Origin: a virus
Lineage: Duplodnaviria; Caudoviricetes
Direction: 5' to 3' (one strand)
DNA: 43,038 nucleotides
IMG/VR virus record: IMGVR_UViG_3300025160_000010
Location: 1 to 43,038 of that record
Numbering within the stretch: the stretch's first letter is position 1; each line of letters starts with the position of its first letter. The translations under genes were made by a program, and so were the position numbers. Of this stretch, positions 1 through 43,038 are shown in pieces. Under the pieces are notes generated by a model. That model was given only the letters and a program-made list of their open reading frames with translations, did no database searches and was not told the DNA's origin.

Positions 1-1899
1 GCCGCGCTCCCGCTGGATCTCCATCAGCTCCCGGGCGACGTCGGTCTGGGTGACGTCCGTGACGCCCTTCTCGGCCAGACGCTCTCCCACCTCTCCCAGA
101 ATCCCCAGGGCCGCCGAGCGGGCCCGATTCCGCAGCTCCTCCTGCTTCTGGTAGACCGCCTCCTCGGACTTCATCCGGGCCTCGGACCCCTGTTTGGCGG
201 CATCGGCCTTGGCCTGCTCGTGGGCGATGGTATCCTGGAGACTCTTCTGCCCCAGGGCCTGCTCGTGCGCGAAGAGGCGTTCGACCATCCCCTGGGCGAA
301 CTTGAAGGCCTCGCCCTCGGCCCTGATGCGCTCCGCCGGGCCCAGGCGGGCCAGGGCGGCGCGCTGGCGCATCCACTCCAGCTCCTCCTGGAGGCTGGCC
401 TGGCCGCGATCCCGGAGGGCCTTGAAGCCTTCCTCCTGGGCCTTCTCCCCCTCCAGAGCGGCCTTGGCGCGGATCAGCGCCGTCTCCGCCGCCACGAACT
501 GCTCGATCGTGACGCGGTCCACGCCGGCCTGGCGGTATTTCTCGGTCGTGGATTGCAGGCGGGCCTCGTCCAGCACCCCGGGCGCCTGCCCGACGCCCTG
601 GACGCCCACCAGGGCCTGCCGGGTCGCCTCGATGGCCTGCCGGGTCAGTTGCTCCCGCTCCCGCTCCGCCTTCTTCTGGGCCTCGGCGGTCTCGGTGAAG
701 GCCTTCAGCTTCTGCATCTGGGCATCGACGACGGCCTTGGCGCCGGCGATCTCCTGCTCCGTGGCCTTGGCGGACGCCTCGCCTTCCAGGAAGATCGCCT
801 GGCCGGCCTTTTCGATCAGGGCGTTGCGGGCGGCCCAGGCATCGGCGGCCAACTGGCGGTTGGAGGTGGCCTTGTCCTCCGCGCCGATGGCCTCATACAC
901 TAGCGCGCGATATCTGGCATAGGCCGAGACGAGACCCAGCACCCCCGCGGCCAGGAATTCGAAGCTGCGGTAGGCGGCGTCCACCACGATGATCAAACCC
1001 TTGCCCAGCGTCTCCGTGGTCTCTTTGGTCAGGGCGTGGAACCGCTGGAGGGAGATCGTCGCCGCATCCTGGGTCCCCTGGAGGAGTTTCTGCTTCGCCT
1101 CCAGGTTGGCCATGGCCAGCTCGAAGAGCGCCGCCGAATCGGCGCCCGCCTCGATGGCCTTGTTGACGATGGCCATCTGTTCCCGCGTGGCCGCGCCCAT
1201 CCGGATCAGGGCCCTGGGGGCGCGGTTGGCGATGGCATCCGCCAGGTCATCATAGGCCTGGGCGGCGGTCGTGCCGGCGATCTGCGAGGCCGTGATGACC
1301 ACCCTGGAGAATCGCTCGATCTGCGCGGGGTCATAGGCCAGCGTCATCAACTTGACGGCCTTCTGCATCAGGTCGCTGTCGTCGATGGTCTCCTTCGTGG
1401 CCGCCTTCATGCTCTCGATGAGCCGCGCGGAATGCACCCCGGCGGCATCGGCCATGATCCGGAAGGAGGATTCGATCTGCAGCGCCCGCCCGGCTTCATC
1501 CAGGAAAGCCATGGCCTTGTTGACGGCCGCCCAGGCGGCGACGATCGCCACCGACGCGGCCACCCAGTTCTCCTTGAGCCGATCGACCAAGGAGATCTGC
1601 TTTCCGAACTGCTGCTCGTTGAGGGCGGCGAGCTGGGCGTTCTTCGCCTGCTCGGCGCGCAGGATGTCGTTAGCGGTCGCCTGGGAGCTGTGGGTGATGC
1701 GATCGAAGGCGTTGGTGATCTTCGCCCGCATGAGGTCCATCTCGGCGGACGACTTGATACCGAGCTTGCGAAAGTTCTCCTCGATGTTCAGTGTGGTGGA
1801 GGTGGCATCCTTGTAGAGCTGCTGCTGGGATCGGGTATAGCGGGAGGCATCGAGATCGATCTCGACAAAGGCGGTCCCGATCGGGCGTCCCGCGGCCAT
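1..1899 (-). CDS. Tail tape measure protein, N-terminal part (runs off window edge)
   Basis: Starts MAAGRPIGTAFVEIDLD at ATG 1899 (TGATG overlap with upstream gene); Ala/Glu-rich helical frame that appears open to position 1; lies downstream of the tail chaperone. Confidence 0.88.
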   Translation of the reverse strand, partial: MAAGRPIGTAFVEIDLDASRYTRSQQQLYKDATSTTLNIEENFRKLGIKSSAEMDLMRAKITNAFDRITHSSQATANDILRAEQAKNAQLAALNEQQFGKQISLVDRLKENWVAASVAIVAAWAAVNKAMAFLDEAGRALQIESSFRIMADAAGVHSARLIESMKAATKETIDDSDLMQKAVKLMTLAYDPAQIERFSRVVITASQIAGTTAAQAYDDLADAIANRAPRALIRMGAATREQMAIVNKAIEAGADSAALFELAMANLEAKQKLLQGTQDAATISLQRFHALTKETTETLGKGLIIVVDAAYRSFEFLAAGVLGLVSAYARYRALVYEAIGAEDKATSNRQLAADAWAARNALIEKAGQAIFLEGEASAKATEQEIAGAKAVVDAQMQKLKAFTETAEAQKKAEREREQLTRQAIEATRQALVGVQGVGQAPGVLDEARLQSTTEKYRQAGVDRVTIEQFVAAETALIRAKAALEGEKAQEEGFKALRDRGQASLQEELEWMRQRAALARLGPAERIRAEGEAFKFAQGMVERLFAHEQALGQKSLQDTIAHEQAKADAAKQGSEARMKSEEAVYQKQEELRNRARSAALGILGEVGERLAEKGVTDVTQTDVARELMEIQRERG

Positions 1900-2288
1900 C
1901 AGCGCGCCCCCAGGATGGATTTTATTCTATCGAGCGACGCATAAAAGGCCGGGCGCATGAACGGCGTCCGGTGCTCCACGATGTTGACGTACCAGGCTTT
2001 CGCATGCCCGACATACACCCGGATGTTCTTCGCCTGCCAGAGCAGACGTCCGCTTTTGCCCTTCTTCTGCACAACGCGCACGGATCGTTTCAGCTCCCCG
2101 GCATCCCGGGCGGTCCAGAACTGGCCGGCGTAGGGCCCTCGCTTGTAGATCGGACGGGAAACCGTCCCGACGGGGGTCCGGCGCCTGACTTCGTTCGCAA
2201 GGAACTGGGCGGCCTCCATCAGGCGACCAGGCATGGCCTCGTTGACGAGATCGTCCAGCCCCTCCGGCTGCCAGCGTTCAATCCGCAT
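1899..2288 (-). CDS. HK97 gp10-like tail completion protein
   Basis: RRTPVG..., GELKRSVRV, WYVNIVEH...PFMRPAF motifs. Confidence 0.8.
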   Translation of the reverse strand: MRIERWQPEGLDDLVNEAMPGRLMEAAQFLANEVRRRTPVGTVSRPIYKRGPYAGQFWTARDAGELKRSVRVVQKKGKSGRLLWQAKNIRVYVGHAKAWYVNIVEHRTPFMRPAFYASLDRIKSILGAR

Positions 2289-2607
2289 CGCGAGGCTTCA
2301 TCTCGTATTCATGAAAGAGCCGCCGGACCCGGCGAAGGCAGTCCCGGCGATCCGCGATGCCGTAGAGATCCATGAGCATCGCGACCGCGGGAATGTTGAT
2401 GTCCACGATCTGGCCCGGTCCCGCCGTGACCACCTGGTTTCGCGCCAGCATATAGATCACCGAGGCCTCGGCATTGTCTTCGCGTAGTGGCACCCGACAC
2501 GTCCCGCAGGGGGATTCCTGCGGGGGGGTCCGGTTCGCATGGATCAAGCGGCAGTCGGCACAGAGGGGGAGATAGACATCAGCCCACTTGATCCAGGCAA
2601 GAAATTT
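2278..2607 (-). CDS. Tail assembly chaperone frameshift extension (gpT-like; CxxC...CxxC)
   Basis: The -1 frame from the slippery site AAATTTC reads FLAWIKWADVYLPLCADC... directly into ORF 2278..2547. Confidence 0.75.
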   Translation of the reverse strand, partial: KFLAWIKWADVYLPLCADCRLIHANRTPPQESPCGTCRVPLREDNAEASVIYMLARNQVVTAGPGQIVDINIPAVAMLMDLYGIADRRDCLRRVRRLFHEYEMKPRDAD

Positions 2608-2999
2608 TCCGCGGCCGCCTCCTGTTGCCGGCCTTCCTCTTCGGCCAAGAATTTGAGCTTCTCGGCCACAAAGGCGTTGAACTTGGCAGATCGATCCAAA
2701 AGCAGGAGCTTCATCTCTGCGGTGCAGGGAATCTCCGCGCCCTTGCTATCGAAGAAGTTCTCCCATCCCTGAATGACGTAATCCCAGAACAGCGCATTCT
2801 CGAGCTCGTTATTGGTCTCATCGACCTCGAACCGCTCCGCCCTGCCCTCGATGCGCTTGTACTCAACCCGGACCTTGACGGTCTGCTTGCGGATTGCCTT
2901 CAGGCGGTCGGCGCTCATGCTCCGCAAGTGCACCCGTCCCCCCCCGTCGAAATCGAACCAGGCACCGGGGGCTTCGCCGGAGATATCGAAAACAGTCAT
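2544..2999 (-). CDS. Tail assembly chaperone (gpG-like)
   Basis: Between tail tube and tape measure; IQGWENFFDSKGAEIPCT motif; GAGGAG RBS before ATG 2999. Confidence 0.82.
   Translation of the reverse strand: MTVFDISGEAPGAWFDFDGGGRVHLRSMSADRLKAIRKQTVKVRVEYKRIEGRAERFEVDETNNELENALFWDYVIQGWENFFDSKGAEIPCTAEMKLLLLDRSAKFNAFVAEKLKFLAEEEGRQQEAAAENFLPGSSGLMSISPSVPTAA
2601..2607 (-). other. -1 programmed frameshift slippery heptamer A AAT TTC
   Basis: X XXY YYZ pattern in the correct frame near the chaperone 3' end; joins the downstream ORF. Confidence 0.75.
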
Positions 3000-3011
3000 G
3001 AATTCTCCTCT

Positions 3012-3086
3012 CGCGCAAGGTGCATCGCGCATAGTGCACAGCGCCGGAATTGGACGCTGTGCTCTATGGGCTCGGCCCTTGGGGCT
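3012..3086. repeat. Intergenic 7-mer (GCGCAYR-type) inverted microsatellite hairpin
   Basis: gcgcaag gtgcatc gcgcata gtgcaca ... tgtgctc tatgggc. Confidence 0.65.
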
Positions 3087-3510
3087 ACGATCCCGTGCCG
3101 ACCTGCTCCATGCCGGCGCCGCTCACCTTGCCCTCGAATTCGATCGTCCCGATACCGTTCCTGGCCAGCGTGACCGCATTGCCCTTGGTGACGATGATCT
3201 CGCCTCCGGTCCCCACACGCCAGAACGTGTTCGTATTGGGATAAAGATAGAGATTCGTCAGGCCCAGCCCCGTGTTCACCAGCGCCGCCAGGGCGATCTG
3301 GCCATTGGTATCCGCCGGGTCGTAGTTCCCCGTGAAGCGGATCATGCCCGGCTCGCCTCCCTCGACGGCGAGGTACTTCTTGACGCTGTCACCGAAGGCG
3401 GAGACTTCCGCCACGGCCTGGGTGAATCCGGTCATGGACCATTCCTTGATATTGGCCACGACGACCGAGCCGTACATCACCTTCCCTGTCTTTCCGCCGA
3501 TGGCTGCCAC
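3085..3510 (-). CDS. Major tail tube protein
   Basis: VANIKEWSM, EVSAFGD, FTGNYDPADTNGQ motifs; position upstream of chaperone. Confidence 0.8.
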   Translation of the reverse strand: MAAIGGKTGKVMYGSVVVANIKEWSMTGFTQAVAEVSAFGDSVKKYLAVEGGEPGMIRFTGNYDPADTNGQIALAALVNTGLGLTNLYLYPNTNTFWRVGTGGEIIVTKGNAVTLARNGIGTIEFEGKVSGAGMEQVGTGS

Positions 3511-3525
3511 GTGCGTTCCTCCTTG

Positions 3526-4200
3526 TTAGGCCGGGGTTGCGACCATGCGGTTCTCGGCCGGTACGCCCAGAACCGTCGTGTCGATGCGCGCTGCCTGCTT
3601 GAATCGGTCATGCAGCCACGTGAAGTTCTTCTGGAACCGCTCGTCCGGGAACCAGGTGAAGGGACGCAGGCAGAAGTGCTCGCAGAAGGCATCGATGATC
3701 CAGGCGGTCCCCTCCATCTCCCAGGTCTGCAGGACCGCGAGTGTGCCGTAGAGATCGAAGCCGTCCATCGTTTCGTCAAACCGGAACCCCTTCGTGAGGT
3801 TCACCAGGATGACGCACTCGTCAAAGCAGCAGGCCGGCTCCGGGAACGTGTGGAGATCCGCCGTGTTGAATTGCTGGGGGATCCGCATGTCGTGCAGCCG
3901 CCCGCAGATCCGGCCTTGCAGATCCTTGCCGATCACGCCGGCCGTCATCCACGATTCGGGCAGCTTCCCGAGCTGCTCCCGCACCTGAGGCAGCCATCCC
4001 TGGCGGAAATACATATCCTGGTGGACCAGGGCGGCCACGTCCGCCCCCTCCGCCTCCATGAGGGCCAGGAGCCTATTGAGTCCCTGCGTGGCGGAATCCG
4101 GGGCCTTGATAAAGTGCATCTCACCCTGGATCTCCGACTGTCGCAGGACCATATCCAGACGGAGGATGTCGCTCACGAGGACGCCAAAGCTGATCTTCAT
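3526..4200 (-). CDS. Glycosyltransferase-like protein (GT-A fold, Glyco_tranf_2_5-like)
   Basis: SATQGLN...LVHQDMYF...AGVIG...FRFDE...FDLYG; ATGA overlap with the methyltransferase. Confidence 0.72.
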   Translation of the reverse strand: MKISFGVLVSDILRLDMVLRQSEIQGEMHFIKAPDSATQGLNRLLALMEAEGADVAALVHQDMYFRQGWLPQVREQLGKLPESWMTAGVIGKDLQGRICGRLHDMRIPQQFNTADLHTFPEPACCFDECVILVNLTKGFRFDETMDGFDLYGTLAVLQTWEMEGTAWIIDAFCEHFCLRPFTWFPDERFQKNFTWLHDRFKQAARIDTTVLGVPAENRMVATPA

Positions 4201-4811
4201 GCCGCCACTTTCTGAAACACAGCCAGGCCGAGGGCGCGCGTGTGGCTGCGGGAGAGATACTCGCCGATGAAACGCACGCCAGGATCCGCCTTCAATTCCC
4301 GGACGACGCGAGCCACGCCCCATTCGGGCAGCGCCGAATCGTGCAGCACGAGGAAACCCCCCGGACGGAGCATCGGAAGGTACAAGATCGTGTCGAGTTT
4401 CACGCCGGGATAGTGATGATCCCCGTCAATCAAGATCACATCAAACGCCGGCATCTTTCCCAGGCTCGACAAGACGGCCTCATCCTGGGAGGCCCCAATG
4501 ATCTCCACGCGGGGCACATCCTTCAGGATGGTTTTCCGCAGGCCTGCCTTGTGGTGCTTATTGTCATCCACGAGGACGATCCGCTCGGGATGGAAAAAGT
4601 GATGCATGAGAAACACTGTCCCGCCGGCGGCTACCCCGATCTCCAGGTACGACTGTACCGCCTCACCCGACTCCAGTACGGCCAGGATGCACGGGCCCAA
4701 TTCGTCGGGAATCTGCTGGCAATGGATCCCGCCCTCGAAAACCCCGCCGAAGGTGGCCAGATCGTCCGATCCGGCCTCCAGGATAACGTCCTCTATCTGT
4801 CCGAGGATCAT
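4197..4811 (-). CDS. Class I SAM methyltransferase (Methyltransf_24-like)
   Basis: YLEIGVAAGG, FDVILIDGDH, LRPGGFLVLHD. Confidence 0.88.
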   Translation of the reverse strand: MILGQIEDVILEAGSDDLATFGGVFEGGIHCQQIPDELGPCILAVLESGEAVQSYLEIGVAAGGTVFLMHHFFHPERIVLVDDNKHHKAGLRKTILKDVPRVEIIGASQDEAVLSSLGKMPAFDVILIDGDHHYPGVKLDTILYLPMLRPGGFLVLHDSALPEWGVARVVRELKADPGVRFIGEYLSRSHTRALGLAVFQKVAA

Positions 4812-4815
4812 GGCT

Positions 4816-5226
4816 CTAGCTCTTCTGCCGCGTGACGAGATAATCCACGTGATAGGCCCACACCTGCACCGTTCCATCCGGGGTCGTATGGTCTTCATTC
4901 CCCGGCGTCGTGTTCTGCCAGGCGAAGCGGATCATGACGTGGCCCGTCACGGTCAACGCGCAATCGTCATAGAGCGCCCGTAAGTAGCCTACGATGTCCT
5001 CCACCTCGGCAGAGGAGCTTGCCGACGAGAAGACACTGAACTGGATCAGCGCCTCATCGCCGTCCTTGGCGAACACGTGATCCGGCGTGTCCGTGACGAC
5101 CATGTACACGGTATACGGATACGTCGCCCCCTCCGGCGCCCGGCCCTTGTACAGCCGCCCGCCGATGGCCGTTTCGAAGGCCGAGCCGGCGGCTTTGCCG
5201 TAGATGGCGGTGGTCAAAGCCTTCAC
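4816..5226 (-). CDS. Tail terminator (DUF3168-like)
   Basis: GRLYKGRAPEGATYPY, IQFSVFS motifs; neck position. Confidence 0.78.
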   Translation of the reverse strand: MKALTTAIYGKAAGSAFETAIGGRLYKGRAPEGATYPYTVYMVVTDTPDHVFAKDGDEALIQFSVFSSASSSAEVEDIVGYLRALYDDCALTVTGHVMIRFAWQNTTPGNEDHTTPDGTVQVWAYHVDYLVTRQKS

Positions 5227-5251
5227 GCGTACTCCTCAACAACGGCATGTC

Positions 5252-5313
5252 TCACGCAGAGACGCAGCGTTCGCAGAGATCGGCATCCCTCAGCGTCTCT
5301 GCGGCTCTGCGTG
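5252..5313. repeat. Intergenic 9-mer inverted microsatellite hairpin
   Basis: cacgcagagacgcagcgttcgcagag ... ctcagcgtctctgcggctctgcgtg. Confidence 0.75.
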
Positions 5314-5314
5314 A

Positions 5315-5632
5315 TCATGTAGCTTCCTTGCAGAGTAGATCCAGCACCCGCCCATTCTCGTTCGGGTTGATCAGACTCACGATGGCGAAGTAGCGATCGC
5401 CGAACTTGACGCGCCAGGAGCTGGCGACGTCGCTCCGGTATCGCATCCGGATCCGGTGGGTGACGGTCATCACCGTCTGGGCCGCCTCGATCTGCTCCGT
5501 GGCGCTCACGGGCCAGACGGCGGCGAAGACTTCAGCCACGGTGGTCCAGGCCGTGGTGAACCCCCCCATCCCGTCCGCCGTCCGCGCCGGCGATTCCAGG
5601 GTCACCCGATGCCGCAGCTCCCCGATGCGCAT
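5315..5632 (-). CDS. Head closure / head-tail adaptor (SPP1 gp16-like)
   Basis: MRIGELRHRVTLE...DGMGG...W...THRIRMRYR. Confidence 0.9.
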   Translation of the reverse strand: MRIGELRHRVTLESPARTADGMGGFTTAWTTVAEVFAAVWPVSATEQIEAAQTVMTVTHRIRMRYRSDVASSWRVKFGDRYFAIVSLINPNENGRVLDLLCKEAT

Positions 5633-5654
5633 GGCTTGCTCACTCCACTCCAAG

Positions 5655-5747
5655 GCCAGAGATCAGAGGCCAGAGATCAGAGGTCAGAGATCAGAGGTCG
5701 GACTCTCGCGCTCTGACTCCTGACTTCTGATCTCTGTCCTCTGACTC
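5655..5747. repeat. Intergenic 7-mer (TCAGAGR) inverted microsatellite hairpin
   Basis: ccagaga tcagagg x3 ... tctgact cctgact tctgatc tctgtcc tctga. Confidence 0.85.
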
Positions 5748-5748
5748 A

Positions 5749-6333
5749 TCAGAACTCATCCCAGAGGATCGCGCTGGCCAGGAGCCGCCCCACGGTCTTG
5801 TCTTCCATCACGGTCTGGCCCACGGTATCTTCTCCCCGGCCTTCATACAGCTTGGCGCAGACCAGCTTGATTCCGGCCAGGACCGTCGGCGGGACCAGAT
5901 CCGGCGTGGTCCAGCCAGCCACGAACCGGATGGTGATCGGGTTGCTCGGGTACAGCGTCCCCGATGGCCAGGGCGTCGCATAGGGCAGGACGATCCGCCC
6001 GCACTGCTCCCCATTGTTCTCGACCAGATAATCGGTCGTCACCGCCAGCGTGGTCTCGGTCCCGTCCGAATCCTTCCACTTCACGCTGGTCACCGACTGG
6101 AGATTGCCAAAAGGCAGCGTGATATGGTTACAGGATGGCCATCCGGCAAGGGAATAGTCCCAGGTCTGGGTCAGCAGGGCTCGCCGGGTCCAATCCTCCA
6201 CATGCTTCCGGGCCGCGGTGATGAACCCCTCGATCTCATCGTCCTCATCCACGTGGTCCACGCGCAGATGGGCCTTGGCCGCGGTCAGATCCACCGGCTC
6301 AACGGCAGTCCCGGTCACCAGAACAAGGCGCAT
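5749..6333 (-). CDS. Head-tail connector protein (phiE125 gp8-like)
   Basis: EPVDLTAAKAHLRVD, RALLTQTW, ITIRFVAGW. Confidence 0.9.
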   Translation of the reverse strand: MRLVLVTGTAVEPVDLTAAKAHLRVDHVDEDDEIEGFITAARKHVEDWTRRALLTQTWDYSLAGWPSCNHITLPFGNLQSVTSVKWKDSDGTETTLAVTTDYLVENNGEQCGRIVLPYATPWPSGTLYPSNPITIRFVAGWTTPDLVPPTVLAGIKLVCAKLYEGRGEDTVGQTVMEDKTVGRLLASAILWDEF

Positions 6334-6351
6334 GCGCTCACTCAAAGGCCT

Positions 6352-6425
6352 TCGGTGGTTCGATCTGTCGGTTGTTCGGTAGTTCTGGGAACAACCGAAC
6401 CACCGAACTGTCGAACAACCGACCG
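6352..6425. repeat. Intergenic 8-mer (CGAACNAC) inverted microsatellite hairpin
   Basis: ttcggtgg ttcgatct gtcggttg ttcggtag ... gaacaacc gaaccacc gaactgtc gaacaacc. Confidence 0.8.
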
Positions 6426-6426
6426 G

Positions 6427-6738
6427 TTATGGGCCAGCATCGATCACCCGCACGACGACATCCGGGGCGAGATACCGCTCGGTGTCGATCACGCAGCGCA
6501 ACTGGACGTAATAGGTCCCAGGGGTCGCCAGGGCGGCCACGGTCGAATCGAACAGCATGTACAGCTCATCATTGGCATCGTCGAAGAGGGCGGCTCCCCA
6601 GTCGTAGCCGATCACCAGGACGCGGGCGGCGGTCAGGATCCTCCGCTCGGGGCTGGTCGCGGTGATCGCCCCGGACCCACGGGTGCGCTCGATCTTGACC
6701 GCTACGTCTTTCTTCTCGCCTTCGCGGATGGTATACAA
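6427..6738 (-). CDS. Hypothetical beta-rich virion accessory protein
   Basis: 103 aa, PGTYYVQL Ig/BppU-like ending; TTG start uncertain. Confidence 0.55.
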   Translation of the reverse strand: MYTIREGEKKDVAVKIERTRGSGAITATSPERRILTAARVLVIGYDWGAALFDDANDELYMLFDSTVAALATPGTYYVQLRCVIDTERYLAPDVVVRVIDAGP

Positions 6739-6749
6739 GATTCACGTTA

Positions 6750-6779
6750 TCCACAGATTACGCAGATTACGCAGATTCA
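6750..6779. repeat. 9-mer tandem repeat (cagattacg) x3, single arm
   Basis: ccacagattacgcagattacgcagattc. Confidence 0.7.
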
Positions 6780-9296
6780 TACCTGCGCCAGGCGAACCCG
6801 AGCCTGCAACTCCCGCAGCCGCAGACGCGGGATCAGCTCCTCCAGCCGGTACCGGGGCGGCAGCTCCCGGAATCCGAAGGCGGTCAACTCGAGGCCGACG
6901 ATGGCGGTCGCGATCGCCTCTGTCAGGCCGACCGCCTCGGCCAGGAGGCGGGTCACGGACCGGCGCAGGTCCTCGGTCAGCCCCACCTGCTCGGCCAGCA
7001 GACTGGCCACATCGGCGCCCAGGTCCTCGGTGATCCCCAGGGTCTCGGCCGCAATCTTCATGACCTGGATCCCGAGGCTTTCGACAAAGCTGACCGTATC
7101 GCCCAGGGCCTGGAGCCTGACCAAGGTGTTCACCACGCTTTCGCTCAGCCCGAGGTTCTCGGCAATTCCGCGTCGGGTATCGCGGAGCGTGGCCTCGGTC
7201 GTCTCGAGGGCATCCACCAAGGTCCGCTGGACGCTGGCGATCAAGGCCTCTGTCAGGCCGAGAGCATCGGCGAACCGCCTGGCGGCCTGGAATTGCAGGC
7301 TCTCGGTCGCGCCCATGGCATCGGCGAATACGGTCACCCCGACCTTCTCCGCCACCAGGTCCTCACTTAGGCCCAGGATCTCGGCAAAGACCTTCATGGG
7401 CTCCCGGCCCGTGGCCTCGGCCAACTGCCCGCTTTCCTGAATCACCCGCTGGATCTGGCGCGCCAGGCTCTCGGTCAGCCCCAGGTCCTCCGCGGCCTGC
7501 CGGGCGGTTTGACGTTGAAGTGATTCCACGGTGGACAGGCTGTCCCCCAGCTCGAGCAGGCCCAACTTGCTGGCCACCAGTCCCTCGGACACCCCCAGCG
7601 TCTCCGCGAGAGCCTTCCCCGGTTGGCGTGCCGAGGCCTCGCCCAGGGCGGTCACATCGGCCAGGGATCGCTGGACGGCTCGGATCACGGACTCCGTCAA
7701 CCCCAGGCTGTCGGCCATATTCTTCGTGAAGCCCCCGGCGGTCAGCGCCTCCTGCAGATCCACCCCCTCGGCCATGGCCACGCCGGCCAGGCGCCGCAGG
7801 CTCTCCGTGAGCTGTGGGCTTTCCTCGATCCGGCGCTGGATCTGCCGGCTGACCGTTTCGGACATCAGCAGGACGTCGGTGGGAGCAATGGACCAATCCC
7901 CGTAGAGCTCCTCGGCGACGGACAGCGTATCGGCGATGGCCTGCTGATAGACCGTGGACCGGCCCGCGAAGCTGCCGTATAGCCCGCTGATCAGCAGCCC
8001 CGGGACGAACTGGGTGAACGGCCCGATGGTCCGTCCCCCCGCCGGGGCGACCAGGGATTCCTCGAACGACAGGACATCCCCGATCGCGCGCCCTGTGATG
8101 CGGGTGAGCGCCTCCGTAAAGCCCAGGACGTCCGCGGTCCGGATCGCGGAGCCGCGCAGAAGCGTTTCGCTCAGGCCGACCGTGTCCGACAACTGCCGCA
8201 GGAACAGCGTGGTCGGCGTGACCTGCTCGGTCAATTCCAGGCCCTCACTGATCGCCGTCAGGAACAGCCGTCCCTGCATCTCCGACAGATCCAGGACCTC
8301 CGCCAGGGTCTTCCCGACCGTCTGCGCTCTGCTCTCTGCGCTTTGCACCGTCTCCGCCAGGCTCCTCCCGGTCCGCCGCTCCAAGGCCTCCACCAGGCCG
8401 GCAGTCTCGGCGATCGCCTTACCGGCCATCTGTAGGCGGGCCTCGGTCGGTTGCAGGTCTTCTGCGATCGCGTGCTGTAGCTGAATCGTCCGGGCCTCTG
8501 GGAGATTCAGCGTATCAGCCAGGAGCAAGGCAACCTGCTTGGCGAGCGTCTCGGTCGGGGTCAGCGCCTCCTCGTGGGTGAGTGCCCGCAGGATGAGGCT
8601 GACGACCGATTCCTCGAGGCCAACGGTCTCCGCCAAGATGCGCCGGACCTGCCGGACCGTCAGCTCCTCCAGGCTGGATGCCTCGGCCATCGCCGTCTGC
8701 GCCTGTTTGATCTGGCTCTCCGTCAGGCCGGGGATCTCCGCCAGGATCCGCACCATCTGCCGAACCAGGGCCTCGCTGGGCGTCAAGACATCGCTGACCG
8801 GTTGCTCATAGACGCCGGCCCGGGCAAAGCTGCCATAGCGCCCCCCGATCAGCATCCCCGGAACGAGCTGGGTCAGGTCGCCGACGGGATGGGGGCCGGA
8901 GGCCTGCAGGGCCTCGGACGGGCCCAGGACCTCGGCCAGGATCTGCTGCACCTGCCGGATCTGGGCCTCTGTGAGATCGGTCGTCTCCGCAAGGCCCCTG
9001 GCCACCTGCAGCGCCAAGGCCTCCGTGAACCCGACCGTATCCGAGACCGCCTGGTCATAGGTGGTGGCGCCGCTGCGGGCAAAGCTGCCATAGCGCCCCC
9101 CGATGAGCATCCCAGGCACGAACTGGGTCAGATCGCCGACGGGATGCGGGCCGGAGGCCTGCAGGACCTCGGTCACCCCTAGCGTGTCCGCGACCGCGAG
9201 CGGGATCTCCGAGCTTTGCAGCAGGCGCTTGCTGGTGCCATCCTCCAGCAGCCGCTTGCTGGTGCCATCCTCGAGGAGACGGTAATCCAGGCTCAT
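6777..9296 (-). CDS. 839-aa repeat protein (about 21-aa D/E-x-L-G-L-x-E repeats), putative fibre/scaffold
   Basis: Roughly 30 or more units such as AETLGVSEGL; three TQ(F/L)VPG..I.G.YGSFA inserts; N-terminal RLLEDGTSK tandem. Confidence 0.8.
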   Translation of the reverse strand: MSLDYRLLEDGTSKRLLEDGTSKRLLQSSEIPLAVADTLGVTEVLQASGPHPVGDLTQFVPGMLIGGRYGSFARSGATTYDQAVSDTVGFTEALALQVARGLAETTDLTEAQIRQVQQILAEVLGPSEALQASGPHPVGDLTQLVPGMLIGGRYGSFARAGVYEQPVSDVLTPSEALVRQMVRILAEIPGLTESQIKQAQTAMAEASSLEELTVRQVRRILAETVGLEESVVSLILRALTHEEALTPTETLAKQVALLLADTLNLPEARTIQLQHAIAEDLQPTEARLQMAGKAIAETAGLVEALERRTGRSLAETVQSAESRAQTVGKTLAEVLDLSEMQGRLFLTAISEGLELTEQVTPTTLFLRQLSDTVGLSETLLRGSAIRTADVLGFTEALTRITGRAIGDVLSFEESLVAPAGGRTIGPFTQFVPGLLISGLYGSFAGRSTVYQQAIADTLSVAEELYGDWSIAPTDVLLMSETVSRQIQRRIEESPQLTESLRRLAGVAMAEGVDLQEALTAGGFTKNMADSLGLTESVIRAVQRSLADVTALGEASARQPGKALAETLGVSEGLVASKLGLLELGDSLSTVESLQRQTARQAAEDLGLTESLARQIQRVIQESGQLAEATGREPMKVFAEILGLSEDLVAEKVGVTVFADAMGATESLQFQAARRFADALGLTEALIASVQRTLVDALETTEATLRDTRRGIAENLGLSESVVNTLVRLQALGDTVSFVESLGIQVMKIAAETLGITEDLGADVASLLAEQVGLTEDLRRSVTRLLAEAVGLTEAIATAIVGLELTAFGFRELPPRYRLEELIPRLRLRELQARVRLAQV

Positions 9297-9925
9297 TAGA
9301 GGTTCAGCGCCTCCGCGATCACCTGCTTGTAGGTCAAGGCCTCGCTCGCGCCCGTGGTGACCGCCAGACCCACGATCAGATTGGCGACCGTCGAATCAAA
9401 CGTGGACCCCGCCCCCTGGAGCACTTCCACCTCATTCGCAAACAGACCGGTCGCGGAGAGCTGGTGCATGGCCCGCGAGGCCCCGTGCGATGTGGCGGCC
9501 GCGCCAAGCGTGCGAATGATGAAGGTGATGACCTGGCTGCCCGTGTCAGCGGCCGCCGTCGGGGTTCCCGAGGTCAGGGTGACGATGGTGGCATCCGCCG
9601 TCGTCCCGTTCGTCCCGATCTTGACCAGGTGGGAGCGGGCGGCCGTGCCCGCCGCCGTCTTGGTAAAGATCAGCCGCCAGCGAAAGATCGTGCCGACCCG
9701 CAGCAGCCCCGCCGGGACGGCGATGTTTGAATTCGTCAGATAGGTCGTCGCGCCAGCGCCGGGCGATTGATCCCCGACCGAGACATTTCGCAGGACGTTG
9801 CCCGCCCAGGCCTTGACGAGCGTGCCGCTCACCTTCTTCGACACGCCCGCCTCATTGATCTCAAATTCATTGGCGTCCGCCATCGCGGACGCGGCGCTGA
9901 GGGCGCTGATCTTGGAGTCAGCCAT
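9296..9925 (-). CDS. Virion accessory/fibre protein
   Basis: N-terminal MADSKISAL...SKKV motif typical of phage fibre attachment segments; Ala/Thr-rich. Confidence 0.7.
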   Translation of the reverse strand: MADSKISALSAASAMADANEFEINEAGVSKKVSGTLVKAWAGNVLRNVSVGDQSPGAGATTYLTNSNIAVPAGLLRVGTIFRWRLIFTKTAAGTAARSHLVKIGTNGTTADATIVTLTSGTPTAAADTGSQVITFIIRTLGAAATSHGASRAMHQLSATGLFANEVEVLQGAGSTFDSTVANLIVGLAVTTGASEALTYKQVIAEALNL

Positions 9926-9931
9926 GGTCCC

Positions 9932-10822
9932 CTAGAGAATGACGAAGCTGTCGCCGCTCACCGGCGCGGTGGTCAAGGTCTCCACCGTCAGCGCCGGACC
10001 CGTCGTATTGGCCGTGATCTTGGTGCCCTGCTGCCGCAGATTGGCCGTGGTCGTGCCTTTCCGGAAGATCAAGATTTTTCCTTTGAGCTGGTCGGCTATC
10101 GACGGGGAGACATCGATGGCACTACAGACGATGTTGGTCGTGGTGGACCCGGCCCCCACGGTGCCGAATCCCACGCAATCGAGCGTGTACGTCCAGCGGT
10201 TCAGAAGATCCTGGTCCCCCCCGATGGCTTTAATGTTCGCCAGGAGAGCATTGACGGCCAGATCGGTGAGCAGCACATCGTAGGTCGTCGTGTTGTCCGG
10301 CGTGGTCTCCCAGTTCGGGACGATGGTGGCGACCTTGGTGGAGGTGTTGTAGGCGGTGATGATCCGTGCCTGGTTGTTCGCCCCCCCGGTCCCACCGCCG
10401 CCGGTCCCGCCCGTGGTCTTGACGATGCACCCGACGATGCTATACGCCGCCGCGCCGGCGGCCAGCGTGATGGATCCCGCCGCGCCGGCCTGCGCCGTCC
10501 CCGATTCCAGGGTCGGCAGCAGCCTGGGCTTCAACGTCATCAGGGTATTCTTCGGACCGCTGGCCGCTTTCGCTGCCAGGGCTGCGATCGAGCAATCCAT
10601 CTCGGCGCCGGAGATGGTCAGCATCCCCACGCCATTGCTCCCGACGATCGTCGTCACCTCCTCAGCGCAGTCCGCGAAGTCCCCGCCATCCTTGCTAATC
10701 TCTGTGTCCGGCGTCGTGGGATCGGTCGGGTCCCCGTCCGCATCCAGGTAGGGGATGTTGACCGTATATCGCGCCCCCTTCACCGGGTACGGCAGCGATC
10801 CGTGACTCGCATGATTGGCCAT
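9932..10822 (-). CDS. Virion accessory protein
   Basis: Thr/Gly-rich; ISKDGG, QARIITAY...W.T.PD.T..Y repeated beta module; AGGAG RBS. Confidence 0.7.
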   Translation of the reverse strand: MANHASHGSLPYPVKGARYTVNIPYLDADGDPTDPTTPDTEISKDGGDFADCAEEVTTIVGSNGVGMLTISGAEMDCSIAALAAKAASGPKNTLMTLKPRLLPTLESGTAQAGAAGSITLAAGAAAYSIVGCIVKTTGGTGGGGTGGANNQARIITAYNTSTKVATIVPNWETTPDNTTTYDVLLTDLAVNALLANIKAIGGDQDLLNRWTYTLDCVGFGTVGAGSTTTNIVCSAIDVSPSIADQLKGKILIFRKGTTTANLRQQGTKITANTTGPALTVETLTTAPVSGDSFVIL

Positions 10823-10842
10823 CTATTCTCCTTGCTGGGATG

Positions 10843-10903
10843 GCTGACCTCTGATCGCTGACCACTGATGTCAGAGAACAGAGGTCAGATGTCAGTGATC
10901 AGT
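10843..10903. repeat. Intergenic 7-mer inverted microsatellite hairpin
   Basis: ctgacct ctgatcg ctgacca ctga ... tcagaga acagagg tcagatg tcagtga tcag. Confidence 0.75.
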
Positions 10904-12122
10904 AGATTCCCGCCCCCACCCGCGCCCCGTGCTCCACGCCCCCGTGCCGCCGCATGGCGGGATGACCCCCGCCAGCCGCCGCCGGCTTGAACGCCACACC
11001 GCCGATGCCCCAGTTGATGCTGCTCCCCGAGCCAGCCCAGGACATGACGCCGCCAGCCGTGCCAGGTTGCGTAGAGGTGGATTGGGTGATGTTGTCTGAC
11101 GTAGCAAACACCTCGCGTGTCCGTTCCGTCTGATCGGCTCCCACGGTGCCCAGTTCAATGCCAGAACCCGCCTCGTGCCAGTACACGTTCGCGCACACGA
11201 GATCATCCGCCCCGACACTGCCCACCGGCACGGTGGGCGACGTCGTCTGCCCAGTCGCGGTCGCAGGGGTCCCGACAGGCGTCGTTTGATCGACGCCCGT
11301 CATGGTGATAACACCGAACGCATGCTCGTCAGGCGTGGTGCTTACGAGGTCGCTCGTCACAGTCTGGGCGCTCGCCGCCACTCCGGCGAGGGCGTATCCG
11401 GCATGGGCGTAAAGGAAACCGCTTGCATACGTCGCATCCCACAACTCGGTCATGCCGCTGCCACCGTAGGTGACCTCGCCGAGGCTTCCTCCGCCACCCG
11501 CTGAATTTCCGACTCCGACAAAAGCTGCGGGGTTGGGCGAACCGGCAGTGTGCGAGAGGCTCACCACACCATCCCCAGCAAGCTCCTGCACGTCCGTGGC
11601 CGCGTCGAAGGCCACGGAGTTTTTATGCCGAGGGAGCAGGGGCGCGGGCGAGTCGGTCGTCATCGCGAGGAGGATTTCCGTCTCTGCCGAGTCCCCCCGG
11701 AGCAGTTCGAGGACGAGATGCGCCTCCCTGACGTCGGCCAACTCACCGATTCGGGTCAGTGGGACGTCATAGTAATATCCCTCTGCATCCGGGATCGCCC
11801 TGGCTAGCCAGTCCTTCGCTCGTTGAGCCAAAAGCACGGTCGGCTTGTAGACGAGTCGATACTCCGCGATCTCTACACCCCGCCGATCGGTACGCAGACC
11901 GCCGCTCGCCTGCCCAACGCAGACGTGCTCTACGCCGCCTAGCCGATAAATGAGTGAGACACGCAGCGTCGCATCGGCATCCCAGATCATTGGGGCCACA
12001 GTCGTCGGCCGCCGGAGACGCACTTCCAGACGGCTCGTGAGGGGACTCACGACAACCCACGGCGTCTCGAAGTGGGGCGAGGACCGCTCCAGCCGAATGC
12101 GAATACGATCCGTCAGGCGCAT
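10899..12122 (-). CDS. Two-domain virion accessory protein
   Basis: C-terminal Ser/Thr/Gly-rich beta domain starting VAFDAA with TGVDQTTP motif; unrelated N-terminal domain. Confidence 0.65.
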   Translation of the reverse strand: MRLTDRIRIRLERSSPHFETPWVVVSPLTSRLEVRLRRPTTVAPMIWDADATLRVSLIYRLGGVEHVCVGQASGGLRTDRRGVEIAEYRLVYKPTVLLAQRAKDWLARAIPDAEGYYYDVPLTRIGELADVREAHLVLELLRGDSAETEILLAMTTDSPAPLLPRHKNSVAFDAATDVQELAGDGVVSLSHTAGSPNPAAFVGVGNSAGGGGSLGEVTYGGSGMTELWDATYASGFLYAHAGYALAGVAASAQTVTSDLVSTTPDEHAFGVITMTGVDQTTPVGTPATATGQTTSPTVPVGSVGADDLVCANVYWHEAGSGIELGTVGADQTERTREVFATSDNITQSTSTQPGTAGGVMSWAGSGSSINWGIGGVAFKPAAAGGGHPAMRRHGGVEHGARVGAGIY

Positions 12123-12129
12123 AGGTCTC

Positions 12130-14646
12130 TCATGGCACTACCCGCAAATTCGTTGGTGCAGATGGAGGCGCACCGCCCGTCCCATCACTTGCAGTAAAGC
12201 TCGTGAAGCCAAAGTTGGCATTATTGGACCCGTCGTTATAGAGTCCAATACCTGGAGCCCCATCGGTCCAGGTGTTGTCGGTCGCGCGCATATACAGAAC
12301 GTCGTTGACATACGCGTTAATCGTCCCGCCGGCAATCGTGGCCTTGACGATGTCGCCGGTGCTCAGCGCCACCGCGCCCCCGTTGAACTCGGTGATCGGC
12401 AGGATCGTGAAGTTTCCCAGCGGGCCGTTCCAGCGCACGATCTGCGCGTAGTCTCCGTCCCACGCAAATAAGATTTCGTATCCGCGATTGACCCCCGCAC
12501 TGATCGCGGACCGGAGACGAATCTCGACCTCGGCCAACCCCCCAGGATTGTTAATATACACGGTGCCTTGTGCCTGCTGATCTGCCCCCCAGGTGCCAGC
12601 GAGGATGGCCGTCGAATCATCAAACCCCCCACTGCCGTCCTGCTGGCCGATGGCACGGTTGTTCGCGTTGACCAGGACATCCTGCCAGGCCAGGCCCACA
12701 GTCTTGCCGCCGATCCACTGCCCACCCTCGGAGAGCGGATTTTCGACGAGCGGGAAATTCGTGGTGTAGGTGCCACCGCTCTGGATCGCGCCATACGCCG
12801 ATGGAGTGAAGCTCGCTATGGCGCCGCCCGCAGCCTCGTAGGCGAGCTGCGCGGGAATCTTGTTCGCGTGTCCCGCCAAATACGTTCCGCCCGACACGTC
12901 GGGACCGATGGGCGGCCAGACGGCGGTGCCGACGCCGTTAATGACGAAGAATGGCGGACGGCTAGACTTATAGAAGGAATTGGGAAGGACTTGACTCGCA
13001 GGAACGGGATTCGGGAAGACCGCACCCCCGGACGGCACCTCTGCCGACAGCCACCGTGTCCCGCCGGTCGTGGCGTAATTGCCCCATAGCATCGCCGTGG
13101 TCCACACGCCCGAATCCGAGGCGACACCATCGGTCGCGCCGCTGCTGGCATTGGGGCCGGAATAGCCGAGCCGGAACCCGAACGAGGAAAACCGGTCATA
13201 CTTCGTGCTGTCGGTCGCCAGGGTTTTGTAGACCGTCGTCGCGCCGATGACGTTCCCGACGAAATTGTGCCAGCGGTGGTAGGAGTTGAGATCAAAGCCG
13301 TGGTCCTGGGCGTGGTTACGATAGTAGGTCTGGAGAGCACTCGACCCATGGAAATCGTCGCCCCACATCTTCCAGAAGGAGTTGCCCTCCACAAGATTCA
13401 GCGAACTCCCGACCTGATGCTGCTGGAAGCCGCCCTCCTGCTGCTGATCGCTCACGTACCGCTCATAATTATAGGCGATGACGTTCCCCGAGGAGATCCC
13501 GAGGATCATCACCGGGGATTCCACTTCATTGAGGATGTTATTTTCCACGAGCGAATCGAACGCTCCTTTGAGCGCGATGCCATAGGAGGTGGTTGTGAAG
13601 AGCCCGCCCCCGGTCATCCGATCAATCCACCCATCCCGAATGGTGATGTTCCGACTATCGCTGACGTAGATCGCATAGTCGGTCGCGCCGCCCGCATGCC
13701 AGGAGGTGTACCGGGGGACGATCCCCACGCCCTTGATCCACGAATCGACAGCCCAGTTGAGGCCGATGACGGACAACTTTTCGGATGTCACGCTGGTCGT
13801 CTGAATCCGCAGATATTCCAGCCCGGCATTGCGGATAGTCGAGGCGGCTGGAATCCAGCCGGCTTTCGGGCTCCGCGCGGAGACCCAGGTGCCGGTGGGG
13901 AGTCGAATCCCGGGCGCGGGGATCGTGACCGCCGTGCCGTTCACGCTCACCACACGGACCCGTTGCTGCTGGCCGCTGAGCAGCGTTTCTCCTGAGCCCT
14001 CCCGCGAGACCGCATTGGAGGCCGCGGTCTTCTGGCTCACGAAATACCCGCTATTCGGCACCGAGGCGTCCGGATCGTCACTCTGCCAGAGCACGAGGGT
14101 ATCCCCGGCAGCGAGTCCTGTCGGTGTCGAGGCCAGGTTGACAACGGTCGCTCCCTGGCTATATATGCCTGCCTGGCCATTCGTCCCGGTCCAGTTGATC
14201 TTCGCGGAGGGGACACTGGCCAAGGCGGGCGCGACCTCCACCATGCCGGTATCCGTCTGCTGGAACATGACGGCGACTTGACCGGACCCCCAGAAGAAGC
14301 TGGTGTTGCCGAATGCGGTGAAGTTGAGGAGCGTGGACATCCCCTGGCCACGCAGGGTGACGTTGGACTGCATGACGATGGACGTGGAGAGATTGAAGGT
14401 CCCGGCTCCGAGTTCGACATACGTGCCCGACGGAGCAGCGGCGAGGGCAGTATTGATCGTCGCCGCCGTCCCCGTGTAGGCCGCAATCGTGGAGCCGGAC
14501 TTCGTCCGGTTCGTTGGGATGCCGCCGGTGACTCCGGGGGACGTCCAGTCTGTCGCCCGCGTGGCGGCGAGGATGCCGGACCAGAGCTGGCCGGATGCGG
14601 CGGTGGCCCAGAGCAGTATGGCCAGGGAGAGCAGCAGGCGTATCAT
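12130..14646 (-). CDS. Secreted beta-helix (pectin-lyase-like) protein with lectin-like domain and C-terminal PSAPTNL strand
   Basis: Signal peptide MIRLLLSLAILLWATAASG; DWTSPGVTGGIP, VTLRGQG, SLVENN/GNVIAYN/NLVEGN beta-helix repeats. Confidence 0.8.
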   Translation of the reverse strand: MIRLLLSLAILLWATAASGQLWSGILAATRATDWTSPGVTGGIPTNRTKSGSTIAAYTGTAATINTALAAAPSGTYVELGAGTFNLSTSIVMQSNVTLRGQGMSTLLNFTAFGNTSFFWGSGQVAVMFQQTDTGMVEVAPALASVPSAKINWTGTNGQAGIYSQGATVVNLASTPTGLAAGDTLVLWQSDDPDASVPNSGYFVSQKTAASNAVSREGSGETLLSGQQQRVRVVSVNGTAVTIPAPGIRLPTGTWVSARSPKAGWIPAASTIRNAGLEYLRIQTTSVTSEKLSVIGLNWAVDSWIKGVGIVPRYTSWHAGGATDYAIYVSDSRNITIRDGWIDRMTGGGLFTTTSYGIALKGAFDSLVENNILNEVESPVMILGISSGNVIAYNYERYVSDQQQEGGFQQHQVGSSLNLVEGNSFWKMWGDDFHGSSALQTYYRNHAQDHGFDLNSYHRWHNFVGNVIGATTVYKTLATDSTKYDRFSSFGFRLGYSGPNASSGATDGVASDSGVWTTAMLWGNYATTGGTRWLSAEVPSGGAVFPNPVPASQVLPNSFYKSSRPPFFVINGVGTAVWPPIGPDVSGGTYLAGHANKIPAQLAYEAAGGAIASFTPSAYGAIQSGGTYTTNFPLVENPLSEGGQWIGGKTVGLAWQDVLVNANNRAIGQQDGSGGFDDSTAILAGTWGADQQAQGTVYINNPGGLAEVEIRLRSAISAGVNRGYEILFAWDGDYAQIVRWNGPLGNFTILPITEFNGGAVALSTGDIVKATIAGGTINAYVNDVLYMRATDNTWTDGAPGIGLYNDGSNNANFGFTSFTASDGTGGAPPSAPTNLRVVP

Positions 14647-14715
14647 GACTCGCGCGATCCTTCCTCGGGAATTACCTGTGGTCCCAATATTGCCACAGAC
14701 ACCGCAGCCAGGCCT

Positions 14716-15078
14716 TTACGGCTCTAGTGTTACTCCAAGCTGGCCGGGGGCCACAGGGATCGTAAAAGGGACCGAAACCCCTGCCGTGTTCGAGTAGGGA
14801 CCTTTCCCGGCGGCATTGCGCCCGTTCACGCGCCAGCAGTAGGTCCCTCCCTCCGCAATTGTCCCATCCCGGTAGGTAACGATATTCGCGCCGACGCTCC
14901 CGATCACGCCCCACGTTGCCGCTGAGCCAGCGCATTGCTCGGTCTTGCGCTCTACATCGAAGTTGGTCTCGTTCGCGGAGTTGTCCTGCCAGGTCAGGAC
15001 TGCGGTCGCGGCCAAGGCCGACGGGGCAAAGGCGAGGAACAAGAGCAACAGCGTACCGAGGATCCACACTCGTCTCAT
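14716..15078 (-). CDS. Secreted single FN3-domain protein
   Basis: Signal peptide MRRVWILGTLLLLFLAFAPSALA; LTWQDNSANE, YCWRV...N..G...YSN; ends PVAPGQLGV; GAGG RBS. Confidence 0.85.
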   Translation of the reverse strand: MRRVWILGTLLLLFLAFAPSALAATAVLTWQDNSANETNFDVERKTEQCAGSAATWGVIGSVGANIVTYRDGTIAEGGTYCWRVNGRNAAGKGPYSNTAGVSVPFTIPVAPGQLGVTLEP

Positions 15079-15095
15079 CACACACCTCTCTGTCT

Positions 15096-15551
15096 CTACG
15101 GGGTTAATCGTCTCCGGATCTGCAGCCGCTCCCGAACGGTCTGGCCGGCTCGGGTACCGATCGTTTCGCCCGGGGTCAGGGCATCCGCCGGCGTCCGGAT
15201 GTAGAACGCGTCGAAGCTGATCTCGTTGCTCGGGCTGCTCTCGCCGTCGGCGTTGGCCGCGGTCACGATCGCCCACCAGGTCCCGCTGACTCCGATGGCT
15301 GTCAGAGCGTCCAGGCTGCGAGCCGCGGGATTCTGGACGACCGTCGTGCGCGTGTAATTCCCGGAGGCTGGCCCGACTTTGACGCGGAACTCCGTGACCG
15401 TCCCGCCCCCGCCCTGGGCCCAGTCCCAGTCGATGGTCGAAGTTTCCATGTTGACGGTGGCCGCGGACGGGGCGACAGGGACAGCGACAGCGATGGAGAC
15501 CGCGAAGAGAACGGCCATCCAGCCGAACCGCCGAATCGACTTGTCGGTCAT
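15096..15551 (-). CDS. Secreted single FN3-like protein with basic C-terminal tail
   Basis: Signal-like N-terminus; IDWDW, FRVKVGPASGNYT, VTAANADGESSPSNE. Confidence 0.8.
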   Translation of the reverse strand: MTDKSIRRFGWMAVLFAVSIAVAVPVAPSAATVNMETSTIDWDWAQGGGGTVTEFRVKVGPASGNYTRTTVVQNPAARSLDALTAIGVSGTWWAIVTAANADGESSPSNEISFDAFYIRTPADALTPGETIGTRAGQTVRERLQIRRRLTP

Positions 15552-15583
15552 TGGCAACTCAACAGTCAGAACCAGCAAACCAC

Positions 15584-16477
15584 TTATTCCACCGTTAGGT
15601 CATACGTGGTCTGCAGGGAGTCTCCTGAGCTGAGGTTGACCGCGCTGAACACCACGCGACTCCACATCGTGCCGCCGCCGGTGGCCGCCTGGGACAAGAG
15701 GCACCACTCGGTGATGGCCACGCTGGCGTCCACCGTGTTCGTCCCGACCGTTCTGAAGATATTGGTCGCAGTGCCCTCGGTCAGGGAGCCGGTCGCGCGC
15801 GTGCTATCCGGATTGTACTGGGTCGTCAGCTCGGTCGTGCAGCCGGTATCGGTCTCGGTCGCGCTGACGGCCGAGGTCCCGATCCCGTGGTACTTCATGA
15901 TCTCCAGCTCGACCGAGTTCTGCCAGGCATCCACCAGGAAGTTTTCCCCGGCATTCACGATCAGGTTCTTGATCGGTCCGCGCTGGTCAAAGAGCGTGTA
16001 ACGCTCCCCGGCCGCCCAGGCTGTGCCGATCAGGCTGTCGGCCCAGGTATAGGAGACCGGGACGAAGCTGGAGCCGATCTTGAGATAGCCGCCGGCCACG
16101 TCCGGGCGGAATGCCTTCACGGTCAGGGCGCCCCGCAGCAGCGGCTTCGCCTGGAACTCCTCCGCGGCCATCTTGCCCTGGGCGATGATCTTTTCCTGGC
16201 CGTCCGCTGTCCTTCTGACCTTCTGCCATCTGACCTCTTCTTTCTGCTTCACCTGCTCCTGGGCCACCAGCAGCCGATACTCCTTGACCGCCGGCACGAG
16301 CTGCCAGAAGAAGGCATAGCCGGCGACCGCCAGGCCGATCGCCGTGATCGAGCCCCAGAGGCCGATCTTGTTCCTAAGCTGCTTCTTCCGTTCCTCGATC
16401 GTTGGCGACATCGGTCCTCCTCCAGGCGTCTTGCTGACGCCAAAGCCTTCACTTGGAGTCATGCCTTCACGAGCCAC
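15584..16477 (-). CDS. Membrane-anchored protein with phage structural-type C-terminal domain
   Basis: TM helix IGLWGSITAIGLAVAGYAFFW; C-terminal NLIVNAG...GIGT...FSAVNL..GDSLQTTY; alternative start 16411. Confidence 0.7.
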   Translation of the reverse strand: MAREGMTPSEGFGVSKTPGGGPMSPTIEERKKQLRNKIGLWGSITAIGLAVAGYAFFWQLVPAVKEYRLLVAQEQVKQKEEVRWQKVRRTADGQEKIIAQGKMAAEEFQAKPLLRGALTVKAFRPDVAGGYLKIGSSFVPVSYTWADSLIGTAWAAGERYTLFDQRGPIKNLIVNAGENFLVDAWQNSVELEIMKYHGIGTSAVSATETDTGCTTELTTQYNPDSTRATGSLTEGTATNIFRTVGTNTVDASVAITEWCLLSQAATGGGTMWSRVVFSAVNLSSGDSLQTTYDLTVE

Positions 16478-16481
16478 CGGC

Positions 16482-16763
16482 CTACCCTCCTTCCGCTGCC
16501 TTGCGGGCCTTGAGGCCCGTCTGGGCCCAGGTTCCCGCTTCCGCCATGAACGGCTGAATCTCCGCGGCTGCCAACTCGACGCGAGCCAGCTCCGCCTGAA
16601 CGGCGGGCTTCACCCGCTCTTTCACTTGGTCCTCCAGATCCACCAGGAGCAGCAGAAGCATGTAAGGGCGCCTAGCCTGTGGACCTGGTTTCGATGTCTG
16701 GTCCACAGGGCTAATCTTCTCCGCCCCGAACCCCTCTCCCATCCCCACACCTTCTCGGGTCAC
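16482..16763 (-). CDS. Hypothetical protein (93 aa)
   Basis: GTG start with GGAGG RBS; N-terminal REGVGMGEGFG. Confidence 0.6.
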   Translation of the reverse strand: MTREGVGMGEGFGAEKISPVDQTSKPGPQARRPYMLLLLLVDLEDQVKERVKPAVQAELARVELAAAEIQPFMAEAGTWAQTGLKARKAAEGG

Positions 16764-16773
16764 GTTCAACCTC

Positions 16774-16866
16774 CTAGCTGGCAGGCGTGCATGCCGGCAC
16801 GCTGGCACGCTCCGAACTCTCTGACCTGCTGGCCTGCTAGCCTGCACGCTTGCAAGCCTGCGAGCC
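16774..16866. repeat. Intergenic 8-mer (GCTGGCAG/GCCTGC) inverted microsatellite hairpin
   Basis: gctggcag gcgtgcat gccggcac gctggcac ... cctgctgg cctgctag cctgcacg cttgcaag cctgcgag. Confidence 0.75.
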
Positions 16867-16867
16867 T

Positions 16868-17401
16868 TTACAGCAGATACGCCGCCGGCGTGACGGCCTG
16901 GTACTTCGCCGAAGTCACGCAGACCGTGGCCGCATCCGCGGCGCCGCCGGCGATGGTCAGCCGGATCTTCTTCGTCACCGGCAGGGCGAAGGGCGTGGCA
17001 TAGCTGAACGAGGCATTAGCCGTCAGGTTCGCCTTGGCCCCGGCCGTGGCCGAGAGCAGCGTGATCACGGTCGCCGTGTCGGTCTCCACCTTGATGGAGG
17101 TGATGGTCACGTCATCGCTCACGTCCACGTTGGGCAGCGTGATGATGAACTTCTCGACGTACACCGTCCCGCCCGTGGCCGTGAAGAGATCGTAGGCCCC
17201 CGCCGCCTGCTGCAGGTCGATGGTCCCCGTCAGCACGATGCTCCGGATGTCGTAGGGCTCCCAGTTGGTGCCATCGGGGGTCTTGAAGAGGATGTTGGTA
17301 TCGTAGGCCCAGAAGGTGGACCCGGGCGGGACGCCGGTTGGTTTGGTGTCGCTGGAGAGACCGATAAACCGCTGGATGGTGGTGATGAGTTTGTAGGCCA
17401 T
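16868..17401 (-). CDS. Putative head decoration/accessory protein
   Basis: RFIGLSSDTKP N-terminus; YDLFTATGGTV resembles neighbour's HELFNVVGRV. Confidence 0.65.
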   Translation of the reverse strand: MAYKLITTIQRFIGLSSDTKPTGVPPGSTFWAYDTNILFKTPDGTNWEPYDIRSIVLTGTIDLQQAAGAYDLFTATGGTVYVEKFIITLPNVDVSDDVTITSIKVETDTATVITLLSATAGAKANLTANASFSYATPFALPVTKKIRLTIAGGAADAATVCVTSAKYQAVTPAAYLL

Positions 17402-17501
17402 GGGCTAACCGCCTTTTTTGGTTAGCGCCCTGTGGACCCGGTTATGAGGCCTGGTCCACAGGGCGGACACCATGCGCTCTGCGCTCTGCGCTATGCCTTC
17501 T

Positions 17502-18023
17502 TTAGACCGCCGCCTCCACGTAGGCCCCATCGCTCATGGGCGAGTAGAAGATCGACGCCCGGAAACTTCCCGTGGTCAGGCTCGCGGTCGTGGACAGGAT
17601 CCCGATGGTCCCGACATAGTTGACCCCGGCTGTCGTGACTCCACCGACGATCTGGGCAGTCGCCAGGATATCGCTGATGCCAGGCGTTGCCGTGAGGACG
17701 GCAGCCGTCGCGACGGCGCCGCCGACCCAGAAGATCCGCTCGCCGACCGCCAACTGCGCCACTGTCAGGGAGACGCCGCAGAGATCGGCAACGCCGATGG
17801 CCGGCGTCGCCGACGTGTAGTTGAACTTCACCAGCGCGGCGTTGTTCGAGAAGACCACCGTGACCTCGGCGAACAGATTGTGAATCTTGACCCGGCCCAC
17901 CACGTTGAAGAGTTCGTGCTGGGTCTGCTCGATGTAGGTGGCGGCAGCCAGGACGCCGGTATCCACGCGCATCCCGTTGATCAGGTCCGCGATCCGCGCT
18001 CGGGTGGATGGGCTGTAATTCAT
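17502..18023 (-). CDS. Putative head decoration/accessory protein
   Basis: Downstream of capsid; ends YSPMSDGAYV; AGGAG RBS. Confidence 0.65.
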   Translation of the reverse strand: MNYSPSTRARIADLINGMRVDTGVLAAATYIEQTQHELFNVVGRVKIHNLFAEVTVVFSNNAALVKFNYTSATPAIGVADLCGVSLTVAQLAVGERIFWVGGAVATAAVLTATPGISDILATAQIVGGVTTAGVNYVGTIGILSTTASLTTGSFRASIFYSPMSDGAYVEAAV

Positions 18024-18063
18024 CTCTTGCTCCTTGGCGCCCAAGGCTTACGGAGCGCCTCGT

Positions 18064-18155
18064 TCGAGTTATTGCGTCCGTGGAGTTCTTGAGTCTGTTG
18101 AGTTCGACTCAAGCACTCCACGGACTCTAGAGACTCTACAGACTCCACGGACTCC
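18064..18155. repeat. Intergenic 9-mer (GACTCYAYR) inverted microsatellite hairpin
   Basis: gagttattg cgtccgtg gagttcttg agtctgttg ... actccacgg actctagag actctacag actccacgg. Confidence 0.75.
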
Positions 18156-18159
18156 GTGA

Positions 18160-18645
18160 TTACGCCAGCACCGTTTGCGATCGGTTGCCGCTGTAGCGCG
18201 GCTGCAGGATCGCGTGGACCTGGACATTGCCGGTGGATCCGGTGTCCGGGTCGCTGAACTCGATCGTGAGCCACTCCTCATCGTTGTTGACGTCCATGTC
18301 GGCCGCGTCCACCTCGATGATGAGCATGTAGTTGTCATACGTGCCGTGGGTGAGCGTTAGGTCCGCCGAGGTCGCCCAGGCCGCCAAGACATCGGCGAGG
18401 GGCGAGCCGGTCGGCGCACCGCCAAAGGCGTAATGGAAGGTCAGGGGGCTGGTCTTGACCCCATCCGTCGCGCCGCTGAACACCTTGACGTGGGAGCTGG
18501 CGACACCCAACGCCTGCAGGCCGACGATGAAGGTGGCGTGATGCTGGCCCTTCATGTTGATGCTGTCGCCATCCAGGGTCGCCCCCGCGTTGAGGTCGCC
18601 ATCGCTCAACACGGGAACGATCTTGAGTTCCTCTGCGAGCTTCAT
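18160..18645 (-). CDS. Putative capsid decoration protein
   Basis: Directly after major capsid; GDSINMKG...IIEVDAADM...PRY; AGGAGG RBS. Confidence 0.7.
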   Translation of the reverse strand: MKLAEELKIVPVLSDGDLNAGATLDGDSINMKGQHHATFIVGLQALGVASSHVKVFSGATDGVKTSPLTFHYAFGGAPTGSPLADVLAAWATSADLTLTHGTYDNYMLIIEVDAADMDVNNDEEWLTIEFSDPDTGSTGNVQVHAILQPRYSGNRSQTVLA

Positions 18646-18661
18646 GATCTGTTCCTCCTTA

Positions 18662-18742
18662 GGCGCATAGCGCATGGCGCATGGCGCATGGCGTTCCGAT
18701 TCAGACGCGAGGCGCTTCCCGCTATGCGCCTTGCGTTATTAG
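18662..18742. repeat. Intergenic 7-mer (GCGCATR) inverted microsatellite hairpin
   Basis: gcgcata gcgcatg gcgcatg gcgcatg ... cgctatgcgccttgcg. Confidence 0.8.
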
Positions 18743-20064
18743 CTGCGTGTCGCCAGCGCGATGAACGGGCTCCGCGTGTTGCTCGTGCCCTTGTAGGGCG
18801 TCAGCACGCTGCTCCGGAGCGGCTGGCAGTCATAGCGGTACGTCCACCGGAACGTCATCTCGTCATAGATGAACTGTACGTGGATGGACGTGGCCGCCTG
18901 GATGCCCCCCTTGTCGATGAACACCATCTCATTCAGGTCGGCCAGGATGATGTCCCCGACCGTGCCCAGGGTCGCGCACTGCTCGATGCTCTGCATCTCG
19001 CGCCCGTAGAGCGCGTTGAACGGTCGCCCCGCGGCGGCATTCGCCGGCAGATAGACGGGCACGCCGCCGGTCCCCACGGCCAGGGTCATGGTCGCCAGGG
19101 CGGGCTTGATGTCCCGGTTGATCAGCCAGATGGCCGAGTTCTCCGAGGAATCCAGCAGCCGGGCGTCCATCTTCGTGATGTTCTCGAACATGACCGTCGC
19201 CGCCGCCTGCCCGGTCTCTTTCGCCACCGAGACGAGACAGCCGGCGTTGAGGATCCCCAGACCCTGGCCGGCGCCGGTCCCGTTCACGATCACGTCGTCC
19301 AGTTTGAACCCGAACTCGCCCGGGAACCAGCGATTGACCAAACCCGTCAGGGCCGCCGCGTCCTGGAGCAGCTCGTCGGTCGCGTACATCAGGCCGAAGA
19401 GCTTGTGGAGCTCCATTTCGAACTTGCGGAACTTGGGCTTGGTGGCGGTGACCGTGGCCGCTTCGGCGGCGTGAAAGACCTGGATGCCGCCGTAGCGCGA
19501 GCCGTTGGCGCGGCTGGTCTCGTCCATCAGGTTCGCCTTGAGCCCGTTGAACCCCGCGCCGATGGGGACACGGAAGCAGCGCCGCGACAGCAGGCCAGTC
19601 TCGATGACCGCCTGGCTCAGCGCGACGGAGGTGTCCTTCTCCACCAGGAATCCGCCCTCGGACGGGATGGATTCTCCGGCACCCGTGGCGGCCGCCCGCA
19701 CCTTCATGAGGCGTCCGATGGCCTCGGCGCGGCTGTTCGCGGAGACATCCGGATTGGCGGCCCGGGCGACGTCCACGAGCTGCCTGCCGATATCACCGCC
19801 ATAGACCGAGGGCGGCTTGCCGGCATCCCCGCCCTTCGGCGCGACGGCCAGGGCCACCGCGCGCTCGATGGCCTCGAGCTGCTGGGTCTTGGCCTGGATC
19901 TGACCCTCCAGGTTCGCGACGGTCTGCGCGATCTTCTGGACCTGCTCGGTCAGGATGGGGTCGGCACGGCCCTGTTCGATGGCCTTGAACCGCACCTCGG
20001 TCGCCGTCCGGAATTCCTCCTGGGCCTTCTGCAGTGCCTCCAGGAGTCTCTTCAGCTCCTCCAT
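18739..20064 (-). CDS. Major capsid protein, HK97 family
   Basis: Coiled-coil delta domain, SEGGFLV, KLFGLMYATDELLQD, NGTGAGQGLGILN. Confidence 0.95.
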   Translation of the reverse strand: MEELKRLLEALQKAQEEFRTATEVRFKAIEQGRADPILTEQVQKIAQTVANLEGQIQAKTQQLEAIERAVALAVAPKGGDAGKPPSVYGGDIGRQLVDVARAANPDVSANSRAEAIGRLMKVRAAATGAGESIPSEGGFLVEKDTSVALSQAVIETGLLSRRCFRVPIGAGFNGLKANLMDETSRANGSRYGGIQVFHAAEAATVTATKPKFRKFEMELHKLFGLMYATDELLQDAAALTGLVNRWFPGEFGFKLDDVIVNGTGAGQGLGILNAGCLVSVAKETGQAAATVMFENITKMDARLLDSSENSAIWLINRDIKPALATMTLAVGTGGVPVYLPANAAAGRPFNALYGREMQSIEQCATLGTVGDIILADLNEMVFIDKGGIQAATSIHVQFIYDEMTFRWTYRYDCQPLRSSVLTPYKGTSNTRSPFIALATRS

Positions 20065-20078
20065 GGCTATCTCCTTTT

Positions 20079-20147
20079 GTGCATAGTGCAGAGCGCATGG
20101 CGCATGGCGTTCAGATCCGACGCTTTGCGCTTGGCGCTATGCGCTTA
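20079..20147. repeat. Intergenic 7-mer (GCGCATG) inverted microsatellite hairpin
   Basis: gtgcata gtgcaga gcgcatg gcgcatg ... tttgcgc ttggcgc tatgcgc. Confidence 0.8.
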
Positions 20148-21029
20148 CCACGTGTAGAGAGCAGTCGTCTGCTTGATCAGTACCGCGATTTCCGTGACAT
20201 CCTCGGTCGCGGGCGCCGCCCTGCGTCCCGCAGGCGGGTCCTGGCCGGGGTCCTGCTGGCGTCCCGCAAGCAGGGCCTTGGCCTCGGACCGAGAGTATCC
20301 GGCATCCCGCAGGATCCTCTCCGCGTCTCGAGCCGTGGGTGTGCGGACCTGGGGGAGCGCGGCCCCTCTCCCACAGGGAGCGTCTGCCGGGGCATGGGCG
20401 AACATGGATAGATCGAACTCTGCCTTGGCCGCCTTGCCGTCCAGGATGGTGTCGATGAAGCCTTTCTCTTTGGCCTCCGTGGCTTTCATCCACGTCTCGT
20501 CTTTCATCATCCGGGTGATCTCGCGCTTGCCGACATTCGAGCCATCGGCATAGGTCTCGACCATCGTGTCGCTCAGCTTTTCGAGCACGTCGGCAATCTC
20601 GCGCAGCTCGTACTGGTTGCCGATGGCGAAGACCCAGGGCTCGTGAATCATCAGCATCGAGTTCTTGTAGGCCTGCCGCTCCTTGCCGGCGATGGCAATA
20701 AAGGAGGCGGCCGAGGCGGCGAGCGCATCGTTCCGCGTGATGATCTTCGAGGGGTGGGAGATGATGGCGTTGTGGATGGCGTTGGCATCGAAGACGTCCC
20801 CCCCGGGGGAGTTGATCCGGATCGTGATCGTCTTCTGCTTCATCTCGGCGAGTGCCCGCACGAACTCGCCCGCATCCGTCCAGGGCCAGCCGATGGGATC
20901 GAAGATCAGGATCTCGGCTTCCTCATCCGCCTGCGCCTCGATCTTGTACCAGTCCGGCCGATCCAGCGGCTTCTTCCAGTAGGCGGCGACCGCCTCGGCG
21001 TTGCGCTGATTCCGATAGGACAGTTTCAT
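20145..21029 (-). CDS. Prohead maturation protease, ClpP-like
   Basis: IRINSPGGDVF, LAASAASFI, MLMIHEPW, ETWM...GFID. Confidence 0.95.
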   Translation of the reverse strand: MKLSYRNQRNAEAVAAYWKKPLDRPDWYKIEAQADEEAEILIFDPIGWPWTDAGEFVRALAEMKQKTITIRINSPGGDVFDANAIHNAIISHPSKIITRNDALAASAASFIAIAGKERQAYKNSMLMIHEPWVFAIGNQYELREIADVLEKLSDTMVETYADGSNVGKREITRMMKDETWMKATEAKEKGFIDTILDGKAAKAEFDLSMFAHAPADAPCGRGAALPQVRTPTARDAERILRDAGYSRSEAKALLAGRQQDPGQDPPAGRRAAPATEDVTEIAVLIKQTTALYTW

Positions 21030-22342
21030 CGTGCGGCCTCCCTACCGATCGCCTCGTCATGGTTCCCATTCGTCCCGCCCGCCTGGGCTCCGGCCAAAAT
21101 CAGATTTGTGGCCTGGGCACCCGGTTTAGCCGCGGGCGTCTCCTTGACCGTGCTGGTCCGTGTCCGATAGACCTCACCGCCCGGGTACGGGTTGAGGTCT
21201 TCGAGATCCCGGACCTCGTTGGGGTTGAGAATCTCCGTGTTGACTCCGATCTGGTAGGCCGTGAACCGCGCTTGCATATCCCCGCGGAGCAGCCCGGCCA
21301 TGCTGAACTTCGCGTAATAGCGGCCCTGCTCTTCCGGCGTGAGCAAGTCCCGTTTGATCGCCTGCTCGATGTTGACCACCAGCGGCGTCAAGGCATGGGT
21401 GACAAAGGCCAGCATGAACTGCTCCGCCGAGGCGTAGGTGGTCGGGGCATCGCCGGCCTGGACGAGCATGAGCGGGACGCGGAACATCCCGCAGATCTGG
21501 GACTGGTTGAACTTCCCCTGCTCCAGGAACTGCGCATCGACCAGGGTCATCTTGGGAAACTCAATCTTCATCCCCTCGTCGATCAGCATCAGCTCGTGCG
21601 ACTTGCCCAGGCCGGCGTATTTTTCCGTGAGGACCTTTCGCAGGTTCGCGTGGGCGGGAGTGTTCAGAGTCATCGGATGCATGATGACCGCGCCGGGGTG
21701 CATCCCCTTGCCGTAATAGCGGGCCAGGAACTCGGCGTTGGCCAGTCCCAGGCCGACGGCCTCGCGCGCGCACTCGATGGGATTCATACCCGTGAGGCCA
21801 TTCAGGACCAGGCCGCGCAGATGCAGCATGCGCGCTTGCGGGATCTCCAGCGGCTCTCCATTCGATAGGCGCACCCGATAGGTCAGGGAGTAATCCTCCG
21901 CCTGCTTGACCTCCTCGACGCGGTCGGCTTTGAAGGGAATGAGTTCCTTGACCGGCCCGCCAGGCATGCCGAGCTTGTAGGCGTAGAAGTTCCCGCGCAG
22001 CGACACATGCGCAATGGCCATGCCCCAGAACTCGCTGGCGGTCATCCAGGAATTCGGCTGATCGTGCAGGCGACGATAGAGGCGATGATTCAACGCCTTC
22101 TCTTTGAGCTTCCCATTCTGCTCCATCAGGTGCAGGGGGAGCTGCGCAACCGACTGCGACAGGACGTTGACGCAATTGTGGACGGTCATCAGCCGCATGG
22201 CCGAATCCGAATCCACGGGCACGCCGGCAGCCGTGGGGATATAGCCGCCATAGAAGGCGCCGCCGGGCGTGTACCAGCGATCATCCTCCGGCCCCCAGGA
22301 TCCGAGCGCCCGCGGCCGCGCCATCCGCGAGACGATGCCCAT
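21026..22342 (-). CDS. Portal protein, HK97 family
   Basis: PNSWMTASEFW, LRGNFY, DAQFLE...ICGMFRVP, LLRGD, NEVRDLEDLNP. Confidence 0.95.
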   Translation of the reverse strand: MGIVSRMARPRALGSWGPEDDRWYTPGGAFYGGYIPTAAGVPVDSDSAMRLMTVHNCVNVLSQSVAQLPLHLMEQNGKLKEKALNHRLYRRLHDQPNSWMTASEFWGMAIAHVSLRGNFYAYKLGMPGGPVKELIPFKADRVEEVKQAEDYSLTYRVRLSNGEPLEIPQARMLHLRGLVLNGLTGMNPIECAREAVGLGLANAEFLARYYGKGMHPGAVIMHPMTLNTPAHANLRKVLTEKYAGLGKSHELMLIDEGMKIEFPKMTLVDAQFLEQGKFNQSQICGMFRVPLMLVQAGDAPTTYASAEQFMLAFVTHALTPLVVNIEQAIKRDLLTPEEQGRYYAKFSMAGLLRGDMQARFTAYQIGVNTEILNPNEVRDLEDLNPYPGGEVYRTRTSTVKETPAAKPGAQATNLILAGAQAGGTNGNHDEAIGREAAR

Positions 22343-22584
22343 CAGCGCGCCCTCATCAGATAGCCGATGGCCATGAGGAAGAGGCCGCAAACCGCGAACG
22401 CCACCCAGGGCCGGTACCGATAGAGGCCATAGCCCAGCATGGCCATCCCGCCGAAAAGCAAAACGTCCCGGATGTCGAATGCCTCTCGGGCGGCATCGAA
22501 CCGGGACGCGAGAGACTGCCGGGTCCGTGAGAGGAGTCTCAGAATGGCCTCCCCAGTTCGCCTAGCGCAGAGCGCATGGCGCAT
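22342..22584 (-). CDS. Small membrane protein upstream of portal (true start probably near 22542)
   Basis: Two hydrophobic helices; TGATG overlap with portal; GGGGAGG RBS near 22550. Confidence 0.65.
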   Translation of the reverse strand: MRHALCARRTGEAILRLLSRTRQSLASRFDAAREAFDIRDVLLFGGMAMLGYGLYRYRPWVAFAVCGLFLMAIGYLMRAR

Positions 22585-22630
22585 GGCGTCCGGATCAGCG
22601 CTATGCGCTTTGCCCTTTGCGTGTTGCGCC
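22561..22630. repeat. 7-mer (GCGCATG) inverted microsatellite hairpin
   Basis: gcgcaga gcgcatg gcgcatg ... tatgcgc tttgccc tttgcgt gttgcgc. Confidence 0.8.
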
Positions 22631-22634
22631 GCCC

Positions 22635-22681
22635 AAAAGGAAACCCCGGCAAGGCGGTGCGCACCTCACCGGGGTTTCCTG
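22635..22681 (-). terminator. Intrinsic terminator/attenuator-like hairpin in the head-operon leader
   Basis: Minus strand AGGAAACCCCGG...CCGGGGTTTCCT followed by TTT. Confidence 0.55.
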
Positions 22682-22739
22682 GGATACCACCCCGCGCCGG
22701 GGATCAGCCGACGCTTGGGCTCAATTCATTGCAGGCTTT

Positions 22740-22798
22740 AGAGTACAGGGAAAAAACAGGATGGCAATGGACCGAAGTGTGCCGAAGTGGACCAGTGT
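22740..22798 (-). promoter_or_regulatory. Putative late promoter with three upstream 10-bp direct repeats
   Basis: Minus TTGCCA-N16-TACTCT; repeats GGACCGAAGT/GTGCCGAAGT/GGACCAGTGT at 22769-22798. Confidence 0.5.
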
Positions 22799-22808
22799 AA
22801 GGCTATTT

Positions 22809-22994
22809 TTACTCGGCGGGCCTGAATTTGCAGTTGAGAACGGATTCGCGGGTGATCCTCAAGACATTCCTGGCGAGCTTCCGGCCATCAAGTTTCCCGT
22901 GTTCGCACCAGAGATAGACGGTCTTCTCCGAGATCCGAAAATACTCCGCCACCTCCTCGACCCGCAGCAGCGCCCGATTCGGTAAATCGGTCAT
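22809..22994 (-). CDS. Excisionase/MerR-like HTH protein (HTH_17), likely late-gene regulator
   Basis: LLRVEEVAEYFRISEKTVYLWCEHGKL...LRITRESV. Confidence 0.85.
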   Translation of the reverse strand: MTDLPNRALLRVEEVAEYFRISEKTVYLWCEHGKLDGRKLARNVLRITRESVLNCKFRPAE

Positions 22995-23066
22995 CCCATG
23001 GCCTCCACGATTACGAGGAGCAGCACGGCCAGGATCGTCGCCAGTAGCAGGGCATCGTCAGGCATC

Positions 23067-23318
23067 TTAGAACTCCGCGCCCTGCTTCGCCCGGCCGGCG
23101 GCCACCCAGATGCCCAGGCACGCCTCGCACAGGTCCTTTCGGAATGCTTGCCGACGCACAGCATCTCTTACGGCCACGGGCGCGAATTGCGCCGGCTGCC
23201 ACAGGACGGCATCCTGGACCTCTGGCAAGGCCTCCAGATCCGCCTGCGTGATTCCGCGACCATAGGCATCCATACGAGACCTCACCCCGACTACGATTCC
23301 GGATCTAGCGTTCCTCAC
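23067..23318 (-). CDS. Hypothetical moron protein
   Basis: ORF in tightly packed array; start uncertain. Confidence 0.4.
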   Translation of the reverse strand: MRNARSGIVVGVRSRMDAYGRGITQADLEALPEVQDAVLWQPAQFAPVAVRDAVRRQAFRKDLCEACLGIWVAAGRAKQGAEF

Positions 23319-23535
23319 GTGCGTTTAAGTGAATCTCTTCAGGATCTCCTAAATCTATCCAACCGATTTGCAAGAGATCGGAATCGTAGATTGCAAAATT
23401 TCCCACCTGATTTGGGCCGAGTACGCTACTCTCAGGCAAATTGGCTTCCGCACAGAGCTGCATCAACCGCCCGATAGAGATACCCTTTGGGATAGGTCCA
23501 TCAATTGGCCAGTTCTCGATCTCCGTCAAGAACAT
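23305..23535 (-). CDS. Hypothetical moron protein (low GC)
   Basis: AGGAGG RBS before MFLTEIENW. Confidence 0.6.
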   Translation of the reverse strand: MFLTEIENWPIDGPIPKGISIGRLMQLCAEANLPESSVLGPNQVGNFAIYDSDLLQIGWIDLGDPEEIHLNAREER

Positions 23536-23816
23536 CGTTCTCCTCCTAACTCTGGCGGATTTCTCCATGCATCCTTCACAGTAGCCACTCTCGTTTCTGG
23601 ATTATAGTCGGTGATTGTTCTCTCTGTGCCATTGAAGATGATTTTCTTCCCGATATACCAACGGCGTTTTCTGTGCGCTTTGCGCATCACCGGATCCGCC
23701 GGCTTCCGCAGCCCGAGCCATTCGAGGAGTTTTTTCACCAGCCTATTGCCCCCATCGAAAGTGATACCACCGGCAGGGATATGCTCGGATGTCCACGAGC
23801 CTCTTTTCCACCTCAA
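23526..23816 (-). CDS. Hypothetical moron protein (start possibly 23739)
   Basis: RTITDYNPETRVATV resembles the RIITAYNTSTKVATI module of 9932..10822. Confidence 0.45.
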   Translation of the reverse strand: MRWKRGSWTSEHIPAGGITFDGGNRLVKKLLEWLGLRKPADPVMRKAHRKRRWYIGKKIIFNGTERTITDYNPETRVATVKDAWRNPPELGGERCS

Positions 23817-23955
23817 ATGGTGCCACGAAATCTATGTGGCTAAGTACAACCTTGGCTGGATCGCAGCTCTGCCGTGTATAGTAGATGTGGCCCATGGCGA
23901 AGCCAATTAGGCACCCGAAAAGAAGAAGGAAGATACGCCGTGAGACCCTGTTCAT
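23743..23955 (-). CDS. Small membrane protein
   Basis: MNRVSRRIFLLLFGCLIGFAMG hydrophobic N-terminus. Confidence 0.5.
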   Translation of the reverse strand: MNRVSRRIFLLLFGCLIGFAMGHIYYTRQSCDPAKVVLSHIDFVAPFEVEKRLVDIRAYPCRWYHFRWGQ

Positions 23956-23959
23956 ATCC

Positions 23960-24322
23960 CTACCGAACCTCCAGCGTGCTGGCAAAGAAGACTCCGCGAC
24001 GCATCTTCCCATCCTCGGTCTTATCGGTGAGGATCAGACTGTCCCCTGAGCCTCCGGCTTTATCGGTCCGCAGCAAATGCACTGGTGGCGTTACATCAGC
24101 CAAGCATAGAGGCGTGAACGTCTCTCGGTCGATGATGACCAATGGCACGCTCGGACCCTTGGAAATCTCGCGTGCCTCCTGACATTTCACCGCCCGGGCG
24201 ACGATCACCTGCACCATCGTCTCGGGTGAACCGCTGGGCCGAAAAAAGCTCCAGGCAACCAACAGGAAAGATCCGGCAACGACAACGACGATCATCAGGT
24301 TCACATAGCCAAGACTCTTCAT
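23960..24322 (-). CDS. Membrane-anchored hypothetical protein
   Basis: N-terminal TM helix; GGAGGGG RBS. Confidence 0.6.
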   Translation of the reverse strand: MKSLGYVNLMIVVVVAGSFLLVAWSFFRPSGSPETMVQVIVARAVKCQEAREISKGPSVPLVIIDRETFTPLCLADVTPPVHLLRTDKAGGSGDSLILTDKTEDGKMRRGVFFASTLEVR

Positions 24323-24328
24323 AGCGGA

Positions 24329-24505
24329 TCACCCCTCCTCCTGCGCGACACGGATTGCGCGCTGCACTATCTCCAATAATTCCTCAGTTGGCCAAGATTT
24401 CCAGCCTTCTCCAAGCGGGCCGCAATCCTCGGCGCTCGCAAGGATCCCCTCCAGATATTCGGCCTGATCCAGCGCGAACTCTATGCTGATTTTTCTGTTT
24501 TTCAT
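24329..24505 (-). CDS. Hypothetical 58-aa protein
   Basis: MKNRKISIEFALDQAEYLEG...; strong RBS; below ORF-track cutoff. Confidence 0.6.
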   Translation of the reverse strand: MKNRKISIEFALDQAEYLEGILASAEDCGPLGEGWKSWPTEELLEIVQRAIRVAQEEG

Positions 24506-24776
24506 AACGCGATCACCCCCCGTTCCTCACCGAGTCTTCACAGTATTATTCCCCCAGTCTCAAAGACCCCACAAATCATCTTTTATAACGCTGACCGCAG
24601 CCTCCGCCCGCACACAATGATTCAATGCCTCATTCTGTCGCCCATCCCGAATCGCCTCTTGCGCCTGCGTGATCCTAATGATTGCCTCGCCTAACCTGCG
24701 AATTTGTTCTTCTGGAGAGAAGATGGCCATTTGTATGTCCTCCCTTTCATAACGCGATCACCTCCCGTTCCTCACC
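24500..24776. repeat. 32-bp direct repeat pair (24500-24531 and 24745-24776)
   Basis: tttcataacgcgatcacc(c/t)cccgttcctcacc, one mismatch. Confidence 0.9.
24560..24730 (-). CDS. Hypothetical 56-aa helical protein
   Basis: MAIFSPEEQIRRLGEAII...; GGAGG RBS. Confidence 0.6.
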   Translation of the reverse strand: MAIFSPEEQIRRLGEAIIRITQAQEAIRDGRQNEALNHCVRAEAAVSVIKDDLWGL

Positions 24777-26574
24777 CGAAGGTCAATATATCCGCCCCGG
24801 GCGTCTCATAGGCGGATAGAGTCGGGCCCTGCCTCAGCATCGCCCGCCCCACGGCCATGATCAGGGCCACGGCGCCGTCGATGCGCTCCGTGCTCTTTCC
24901 CTTGTCCGGCTTCACGTTGCCGGCGGGGTCCATCTTGATGGCCACGTTCGAGACCATCCAGGAGAGGACGGGGTTGTTGCCGTGGGCCAGCTCGCCGGCC
25001 AGGACCATCTTCTCCACCTCCTTGGTGGGCGCGTTCATGCTGGCATACCCCTGGCCGAACTGGACCAGGCTCTTGTCCCCCTCGAGCTGGAAGCCCAGGT
25101 CCTGGAGGTCGGTGGTGATCTTGCTGGATCCCCAGCGGTCGAAGGCCAGCTCCGCGACGTGGTAGGCCTCCCGATCCCGCCGGATCTGGTCCAGGATGAA
25201 GGCATAGTCGATGATGTTGCCGGGCGTGAGCGTGATGAATCCCTGGCGGACCCAGACATCATACGGGACCTTATCCTTGCGGACCCGCTCGGCCATGTTG
25301 TCGCCAGGCAGGAAGAACCGGCACAGGATCTGGTAGGGCCCGCCCTGTGGGGAAAGGGCTGCATCCGCACCAGGGACGCCCTCTGCAACCGGCGGAAAGA
25401 CCAGGACCCAGGCCGTCAGATCCAGATTGCTGGACAGATCGAGGCCTCCATAACAGGTGCGCCCGCGCAGGGCCTCGGCATCCACGGGTGTTCCGCAGGC
25501 GGCCCAGCGGTCCGCCGCCAGCCACTTCGTGATGCTCTCGGTCCAGATGCAGAAATTGAGGCGCTTGACGATGTTCTGTTTGGCCGGCATCTCGATGGCC
25601 TCGGCCACCTGCTCCCGCAGATACTTGGGCTTGATCGAGATGCCCAGGTTGACGTTCGCCTTGGGCCAGACCGCCTCGTTCCGCCAATCGTCGCAATCGG
25701 CACAGCCCTCTTGGGGGATGGTCTTGCCCTCGCCCGCGCACCGGGCGCAGACGTCCAGGCCGCTCATGAAGGCGAACCAGGAATCATTCTGGATGATCCC
25801 CTCCAGGACCTTCTCGCTGAACTCGTGGTGCTGGAAGCAGACGGACTGCCGATCATAGCCCGCGTTCGTGATCTCTACGATCAGGGCCTGGCGCCGGCCC
25901 TTGGTCCCCGACCGCAGCTTGTCCACGACGATGCTGTTCGGGTGCTCGTGGATCTCGTCAATCAGGGCGATGTGCGGCCGCGGCCCGTCGAGCCCCCGCT
26001 CTTCCGAGGAGACGGGGCGGAAGAAACTATTCGTCCCCTGGAAAGCGATGTTGTGCTGGCCCACGGTCAGGATCTCCCGCAACGCCTCCGACCCTTCCGC
26101 AAAGGCCTTGGCGTCACGGAACAAGACGGCAGCCTGCTCTCGCTTGGTGGCCGCCGAATAGATCTCGCCCCCCGGCTCGTCATCGAACGTCAATCCGTAG
26201 AGGCCGATGCCCGCCGCCAGGGGCGTCTTGCCGGACCCCTTGGCCATTTCGATATAGGCCGTCCGAAACCGCCGGACATTCTCCTTCGTCTTCCACCCAA
26301 ACAGCGAGCCGACGATGAATTGCTCCCAGGGCTGGAGGAGGAACGGCTGCCCGTCCCATTCGCCCTCGTAAAAGATCAGGAACTCCGCGAAGAAGGCGAT
26401 GATGTGGTTCGCCGCCGCGGGATCGAACCACAGCCCCCGCTTCTTCCCGCCCTTCAGGTCCGCGAGGTGCCGCGCGCACGCCAGCCGAACCCACTTGTTC
26501 GCCGCGATCCTGCCCGCGCCGACGTCGAGGGCGTACTGAGTGACGGGATGGACTTTTTCAGCCCTGCGCGCCAT
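24772..26574 (-). CDS. terL: Terminase large subunit
   Basis: Walker A AKGSGKT, Walker B IALIDEIHEH, nuclease GGLDLS and RIDGAVALIMA. Confidence 0.97.
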   Translation of the reverse strand: MARRAEKVHPVTQYALDVGAGRIAANKWVRLACARHLADLKGGKKRGLWFDPAAANHIIAFFAEFLIFYEGEWDGQPFLLQPWEQFIVGSLFGWKTKENVRRFRTAYIEMAKGSGKTPLAAGIGLYGLTFDDEPGGEIYSAATKREQAAVLFRDAKAFAEGSEALREILTVGQHNIAFQGTNSFFRPVSSEERGLDGPRPHIALIDEIHEHPNSIVVDKLRSGTKGRRQALIVEITNAGYDRQSVCFQHHEFSEKVLEGIIQNDSWFAFMSGLDVCARCAGEGKTIPQEGCADCDDWRNEAVWPKANVNLGISIKPKYLREQVAEAIEMPAKQNIVKRLNFCIWTESITKWLAADRWAACGTPVDAEALRGRTCYGGLDLSSNLDLTAWVLVFPPVAEGVPGADAALSPQGGPYQILCRFFLPGDNMAERVRKDKVPYDVWVRQGFITLTPGNIIDYAFILDQIRRDREAYHVAELAFDRWGSSKITTDLQDLGFQLEGDKSLVQFGQGYASMNAPTKEVEKMVLAGELAHGNNPVLSWMVSNVAIKMDPAGNVKPDKGKSTERIDGAVALIMAVGRAMLRQGPTLSAYETPGADILTFG

Positions 26575-27034
26575 TCTTCCGCCCCATAAACGCCGCGACC
26601 TTGCCGGCGGGCTTCGGCATCTCGACCTTGATCCGGGCCCGGGCGGTGACGCTCAATCCGAGTTCGCCCGCCGTCCGGATAATCCGATCGGCGGCCTCCC
26701 GGGCGATGCGCATATGAGGATTGATCCCCGGCGACCCATCATTCCGTCTATAGACCAGACCCTTCCCCAATTGAATCGTGGCGAGGGTCCACTCACTCCA
26801 GGCCTGGCAATAGACCGCCAGCACGGCGCGGTCCAACTCGGTGATCATGCGAAGGCCCATCAGGATTTTCCCGGCGCGTCGCCACTCCTTCCGCGCCACC
26901 CGGTCCAGATGTCTCGGGCAGGGCGGTAGGCGCTCCGGCGGTTGCGGCTCCTTGGTCCGGGCGGGCCGGTGGGTGTACCGCGTTCCTCCACGCAGCTCGA
27001 TGATCTTGCTCGGCAACGGCTTCCGCCCGCGCAT
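26558..27034 (-). CDS. terS: Terminase small subunit, P27 family
   Basis: MRGRKPLP, PPCPRHL...AKEW-like, NP, ELGLS..ARARI. Confidence 0.92.
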   Translation of the reverse strand: MRGRKPLPSKIIELRGGTRYTHRPARTKEPQPPERLPPCPRHLDRVARKEWRRAGKILMGLRMITELDRAVLAVYCQAWSEWTLATIQLGKGLVYRRNDGSPGINPHMRIAREAADRIIRTAGELGLSVTARARIKVEMPKPAGKVAAFMGRKNGAQG

Positions 27035-27066
27035 AAGCTCTTCTAAGCCCACGTATTCAATGGCTT

Positions 27067-27075
27067 ACTATACCA
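27067..27075 (-). promoter_or_regulatory. Possible extended -10 promoter for terS
   Basis: Minus strand TGGTATAGT about 33 bp upstream of the ATG. Confidence 0.35.
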
Positions 27076-27117
27076 AACACCCGTTCCAGAAATCTTGACT
27101 CTCAGGTCGATTTTGCC

Positions 27118-27146
27118 TTGACTCTTAGTATCAATGCTATCATATT
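27118..27146 (+). promoter_or_regulatory. Sigma70-like promoter with embedded direct-repeat operator
   Basis: TTGACT-N17-CATATT; TAGTATCA (27126-33) and TGCTATCA (27135-42). Confidence 0.55.
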
Positions 27147-27171
27147 ATCCTCGTAAGCTGAGGAGAGGCCA

Positions 27172-27357
27172 ATGACCACCAACAAATTGACGGCAGAGAT
27201 AAAGCAGATCACCCGCGAGCGTCTCCACGAACTCGACGGGCTGAGCGAGGCCCAATACGCGCGAATCGCCGACGGGAGCCAAGACCGCTGCCCGATCCAC
27301 CGCGCCCGGCTGCAGACCACCGACACCGGACAGCACTGCCCGGTATGTGCCCACTAA
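27172..27357 (+). CDS. Small Zn-ribbon protein
   Basis: CPIH...CPVC; AGGAG RBS. Confidence 0.65.
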   Translation: MTTNKLTAEIKQITRERLHELDGLSEAQYARIADGSQDRCPIHRARLQTTDTGQHCPVCAH

Positions 27358-27389
27358 CCACTAACCGCCCTCGGGCAGGAGCTAGGACG

Positions 27390-27818
27390 ATGGAAACCAC
27401 GAAGATCCTCACACGCAGAGACGGAACGCTCGTGATCGAATGCCGCATCCCTCGATGGATGGACCGCCCGACGAAATACGACACTGGGCTGACAAATCTC
27501 CCGCCGCACCCCCTCATGTTTGCGGATCGTCCTGCCCAGGTCGGAGATGTGGGCTGTCTCGGAATCACTGAGGATTGGTCGCCGGATGCCTGCCGTGCCG
27601 GAGAGCATCGCCCACGGGCCTGGATGCTCCCTGGGGAGGACGGCATCCCTGGGAACTCGAACGGAAATATCACCCGCTGCCACGGCTGGCGGGGAACCAC
27701 GGATGATGCCAGAGTCGAGGCTCATGGTATTCGCCGGGTCGTCTCCATCACGCCAGTTTCTCGGGGATTGGGCTGGCGGGTTATCCTCTCGGCAGATTTG
27801 TCCCCAGAGACTCCGTGA
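27390..27818 (+). CDS. Hypothetical protein
   Basis: RBS plus ATG 27390; operon packing. Confidence 0.6.
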   Translation: METTKILTRRDGTLVIECRIPRWMDRPTKYDTGLTNLPPHPLMFADRPAQVGDVGCLGITEDWSPDACRAGEHRPRAWMLPGEDGIPGNSNGNITRCHGWRGTTDDARVEAHGIRRVVSITPVSRGLGWRVILSADLSPETP

Positions 27819-27819
27819 C

Positions 27820-28008
27820 ATGGCCAACATCATCGTCCGACTCCCCGAGGACCTGCACGATCTGGCCCGGATCGCCGCGGCCGCGAGGCGACGATCACTC
27901 AACGCCTGGATCGCCGACGCCATCCGGGCACACGTCCTGCGGCAGGCCCACCGGGACAAGACCGGCCCGGTAGCGGCCGCGCTGAACCAGCAGATCGCCA
28001 AAGGCTAA
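27820..28008 (+). CDS. Ribbon-helix-helix (Arc/HicB-type) DNA-binding protein
   Basis: IIVRLPEDLH...AAAARRRSLNAWIADAI. Confidence 0.85.
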   Translation: MANIIVRLPEDLHDLARIAAAARRRSLNAWIADAIRAHVLRQAHRDKTGPVAAALNQQIAKG

Positions 28009-28018
28009 TTCCTCACCC

Positions 28019-28036
28019 GCCCGGCTGACACCGGGC
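28019..28036 (+). other. CTGACA-loop hairpin 1
   Basis: GCCCGG-CTGACA-CCGGGC. Confidence 0.75.
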
Positions 28037-28058
28037 CCAACCGGAAAGGGGACTTCCG

Positions 28059-28667
28059 ATGATACACATGAAGCTCTGGACGGGAAGCAGATCGGCCCGC
28101 ATCACCGATATGACCAACGCCGGCAAGCGCGGCAAGGTCTGTCGAATCCTCCGAGTCTCCGGCACACCGTGGCAGCCTGGCAATTACGCTAACCTCACGA
28201 CGGATCAGCAAAACGCCCTTGACTGGTCCGACCGCGTTTTTTCCGCCTGCTATGTCATCTCCCGCGGCTGTGATTCTGATGGCCAAATCCTGCACCTGGA
28301 ATTCGACCAGGTCACGGCACCGATTCGCGCCCTCGTGACCGAGGCCCGGGCGTCAGGCATCCCGGAATGGGCATGCGCCGCCTATGACGAGACCTGCAAG
28401 GGCATCCATGCTCCACGGCCCATCCTGACGGCTGGCGTATCCGGGAAGTGGGGTGCCTCCGCGAACGAAACCGGAATCAGCCTGCGCCAGTACGATGACG
28501 TAAATGAATGGTCTCAAATCACCCCACACGACCAGACCGGACCCAGGGCCTATGAGCTGGCGGCGAAGGTCTGGGATCGGGTGAAGGCCTGCGACAAGAT
28601 GAGCCAAGCGGCGGACATCCTCCAGGCCGCCGGCTGCCGCCTCCATGGCTATTGCGCGATGGATTGA
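28059..28667 (+). CDS. Hypothetical protein
   Basis: 202 aa; AAAGGGG RBS. Confidence 0.7.
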   Translation: MIHMKLWTGSRSARITDMTNAGKRGKVCRILRVSGTPWQPGNYANLTTDQQNALDWSDRVFSACYVISRGCDSDGQILHLEFDQVTAPIRALVTEARASGIPEWACAAYDETCKGIHAPRPILTAGVSGKWGASANETGISLRQYDDVNEWSQITPHDQTGPRAYELAAKVWDRVKACDKMSQAADILQAAGCRLHGYCAMD

Positions 28668-28680
28668 ACGACGCCGCACC

Positions 28681-28710
28681 GACCCCGGCGGGCTGACACC
28701 TGCCGGGGTC
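28681..28710 (+). other. CTGACA-loop hairpin 2
   Basis: GACCCCGGCGGG-CTGACA-CCTGCCGGGGTC (one G-U pair). Confidence 0.8.
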
Positions 28711-28734
28711 CTCACCCAGGAGAGGAGACCTCCG

Positions 28735-29418
28735 ATGCGACTGTACGAAGAATTCAGACCGAAGACCCTGGATGACGTGATCGGGCAACCCAAGGCCGTG
28801 ACCCTGTGCAAGTCGCTGGTGGACCGGAAGGCGCTGGCCGGGCAAGCCCTCTGGATCTCCGGCCCGAGCGGGACCGGCAAGACCACGATCGCCCGGATTC
28901 TGGCGCGCGCGGTCGGCGGGACGTCGCTGACGATCACGGAATACGACGCCAGCGATGCCTTCGACCAGGTCCAGGTGGACGCCATCGGCCAGGAGCTGCA
29001 CCTCCGCTCCATGTTCGGGGCCAGGGTGTGGATCATCAACGAGGCCCACGGCCTCCGCAAGTGGATCATCCGCCAGCTCCTCGGTCTGCTGGAACGGCTG
29101 CCGGCGGATGCCCTGTTCATCTTCACGACCACCCAGGCGGGGCAGGCGGACCTCTTCGATGGCCAGGTGGACGCGGGCCCGCTCCTCTCCCGCTGCATCA
29201 AGATCCGGCTGACCGATCAGAATCTGTCCGAGCCCTTCGCCAAGCTGGCCCGAAAGATCGCCATGACCGCCGGCCGGAACGGGTTCGGGATCGAGGCCTA
29301 CCGACGGCTCGCCGATCGCTGCAAGAATAACCTGCGGGACATGATCCAGGCCATCGAAGCCGGGCAGATCGAAACCGAGGAAGAGGTCGAGGGAACGCAC
29401 AAGAAGTCCAAGCGATAA
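28735..29418 (+). CDS. Clamp-loader-clade AAA+ ATPase (DnaX/RFC-like core only)
   Basis: LYEEFRPKTLDDVIGQ, GPSGTGKTT, IINEAH, LLSRC. Confidence 0.85.
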   Translation: MRLYEEFRPKTLDDVIGQPKAVTLCKSLVDRKALAGQALWISGPSGTGKTTIARILARAVGGTSLTITEYDASDAFDQVQVDAIGQELHLRSMFGARVWIINEAHGLRKWIIRQLLGLLERLPADALFIFTTTQAGQADLFDGQVDAGPLLSRCIKIRLTDQNLSEPFAKLARKIAMTAGRNGFGIEAYRRLADRCKNNLRDMIQAIEAGQIETEEEVEGTHKKSKR

Positions 29419-29423
29419 GGCGC

Positions 29424-29453
29424 CCCCGGGCGATGCTGACACATCGCCCGGGG
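29424..29453 (+). other. CTGACA-loop hairpin 3
   Basis: CCCCGGGCGATG-CTGACA-CATCGCCCGGGG. Confidence 0.8.
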
Positions 29454-29481
29454 ACTTGCTCCACATGGAAAGGGGACTCCC

Positions 29482-29775
29482 ATGCAGAGCCAACCAGACT
29501 ATAACACGAAGGAGAATGAGAGCGCCATGATCGATACACCCGACATACTTGAGATCGCAGCCTCGAATCCCTTGAAACGGGGCGATCTGGTTTGGTGCGC
29601 TTGGTCTAGATGGGGAAAGCAGGCAGCGAAAATCCTCAATGATCCTAGGATCGGACGGCGCCTGAGCGTGATGAAGTGGAGCGCGAATGGCCACCGATGG
29701 ATCGGACCGATTCGCGTGCTTCCCAACGAGATCTTGGGCCGACGGCATCCTATGCCATTCGACCAAAGGAGTTAA
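29482..29775 (+). CDS. Hypothetical protein (SH3/Tudor-like)
   Basis: LKRGDLVW motif; start 29482 or 29527. Confidence 0.55.
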   Translation: MQSQPDYNTKENESAMIDTPDILEIAASNPLKRGDLVWCAWSRWGKQAAKILNDPRIGRRLSVMKWSANGHRWIGPIRVLPNEILGRRHPMPFDQRS

Positions 29776-29776
29776 C

Positions 29777-29911
29777 ATGGCCACGACAAAACGAACCGTC
29801 ACGGAATGCCGCTGCGATCGCTGCTCCCATATCTGGTTGCCCCGCAAGGGACAATTGCCTACAATATGCCCCCGGTGCAAGAGCCCGCACTGGAATGGAG
29901 GGAAAGGATAA
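29777..29911 (+). CDS. 44-aa Zn-finger protein
   Basis: CDRCSHIWLPR...CPRCKSPHW; AGGAG RBS; TAATG coupling to radical SAM. Confidence 0.75.
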   Translation: MATTKRTVTECRCDRCSHIWLPRKGQLPTICPRCKSPHWNGGKG

Positions 29912-30750
29912 TGGCCACGCCCCAGTTGAACCCGGACGGCATCAGCATCAAGGGCTGCTCGATGATCTACGCCCCGAACGGCCAGGCCGGCGAATACGCG
30001 CCCCTGGCCGCGAACCCGTACCGCGGCTGCGGGAACAGTTGCGCCTACTGCTACGTCCCCAAGGTCCTGAACATGGCCCGGACGGAATTCGACGCCGGCG
30101 CGATCCCGCGAGAGGGATACGCCGATGCCCTCATCAAGGATGCCCGGAAGTACCAGCTCCTCGGCATCACGGAACAGGTCATGCTCAGTTTCACCACGGA
30201 CCCCTACCACCCCGGGGATACCAGCCTGACCCGGCAGGTCCTGGGTCTCCTCAAGTTTTACGGCATGAGTATCTGCACACTGACCAAGGGTGGAGCCCGG
30301 GCCCTGCGGGACCTCGACCTCTTCCGCCCAGCGCGCGATGCGTTCGCCAGCACGCTCACCTCGCTGGACGACGACTTCTCGCGGAAGTGGGAGCGGGCCG
30401 CGGCCCTGCCCGGGGATCGCATCGCCACCCTGCGCCGGTTCCACAAGGCGGGGATCTTCACCTGGGTCAGCCTCGAGCCGGTGCTGGACACCGAGGCGAC
30501 GAAGCAGATCATCCGCGAGACACATAGCTTCGTGAACCTCTACAAGGTCGGGCGGGTCAACTACATCGGCCTGACCAGGACCACGAACTGGGAACGATTC
30601 ACGGGCGAGGTCCTGGAGGTGTTGCACCAGGTGGGCGCCGCCCATTATATCAAGCGGGACCTGCAACCGTTTCTCCCCCCGGGCTACCCCAACCTCAAGC
30701 GGGTTGCCCAGTATCACGTCCCCGCCCCTTCGCCGGCGGGATGCCGGTGA
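29911..30750 (+). CDS. Radical SAM protein (spore-photoproduct-lyase-like)
   Basis: NPYRGCGNSCAYCY (CxxxCxxC), FTTDPY, LTKG, WVSLEP. Confidence 0.9.
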   Translation: MATPQLNPDGISIKGCSMIYAPNGQAGEYAPLAANPYRGCGNSCAYCYVPKVLNMARTEFDAGAIPREGYADALIKDARKYQLLGITEQVMLSFTTDPYHPGDTSLTRQVLGLLKFYGMSICTLTKGGARALRDLDLFRPARDAFASTLTSLDDDFSRKWERAAALPGDRIATLRRFHKAGIFTWVSLEPVLDTEATKQIIRETHSFVNLYKVGRVNYIGLTRTTNWERFTGEVLEVLHQVGAAHYIKRDLQPFLPPGYPNLKRVAQYHVPAPSPAGCR

Positions 30751-31342
30751 ACACGAGCGCCGCATAGTACAGCTTGCCCGGGGACGGCCCAATCGCCTCC
30801 CACTGCTTGACGAATCTGACTCCGGCGCGCCGCGCAAACCCGGCCAGCGCGAGGCGCCGCAGATCGTCCGAGGCCGCCAGAGTGGCCGGGATCCGCCTCC
30901 CGGTGAAACCACAGAGGACCTGCATGGCACCGGGCAGCTCGCCAAATCGGGTCTTGAGGGTCGAACCGTCGGTGATCACCACGGCGCCGACCTCGTCGGC
31001 TTTCCAACACCGGCGCGCGGCCAGGATCATCATCTGCTCCCACGGGGAGCCGAAGGCATCCAGATCGAAGACATTGAAGGCCGTCAGGTCGAGACACCGC
31101 AGGAGGCGGCGGTTGTCACACACGAATCTGGAGGCCTCGGCGATGGTCCAGGGGGTGACGTCGCAGGGGACGTACTCCTGGGCATACTGCCAGACCGCCC
31201 GCCACAGGGAGCGCCCGCCACAAAATAAATCCAGCACGCGCGCCGGCTGAACCGCCTCCAGCACACGCTGGCGCAGTTCCACTTTGGCCGACAATGAGGC
31301 GGGATGATTCTCTCGCTTAGGACGTCCAGCCTTGGGACTCAC
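30695..31342 (-). CDS. SAM-dependent methyltransferase-like protein
   Basis: VLDLFCGG and FNVFDLDAFGSPW; GTG start with GGAGG RBS. Confidence 0.7.
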   Translation of the reverse strand: MSPKAGRPKRENHPASLSAKVELRQRVLEAVQPARVLDLFCGGRSLWRAVWQYAQEYVPCDVTPWTIAEASRFVCDNRRLLRCLDLTAFNVFDLDAFGSPWEQMMILAARRCWKADEVGAVVITDGSTLKTRFGELPGAMQVLCGFTGRRIPATLAASDDLRRLALAGFARRAGVRFVKQWEAIGPSPGKLYYAALVFTGIPPAKGRGRDTGQPA

Positions 31343-31907
31343 CGGCTGCGGCCTCCGTCGTGCCCACCTGGACCTCCACGCCATCGAGCGATTTCAGCGC
31401 GGCCACAAGTTTATCCAGGGCATGTCGCTGCTTCGGCAGCGGCCCGGTCACACTCATCCAGAACCGATCCGCGACCTCCGAGACATCCACCTCGGTCACG
31501 GACACCGCCTGCCCACCCTCACCGGCCCCGCTCTTTTCTTGCCCGGGAATCTCCATGCCCCAATCGGCCAGCGGGAGATCCGCCCACTCTTTCGCGATCG
31601 CGTCCCAATCGAATTCACCGTTGTTGATATTATCCCGAACGGTGATCTCCCGCTCTTTTTCCTCAGTGAGGCCTTCAATCAAATGGGTGGGAGCTTTCCG
31701 CAATTTGACGTATTTGGCTGCTTCATACCGCTTGTTGCCCGCAATGATGATCAATTCCCCGGTACGATTCGACAGGATCAAAGGCCTGGCCTCAAAGTAC
31801 TCCCCGTTCGCACGGATGGACTCACAAAGGATTTTGAATTGATGATCTCGAATGACCCGGGGATTCTTGGCGAGCTGCTTTAGCTCGGACAGCTTTCGAT
31901 ACTCCAC
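31317..31907 (-). CDS. ParB/Srx N-terminal domain protein
   Basis: KNPRVI...SI...RPLI...IIAGNKRYEAAK...RDN...GEFD. Confidence 0.85.
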   Translation of the reverse strand: MEYRKLSELKQLAKNPRVIRDHQFKILCESIRANGEYFEARPLILSNRTGELIIIAGNKRYEAAKYVKLRKAPTHLIEGLTEEKEREITVRDNINNGEFDWDAIAKEWADLPLADWGMEIPGQEKSGAGEGGQAVSVTEVDVSEVADRFWMSVTGPLPKQRHALDKLVAALKSLDGVEVQVGTTEAAAGESQGWTS

Positions 31908-31929
31908 CCCGCTATTCCTACCTTTCCCT

Positions 31930-32025
31930 AACCAGATTTTCCCAATTTTGCGCGTGCATGAATGAAACTACCCATTCGGTTACCAAGCGCTCGGCCACAA
32001 GGATTTTACCCCCCCTCCCCCCTCC
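31930..32025 (-). other. Putative cos/packaging-site region
   Basis: Non-coding gap downstream of HNH with a G-run then TAAAATC ... CACGCGCAAAATT, the usual position in HNH-assisted cos phages. Confidence 0.4.
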
Positions 32026-32149
32026 GTTTCTCACCTTGCCTTATACTCAACGACCCCCGCTCAAGGCCTATCCACCTACCGACCCCTGCCACCGATCAGT
32101 TCCTTGCCCCTGCCCTGGCCTCACCTACCGGCATCCTTGGGGCTGTCCA

Positions 32150-32386
32150 TTACTCCGCGAGGCTTACCCTTGGGATGAATTCAAAACAGCCATTCTCGGC
32201 CTCAACGACTGGCCAAGACGTAAAGTTCATAATGTTCACTCGACCATTCCCCTGGGGCACGGCCAGATTCGTAGGGAGGGGTGGGTGACGCTGGCATTTG
32301 AGTTTACTGGCCTTGAGATCGGTTGGATCTTTCAGCGGCGTCGCCGCTATACAATCTTTACACTTTCCAAAGACCGGATCACTCAT
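32150..32386 (-). CDS. Small Cys-rich protein
   Basis: CKDC...CQRHPP...WPVV...CFEF. Confidence 0.7.
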   Translation of the reverse strand: MSDPVFGKCKDCIAATPLKDPTDLKASKLKCQRHPPLPTNLAVPQGNGRVNIMNFTSWPVVEAENGCFEFIPRVSLAE

Positions 32387-32748
32387 CTACGCCACCTTTC
32401 CCCTTTGTGCTTCTCCTCATGGCAGGGATTGCACATGCTTTGCCAGTTCGTTTCATCCCAGAATAACTCGTAATTGCCATCGTGCGGGACGATGTGATCG
32501 ACCAGATAGACCGGCGTCACTCGGCCTTGGCGCTCGCATTCCGCGCACAGGGGATGCTTGGCCTTGAATACCTCGATCGCATCCCGCCAGCGGCTACTGT
32601 GGATCCAGGCGCGCCAGGGATCATCTCGTTCGCGCTTTGCATCGTAGTCCCGCTGGGTCTGGCGCTCATGCTCTGGGCAGTATCTCCCAGCCGTCAGTTC
32701 TCGACAACCCCGCCCCCACGCACAGGGATGCCGCGGCTTACTGGGCAT
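32383..32748 (-). CDS. HNH endonuclease (terminase-associated, gp74-like)
   Basis: HPLCAEC...VDHIVPH...NWQSMCNPCH. Confidence 0.93.
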   Translation of the reverse strand: MPSKPRHPCAWGRGCRELTAGRYCPEHERQTQRDYDAKRERDDPWRAWIHSSRWRDAIEVFKAKHPLCAECERQGRVTPVYLVDHIVPHDGNYELFWDETNWQSMCNPCHEEKHKGERWRR

Positions 32749-32756
32749 TGGCCTGC

Positions 32757-34544
32757 TCAGTCAAACAGCGCCTCGACCGCGCGCACCTCGCCGCTTGCAA
32801 TCACCACCAGCCGCCGCCCCTGCAACCGCTGCAGATAGGTATCTCGGGAGGATCGTTTGTATCCCGTCTTCTCCGACAGCACCTCCCGATCCACGCCCTT
32901 GGGGTATGCCTCTACGGCCACGCGCAGAATCTCTCCCTCTCCCTTGGGCAGCCGTGCCAGCCAGTGTTCCAGCAGTTCCCGCCCAGTAGGCAGCGGCTTG
33001 AAATCCGGACCTAGGGCATCGCCGCCGGCCTCGGTTGCCCTGAGAATCCCTCCGCCCTCTTCCACGAGACCGGCCTGCCGTAACCGTTGCAGATAGGTAT
33101 CACGGCTGCTTCGCCGATACCCGGTGAGGATGGTGAGCTGTTCCCGCGTGGCGCCCTCGGGGTACTGCGCCACAGCCGTCAAGATGCAGAGTTCCCCCTT
33201 CCCGATCCCATCCGGTCGGCTGGCTCTGTGGGGTTGCTCCCTCCGTACCGGCGTCGGCGCCACCGTAAAAGGCCGATTGTGCCGGACGTCCACCTGGACC
33301 TCGACATCCCCGCCCAGGGCCGCCTGCAGCCGCTTCAGAATCCTGCCACTTTCCTTGCGCAGGCGGTCAAACTCCCGATGGCGGTCCTGTGTCTTGCCCT
33401 CGAGCAGCCTGAGCGAGGTCTGCACGGCCCCATCGATGGCCTTCTGGATCGCAGCGGCATCCACGGACTCTCCCGCTTGCCCGAAGAAGTCTTGAGCATT
33501 GATTTGGATGACGAACTTGATTGCTTCCTCCAGGGCTCCCTTGAGCGCCTTGATCAGACCTGGGAGACGCGGATCGGCGGCCACTGCCGGTTGCGCCTTC
33601 TGCGCCTGGGCGATCACCCCTTTGAGCGATCGGATCTCCGTTCGCAGCTCGGCCTCGGTCCGGGCGCGCTCCTCGGCCTGCTTGGGGAGATCCGAGAGCT
33701 TGGGGAGCAGCGCCTTCACCTTCTCCGGCGGGGGCGGGGGCTCGAATCCGTGCTTGGAGTCCTGGATTTCGTGACTCGTTTGCACCGGCCCGACCTGGAC
33801 CAGGATCCGCTCTTTCGTGATGGCCCGGCCCAGGGCGTAGAAGTTCCCCGGCTCCAAGACTCGCATCTCCTTATCGAATGCCCTCCGATCCTCCTTTCGG
33901 ATGCTAAGAAGATCTGCCGCCCGCTTCAGGTCCACATCCTCGAACGTCGGTCCGATCAGACGATTATGCAGCTCCGCGCTGGCGTCCTTATCGATCTTCG
34001 CCAGGCGTTGCGTCGCCCACACAGCACAGAACCGTCGCTTGCGTCCGCGGGTGGGCAGGCTGATCATGGCGTCACGGGCCTCGCTCTCCCCCGCGCCCTT
34101 CTCTGGACAAAACATGTGCGCCTCGTCCACCATGACCACCGTCGGGCGCCACAGACTCTTCGGGGCATCGATCAAGGCTTCGAGGAACAGGCGCACCCAG
34201 CGATGGCGATCCAGGGGCTTCATCTCGTACAAGTCGCATACCGCCGAGGCGCGCAGCTCCAGCAGCCGCTGTGCCACCAGGGCCGCCGATCGCGTGTCCG
34301 CCGGCGTCTCGCCCCCCTTGCCCACCAGGACATATCCGTACTGCTCCCGCAAGGTGGCGAACTCGCCCTCGGGATCCAGGATCAGGACGGGGATCTTGCC
34401 AAAGAGCTGCTCCGCCAGCCGCCGGATCAGCCAGGATTTCCCGCCGCCGCTATTCGCCTGCACCAGCAGGCGCGTGCGCAGGAGGAGGTCCAGGTCGATC
34501 TCCACCCGCCGTTTGCCAGCATGGCCTAGGAGAATGCCGCTCAT
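32757..34544 (-). CDS. HerA/FtsK-like ATPase (DUF87) with C-terminal tandem winged helices
   Basis: ANSGGGKS, LDPEGEF, VDEAHMFCPE, RGRKR, ATQR; twin TGY(R/K)RSSRDTYLQRL. Confidence 0.88.
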   Translation of the reverse strand: MSGILLGHAGKRRVEIDLDLLLRTRLLVQANSGGGKSWLIRRLAEQLFGKIPVLILDPEGEFATLREQYGYVLVGKGGETPADTRSAALVAQRLLELRASAVCDLYEMKPLDRHRWVRLFLEALIDAPKSLWRPTVVMVDEAHMFCPEKGAGESEARDAMISLPTRGRKRRFCAVWATQRLAKIDKDASAELHNRLIGPTFEDVDLKRAADLLSIRKEDRRAFDKEMRVLEPGNFYALGRAITKERILVQVGPVQTSHEIQDSKHGFEPPPPPEKVKALLPKLSDLPKQAEERARTEAELRTEIRSLKGVIAQAQKAQPAVAADPRLPGLIKALKGALEEAIKFVIQINAQDFFGQAGESVDAAAIQKAIDGAVQTSLRLLEGKTQDRHREFDRLRKESGRILKRLQAALGGDVEVQVDVRHNRPFTVAPTPVRREQPHRASRPDGIGKGELCILTAVAQYPEGATREQLTILTGYRRSSRDTYLQRLRQAGLVEEGGGILRATEAGGDALGPDFKPLPTGRELLEHWLARLPKGEGEILRVAVEAYPKGVDREVLSEKTGYKRSSRDTYLQRLQGRRLVVIASGEVRAVEALFD

Positions 34545-35296
34545 CGCTCTAGCCTCTCCAATGCCCGCTTGACCGCCTTCGCCACGGCCCGGCCCATGGG
34601 GAGGGGGACGCCATTACCGATTGCGCTGATCTTCCCGGCCACTGTGAAGGGGCATTTATCCAAGTAGTCAGCCGGTAATCCTTGGCCTACCGCCGCCGCC
34701 GCCGCCGCCGCCTTGCGAGTCTTATACCCGAGGTCCCGCGCCTTGCTGATCCGTCCGCTGCTCTTTGGACGCCCGCTACCACCGATTCTGACGGGACGAT
34801 CCCTGCCACCTCCGCTCGCCAAGATCGCAGGCCCAGGGTCCGGACGATGCAGCGCCAGCCACTCGATCTCCAGCTTGAGGCCCTCGCGCGTCCCGAACGA
34901 GAAGCGGCGCACCCTCGAAGTCTCCCCACCAACATGCGCGTCGCAGACGAGTGCCCCACAGGTCACATAGCCCCCCACCAAGGGTAACGGTGCATTGGGG
35001 ACGTTTTCCATCAGGAACCATGTCGGAGCGGCTTCGCGCGCGCATCGCTCGAACTCCGGTATCAGGTTGTCGGCCACGCGATACCCGTTGTGCTCCACAA
35101 GGAATCGCAGTCGGCTGAACGCTTGACACGGCGGCCCCCCGATTACCCCGTCGAACTTCCCTGCGGGCGGGTGAAAGGTGCGGATGTCGCCGCCCCAGAG
35201 GAGGTCGGGACCACGAACGACGCAGAAGCCTTCCTGCTCGAAGGCCATATCAAGCAGGCCGATGCCTGGGAACAAGGATAGGACCAGACCGCTCAT
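34541..35296 (-). CDS. DNA (cytosine-5) methyltransferase
   Basis: LSLFPGIG, GGPPCQAFS, MENV, IGNGVP. Confidence 0.9.
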   Translation of the reverse strand: MSGLVLSLFPGIGLLDMAFEQEGFCVVRGPDLLWGGDIRTFHPPAGKFDGVIGGPPCQAFSRLRFLVEHNGYRVADNLIPEFERCAREAAPTWFLMENVPNAPLPLVGGYVTCGALVCDAHVGGETSRVRRFSFGTREGLKLEIEWLALHRPDPGPAILASGGGRDRPVRIGGSGRPKSSGRISKARDLGYKTRKAAAAAAAVGQGLPADYLDKCPFTVAGKISAIGNGVPLPMGRAVAKAVKRALERLER

Positions 35297-35520
35297 GCCT
35301 GGGCCCTCGTGAGGTTGGCGCTTATATCAGTAATCTCCACCACCGGCCCGCAGATCGGCGGGCCATTCACGCTCGATTGCCCATGGCCATAGTGCTCCGT
35401 CGGCCCCCGCCGGTATCCCAGGAGGACCTGGGCGCTGCACAGCTTCAGCCCGCAGCCGCAGCAGTGATAGACCTGGCGGGAGATATGCGCACCCCCGCAC
35501 AAGGAACACGCCCAGCTCAC
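35293..35520 (-). CDS. Small Cys-rich protein
   Basis: GTG start overlapping upstream stop; CSLC...CCGC...C. Confidence 0.5.
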   Translation of the reverse strand: MSWACSLCGGAHISRQVYHCCGCGLKLCSAQVLLGYRRGPTEHYGHGQSSVNGPPICGPVVEITDISANLTRAQA

Positions 35521-36047
35521 GCCGTCTTCTCCCGACCGCCCACCGCCCGCGCGTGGCGGACGAAGGCCACAGCGTTGTCGAAGCCCAGCCACATCCGGAT
35601 GCCCTCGGCCACCAGTTCCCGCTCCGCCACGTTGAGGCCACAGACCTGACAGCCGTTGTCCCGCTGCTTCGGGGGCTTCACCACCGCCGGGGTTTGCTTC
35701 CGTCGCGGCCTCCCAGCGGGCCGGCCTTGGCGTTTCTTCGGCAACTCTGCCCCATCTGGCCGGGCCTTGCAGGTCTTCTTGTGCTCGCTCAGGTTCGCCC
35801 GCAGCTTGTGGCACCATGGACACTCGACCCGATTCCCTTTCACGCTCATGGCCGTCTCCTCCGACGCTCTGCGCTCTGCGCCTGCCCTGTGGGAGTGCGA
35901 CCCTTCTCCAACAGGGCGAGGCTCTTTGCGCTCCTCCACCGGATACTGCGGCCCCAGGTCCCGACAGCCCGCGCAATAGGGCGAGTCCGGAATGAACTGC
36001 GTCGGGTGCCGCTCCTGACGACAGCCAGGGCAGGGGCGAGCCTTCAT
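35517..36047 (-). CDS. Multi-Zn-finger hypothetical protein
   Basis: CPGC/CAGC, CPWC...H...C, CQVC. Confidence 0.55.
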   Translation of the reverse strand: MKARPCPGCRQERHPTQFIPDSPYCAGCRDLGPQYPVEERKEPRPVGEGSHSHRAGAERRASEETAMSVKGNRVECPWCHKLRANLSEHKKTCKARPDGAELPKKRQGRPAGRPRRKQTPAVVKPPKQRDNGCQVCGLNVAERELVAEGIRMWLGFDNAVAFVRHARAVGGREKTA

Positions 36048-36147
36048 GGCCACTCTCGCCACCCATAGCCAATTGAGCCAGCCATTCCGCGACACCACCG
36101 CCACAGGATGCCAGCCCACGCCTGAATACGTCCGAGACCATAAACAA

Positions 36148-38412
36148 TCATAAGAGATTCCCAGATGTAGCCTTCCGTTCTGCTTCCTCGAGATTTTTTA
36201 CCGCGATCCGAAAGTACGATTCTTTCAATTCTATGCCGATGGCCTTACGTCCGAACCGCACTGCTTGATATGCCTCACTCCCGATACCCATGAATGGCGT
36301 CAGCACCATCTCGCCCGGATTACTATACAGCTTGATGCACCGCTCTATTGTGCCAAGTTGCAGCGGGCAGATGTGTTTCTCATCGTCTGCCGCTCTAGCA
36401 TCGGAGTATCTGAGTACATCCGATTCATGGATATCCAACCAGAGGCCGTGTGCCCACGAGATCCACCGTTCGTTATCCAGTTCTCCGCTCTCCACGGGCT
36501 TTACGGCAACAGCCGAATCTCCTGCCTTCTTGAAGATGAGGACCTGGTCAATAATGGCTGGCCGGCTATGCGTACTATCCTTCCGGAGTTGGACAAACAA
36601 GAGTGCTTTGCTCTTGGTCCTGATCGCCTGAGCCTGGGGATTCTTCTGGACGAATGCCCGACCGACGAATATCCAGCCTTCCCTCTCGTATGCCCGGATT
36701 ACCTCGCCCGGGAAGTCACGCATCCCGATATATCCGTCCTTCATCCCAATGGCCGGGATGTCCGAGGTATGCACACAGGTCAGCCGACCTGGCTTGGTTA
36801 CGCGGAGCACCTCACGGATGATGTAGGTATAGTGGCTGAAGAACTCTGCCCACCCACGACTATTTCCGAGGTCACGCTGGCTTGGGGAATAGGTGTACAG
36901 ATCAGCGAATGGCGGGGAATACACGGAGAGATCAATAGAGTTCGGGCCAATTTCCGCAAGGCGTGTACAGGCGTCTCCAAGCATCGCCGTCCATTCCTGC
37001 CCGCGCAATGTTTCCTCTTTGCTTACTTCCCCGTCAGTAGCCTCCACCGCATGAAGTTCCTGCGTCTCGTAGTCCCGCACGGATCGGATCAACTCTTCGA
37101 TCATTTGTGCTGCGGTTACCTCCTTCCGCATGACGTTCTCATAAATCTCTCGCTCTGCCGTCGAAAGAATGATGTGGCATTTTACGGGATGGGTCTGACC
37201 AAATCGCCATTGCCGCCGAATGCACTGATAGTAGGACTCCCAAGAATCGCTCAAACCCAGGAACGCCATATTGTGCGCATTCTGAAAGTTCATCCCGAAG
37301 CCCGCGATCCTTGGTTTTGTGACCAACACTTGAAAGTGTCCGTCCTGGAACGCCTCAATCAGTGCTGCTTTTTCCTCGTGCGAATCCGATCCCTTGATCT
37401 GAATAGCCCCGCGCAGTGCTGCAGTCGCCATATCTGCTTCGGCCTGGAGTCCGGTCCAGACGATCCATTGGTCTCCCGAACCGTTGATTGTCGCACTCAA
37501 CCGCTCAATCCGTGCTTGCAAGGTGTCCCGTCGAATAGCGTGCCGGTCTGCGATGCCCTTCAATCCGCTAAAAAACAGCTCCCCCTCGCGTTTGATACCT
37601 ACATGCACCCATGCCGCCTGAATGGTGAGCGACGGCAGGATGAATCCCGCATCCTCATACCCAAGATCGCTTGGCTTCCGCAGGCTCATTGCCCATGAGG
37701 CCATCCAGCGGTAGAACGATTGCCTGGCATGATTCTTAATTCTCCACTCCTGGCCGTGCTTATTGCCGAACTTCGTCCGGACAACAGCACCCGTCTCCAA
37801 GAGAGTCTCTTGTTGGATGTTTGCATGCACAAAGAACATGGATAACATTTCTGCCATCGTACAGACGCCAAGGAATTCAGCATGATTGCCGATTTCGGTC
37901 TGATCGTTCGGTGCCGGGGTTGCCGTACAGGCGAGACGGAAAGGAATGTCGCGGCACGCCGTTATCAACTTGCTCCGCGTCTTTCCGTCGAGAGCCTTCA
38001 GGATGGAGGATTCGTCCAGTACAACCGCCCCGAAAGCCGAGAAGTCAAAGGCATCAATCATCTCGTAATTCGTGATCCACAGTCGATGTCCTGCCGACAC
38101 CTCTGCCTGAGAACGGACGTACTGGACTTCACATCCGATCTTTTTCCCCTCTCGCACCGTCTGCCTCGCTACGGACAGCGGAGCAAGGATTAGGGTCTTC
38201 TCGCCAATCAGCCGTGCCCACTCCAGCGAAATGAATGTCTTCCCGAGTCCCGTATCAAGGAAGATGGCCGCCCGACCCTTCCGAATCGCCCAAGCACACA
38301 CATCGCGTTGAAAGGGAAACAGCATCTCGTGGATGCTGGAGGGATTTATCTCTTTCCCCACAGGAAGAGTCCCATGCCCCTTCTGCCGAATGAATTCTTC
38401 GTAGGTGTTCAC
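36148..38412 (-). CDS. SF2 (SNF2-like) helicase fused to N4/N6 DNA methyltransferase
   Basis: DTGLGKT, LDESS, TATP, QCIRR.WRFGQ; YSPPF, HICPLQ, TPFMGIGS; lower GC. Confidence 0.9.
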   Translation of the reverse strand: MNTYEEFIRQKGHGTLPVGKEINPSSIHEMLFPFQRDVCAWAIRKGRAAIFLDTGLGKTFISLEWARLIGEKTLILAPLSVARQTVREGKKIGCEVQYVRSQAEVSAGHRLWITNYEMIDAFDFSAFGAVVLDESSILKALDGKTRSKLITACRDIPFRLACTATPAPNDQTEIGNHAEFLGVCTMAEMLSMFFVHANIQQETLLETGAVVRTKFGNKHGQEWRIKNHARQSFYRWMASWAMSLRKPSDLGYEDAGFILPSLTIQAAWVHVGIKREGELFFSGLKGIADRHAIRRDTLQARIERLSATINGSGDQWIVWTGLQAEADMATAALRGAIQIKGSDSHEEKAALIEAFQDGHFQVLVTKPRIAGFGMNFQNAHNMAFLGLSDSWESYYQCIRRQWRFGQTHPVKCHIILSTAEREIYENVMRKEVTAAQMIEELIRSVRDYETQELHAVEATDGEVSKEETLRGQEWTAMLGDACTRLAEIGPNSIDLSVYSPPFADLYTYSPSQRDLGNSRGWAEFFSHYTYIIREVLRVTKPGRLTCVHTSDIPAIGMKDGYIGMRDFPGEVIRAYEREGWIFVGRAFVQKNPQAQAIRTKSKALLFVQLRKDSTHSRPAIIDQVLIFKKAGDSAVAVKPVESGELDNERWISWAHGLWLDIHESDVLRYSDARAADDEKHICPLQLGTIERCIKLYSNPGEMVLTPFMGIGSEAYQAVRFGRKAIGIELKESYFRIAVKNLEEAERKATSGNLL

Positions 38413-38654
38413 GCCTGCCCTTCTGCCCAAGTGATCGCCACAGCCAGCGCCGCCGCCCGCTTCCGCCGGTGCCCCGCCGCGATCTCGTACCCGCCGGCCG
38501 GCCGCGGCCGCAGCAACAGGGGGGCCAGGACGCCCACCTTCCGCATGCTGGCCGCCAGCTCCTGCAGCTTGGCCTGATCATAATGCCGGCGGGGGTTCCA
38601 CGGCGATTCGTGCAGCTCGGTCAACGCCACCAACATGCTCACGGGTTCCGTCAT
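38409..38654 (-). pseudogene. Truncated ParB N-terminal domain
   Basis: NPRRHYD...LAASMRKVGVLAPLLLR...YEIAAGHRR, then ends after about 15 residues. Confidence 0.65.
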
Positions 38655-38682
38655 GAAGGCCTCCGCTGGGGGTGAGACGTGC

Positions 38683-39078
38683 TCAACGCAACTCGATTCG
38701 CAGACTCACTACCGGTGCCAGCCCGCGCTGGATCCGCTGCCGATAGATGAACTTATGGCCGGCCTCGGGGGCATCGCTATCAATGACGCCGGCATCCTGC
38801 AGGCCATCGCGGATCGGCTTGATGGCGGATTCGAGGTTGTCGTCGTCCATGAGGGACCACACGTCCGCCGTGAATGTGATCCGCTTGCGCATCTTGGGAT
38901 CGATACGGTCGAAGCCGTTGCGCTCCAAGACCCGCATATAGTCGGCCACCAGGTGGGCGGTGTCCCGTCGCCACGCCTTCGCGTACCGATGCCGCTGCGA
39001 CCAATGGCCCCGGGCATTCGACTGGCTCCGGATCCGGCCCGGAAGGTGGACATGGAACGCGGGCATCCCGGCGCTCAT
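38683..39078 (-). CDS. RusA-like Holliday junction resolvase
   Basis: DDDNL...KPIRDGLQDAGVIDSD. Confidence 0.8.
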   Translation of the reverse strand: MSAGMPAFHVHLPGRIRSQSNARGHWSQRHRYAKAWRRDTAHLVADYMRVLERNGFDRIDPKMRKRITFTADVWSLMDDDNLESAIKPIRDGLQDAGVIDSDAPEAGHKFIYRQRIQRGLAPVVSLRIELR

Positions 39079-39085
39079 TGATCGC

Positions 39086-39208
39086 TCAGTTCTCTTGGAA
39101 CCCGCAGCGAGGGCAGCGGGGCGCCGGGTCCTTCGTCAAGAGTGTCTTGAAGCAGACGAGGCACAGCCACAGCCGCGGCAAATTCCAGTCGAAGGCCTTC
39201 TTTTCCAA
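39086..39208 (-). CDS. 40-aa Zn-ribbon protein
   Basis: TTG start; WLCLVC...RCPRCG. Confidence 0.5.
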   Translation of the reverse strand: MEKKAFDWNLPRLWLCLVCFKTLLTKDPAPRCPRCGFQEN

Positions 39209-39213
39209 ATCCG

Positions 39214-39648
39214 CTACCTTCCTCTATCCTCGCCGGCGGCCAGTTTCGCCGCATGGACCAGCATGGGTCCGACGTCCGGCGCGTGCCGACACCACGGCAG
39301 CCTGCAGGGACGCCGGTCCGCCGTGCGCAGATCCTGAAGCCCCTTCGCCGCCTTCCACAGCAGATCGATCGGCCAGTGGGCCAGCTCGCAGCAATAGGCA
39401 CCGGCGGTGGCCTGGAACCGCTCGAAGGCGTGCCAGTCCTCTGCCGGCACCAGCCGCGTCAAGCAGAACAGGTGCCAGTCACAGAGCAATCTCCCCCCGC
39501 GCTTCCCGGCCCCGGTCAGGAAGCAGCGGCCCCCACCACTCCGGGCCCCGCCGCCAGGCGGGAACACCAGCTCCGCCTGCCACTCGCAGCGCAGCGATTG
39601 CGCAACAGCGGCGGTAGCCGGGGGGCTACTTGCCTGTTTGCGCTTCAC
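39214..39648 (-). CDS. Hypothetical Cys-containing protein
   Basis: GTG start overlapping the replication gene end; CDWH motif. Confidence 0.5.
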   Translation of the reverse strand: MKRKQASSPPATAAVAQSLRCEWQAELVFPPGGGARSGGGRCFLTGAGKRGGRLLCDWHLFCLTRLVPAEDWHAFERFQATAGAYCCELAHWPIDLLWKAAKGLQDLRTADRRPCRLPWCRHAPDVGPMLVHAAKLAAGEDRGR

Positions 39649-40432
39649 GCTCCGCGATCCTCCCGGCTGTGTGCAGGCAGTTTCGGAGCTTCTGCAGCAT
39701 GGCCTTCCGCGTCCTCGGCACATACCCCTCGCTCTCGATGTACGCGACCGCGTCGGTCAGCAGGGCATCCAGGGGTTTCGGGCACGACGTCAGCCATTCA
39801 TCCAGCGTCCGCCACCAGGCGAGGTCGGACAACCACTCGCGATGCTTCATCAGCCACGGCAGGGCCTCGATCTTCGCCTTGATCGGCTCCCATTCCTGTG
39901 GCCATGTCGCAAATCCGTTCAGCGGCGGTGGCGATGCCGCAGTCTGCGGCGGACCGCCGCGTCTTCTCGACGTTCGGAGTTCGGATATCGGGTCAGATCG
40001 GGTCAGATCGGAATAGGCCGCAGATTGCAGCGACTCGCGGCAGGTTGCGGCAAGTTGCTGCAAGGTACTATTCTGCGCCATTCCGGCACAGGGTGGCTCC
40101 GGGTACTTCGGCTTCGAATCCCGCTCCCTCTGATGCTTGTGGAAGGTGACCGCATGCCCGTAGACCCGATCATCCCCGTCCACCCGATACAGGTGCACCA
40201 GGGGATCCTCCCCCAGGGTCCACTCTTGGAGCACGCGCGCCATCTTTGCCGGCGTCCAGCCGGTCGGCCGGCGTGGCATCAGCTCCGCCAGCAGGATCTC
40301 TGGATCGGCCTCGAAGCAGCCATAATCGTCTACGGCTACCGTCAGACGCCACCAGGCCCGCTCCGCGGCATCGGAGACATGCTGCAACGTGGGGGATCTC
40401 CGGCAGCGTTCACGTATCGTTCGGTCGGGCAT
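39626..40432 (-). CDS. Phage replication initiator / replisome organiser
   Basis: MPDRTIRE...S..AE....RL...DDYG...AD N-terminus; F.KHQ; internal DNA repeats. Confidence 0.75.
   Translation of the reverse strand: MPDRTIRERCRRSPTLQHVSDAAERAWWRLTVAVDDYGCFEADPEILLAELMPRRPTGWTPAKMARVLQEWTLGEDPLVHLYRVDGDDRVYGHAVTFHKHQRERDSKPKYPEPPCAGMAQNSTLQQLAATCRESLQSAAYSDLTRSDPISELRTSRRRGGPPQTAASPPPLNGFATWPQEWEPIKAKIEALPWLMKHREWLSDLAWWRTLDEWLTSCPKPLDALLTDAVAYIESEGYVPRTRKAMLQKLRNCLHTAGRIAEREAQTGK
39985..40069. repeat. Iteron-like repeats inside the replication gene (putative ori)
   Basis: atcgggtcag x2; five 10-mers gcagattgca/gcgactcgcg/gcaggttgcg/gcaagttgct/gcaaggtact. Confidence 0.55.
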
Positions 40433-40484
40433 AGAGTCTCCCTGGTGCACCCCTCACCTCCTGCATCCCTGCCAGCAGCGCCGT

Positions 40485-40685
40485 TCAGGCTGCCGGCGGG
40501 GGCCGTCCAGGCTTCGCCCTGTGGAGTATGGACCGCGACTCTACAGGGCGAGGCCATTTCGTGCCGCAGATGCACCGGCAGTCCCCCGCGTGCCCGGCGA
40601 GCCTGAAACAGAGGTGCTTTCCCTTTCCGCGTTTCTGGGAGGCGCATACTTTTGGTGGCCGCCGGGGCTTCGAGACCGTTGGCAT
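40485..40685 (-). CDS. Small Cys/His protein
   Basis: C...CFRLAGHAGDC...W; GGAGG RBS, TGATG coupling. Confidence 0.5.
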   Translation of the reverse strand: MPTVSKPRRPPKVCASQKRGKGKHLCFRLAGHAGDCRCICGTKWPRPVESRSILHRAKPGRPPPAA

Positions 40686-40858
40686 CAGGATTCCTCCGAA
40701 CCGACGCCACCCGGCAGCGACATGCGTTCAGCCCCCCTCTGGGACGCAACCTGGTGCCCTACCGGAGGCGCCTTCGCCCGGCGCGCCGCCTGCCGTTCCC
40801 GTCGCCGCGGCTTTCGGCTACGTGGGGTCTTGCGGGTGGGTTTGCCCTTGGTTCCCAT
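40685..40858 (-). CDS. Arg-rich 57-aa protein
   Basis: GGAGGTG RBS; KPRRRERQAARRAK. Confidence 0.55.
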   Translation of the reverse strand: MGTKGKPTRKTPRSRKPRRRERQAARRAKAPPVGHQVASQRGAERMSLPGGVGSEES

Positions 40859-41004
40859 TCGATCACCTCCCTTCACCGGCCACGAGATCGTGTACCACGG
40901 TGTGCAGTGTTCATGCGGCCATTGGCGATGATGCCCTTCGAGGCGGCCACACTGAAACTGTTCTCCACCGACAAAGATTTCAGACCGGCAGGTTCGGCGG
41001 CGTC

Positions 41005-41409
41005 TCATCCCCGCTCCTGCGCCGGGGGCGTATGACCATTACCGTTCCCTTCTTCCCACTCCATCCGGAGTTGGCCCAGCAGATCCGGCAGTGTGGTATT
41101 GACTGCCCGGGCCACGGCCAGGAGCGTCCCCAGGGCCTTGCGCCGCTGCTCCCGGCGGAAGCCGTCCATCTCCTCCACCGTCGCCAGCATGTAGTACCCG
41201 TTCCTGCCGCGGGCCGCCGTGCTGCCGATCGCCTCGCCATGATCCACCCGCAGCCGATGGACGATCTGCTGGACCTGGCGCGTCTCCAGCCCGACCAGGC
41301 TGGCTAGCCTCGGCATCGGGACGGCCGCCGCCATCCCCCGATGCGTCCGGAGGATGGTCAGGACGCGCGCCTCTGCGGAACTGTGGGACCAGTCAAGCTC
41401 GAGCTGCAT
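41005..41409 (-). CDS. Winged HTH DNA-binding protein
   Basis: LASLVGLETRQVQQIVHRLR...IGS...GYY. Confidence 0.75.
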   Translation of the reverse strand: MQLELDWSHSSAEARVLTILRTHRGMAAAVPMPRLASLVGLETRQVQQIVHRLRVDHGEAIGSTAARGRNGYYMLATVEEMDGFRREQRRKALGTLLAVARAVNTTLPDLLGQLRMEWEEGNGNGHTPPAQERG

Positions 41410-41451
41410 CGGATCCCCGTGCTCCGGCTGACTGGATCCGAAATGGGAGGG

Positions 41452-41592
41452 TCACCCGCGTGCCTCCTCCTTTTTGGGTGGCACCACCATCGAATGATCG
41501 TGGCAATCCTCGCAGAGTTGGCAGAGTTCGCAGACGTCGCAGCCGTCCTCGGACGTCTTGTAACATTGCTTACAGGCCAAGGGATCGCTCAC
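41452..41592 (-). CDS. 46-aa Cys-rich protein
   Basis: CKQC...CDVCELCQLCEDCH; GTG start with GAGGG RBS. Confidence 0.5.
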   Translation of the reverse strand: MSDPLACKQCYKTSEDGCDVCELCQLCEDCHDHSMVVPPKKEEARG

Positions 41593-41902
41593 CCCCGCCC
41601 CTCCTCACTCGCCTCCTCCGCCGCCCCCGCGTCCCCACGGGGCGAGGAGAGGGAGTCCGCCAAACCATAAAGGAAGAGTGCCCAAGCGTTTCTTCCCTCA
41701 TCTGAGATTCGAGAATAGACTGCTCTGGGATCAGGTGTGGCTTGGGCATCGTGCCTCCTTGCCCTCGCCCCCGCCCCCGCCACGGGACGGGGGCGGAGTT
41801 ACTGAAATGCGTGCTTATGGATTGGACACCGTGAGCGGTCAATCTCGCTATGAGATGCGCCGGTAGAGCACTTGCATTCCAGGTGGATCACCCCCCTTCC
41901 TC

Positions 41903-42156
41903 CATGCGGCAGATGGTAGAGTAGCTAGCGCGTAACGCTAGACGGGACCCGCAGTTCTACTCCACCACCCCACCGCATGGAAGGGCGGCTCAACACCTCC
42001 GGGCCCGCCCCGCGGGGTCTTACGCCCAGGACGTGTGCACATGCCGAGTCGCCCCCTGAAGTGCTGGCGAAGCCGGATGCAGGGCTCATCGCCTCCTGTC
42101 GTTTCGTCCCCGCCGGCAGGAACCCCGACACGTTGAGGTCCGGCCGTCGCCAGCAC
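41903..42156 (-). ncRNA. Putative array of three tandem structured RNA domains
   Basis: Three adjacent 75-95 nt units, each closed by a long stem; G-U pairs favour the minus strand. Confidence 0.5.
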
Positions 42157-42158
42157 AC

Positions 42159-42284
42159 TCAATCCCTCACCCGCACCCGATTCAAGTACCCCAACCAGGA
42201 ACACGTCGGACACCCGGCACGCGAGCCGATATAGGGCTGACAGGCGTACTGAGTCCGGCAGCGCGGACACCGATACGCGATCAC
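42159..42284 (-). CDS. Small Zn-ribbon protein
   Basis: MIAYRCPRC...CPTC. Confidence 0.45.
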   Translation of the reverse strand: MIAYRCPRCRTQYACQPYIGSRAGCPTCSWLGYLNRVRVRD

Positions 42285-42346
42285 CGTCCGCCGCGCCCCA
42301 TGCCGCGCGCGGTCACGGCTGCTGGCGCGTTTGGAGGGAAGCATGA

Positions 42347-42820
42347 CTAGACTAGCGTTCGCTCGGCGTCCGGCAAGCCGACCAGCGTTTGAATCAACGT
42401 CTGTACCGCCAGCAAATCCAACTCCTCAAAGCCGCGGTTCCACGTCTTGCGACAGTGCACGGTGCGCTTGGCCTCCGTCCACCCCTTGGCCTCGCAGAGT
42501 TCCCGCACGCGGATCTGGGCTTGCTCCAGGGGGGAAGGATCGCCAGCGGGGGGCGCCGGGCCGTCTCCTCCCCCCGGAGTGGCGGCGTGCTCTCCAGCCC
42601 CCACCACTGCTCCCGCTGGCGATTCGACCTTGGCGGTTTTCTCTGCGATGGATGCTTGGATCGCTGCGACCAACTTCTTGTTCTGTTCGGCCCATTTGTT
42701 CTTCGGATCTTTCGCTGCTTTCTCGAAGGTAGGGAGATGTTTCTTTAGTGTGGCAAGGTCACACTCTTCCGGTGTCTTGCCCTTTACCTCGTCGGGGAAT
42801 GGGAAGCGCAGTGTCTTCTT
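42347..42820 (-). CDS. 5'-truncated phage protein (C-terminal part only)
   Basis: Frame open from about 42838 (KKTLRFPFPDEVKGKTPEEC...) with no proper start; cut at the narJ junction. Confidence 0.55.
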   Translation of the reverse strand, partial: KKTLRFPFPDEVKGKTPEECDLATLKKHLPTFEKAAKDPKNKWAEQNKKLVAAIQASIAEKTAKVESPAGAVVGAGEHAATPGGGDGPAPPAGDPSPLEQAQIRVRELCEAKGWTEAKRTVHCRKTWNRGFEELDLLAVQTLIQTLVGLPDAERTLV

Positions 42821-43038
42821 GCTGGAATTAAAAGAGCGCTATCGAGCCAAGGGCTTCGACGTGCCAGAGAACGAGTTACCGGACCACCTGGCGTTGCTGC
42901 TGCGATTCCTGGCGATAACCGATGACGTAACCATGGCTGGGGAAATTATCCACGAGGGCCTGCTGCCGGCAATGGAGCGGATGATGGGTAAAGCCAAATC
43001 CGCCGGCTATGATGAGGTGGAAACCCCCGAGCCACCGC
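42804..43038 (+). CDS. narJ: Nitrate reductase molybdenum-cofactor assembly chaperone, internal fragment
   Basis: KRSVFLLELKERYRAKGF...NELPDHLALLLRFL (NarJ/TorD ELPDHL motif); no 5' part. Confidence 0.8.

What the first reader, a model, noticed from the sequence alone, without database searches (positions are those of the whole stretch)
12130..15551. Candidate phage-encoded secreted FN3 donor-strand fibre (tip / shaft / base)
Seen: three adjacent late-operon genes have Sec-type signal peptides. Both FN3 proteins start at the B-strand (ATAVLTW; TIDWDW) and lack the usual N-terminal P-x-A-P-x-N-L A-strand. The 120-aa FN3 carries that strand at its C-terminus (PVAPGQLGV). The beta-helix protein ends in an orphan A-strand (PSAPTNLRVV). 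The third protein has no donor strand but a different tail. Known: in tandem FN3 arrays strand G leads directly into strand A of the next domain, and pili polymerise by strand complementation. Inference: the 120-aa subunit polymerises head to tail, capped by the beta-helix enzyme/adhesin and terminated or anchored by the 15096 protein.
Basis: partly seen in the sequence, partly recalled or inferred. Interest (0 to 1): 0.88.

Follow-up and report, generated by a model that had tools for sequence, protein, structure and literature searches.

The report
Phage-encoded snap-together FN3 fibre
A soil phage carries, among its virion genes, three genes for proteins with export-type signal peptides; one is a fibronectin-type domain that lacks its first strand but carries that strand as a tail, and it is predicted to chain head to tail into a fibre that likely bears a sugar-polymer-binding protein at one end.

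Summary
Three adjacent late-region genes of an HK97-like siphophage have Sec-type signal anatomy. The 120-aa protein is an FN3 lacking strand A, with strand A at its C-terminus in tandem-array register. Its monomer model leaves that tail unpaired (pLDDT 95). A three-copy model inserts it into the next copy as an open chain (score 0.71, best control 0.01; mark reached by 20 of 30 solved pairs, 1 of 23 single chains). The tail acts like a portable plug: 57 of 91 secreted relatives of the beta-helix protein carry it, against 2 of 22 non-secreted ones. The orthologous trio is not conserved (0 of 47 loci), but tagged beta-helix genes often adjoin other strand-less FN3 genes. The 'base' belongs to a second self-complementing family; its donor strand is replaced by a piece resembling the 18-residue repeat of a nearby signal-less 839-aa protein. 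Filament length, tip and base binding, and whether the fibre ends up on cells or virions are untested. The scan had already noted split-FN3 plugs on other DNA, including one phage. I found no paper on them.

The parts
15096..15551 (-). 'Base': 151 aa. Signal peptide (about residues 1-30), FN3 domain without the P-x-x-P strand A, and a 38-aa tail that is not a strand A
   Evidence: (fn3 E 0.011)
15117..15200 (-). Base tail segment resembling about 1.5 units of the 18-residue repeat of the 839-aa ORF; conserved in the three nearest relatives
   Evidence: moderate support; score devised after seeing the sequence
14716..15078 (-). 'Shaft': 120 aa. Signal peptide 1-23, six-stranded FN3 (strands B-G) with a Cys pair, C-terminal strand A
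14719..14769 (-). Shaft donor segment (mature residues 81-97) that contacts the next copy in the model
   Evidence: register
12130..14646 (-). 'Tip': 838 aa. Signal peptide 1-19, right-handed beta-helix region, unnamed second domain, C-terminal strand-A tag
12814..14589 (-). Beta-helix region of the tip (pectate-lyase/tail-spike-like; weak profile matches only)
   Evidence: TIGR03805 E 4e-7, below cut-off; polygalacturonase 1bhe E 0.002; tail spike PHROG E 0.001
12169..12780 (-). Second domain of the tip, about 200 aa, no family found; absent from most homologues
12133..12168 (-). Orphan strand-A tag at the tip's C-terminus
6777..9296 (-). 839-aa signal-less protein made of 18-residue repeats; candidate partner of the base tail (inferred)
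   Evidence: 27 units; a homologue lies 2.4 kb from a shaft gene in L102
15584..16411 (-). phrog_5417-family gene upstream of the trio; the same family lies near shaft-type genes in L102, L105 and L290

Best explanation
The phage encodes three proteins with export-type signal peptides that likely assemble outside the cytoplasm into a bead-chain fibre: the 120-aa FN3 subunit lacks strand A, carries it as a C-terminal tail, and is predicted to insert that tail into the next subunit, while the beta-helix protein would plug its own tail into the first subunit and the 151-aa protein would end the chain. Shown in sequence: domain anatomy, tail register, and conservation across many phage-borne relatives. 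Predicted by models: the unpaired tail in the monomer and inter-subunit strand A in an open chain. Inferred only: chains longer than a few subunits, tip and base binding, polysaccharide binding or cutting by the tip. No chaperone, usher or maturation protease is needed in principle, because the groove is empty by gene design. My step odds: shaft-shaft complementation 0.75; long open chains 0.55; tip plugs into a strand-less FN3 0.65; base accepts the shaft strand 0.5. For the destination I favour release at lysis and attachment to the virion's accessory-fibre layer through the base's repeat-like tail (about 0.35) over host-envelope display (about 0.3) or free fibre (about 0.2).
For: Register: spacing from strand G to the strand-A proline has median 13 in the 63 measurable of 105 shaft rows and median 13 in 50 natural tandem junctions. 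The shaft profile aligns across titin domain boundaries. Single-domain structural matches start 10-20 residues into the target, i.e. after strand A. AF2 monomer with 105 rows: pLDDT 95.4, six strands, residues 80-97 unpaired. Three copies: score 0.71 against best control 0.01; the mark was reached by 20 of 30 solved pairs and 1 of 23 single chains (counts hold only roughly here); runs agree in at least 98% of contacts, pLDDT at least 90; copy 2 residues 81-97 lie on copy 3 residues 1-11 and 59-78, with no reciprocal or ring-closing contact listed. L082 is a fused two-domain version in the same register. Family size: 78 of 121 short homologues have signal, B-start and tail by regex (the profile favours them); nearest Atlas clusters with recorded taxa are viral; 58 of 86 short base relatives also end in a strand-A-type tail. 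Tip family: tag in 57 of 91 signal-bearing and 2 of 22 signal-less proteins (hand labels; 6 truncated rows set aside); five carry the tag at the mature N-terminus instead and none of these has a C-tag; these five sit at five separate places on the tree. In 42 viral tip loci merged to 33 groups, 5 of 7 tagged and 3 of 26 untagged tips have a small FN3-like neighbour (p 0.004). 66 of 105 shaft rows have exactly two cysteines, which fits an oxidising compartment.
Against: The complex pass may be recall of solved tandem FN3 arrays, which have the same geometry; three copies cannot show a filament. The orthologous trio occurs in 0 of 47 loci, and 30 of 33 shaft loci have no other C-tagged gene. Many cellular proteins have a strand-less FN3 with no donor tail in the same chain (for example L010, L012-L014, L016, L020, L022), so six strands may suffice. 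The tip-neighbour association falls to 3 of 5 against 5 of 28 (p 0.08) if only regex-called tags are used; two neighbours are weak hits (E 0.003-0.009); five neighbours were in the second HMM's seed, though the first HMMs had already found them. 29 of 86 signal-bearing tip relatives lack any detected terminal tag. The base's extra N-terminal residues may occupy part of the groove. The base-tail score (8.4) is near the chance ceiling: 9 of 3,346 unrelated frames reached 8, of which 2 are real repeat proteins.
Confidence: 0.55

Rival explanations
1. Docking adaptor, not a fibre. Strand A is a plug and the strand-less FN3 a socket, but the shaft acts as a one- or few-unit spacer that links tagged enzymes (the phage's or the host's) to an anchor.
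For: Tag and socket occur separately in many proteins. Tagged tips often adjoin a single socket gene (L295, L297). Many tip relatives look cellular by sequence, so host partners are plausible (inference). The model shows one interface only.
Against: A subunit with both socket and plug has no built-in stop, so it should extend unless capped (inference). Most shaft loci lack a tagged neighbour, which fits a self-sufficient homopolymer better than an adaptor.
Confidence: 0.2
2. Closed strand-swapped dimer or small ring: two or three copies satisfy each other's grooves and no open chain forms.
For: Strand-swapped FN3 dimers exist (PDB 4m6a, title only). A review notes FN3 domain swapping and oligomerisation (PMC7140400 passages).
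Against: In the best three-copy run the acceptor's own tail is not in the listed interface, so neither a reciprocal dimer nor a closed ring was modelled. The junction is as short as in extended tandem arrays.
Confidence: 0.1
3. The six-stranded domains are stable monomers, and the terminal motif is a recognition or sorting signal for a host factor, or a relic of truncated FN3 arrays.
For: Strand-less FN3 domains without any donor tail are common (50 of 159 loci are signal-plus-B-start, many with unrelated domains following). Tags are gained and lost often (32 changes among 58 rows).
Against: Pro85 and Pro88 are at least 90% conserved in 105 shaft rows. The tag tracks secretion and moves to the N-terminus in five lineages, which a relic would not do. 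No NCBIfam sorting-signal model matched 12 proteins tested. The model buries the tail in the groove.
Confidence: 0.1
4. Same assembly, but a lysogenic-conversion appendage of the host surface with no link to the virion.
For: Signal peptides and cysteine pairs point to the envelope. Some socket neighbours of viral tips have a Cys after the hydrophobic core that could be lipidated (L300, L313, L315, L329, by eye). 4 of 28 shaft loci have only DNA-metabolism neighbours.
Against: The trio lies inside the late structural run, with no minus-strand promoter-like site upstream of it in a consensus scan (weak test). 14 of 28 shaft loci have head, tail, connector or lysis neighbours. No integrase was recognised among the 38 ORFs scanned, but the record is incomplete.
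Confidence: 0.3

Closest known systems
Type V pili of Bacteroidota (Mfa1/FimA; PMC5789003, passages read)
   Same: Secreted shaft, tip and anchor proteins from one gene cluster; a strand of one subunit is proposed to fill a groove in the next, with the C-terminal strand as one candidate donor.
   Different: Type V subunits are two-domain lipoprotein precursors whose groove is opened by Rgp protease. Here the subunit is a single FN3 with no N-terminal Cys, the groove is empty by gene design, and the genes are viral.
Donor-strand fibres with Ig-like folds: chaperone-usher pili, TasA, CupE, TLP-1 (PMC11494351 passages) and CPR Pam pili (PMC13278184 passages)
   Same: An incomplete beta-sandwich is completed by a strand from another subunit; subunits have signal peptides.
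   Different: In the passages read, CS17, Tas, CupE and TLP-1 donate an N-terminal strand, and Pam pili use predicted membrane chaperones. Here the donor is C-terminal, the fold is FN3, the polymer would copy a tandem FN3 array, and no chaperone or usher gene was recognised.
HCF-1 interdigitated Fn3 self-association module (PMC6582346 passage; PDB 4go6)
   Same: A natural FN3 domain completed by strands from two separate chains.
   Different: It is a nuclear one-to-one association made after proteolysis, using half a repeat. It is not a secreted 12-residue tag and not a polymer.
Tandem FN3 arrays (titin, fibronectin) and phage virion proteins with FN3 domains
   Same: Same fold and same G-to-A junction length.
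   Different: There the array is one covalent chain and each domain owns its strand A.
Split-FN3 plug-and-socket notes of this scan (AI notes, unverified here)
   Same: Same idea in CPR, Nitrospira-like and Acidobacteriota genomes, and one T4-like phage trio (e1-6043412).
   Different: Added here: a siphophage trio with signal peptides on all three parts, two large mostly phage-borne self-complementing families, a controlled complex model, the secretion-tag association and the repeat-like base tail.

Membership tests
FN3 fold | Beta-sandwich with strands B-C-C'-E-F-G, B-strand Trp and F-strand Tyr | tested here: met
   AF2 model with six strands; top Foldseek and VIA matches are FN3 domains, best Z 11.0, rmsd 2.2 over 76 residues
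FN3 fold | Own N-terminal strand A completing the seven-stranded domain | tested here: not met
   The mature shaft starts 2 residues before strand B; the strand-A motif is C-terminal and unpaired in the monomer
Donor-strand polymers (works like) | A strand of one subunit completes the next subunit | tested here: met
   In a model only: score 0.71, best control 0.01; mark reached by 20 of 30 pairs and 1 of 23 single chains; may be recall of tandem arrays
Donor-strand polymers (works like) | Filament observed | not testable with these tools
   Needs expression and EM
Type V pili | Lipoprotein precursor with N-terminal Cys | tested here: not met
   No Cys follows the hydrophobic core in any of the three proteins
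Type V pili | Two-domain fimbrillin fold with protease-removed first strand | tested here: not met
   97-residue single FN3; strand absent from the mature N-terminus without further processing
Chaperone-usher pili | N-terminal donor extension | tested here: not met
   The donor segment is C-terminal
Chaperone-usher pili | Chaperone and usher genes | tested here: inconclusive
   None among 38 ORFs scanned against Pfam; the record is incomplete and the host is unknown
Phage tail spike / depolymerase (tip) | Right-handed beta-helix | tested here: inconclusive
   Consistent weak profile matches, all below curated cut-offs; the single-sequence model was uninformative
Phage tail spike / depolymerase (tip) | Cytoplasmic synthesis with an N-terminal virion anchor | tested here: not met
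   The N-terminus is a signal peptide by anatomy; 22 relatives do have signal-less N-termini
Phage tail spike / depolymerase (tip) | Catalytic activity and trimer formation | not testable with these tools
   No assay; no model of the tip
Sec-exported proteins | Cleavable signal peptide | tested here: inconclusive
   Anatomy and conservation fit; SignalP not available

The most novel reading that the evidence does not exclude
Phages export fibre subunits to the host periplasm, where they fold and self-chain by FN3 strand-A donation. At lysis the fibre clips onto the finished virion, because the base's repeat-like tail co-assembles with a cytoplasmic repeat protein. The particle would gain an enzyme-tipped, variable-length appendage built in a different compartment from the capsid, and could pick up any host or phage enzyme bearing the same tag.
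Probability: 0.2. Interest if true: 0.93.

Novelty: new variant of a known kind. Interest (0 to 1): 0.72.

Why it matters
If the shaft polymerises, it is a donor-strand fibre built from one of the commonest folds, with no chaperone, usher or protease. Standard annotation would label it just 'FN3 protein'. Its genes are widespread in uncultured phages, in at least two families. It would also explain the short P-x-x-P-x-x-L-x-V tails that end many secreted environmental enzymes, as a general plug. Virion parts are normally made in the cytoplasm (general knowledge), so exported proteins in a late operon raise a testable question: do some phages finish their particles at lysis? A 97-residue self-chaining domain with a 12-residue plug is cheap to test and could serve as a protein-assembly tool.

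Tried and rejected
Single-sequence AF2 model of the tip: pLDDT 32.8, not used. Single-protein scans of viral contigs found nothing for shaft, tip or base, nor did the four-row base alignment; profiles were needed. INPHARED phages gave one weak shaft match inside a long fibronectin-like protein and no tip match. Genome contigs: of the 72 best loci, 63 were ordinary FN3 domains with strand A, 2 were signal-plus-B-start multidomain proteins, 4 other, 3 without the motif, and none was a stand-alone shaft (15 of 64 parts scanned). The control for tagged neighbours was not clean: 18 hits in 59 loci were all one unrelated family. BLAST of the base tail against the 839-aa protein was not significant (E 0.08); only the PSSM shows the likeness. 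The tip's second domain matched nothing in Pfam, PHROGs or PDB sequences, nor a candidate virion protein. No solved filament of this kind appeared among the listed fold matches; this does not exclude one. No RNA holder listed. An internal Met before the base's strand B could give a signal-less form, but it is Ile in relative P0244 and I saw no ribosome-binding site by eye; not adopted. Host and lifestyle were not determined. Literature: nine searches listed no paper on a natural secreted or phage FN3 strand-A polymer or tag. I read passages of five papers and only listings of the rest; no supplements; most subscription journals are outside the library.
Full report
Setting. The record is a 43,038-base incomplete phage genome, cut inside a tape-measure-like gene (identified by position and appearance). 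Terminase, portal, ClpP protease, HK97-type capsid, adaptor, head closure, tail terminator and major tail genes run on the minus strand. About 12 kb of mostly unannotated genes lie between capsid and adaptor. The three genes in question sit there. Six runs, all soil metagenomes, hold half or more of the region's sampled words; one may be the source. A contig of another run covers 9000-16305 with 7 differences, so the arrangement is not an assembly artefact.

Observation. The ORFs, motifs and signal-like N-termini are as described. Their best 11-residue hydropathy is 2.65-2.95, against at most 1.95 in 11 neighbouring ORFs. SignalP could not be run. The tip has an extra unnamed domain of about 200 aa before its tail. 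The base has about 9 residues before strand B, in a segment its family conserves.

The shaft is a family. A first search gave 7 relatives, all with the same layout and an invariant Cys pair. A profile search gave 197 hits, of which 120 were listed; 78 of 121 examined proteins have signal, B-strand start, one domain and tail by regex (a few calls are wrong in each direction, and the profile favours such proteins). The three nearest Atlas clusters are 96-100% viral among members with a record. None of the 72 best genome-contig loci was a stand-alone shaft. Of 28 shaft-type loci, 14 have head, tail, connector or lysis neighbours, 4 only DNA-metabolism neighbours, 1 other enzymes, and 9 none with a known function. 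The carriers include phages with different capsid and tail types, so the gene is mobile.

Register and models. The distance from strand G to the strand-A proline has median 13 in the 63 measurable shaft rows of 105, and median 13 in 50 natural tandem junctions. The profile aligns across titin boundaries. In FN3 geometry (general knowledge) strand G ends at the end opposite to where strand A begins, so so short a junction cannot return the tail to its own groove. The AF2 monomer agrees: pLDDT 95.4, six strands, tail unpaired. Structural matches are FN3 domains entered after strand A; several tandem structures align over all 97 residues. Three copies gave score 0.71 against a best control of 0.01; the mark was reached by 20 of 30 solved pairs and 1 of 23 single chains, counts that hold only roughly here; the runs agree in at least 98% of contacts and pLDDT is at least 90. 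Residues 81-97 of one copy lie on strands B, F and G of the next, with Pro88 on Trp7 and Leu91 on Tyr59. The acceptor's own tail is not in the listed interface, so the best run is an open chain. The pass may be recall of tandem arrays, and it says nothing about length. L082 encodes two such domains fused in the same register, again ending in a free strand A.

The tail is a portable plug. Among 119 tip homologues, 58 end in the motif by a strict pattern, against 0.8% of internal windows. Most lack the second domain, so the tail survives domain exchange. With hand labels and a looser pattern, 57 of 91 signal-bearing and 2 of 22 signal-less proteins carry it; 6 truncated rows were set aside. The untagged signal-less group needs at least 6 changes on the tree, so this is not one clade. 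Five proteins carry the motif right after the signal peptide instead, none has a C-terminal copy, and they fall in five places on the tree. The genes following shafts in L008 and L009 also have signal plus N-terminal strand A.

Synteny. The orthologous trio is not conserved: 0 of 47 loci have tblastn hits to two of the three genes, and 3 of 33 shaft loci have another C-tagged gene, each directly downstream and signal-less. The logic does recur. L093, L094 and L293 have a tail-less socket gene directly before a shaft gene. Among 42 viral loci with tip relatives, merged to 33 groups, 5 of 7 tagged and 3 of 26 untagged tips have a small FN3-like neighbour (p 0.004; 0.009 with a borderline hit; 0.08 with regex-only tags). 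L319 and L328 have a shaft beside an untagged tip, which counts against a strict rule.

The base. A search of 1.84 billion representatives gave 444 hits, 150 listed. Of 86 short ones, 58 end in a strand-A-type tail by a loose pattern. The base therefore belongs to a second self-complementing family and has lost its donor strand. Its three nearest relatives keep the odd tail and, like it, lack the family's Cys pair. The 839-aa signal-less ORF at 9296-6777 holds 27 recognised 18-residue units. A two-unit score gives 8.4 for the base tail and 19.4, 13.3 and 8.8 for the relatives, against a maximum of -2.1 in 15 phage proteins and 3.9 in 83 family controls; 2 of 3,000 shuffles reach 8.4. The score was devised after seeing the sequence, and 9 of 3,346 unrelated frames also reach 8, so support is moderate. 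L102 has the phrog_5417 gene, a shaft and a homologue of the repeat protein in the same order as the window. The tail also ends in a basic stretch, so binding to an anionic surface is an alternative.

Mechanism. I commit to an exported, self-chaining FN3 fibre, started by the tagged beta-helix protein and ended by the base (0.55). The chain needs no helper because the groove is empty by design; export would keep plug and socket folding out of the cytoplasm and allow the disulphide (inference). The tip's activity is unshown: matches to pectate-lyase-like, polygalacturonase and tail-spike profiles are all weak. Destination is the weakest step. Late-operon position and the repeat-like tail favour attachment to the virion at lysis; signal peptides and possibly lipidated sockets in other phages favour the cell envelope. 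Rivals are a short adaptor (0.2), closed oligomers (0.1) and a non-docking tail (0.1). Against the main reading, many cellular proteins carry strand-less FN3 domains with no donor in the same chain, though these could be sockets for tagged partners.

Comparison and novelty. It works like donor-strand pili but fails membership of type V pili (no lipoprotein Cys, different fold; PMC5789003 passages) and of chaperone-usher pili (C-terminal donor). CS17, Tas, CupE and TLP-1 fibres donate an N-terminal strand (PMC11494351 passages). HCF-1 shows that two chains can build one Fn3 in nature (PMC6582346 passage). Nine literature searches listed nothing on a natural secreted or phage strand-A polymer. 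The scan itself had noted the plug-and-socket idea at least ten times on other DNA, once in a T4-like phage; my reading was recorded before I saw them, and those notes are not independent evidence. Verdict: real feature, new variant of donor-strand assembly, interest 0.72.

Noticed in passing
window 6777-9296 (-): 839-aa signal-less protein built of 18-residue repeats, with three copies of a different Gly/Pro-rich insert and two copies of a short N-terminal motif; nearest Atlas clusters are unnamed, viral where taxa are recorded; similar repeat proteins in L102 and L303.
   Followed up: partly
window 3526-4898 (-): A Methyltransf_24 gene and a neighbour that looks like a glycosyltransferase-type protein (by eye, no Pfam hit) lie between the tail terminator and major tail genes; could modify virion or host glycans.
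   Followed up: no
window 15584-16411 (-): phrog_5417-family ORF with an N-terminal hydrophobic segment and an in-frame extension before the conserved domain; the family recurs near shaft-type genes.
   Followed up: partly
window 32757-38430 (-): HerA-like ATPase, C5 methylase, and a helicase fused to an N6/N4 methylase in the early region.
   Followed up: no
L008:1882-3189 and L009:1142-1828: Genes after the shaft begin with a twin-arginine-like signal, then a strand-A tag, then a Met and two unrelated domains; looks like a signal-plus-tag cassette prefixed to ordinary phage genes.
   Followed up: partly
L002:1184-1474, L003:8776-9069, L084:10452-12110: Signal-less proteins directly after shaft genes end in a variant tail (P-x-G-x-P-x-L-x-x-R); two are strand-less FN3 domains, one a large repeat-rich protein. 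Possible cytoplasmic or virion-bound plugs.
   Followed up: partly
L300:5402-5830 and 7840-8325, L313:7663-8328: Small secreted neighbours of tagged tips appear to have the FN3 strands in a different order (strand-B-like Trp late in the chain), perhaps another circular permutation.
   Followed up: no
L093, L136, L076: Shaft-like proteins with a whole extra domain inserted between strand G and the terminal strand A (L076 is cut off before its end).
   Followed up: no
proteins P0325, P0336: Signal-less, strand-less members of the base family lacking the family's Cys pair and a donor tail; candidate cytoplasmic sockets.
   Followed up: no
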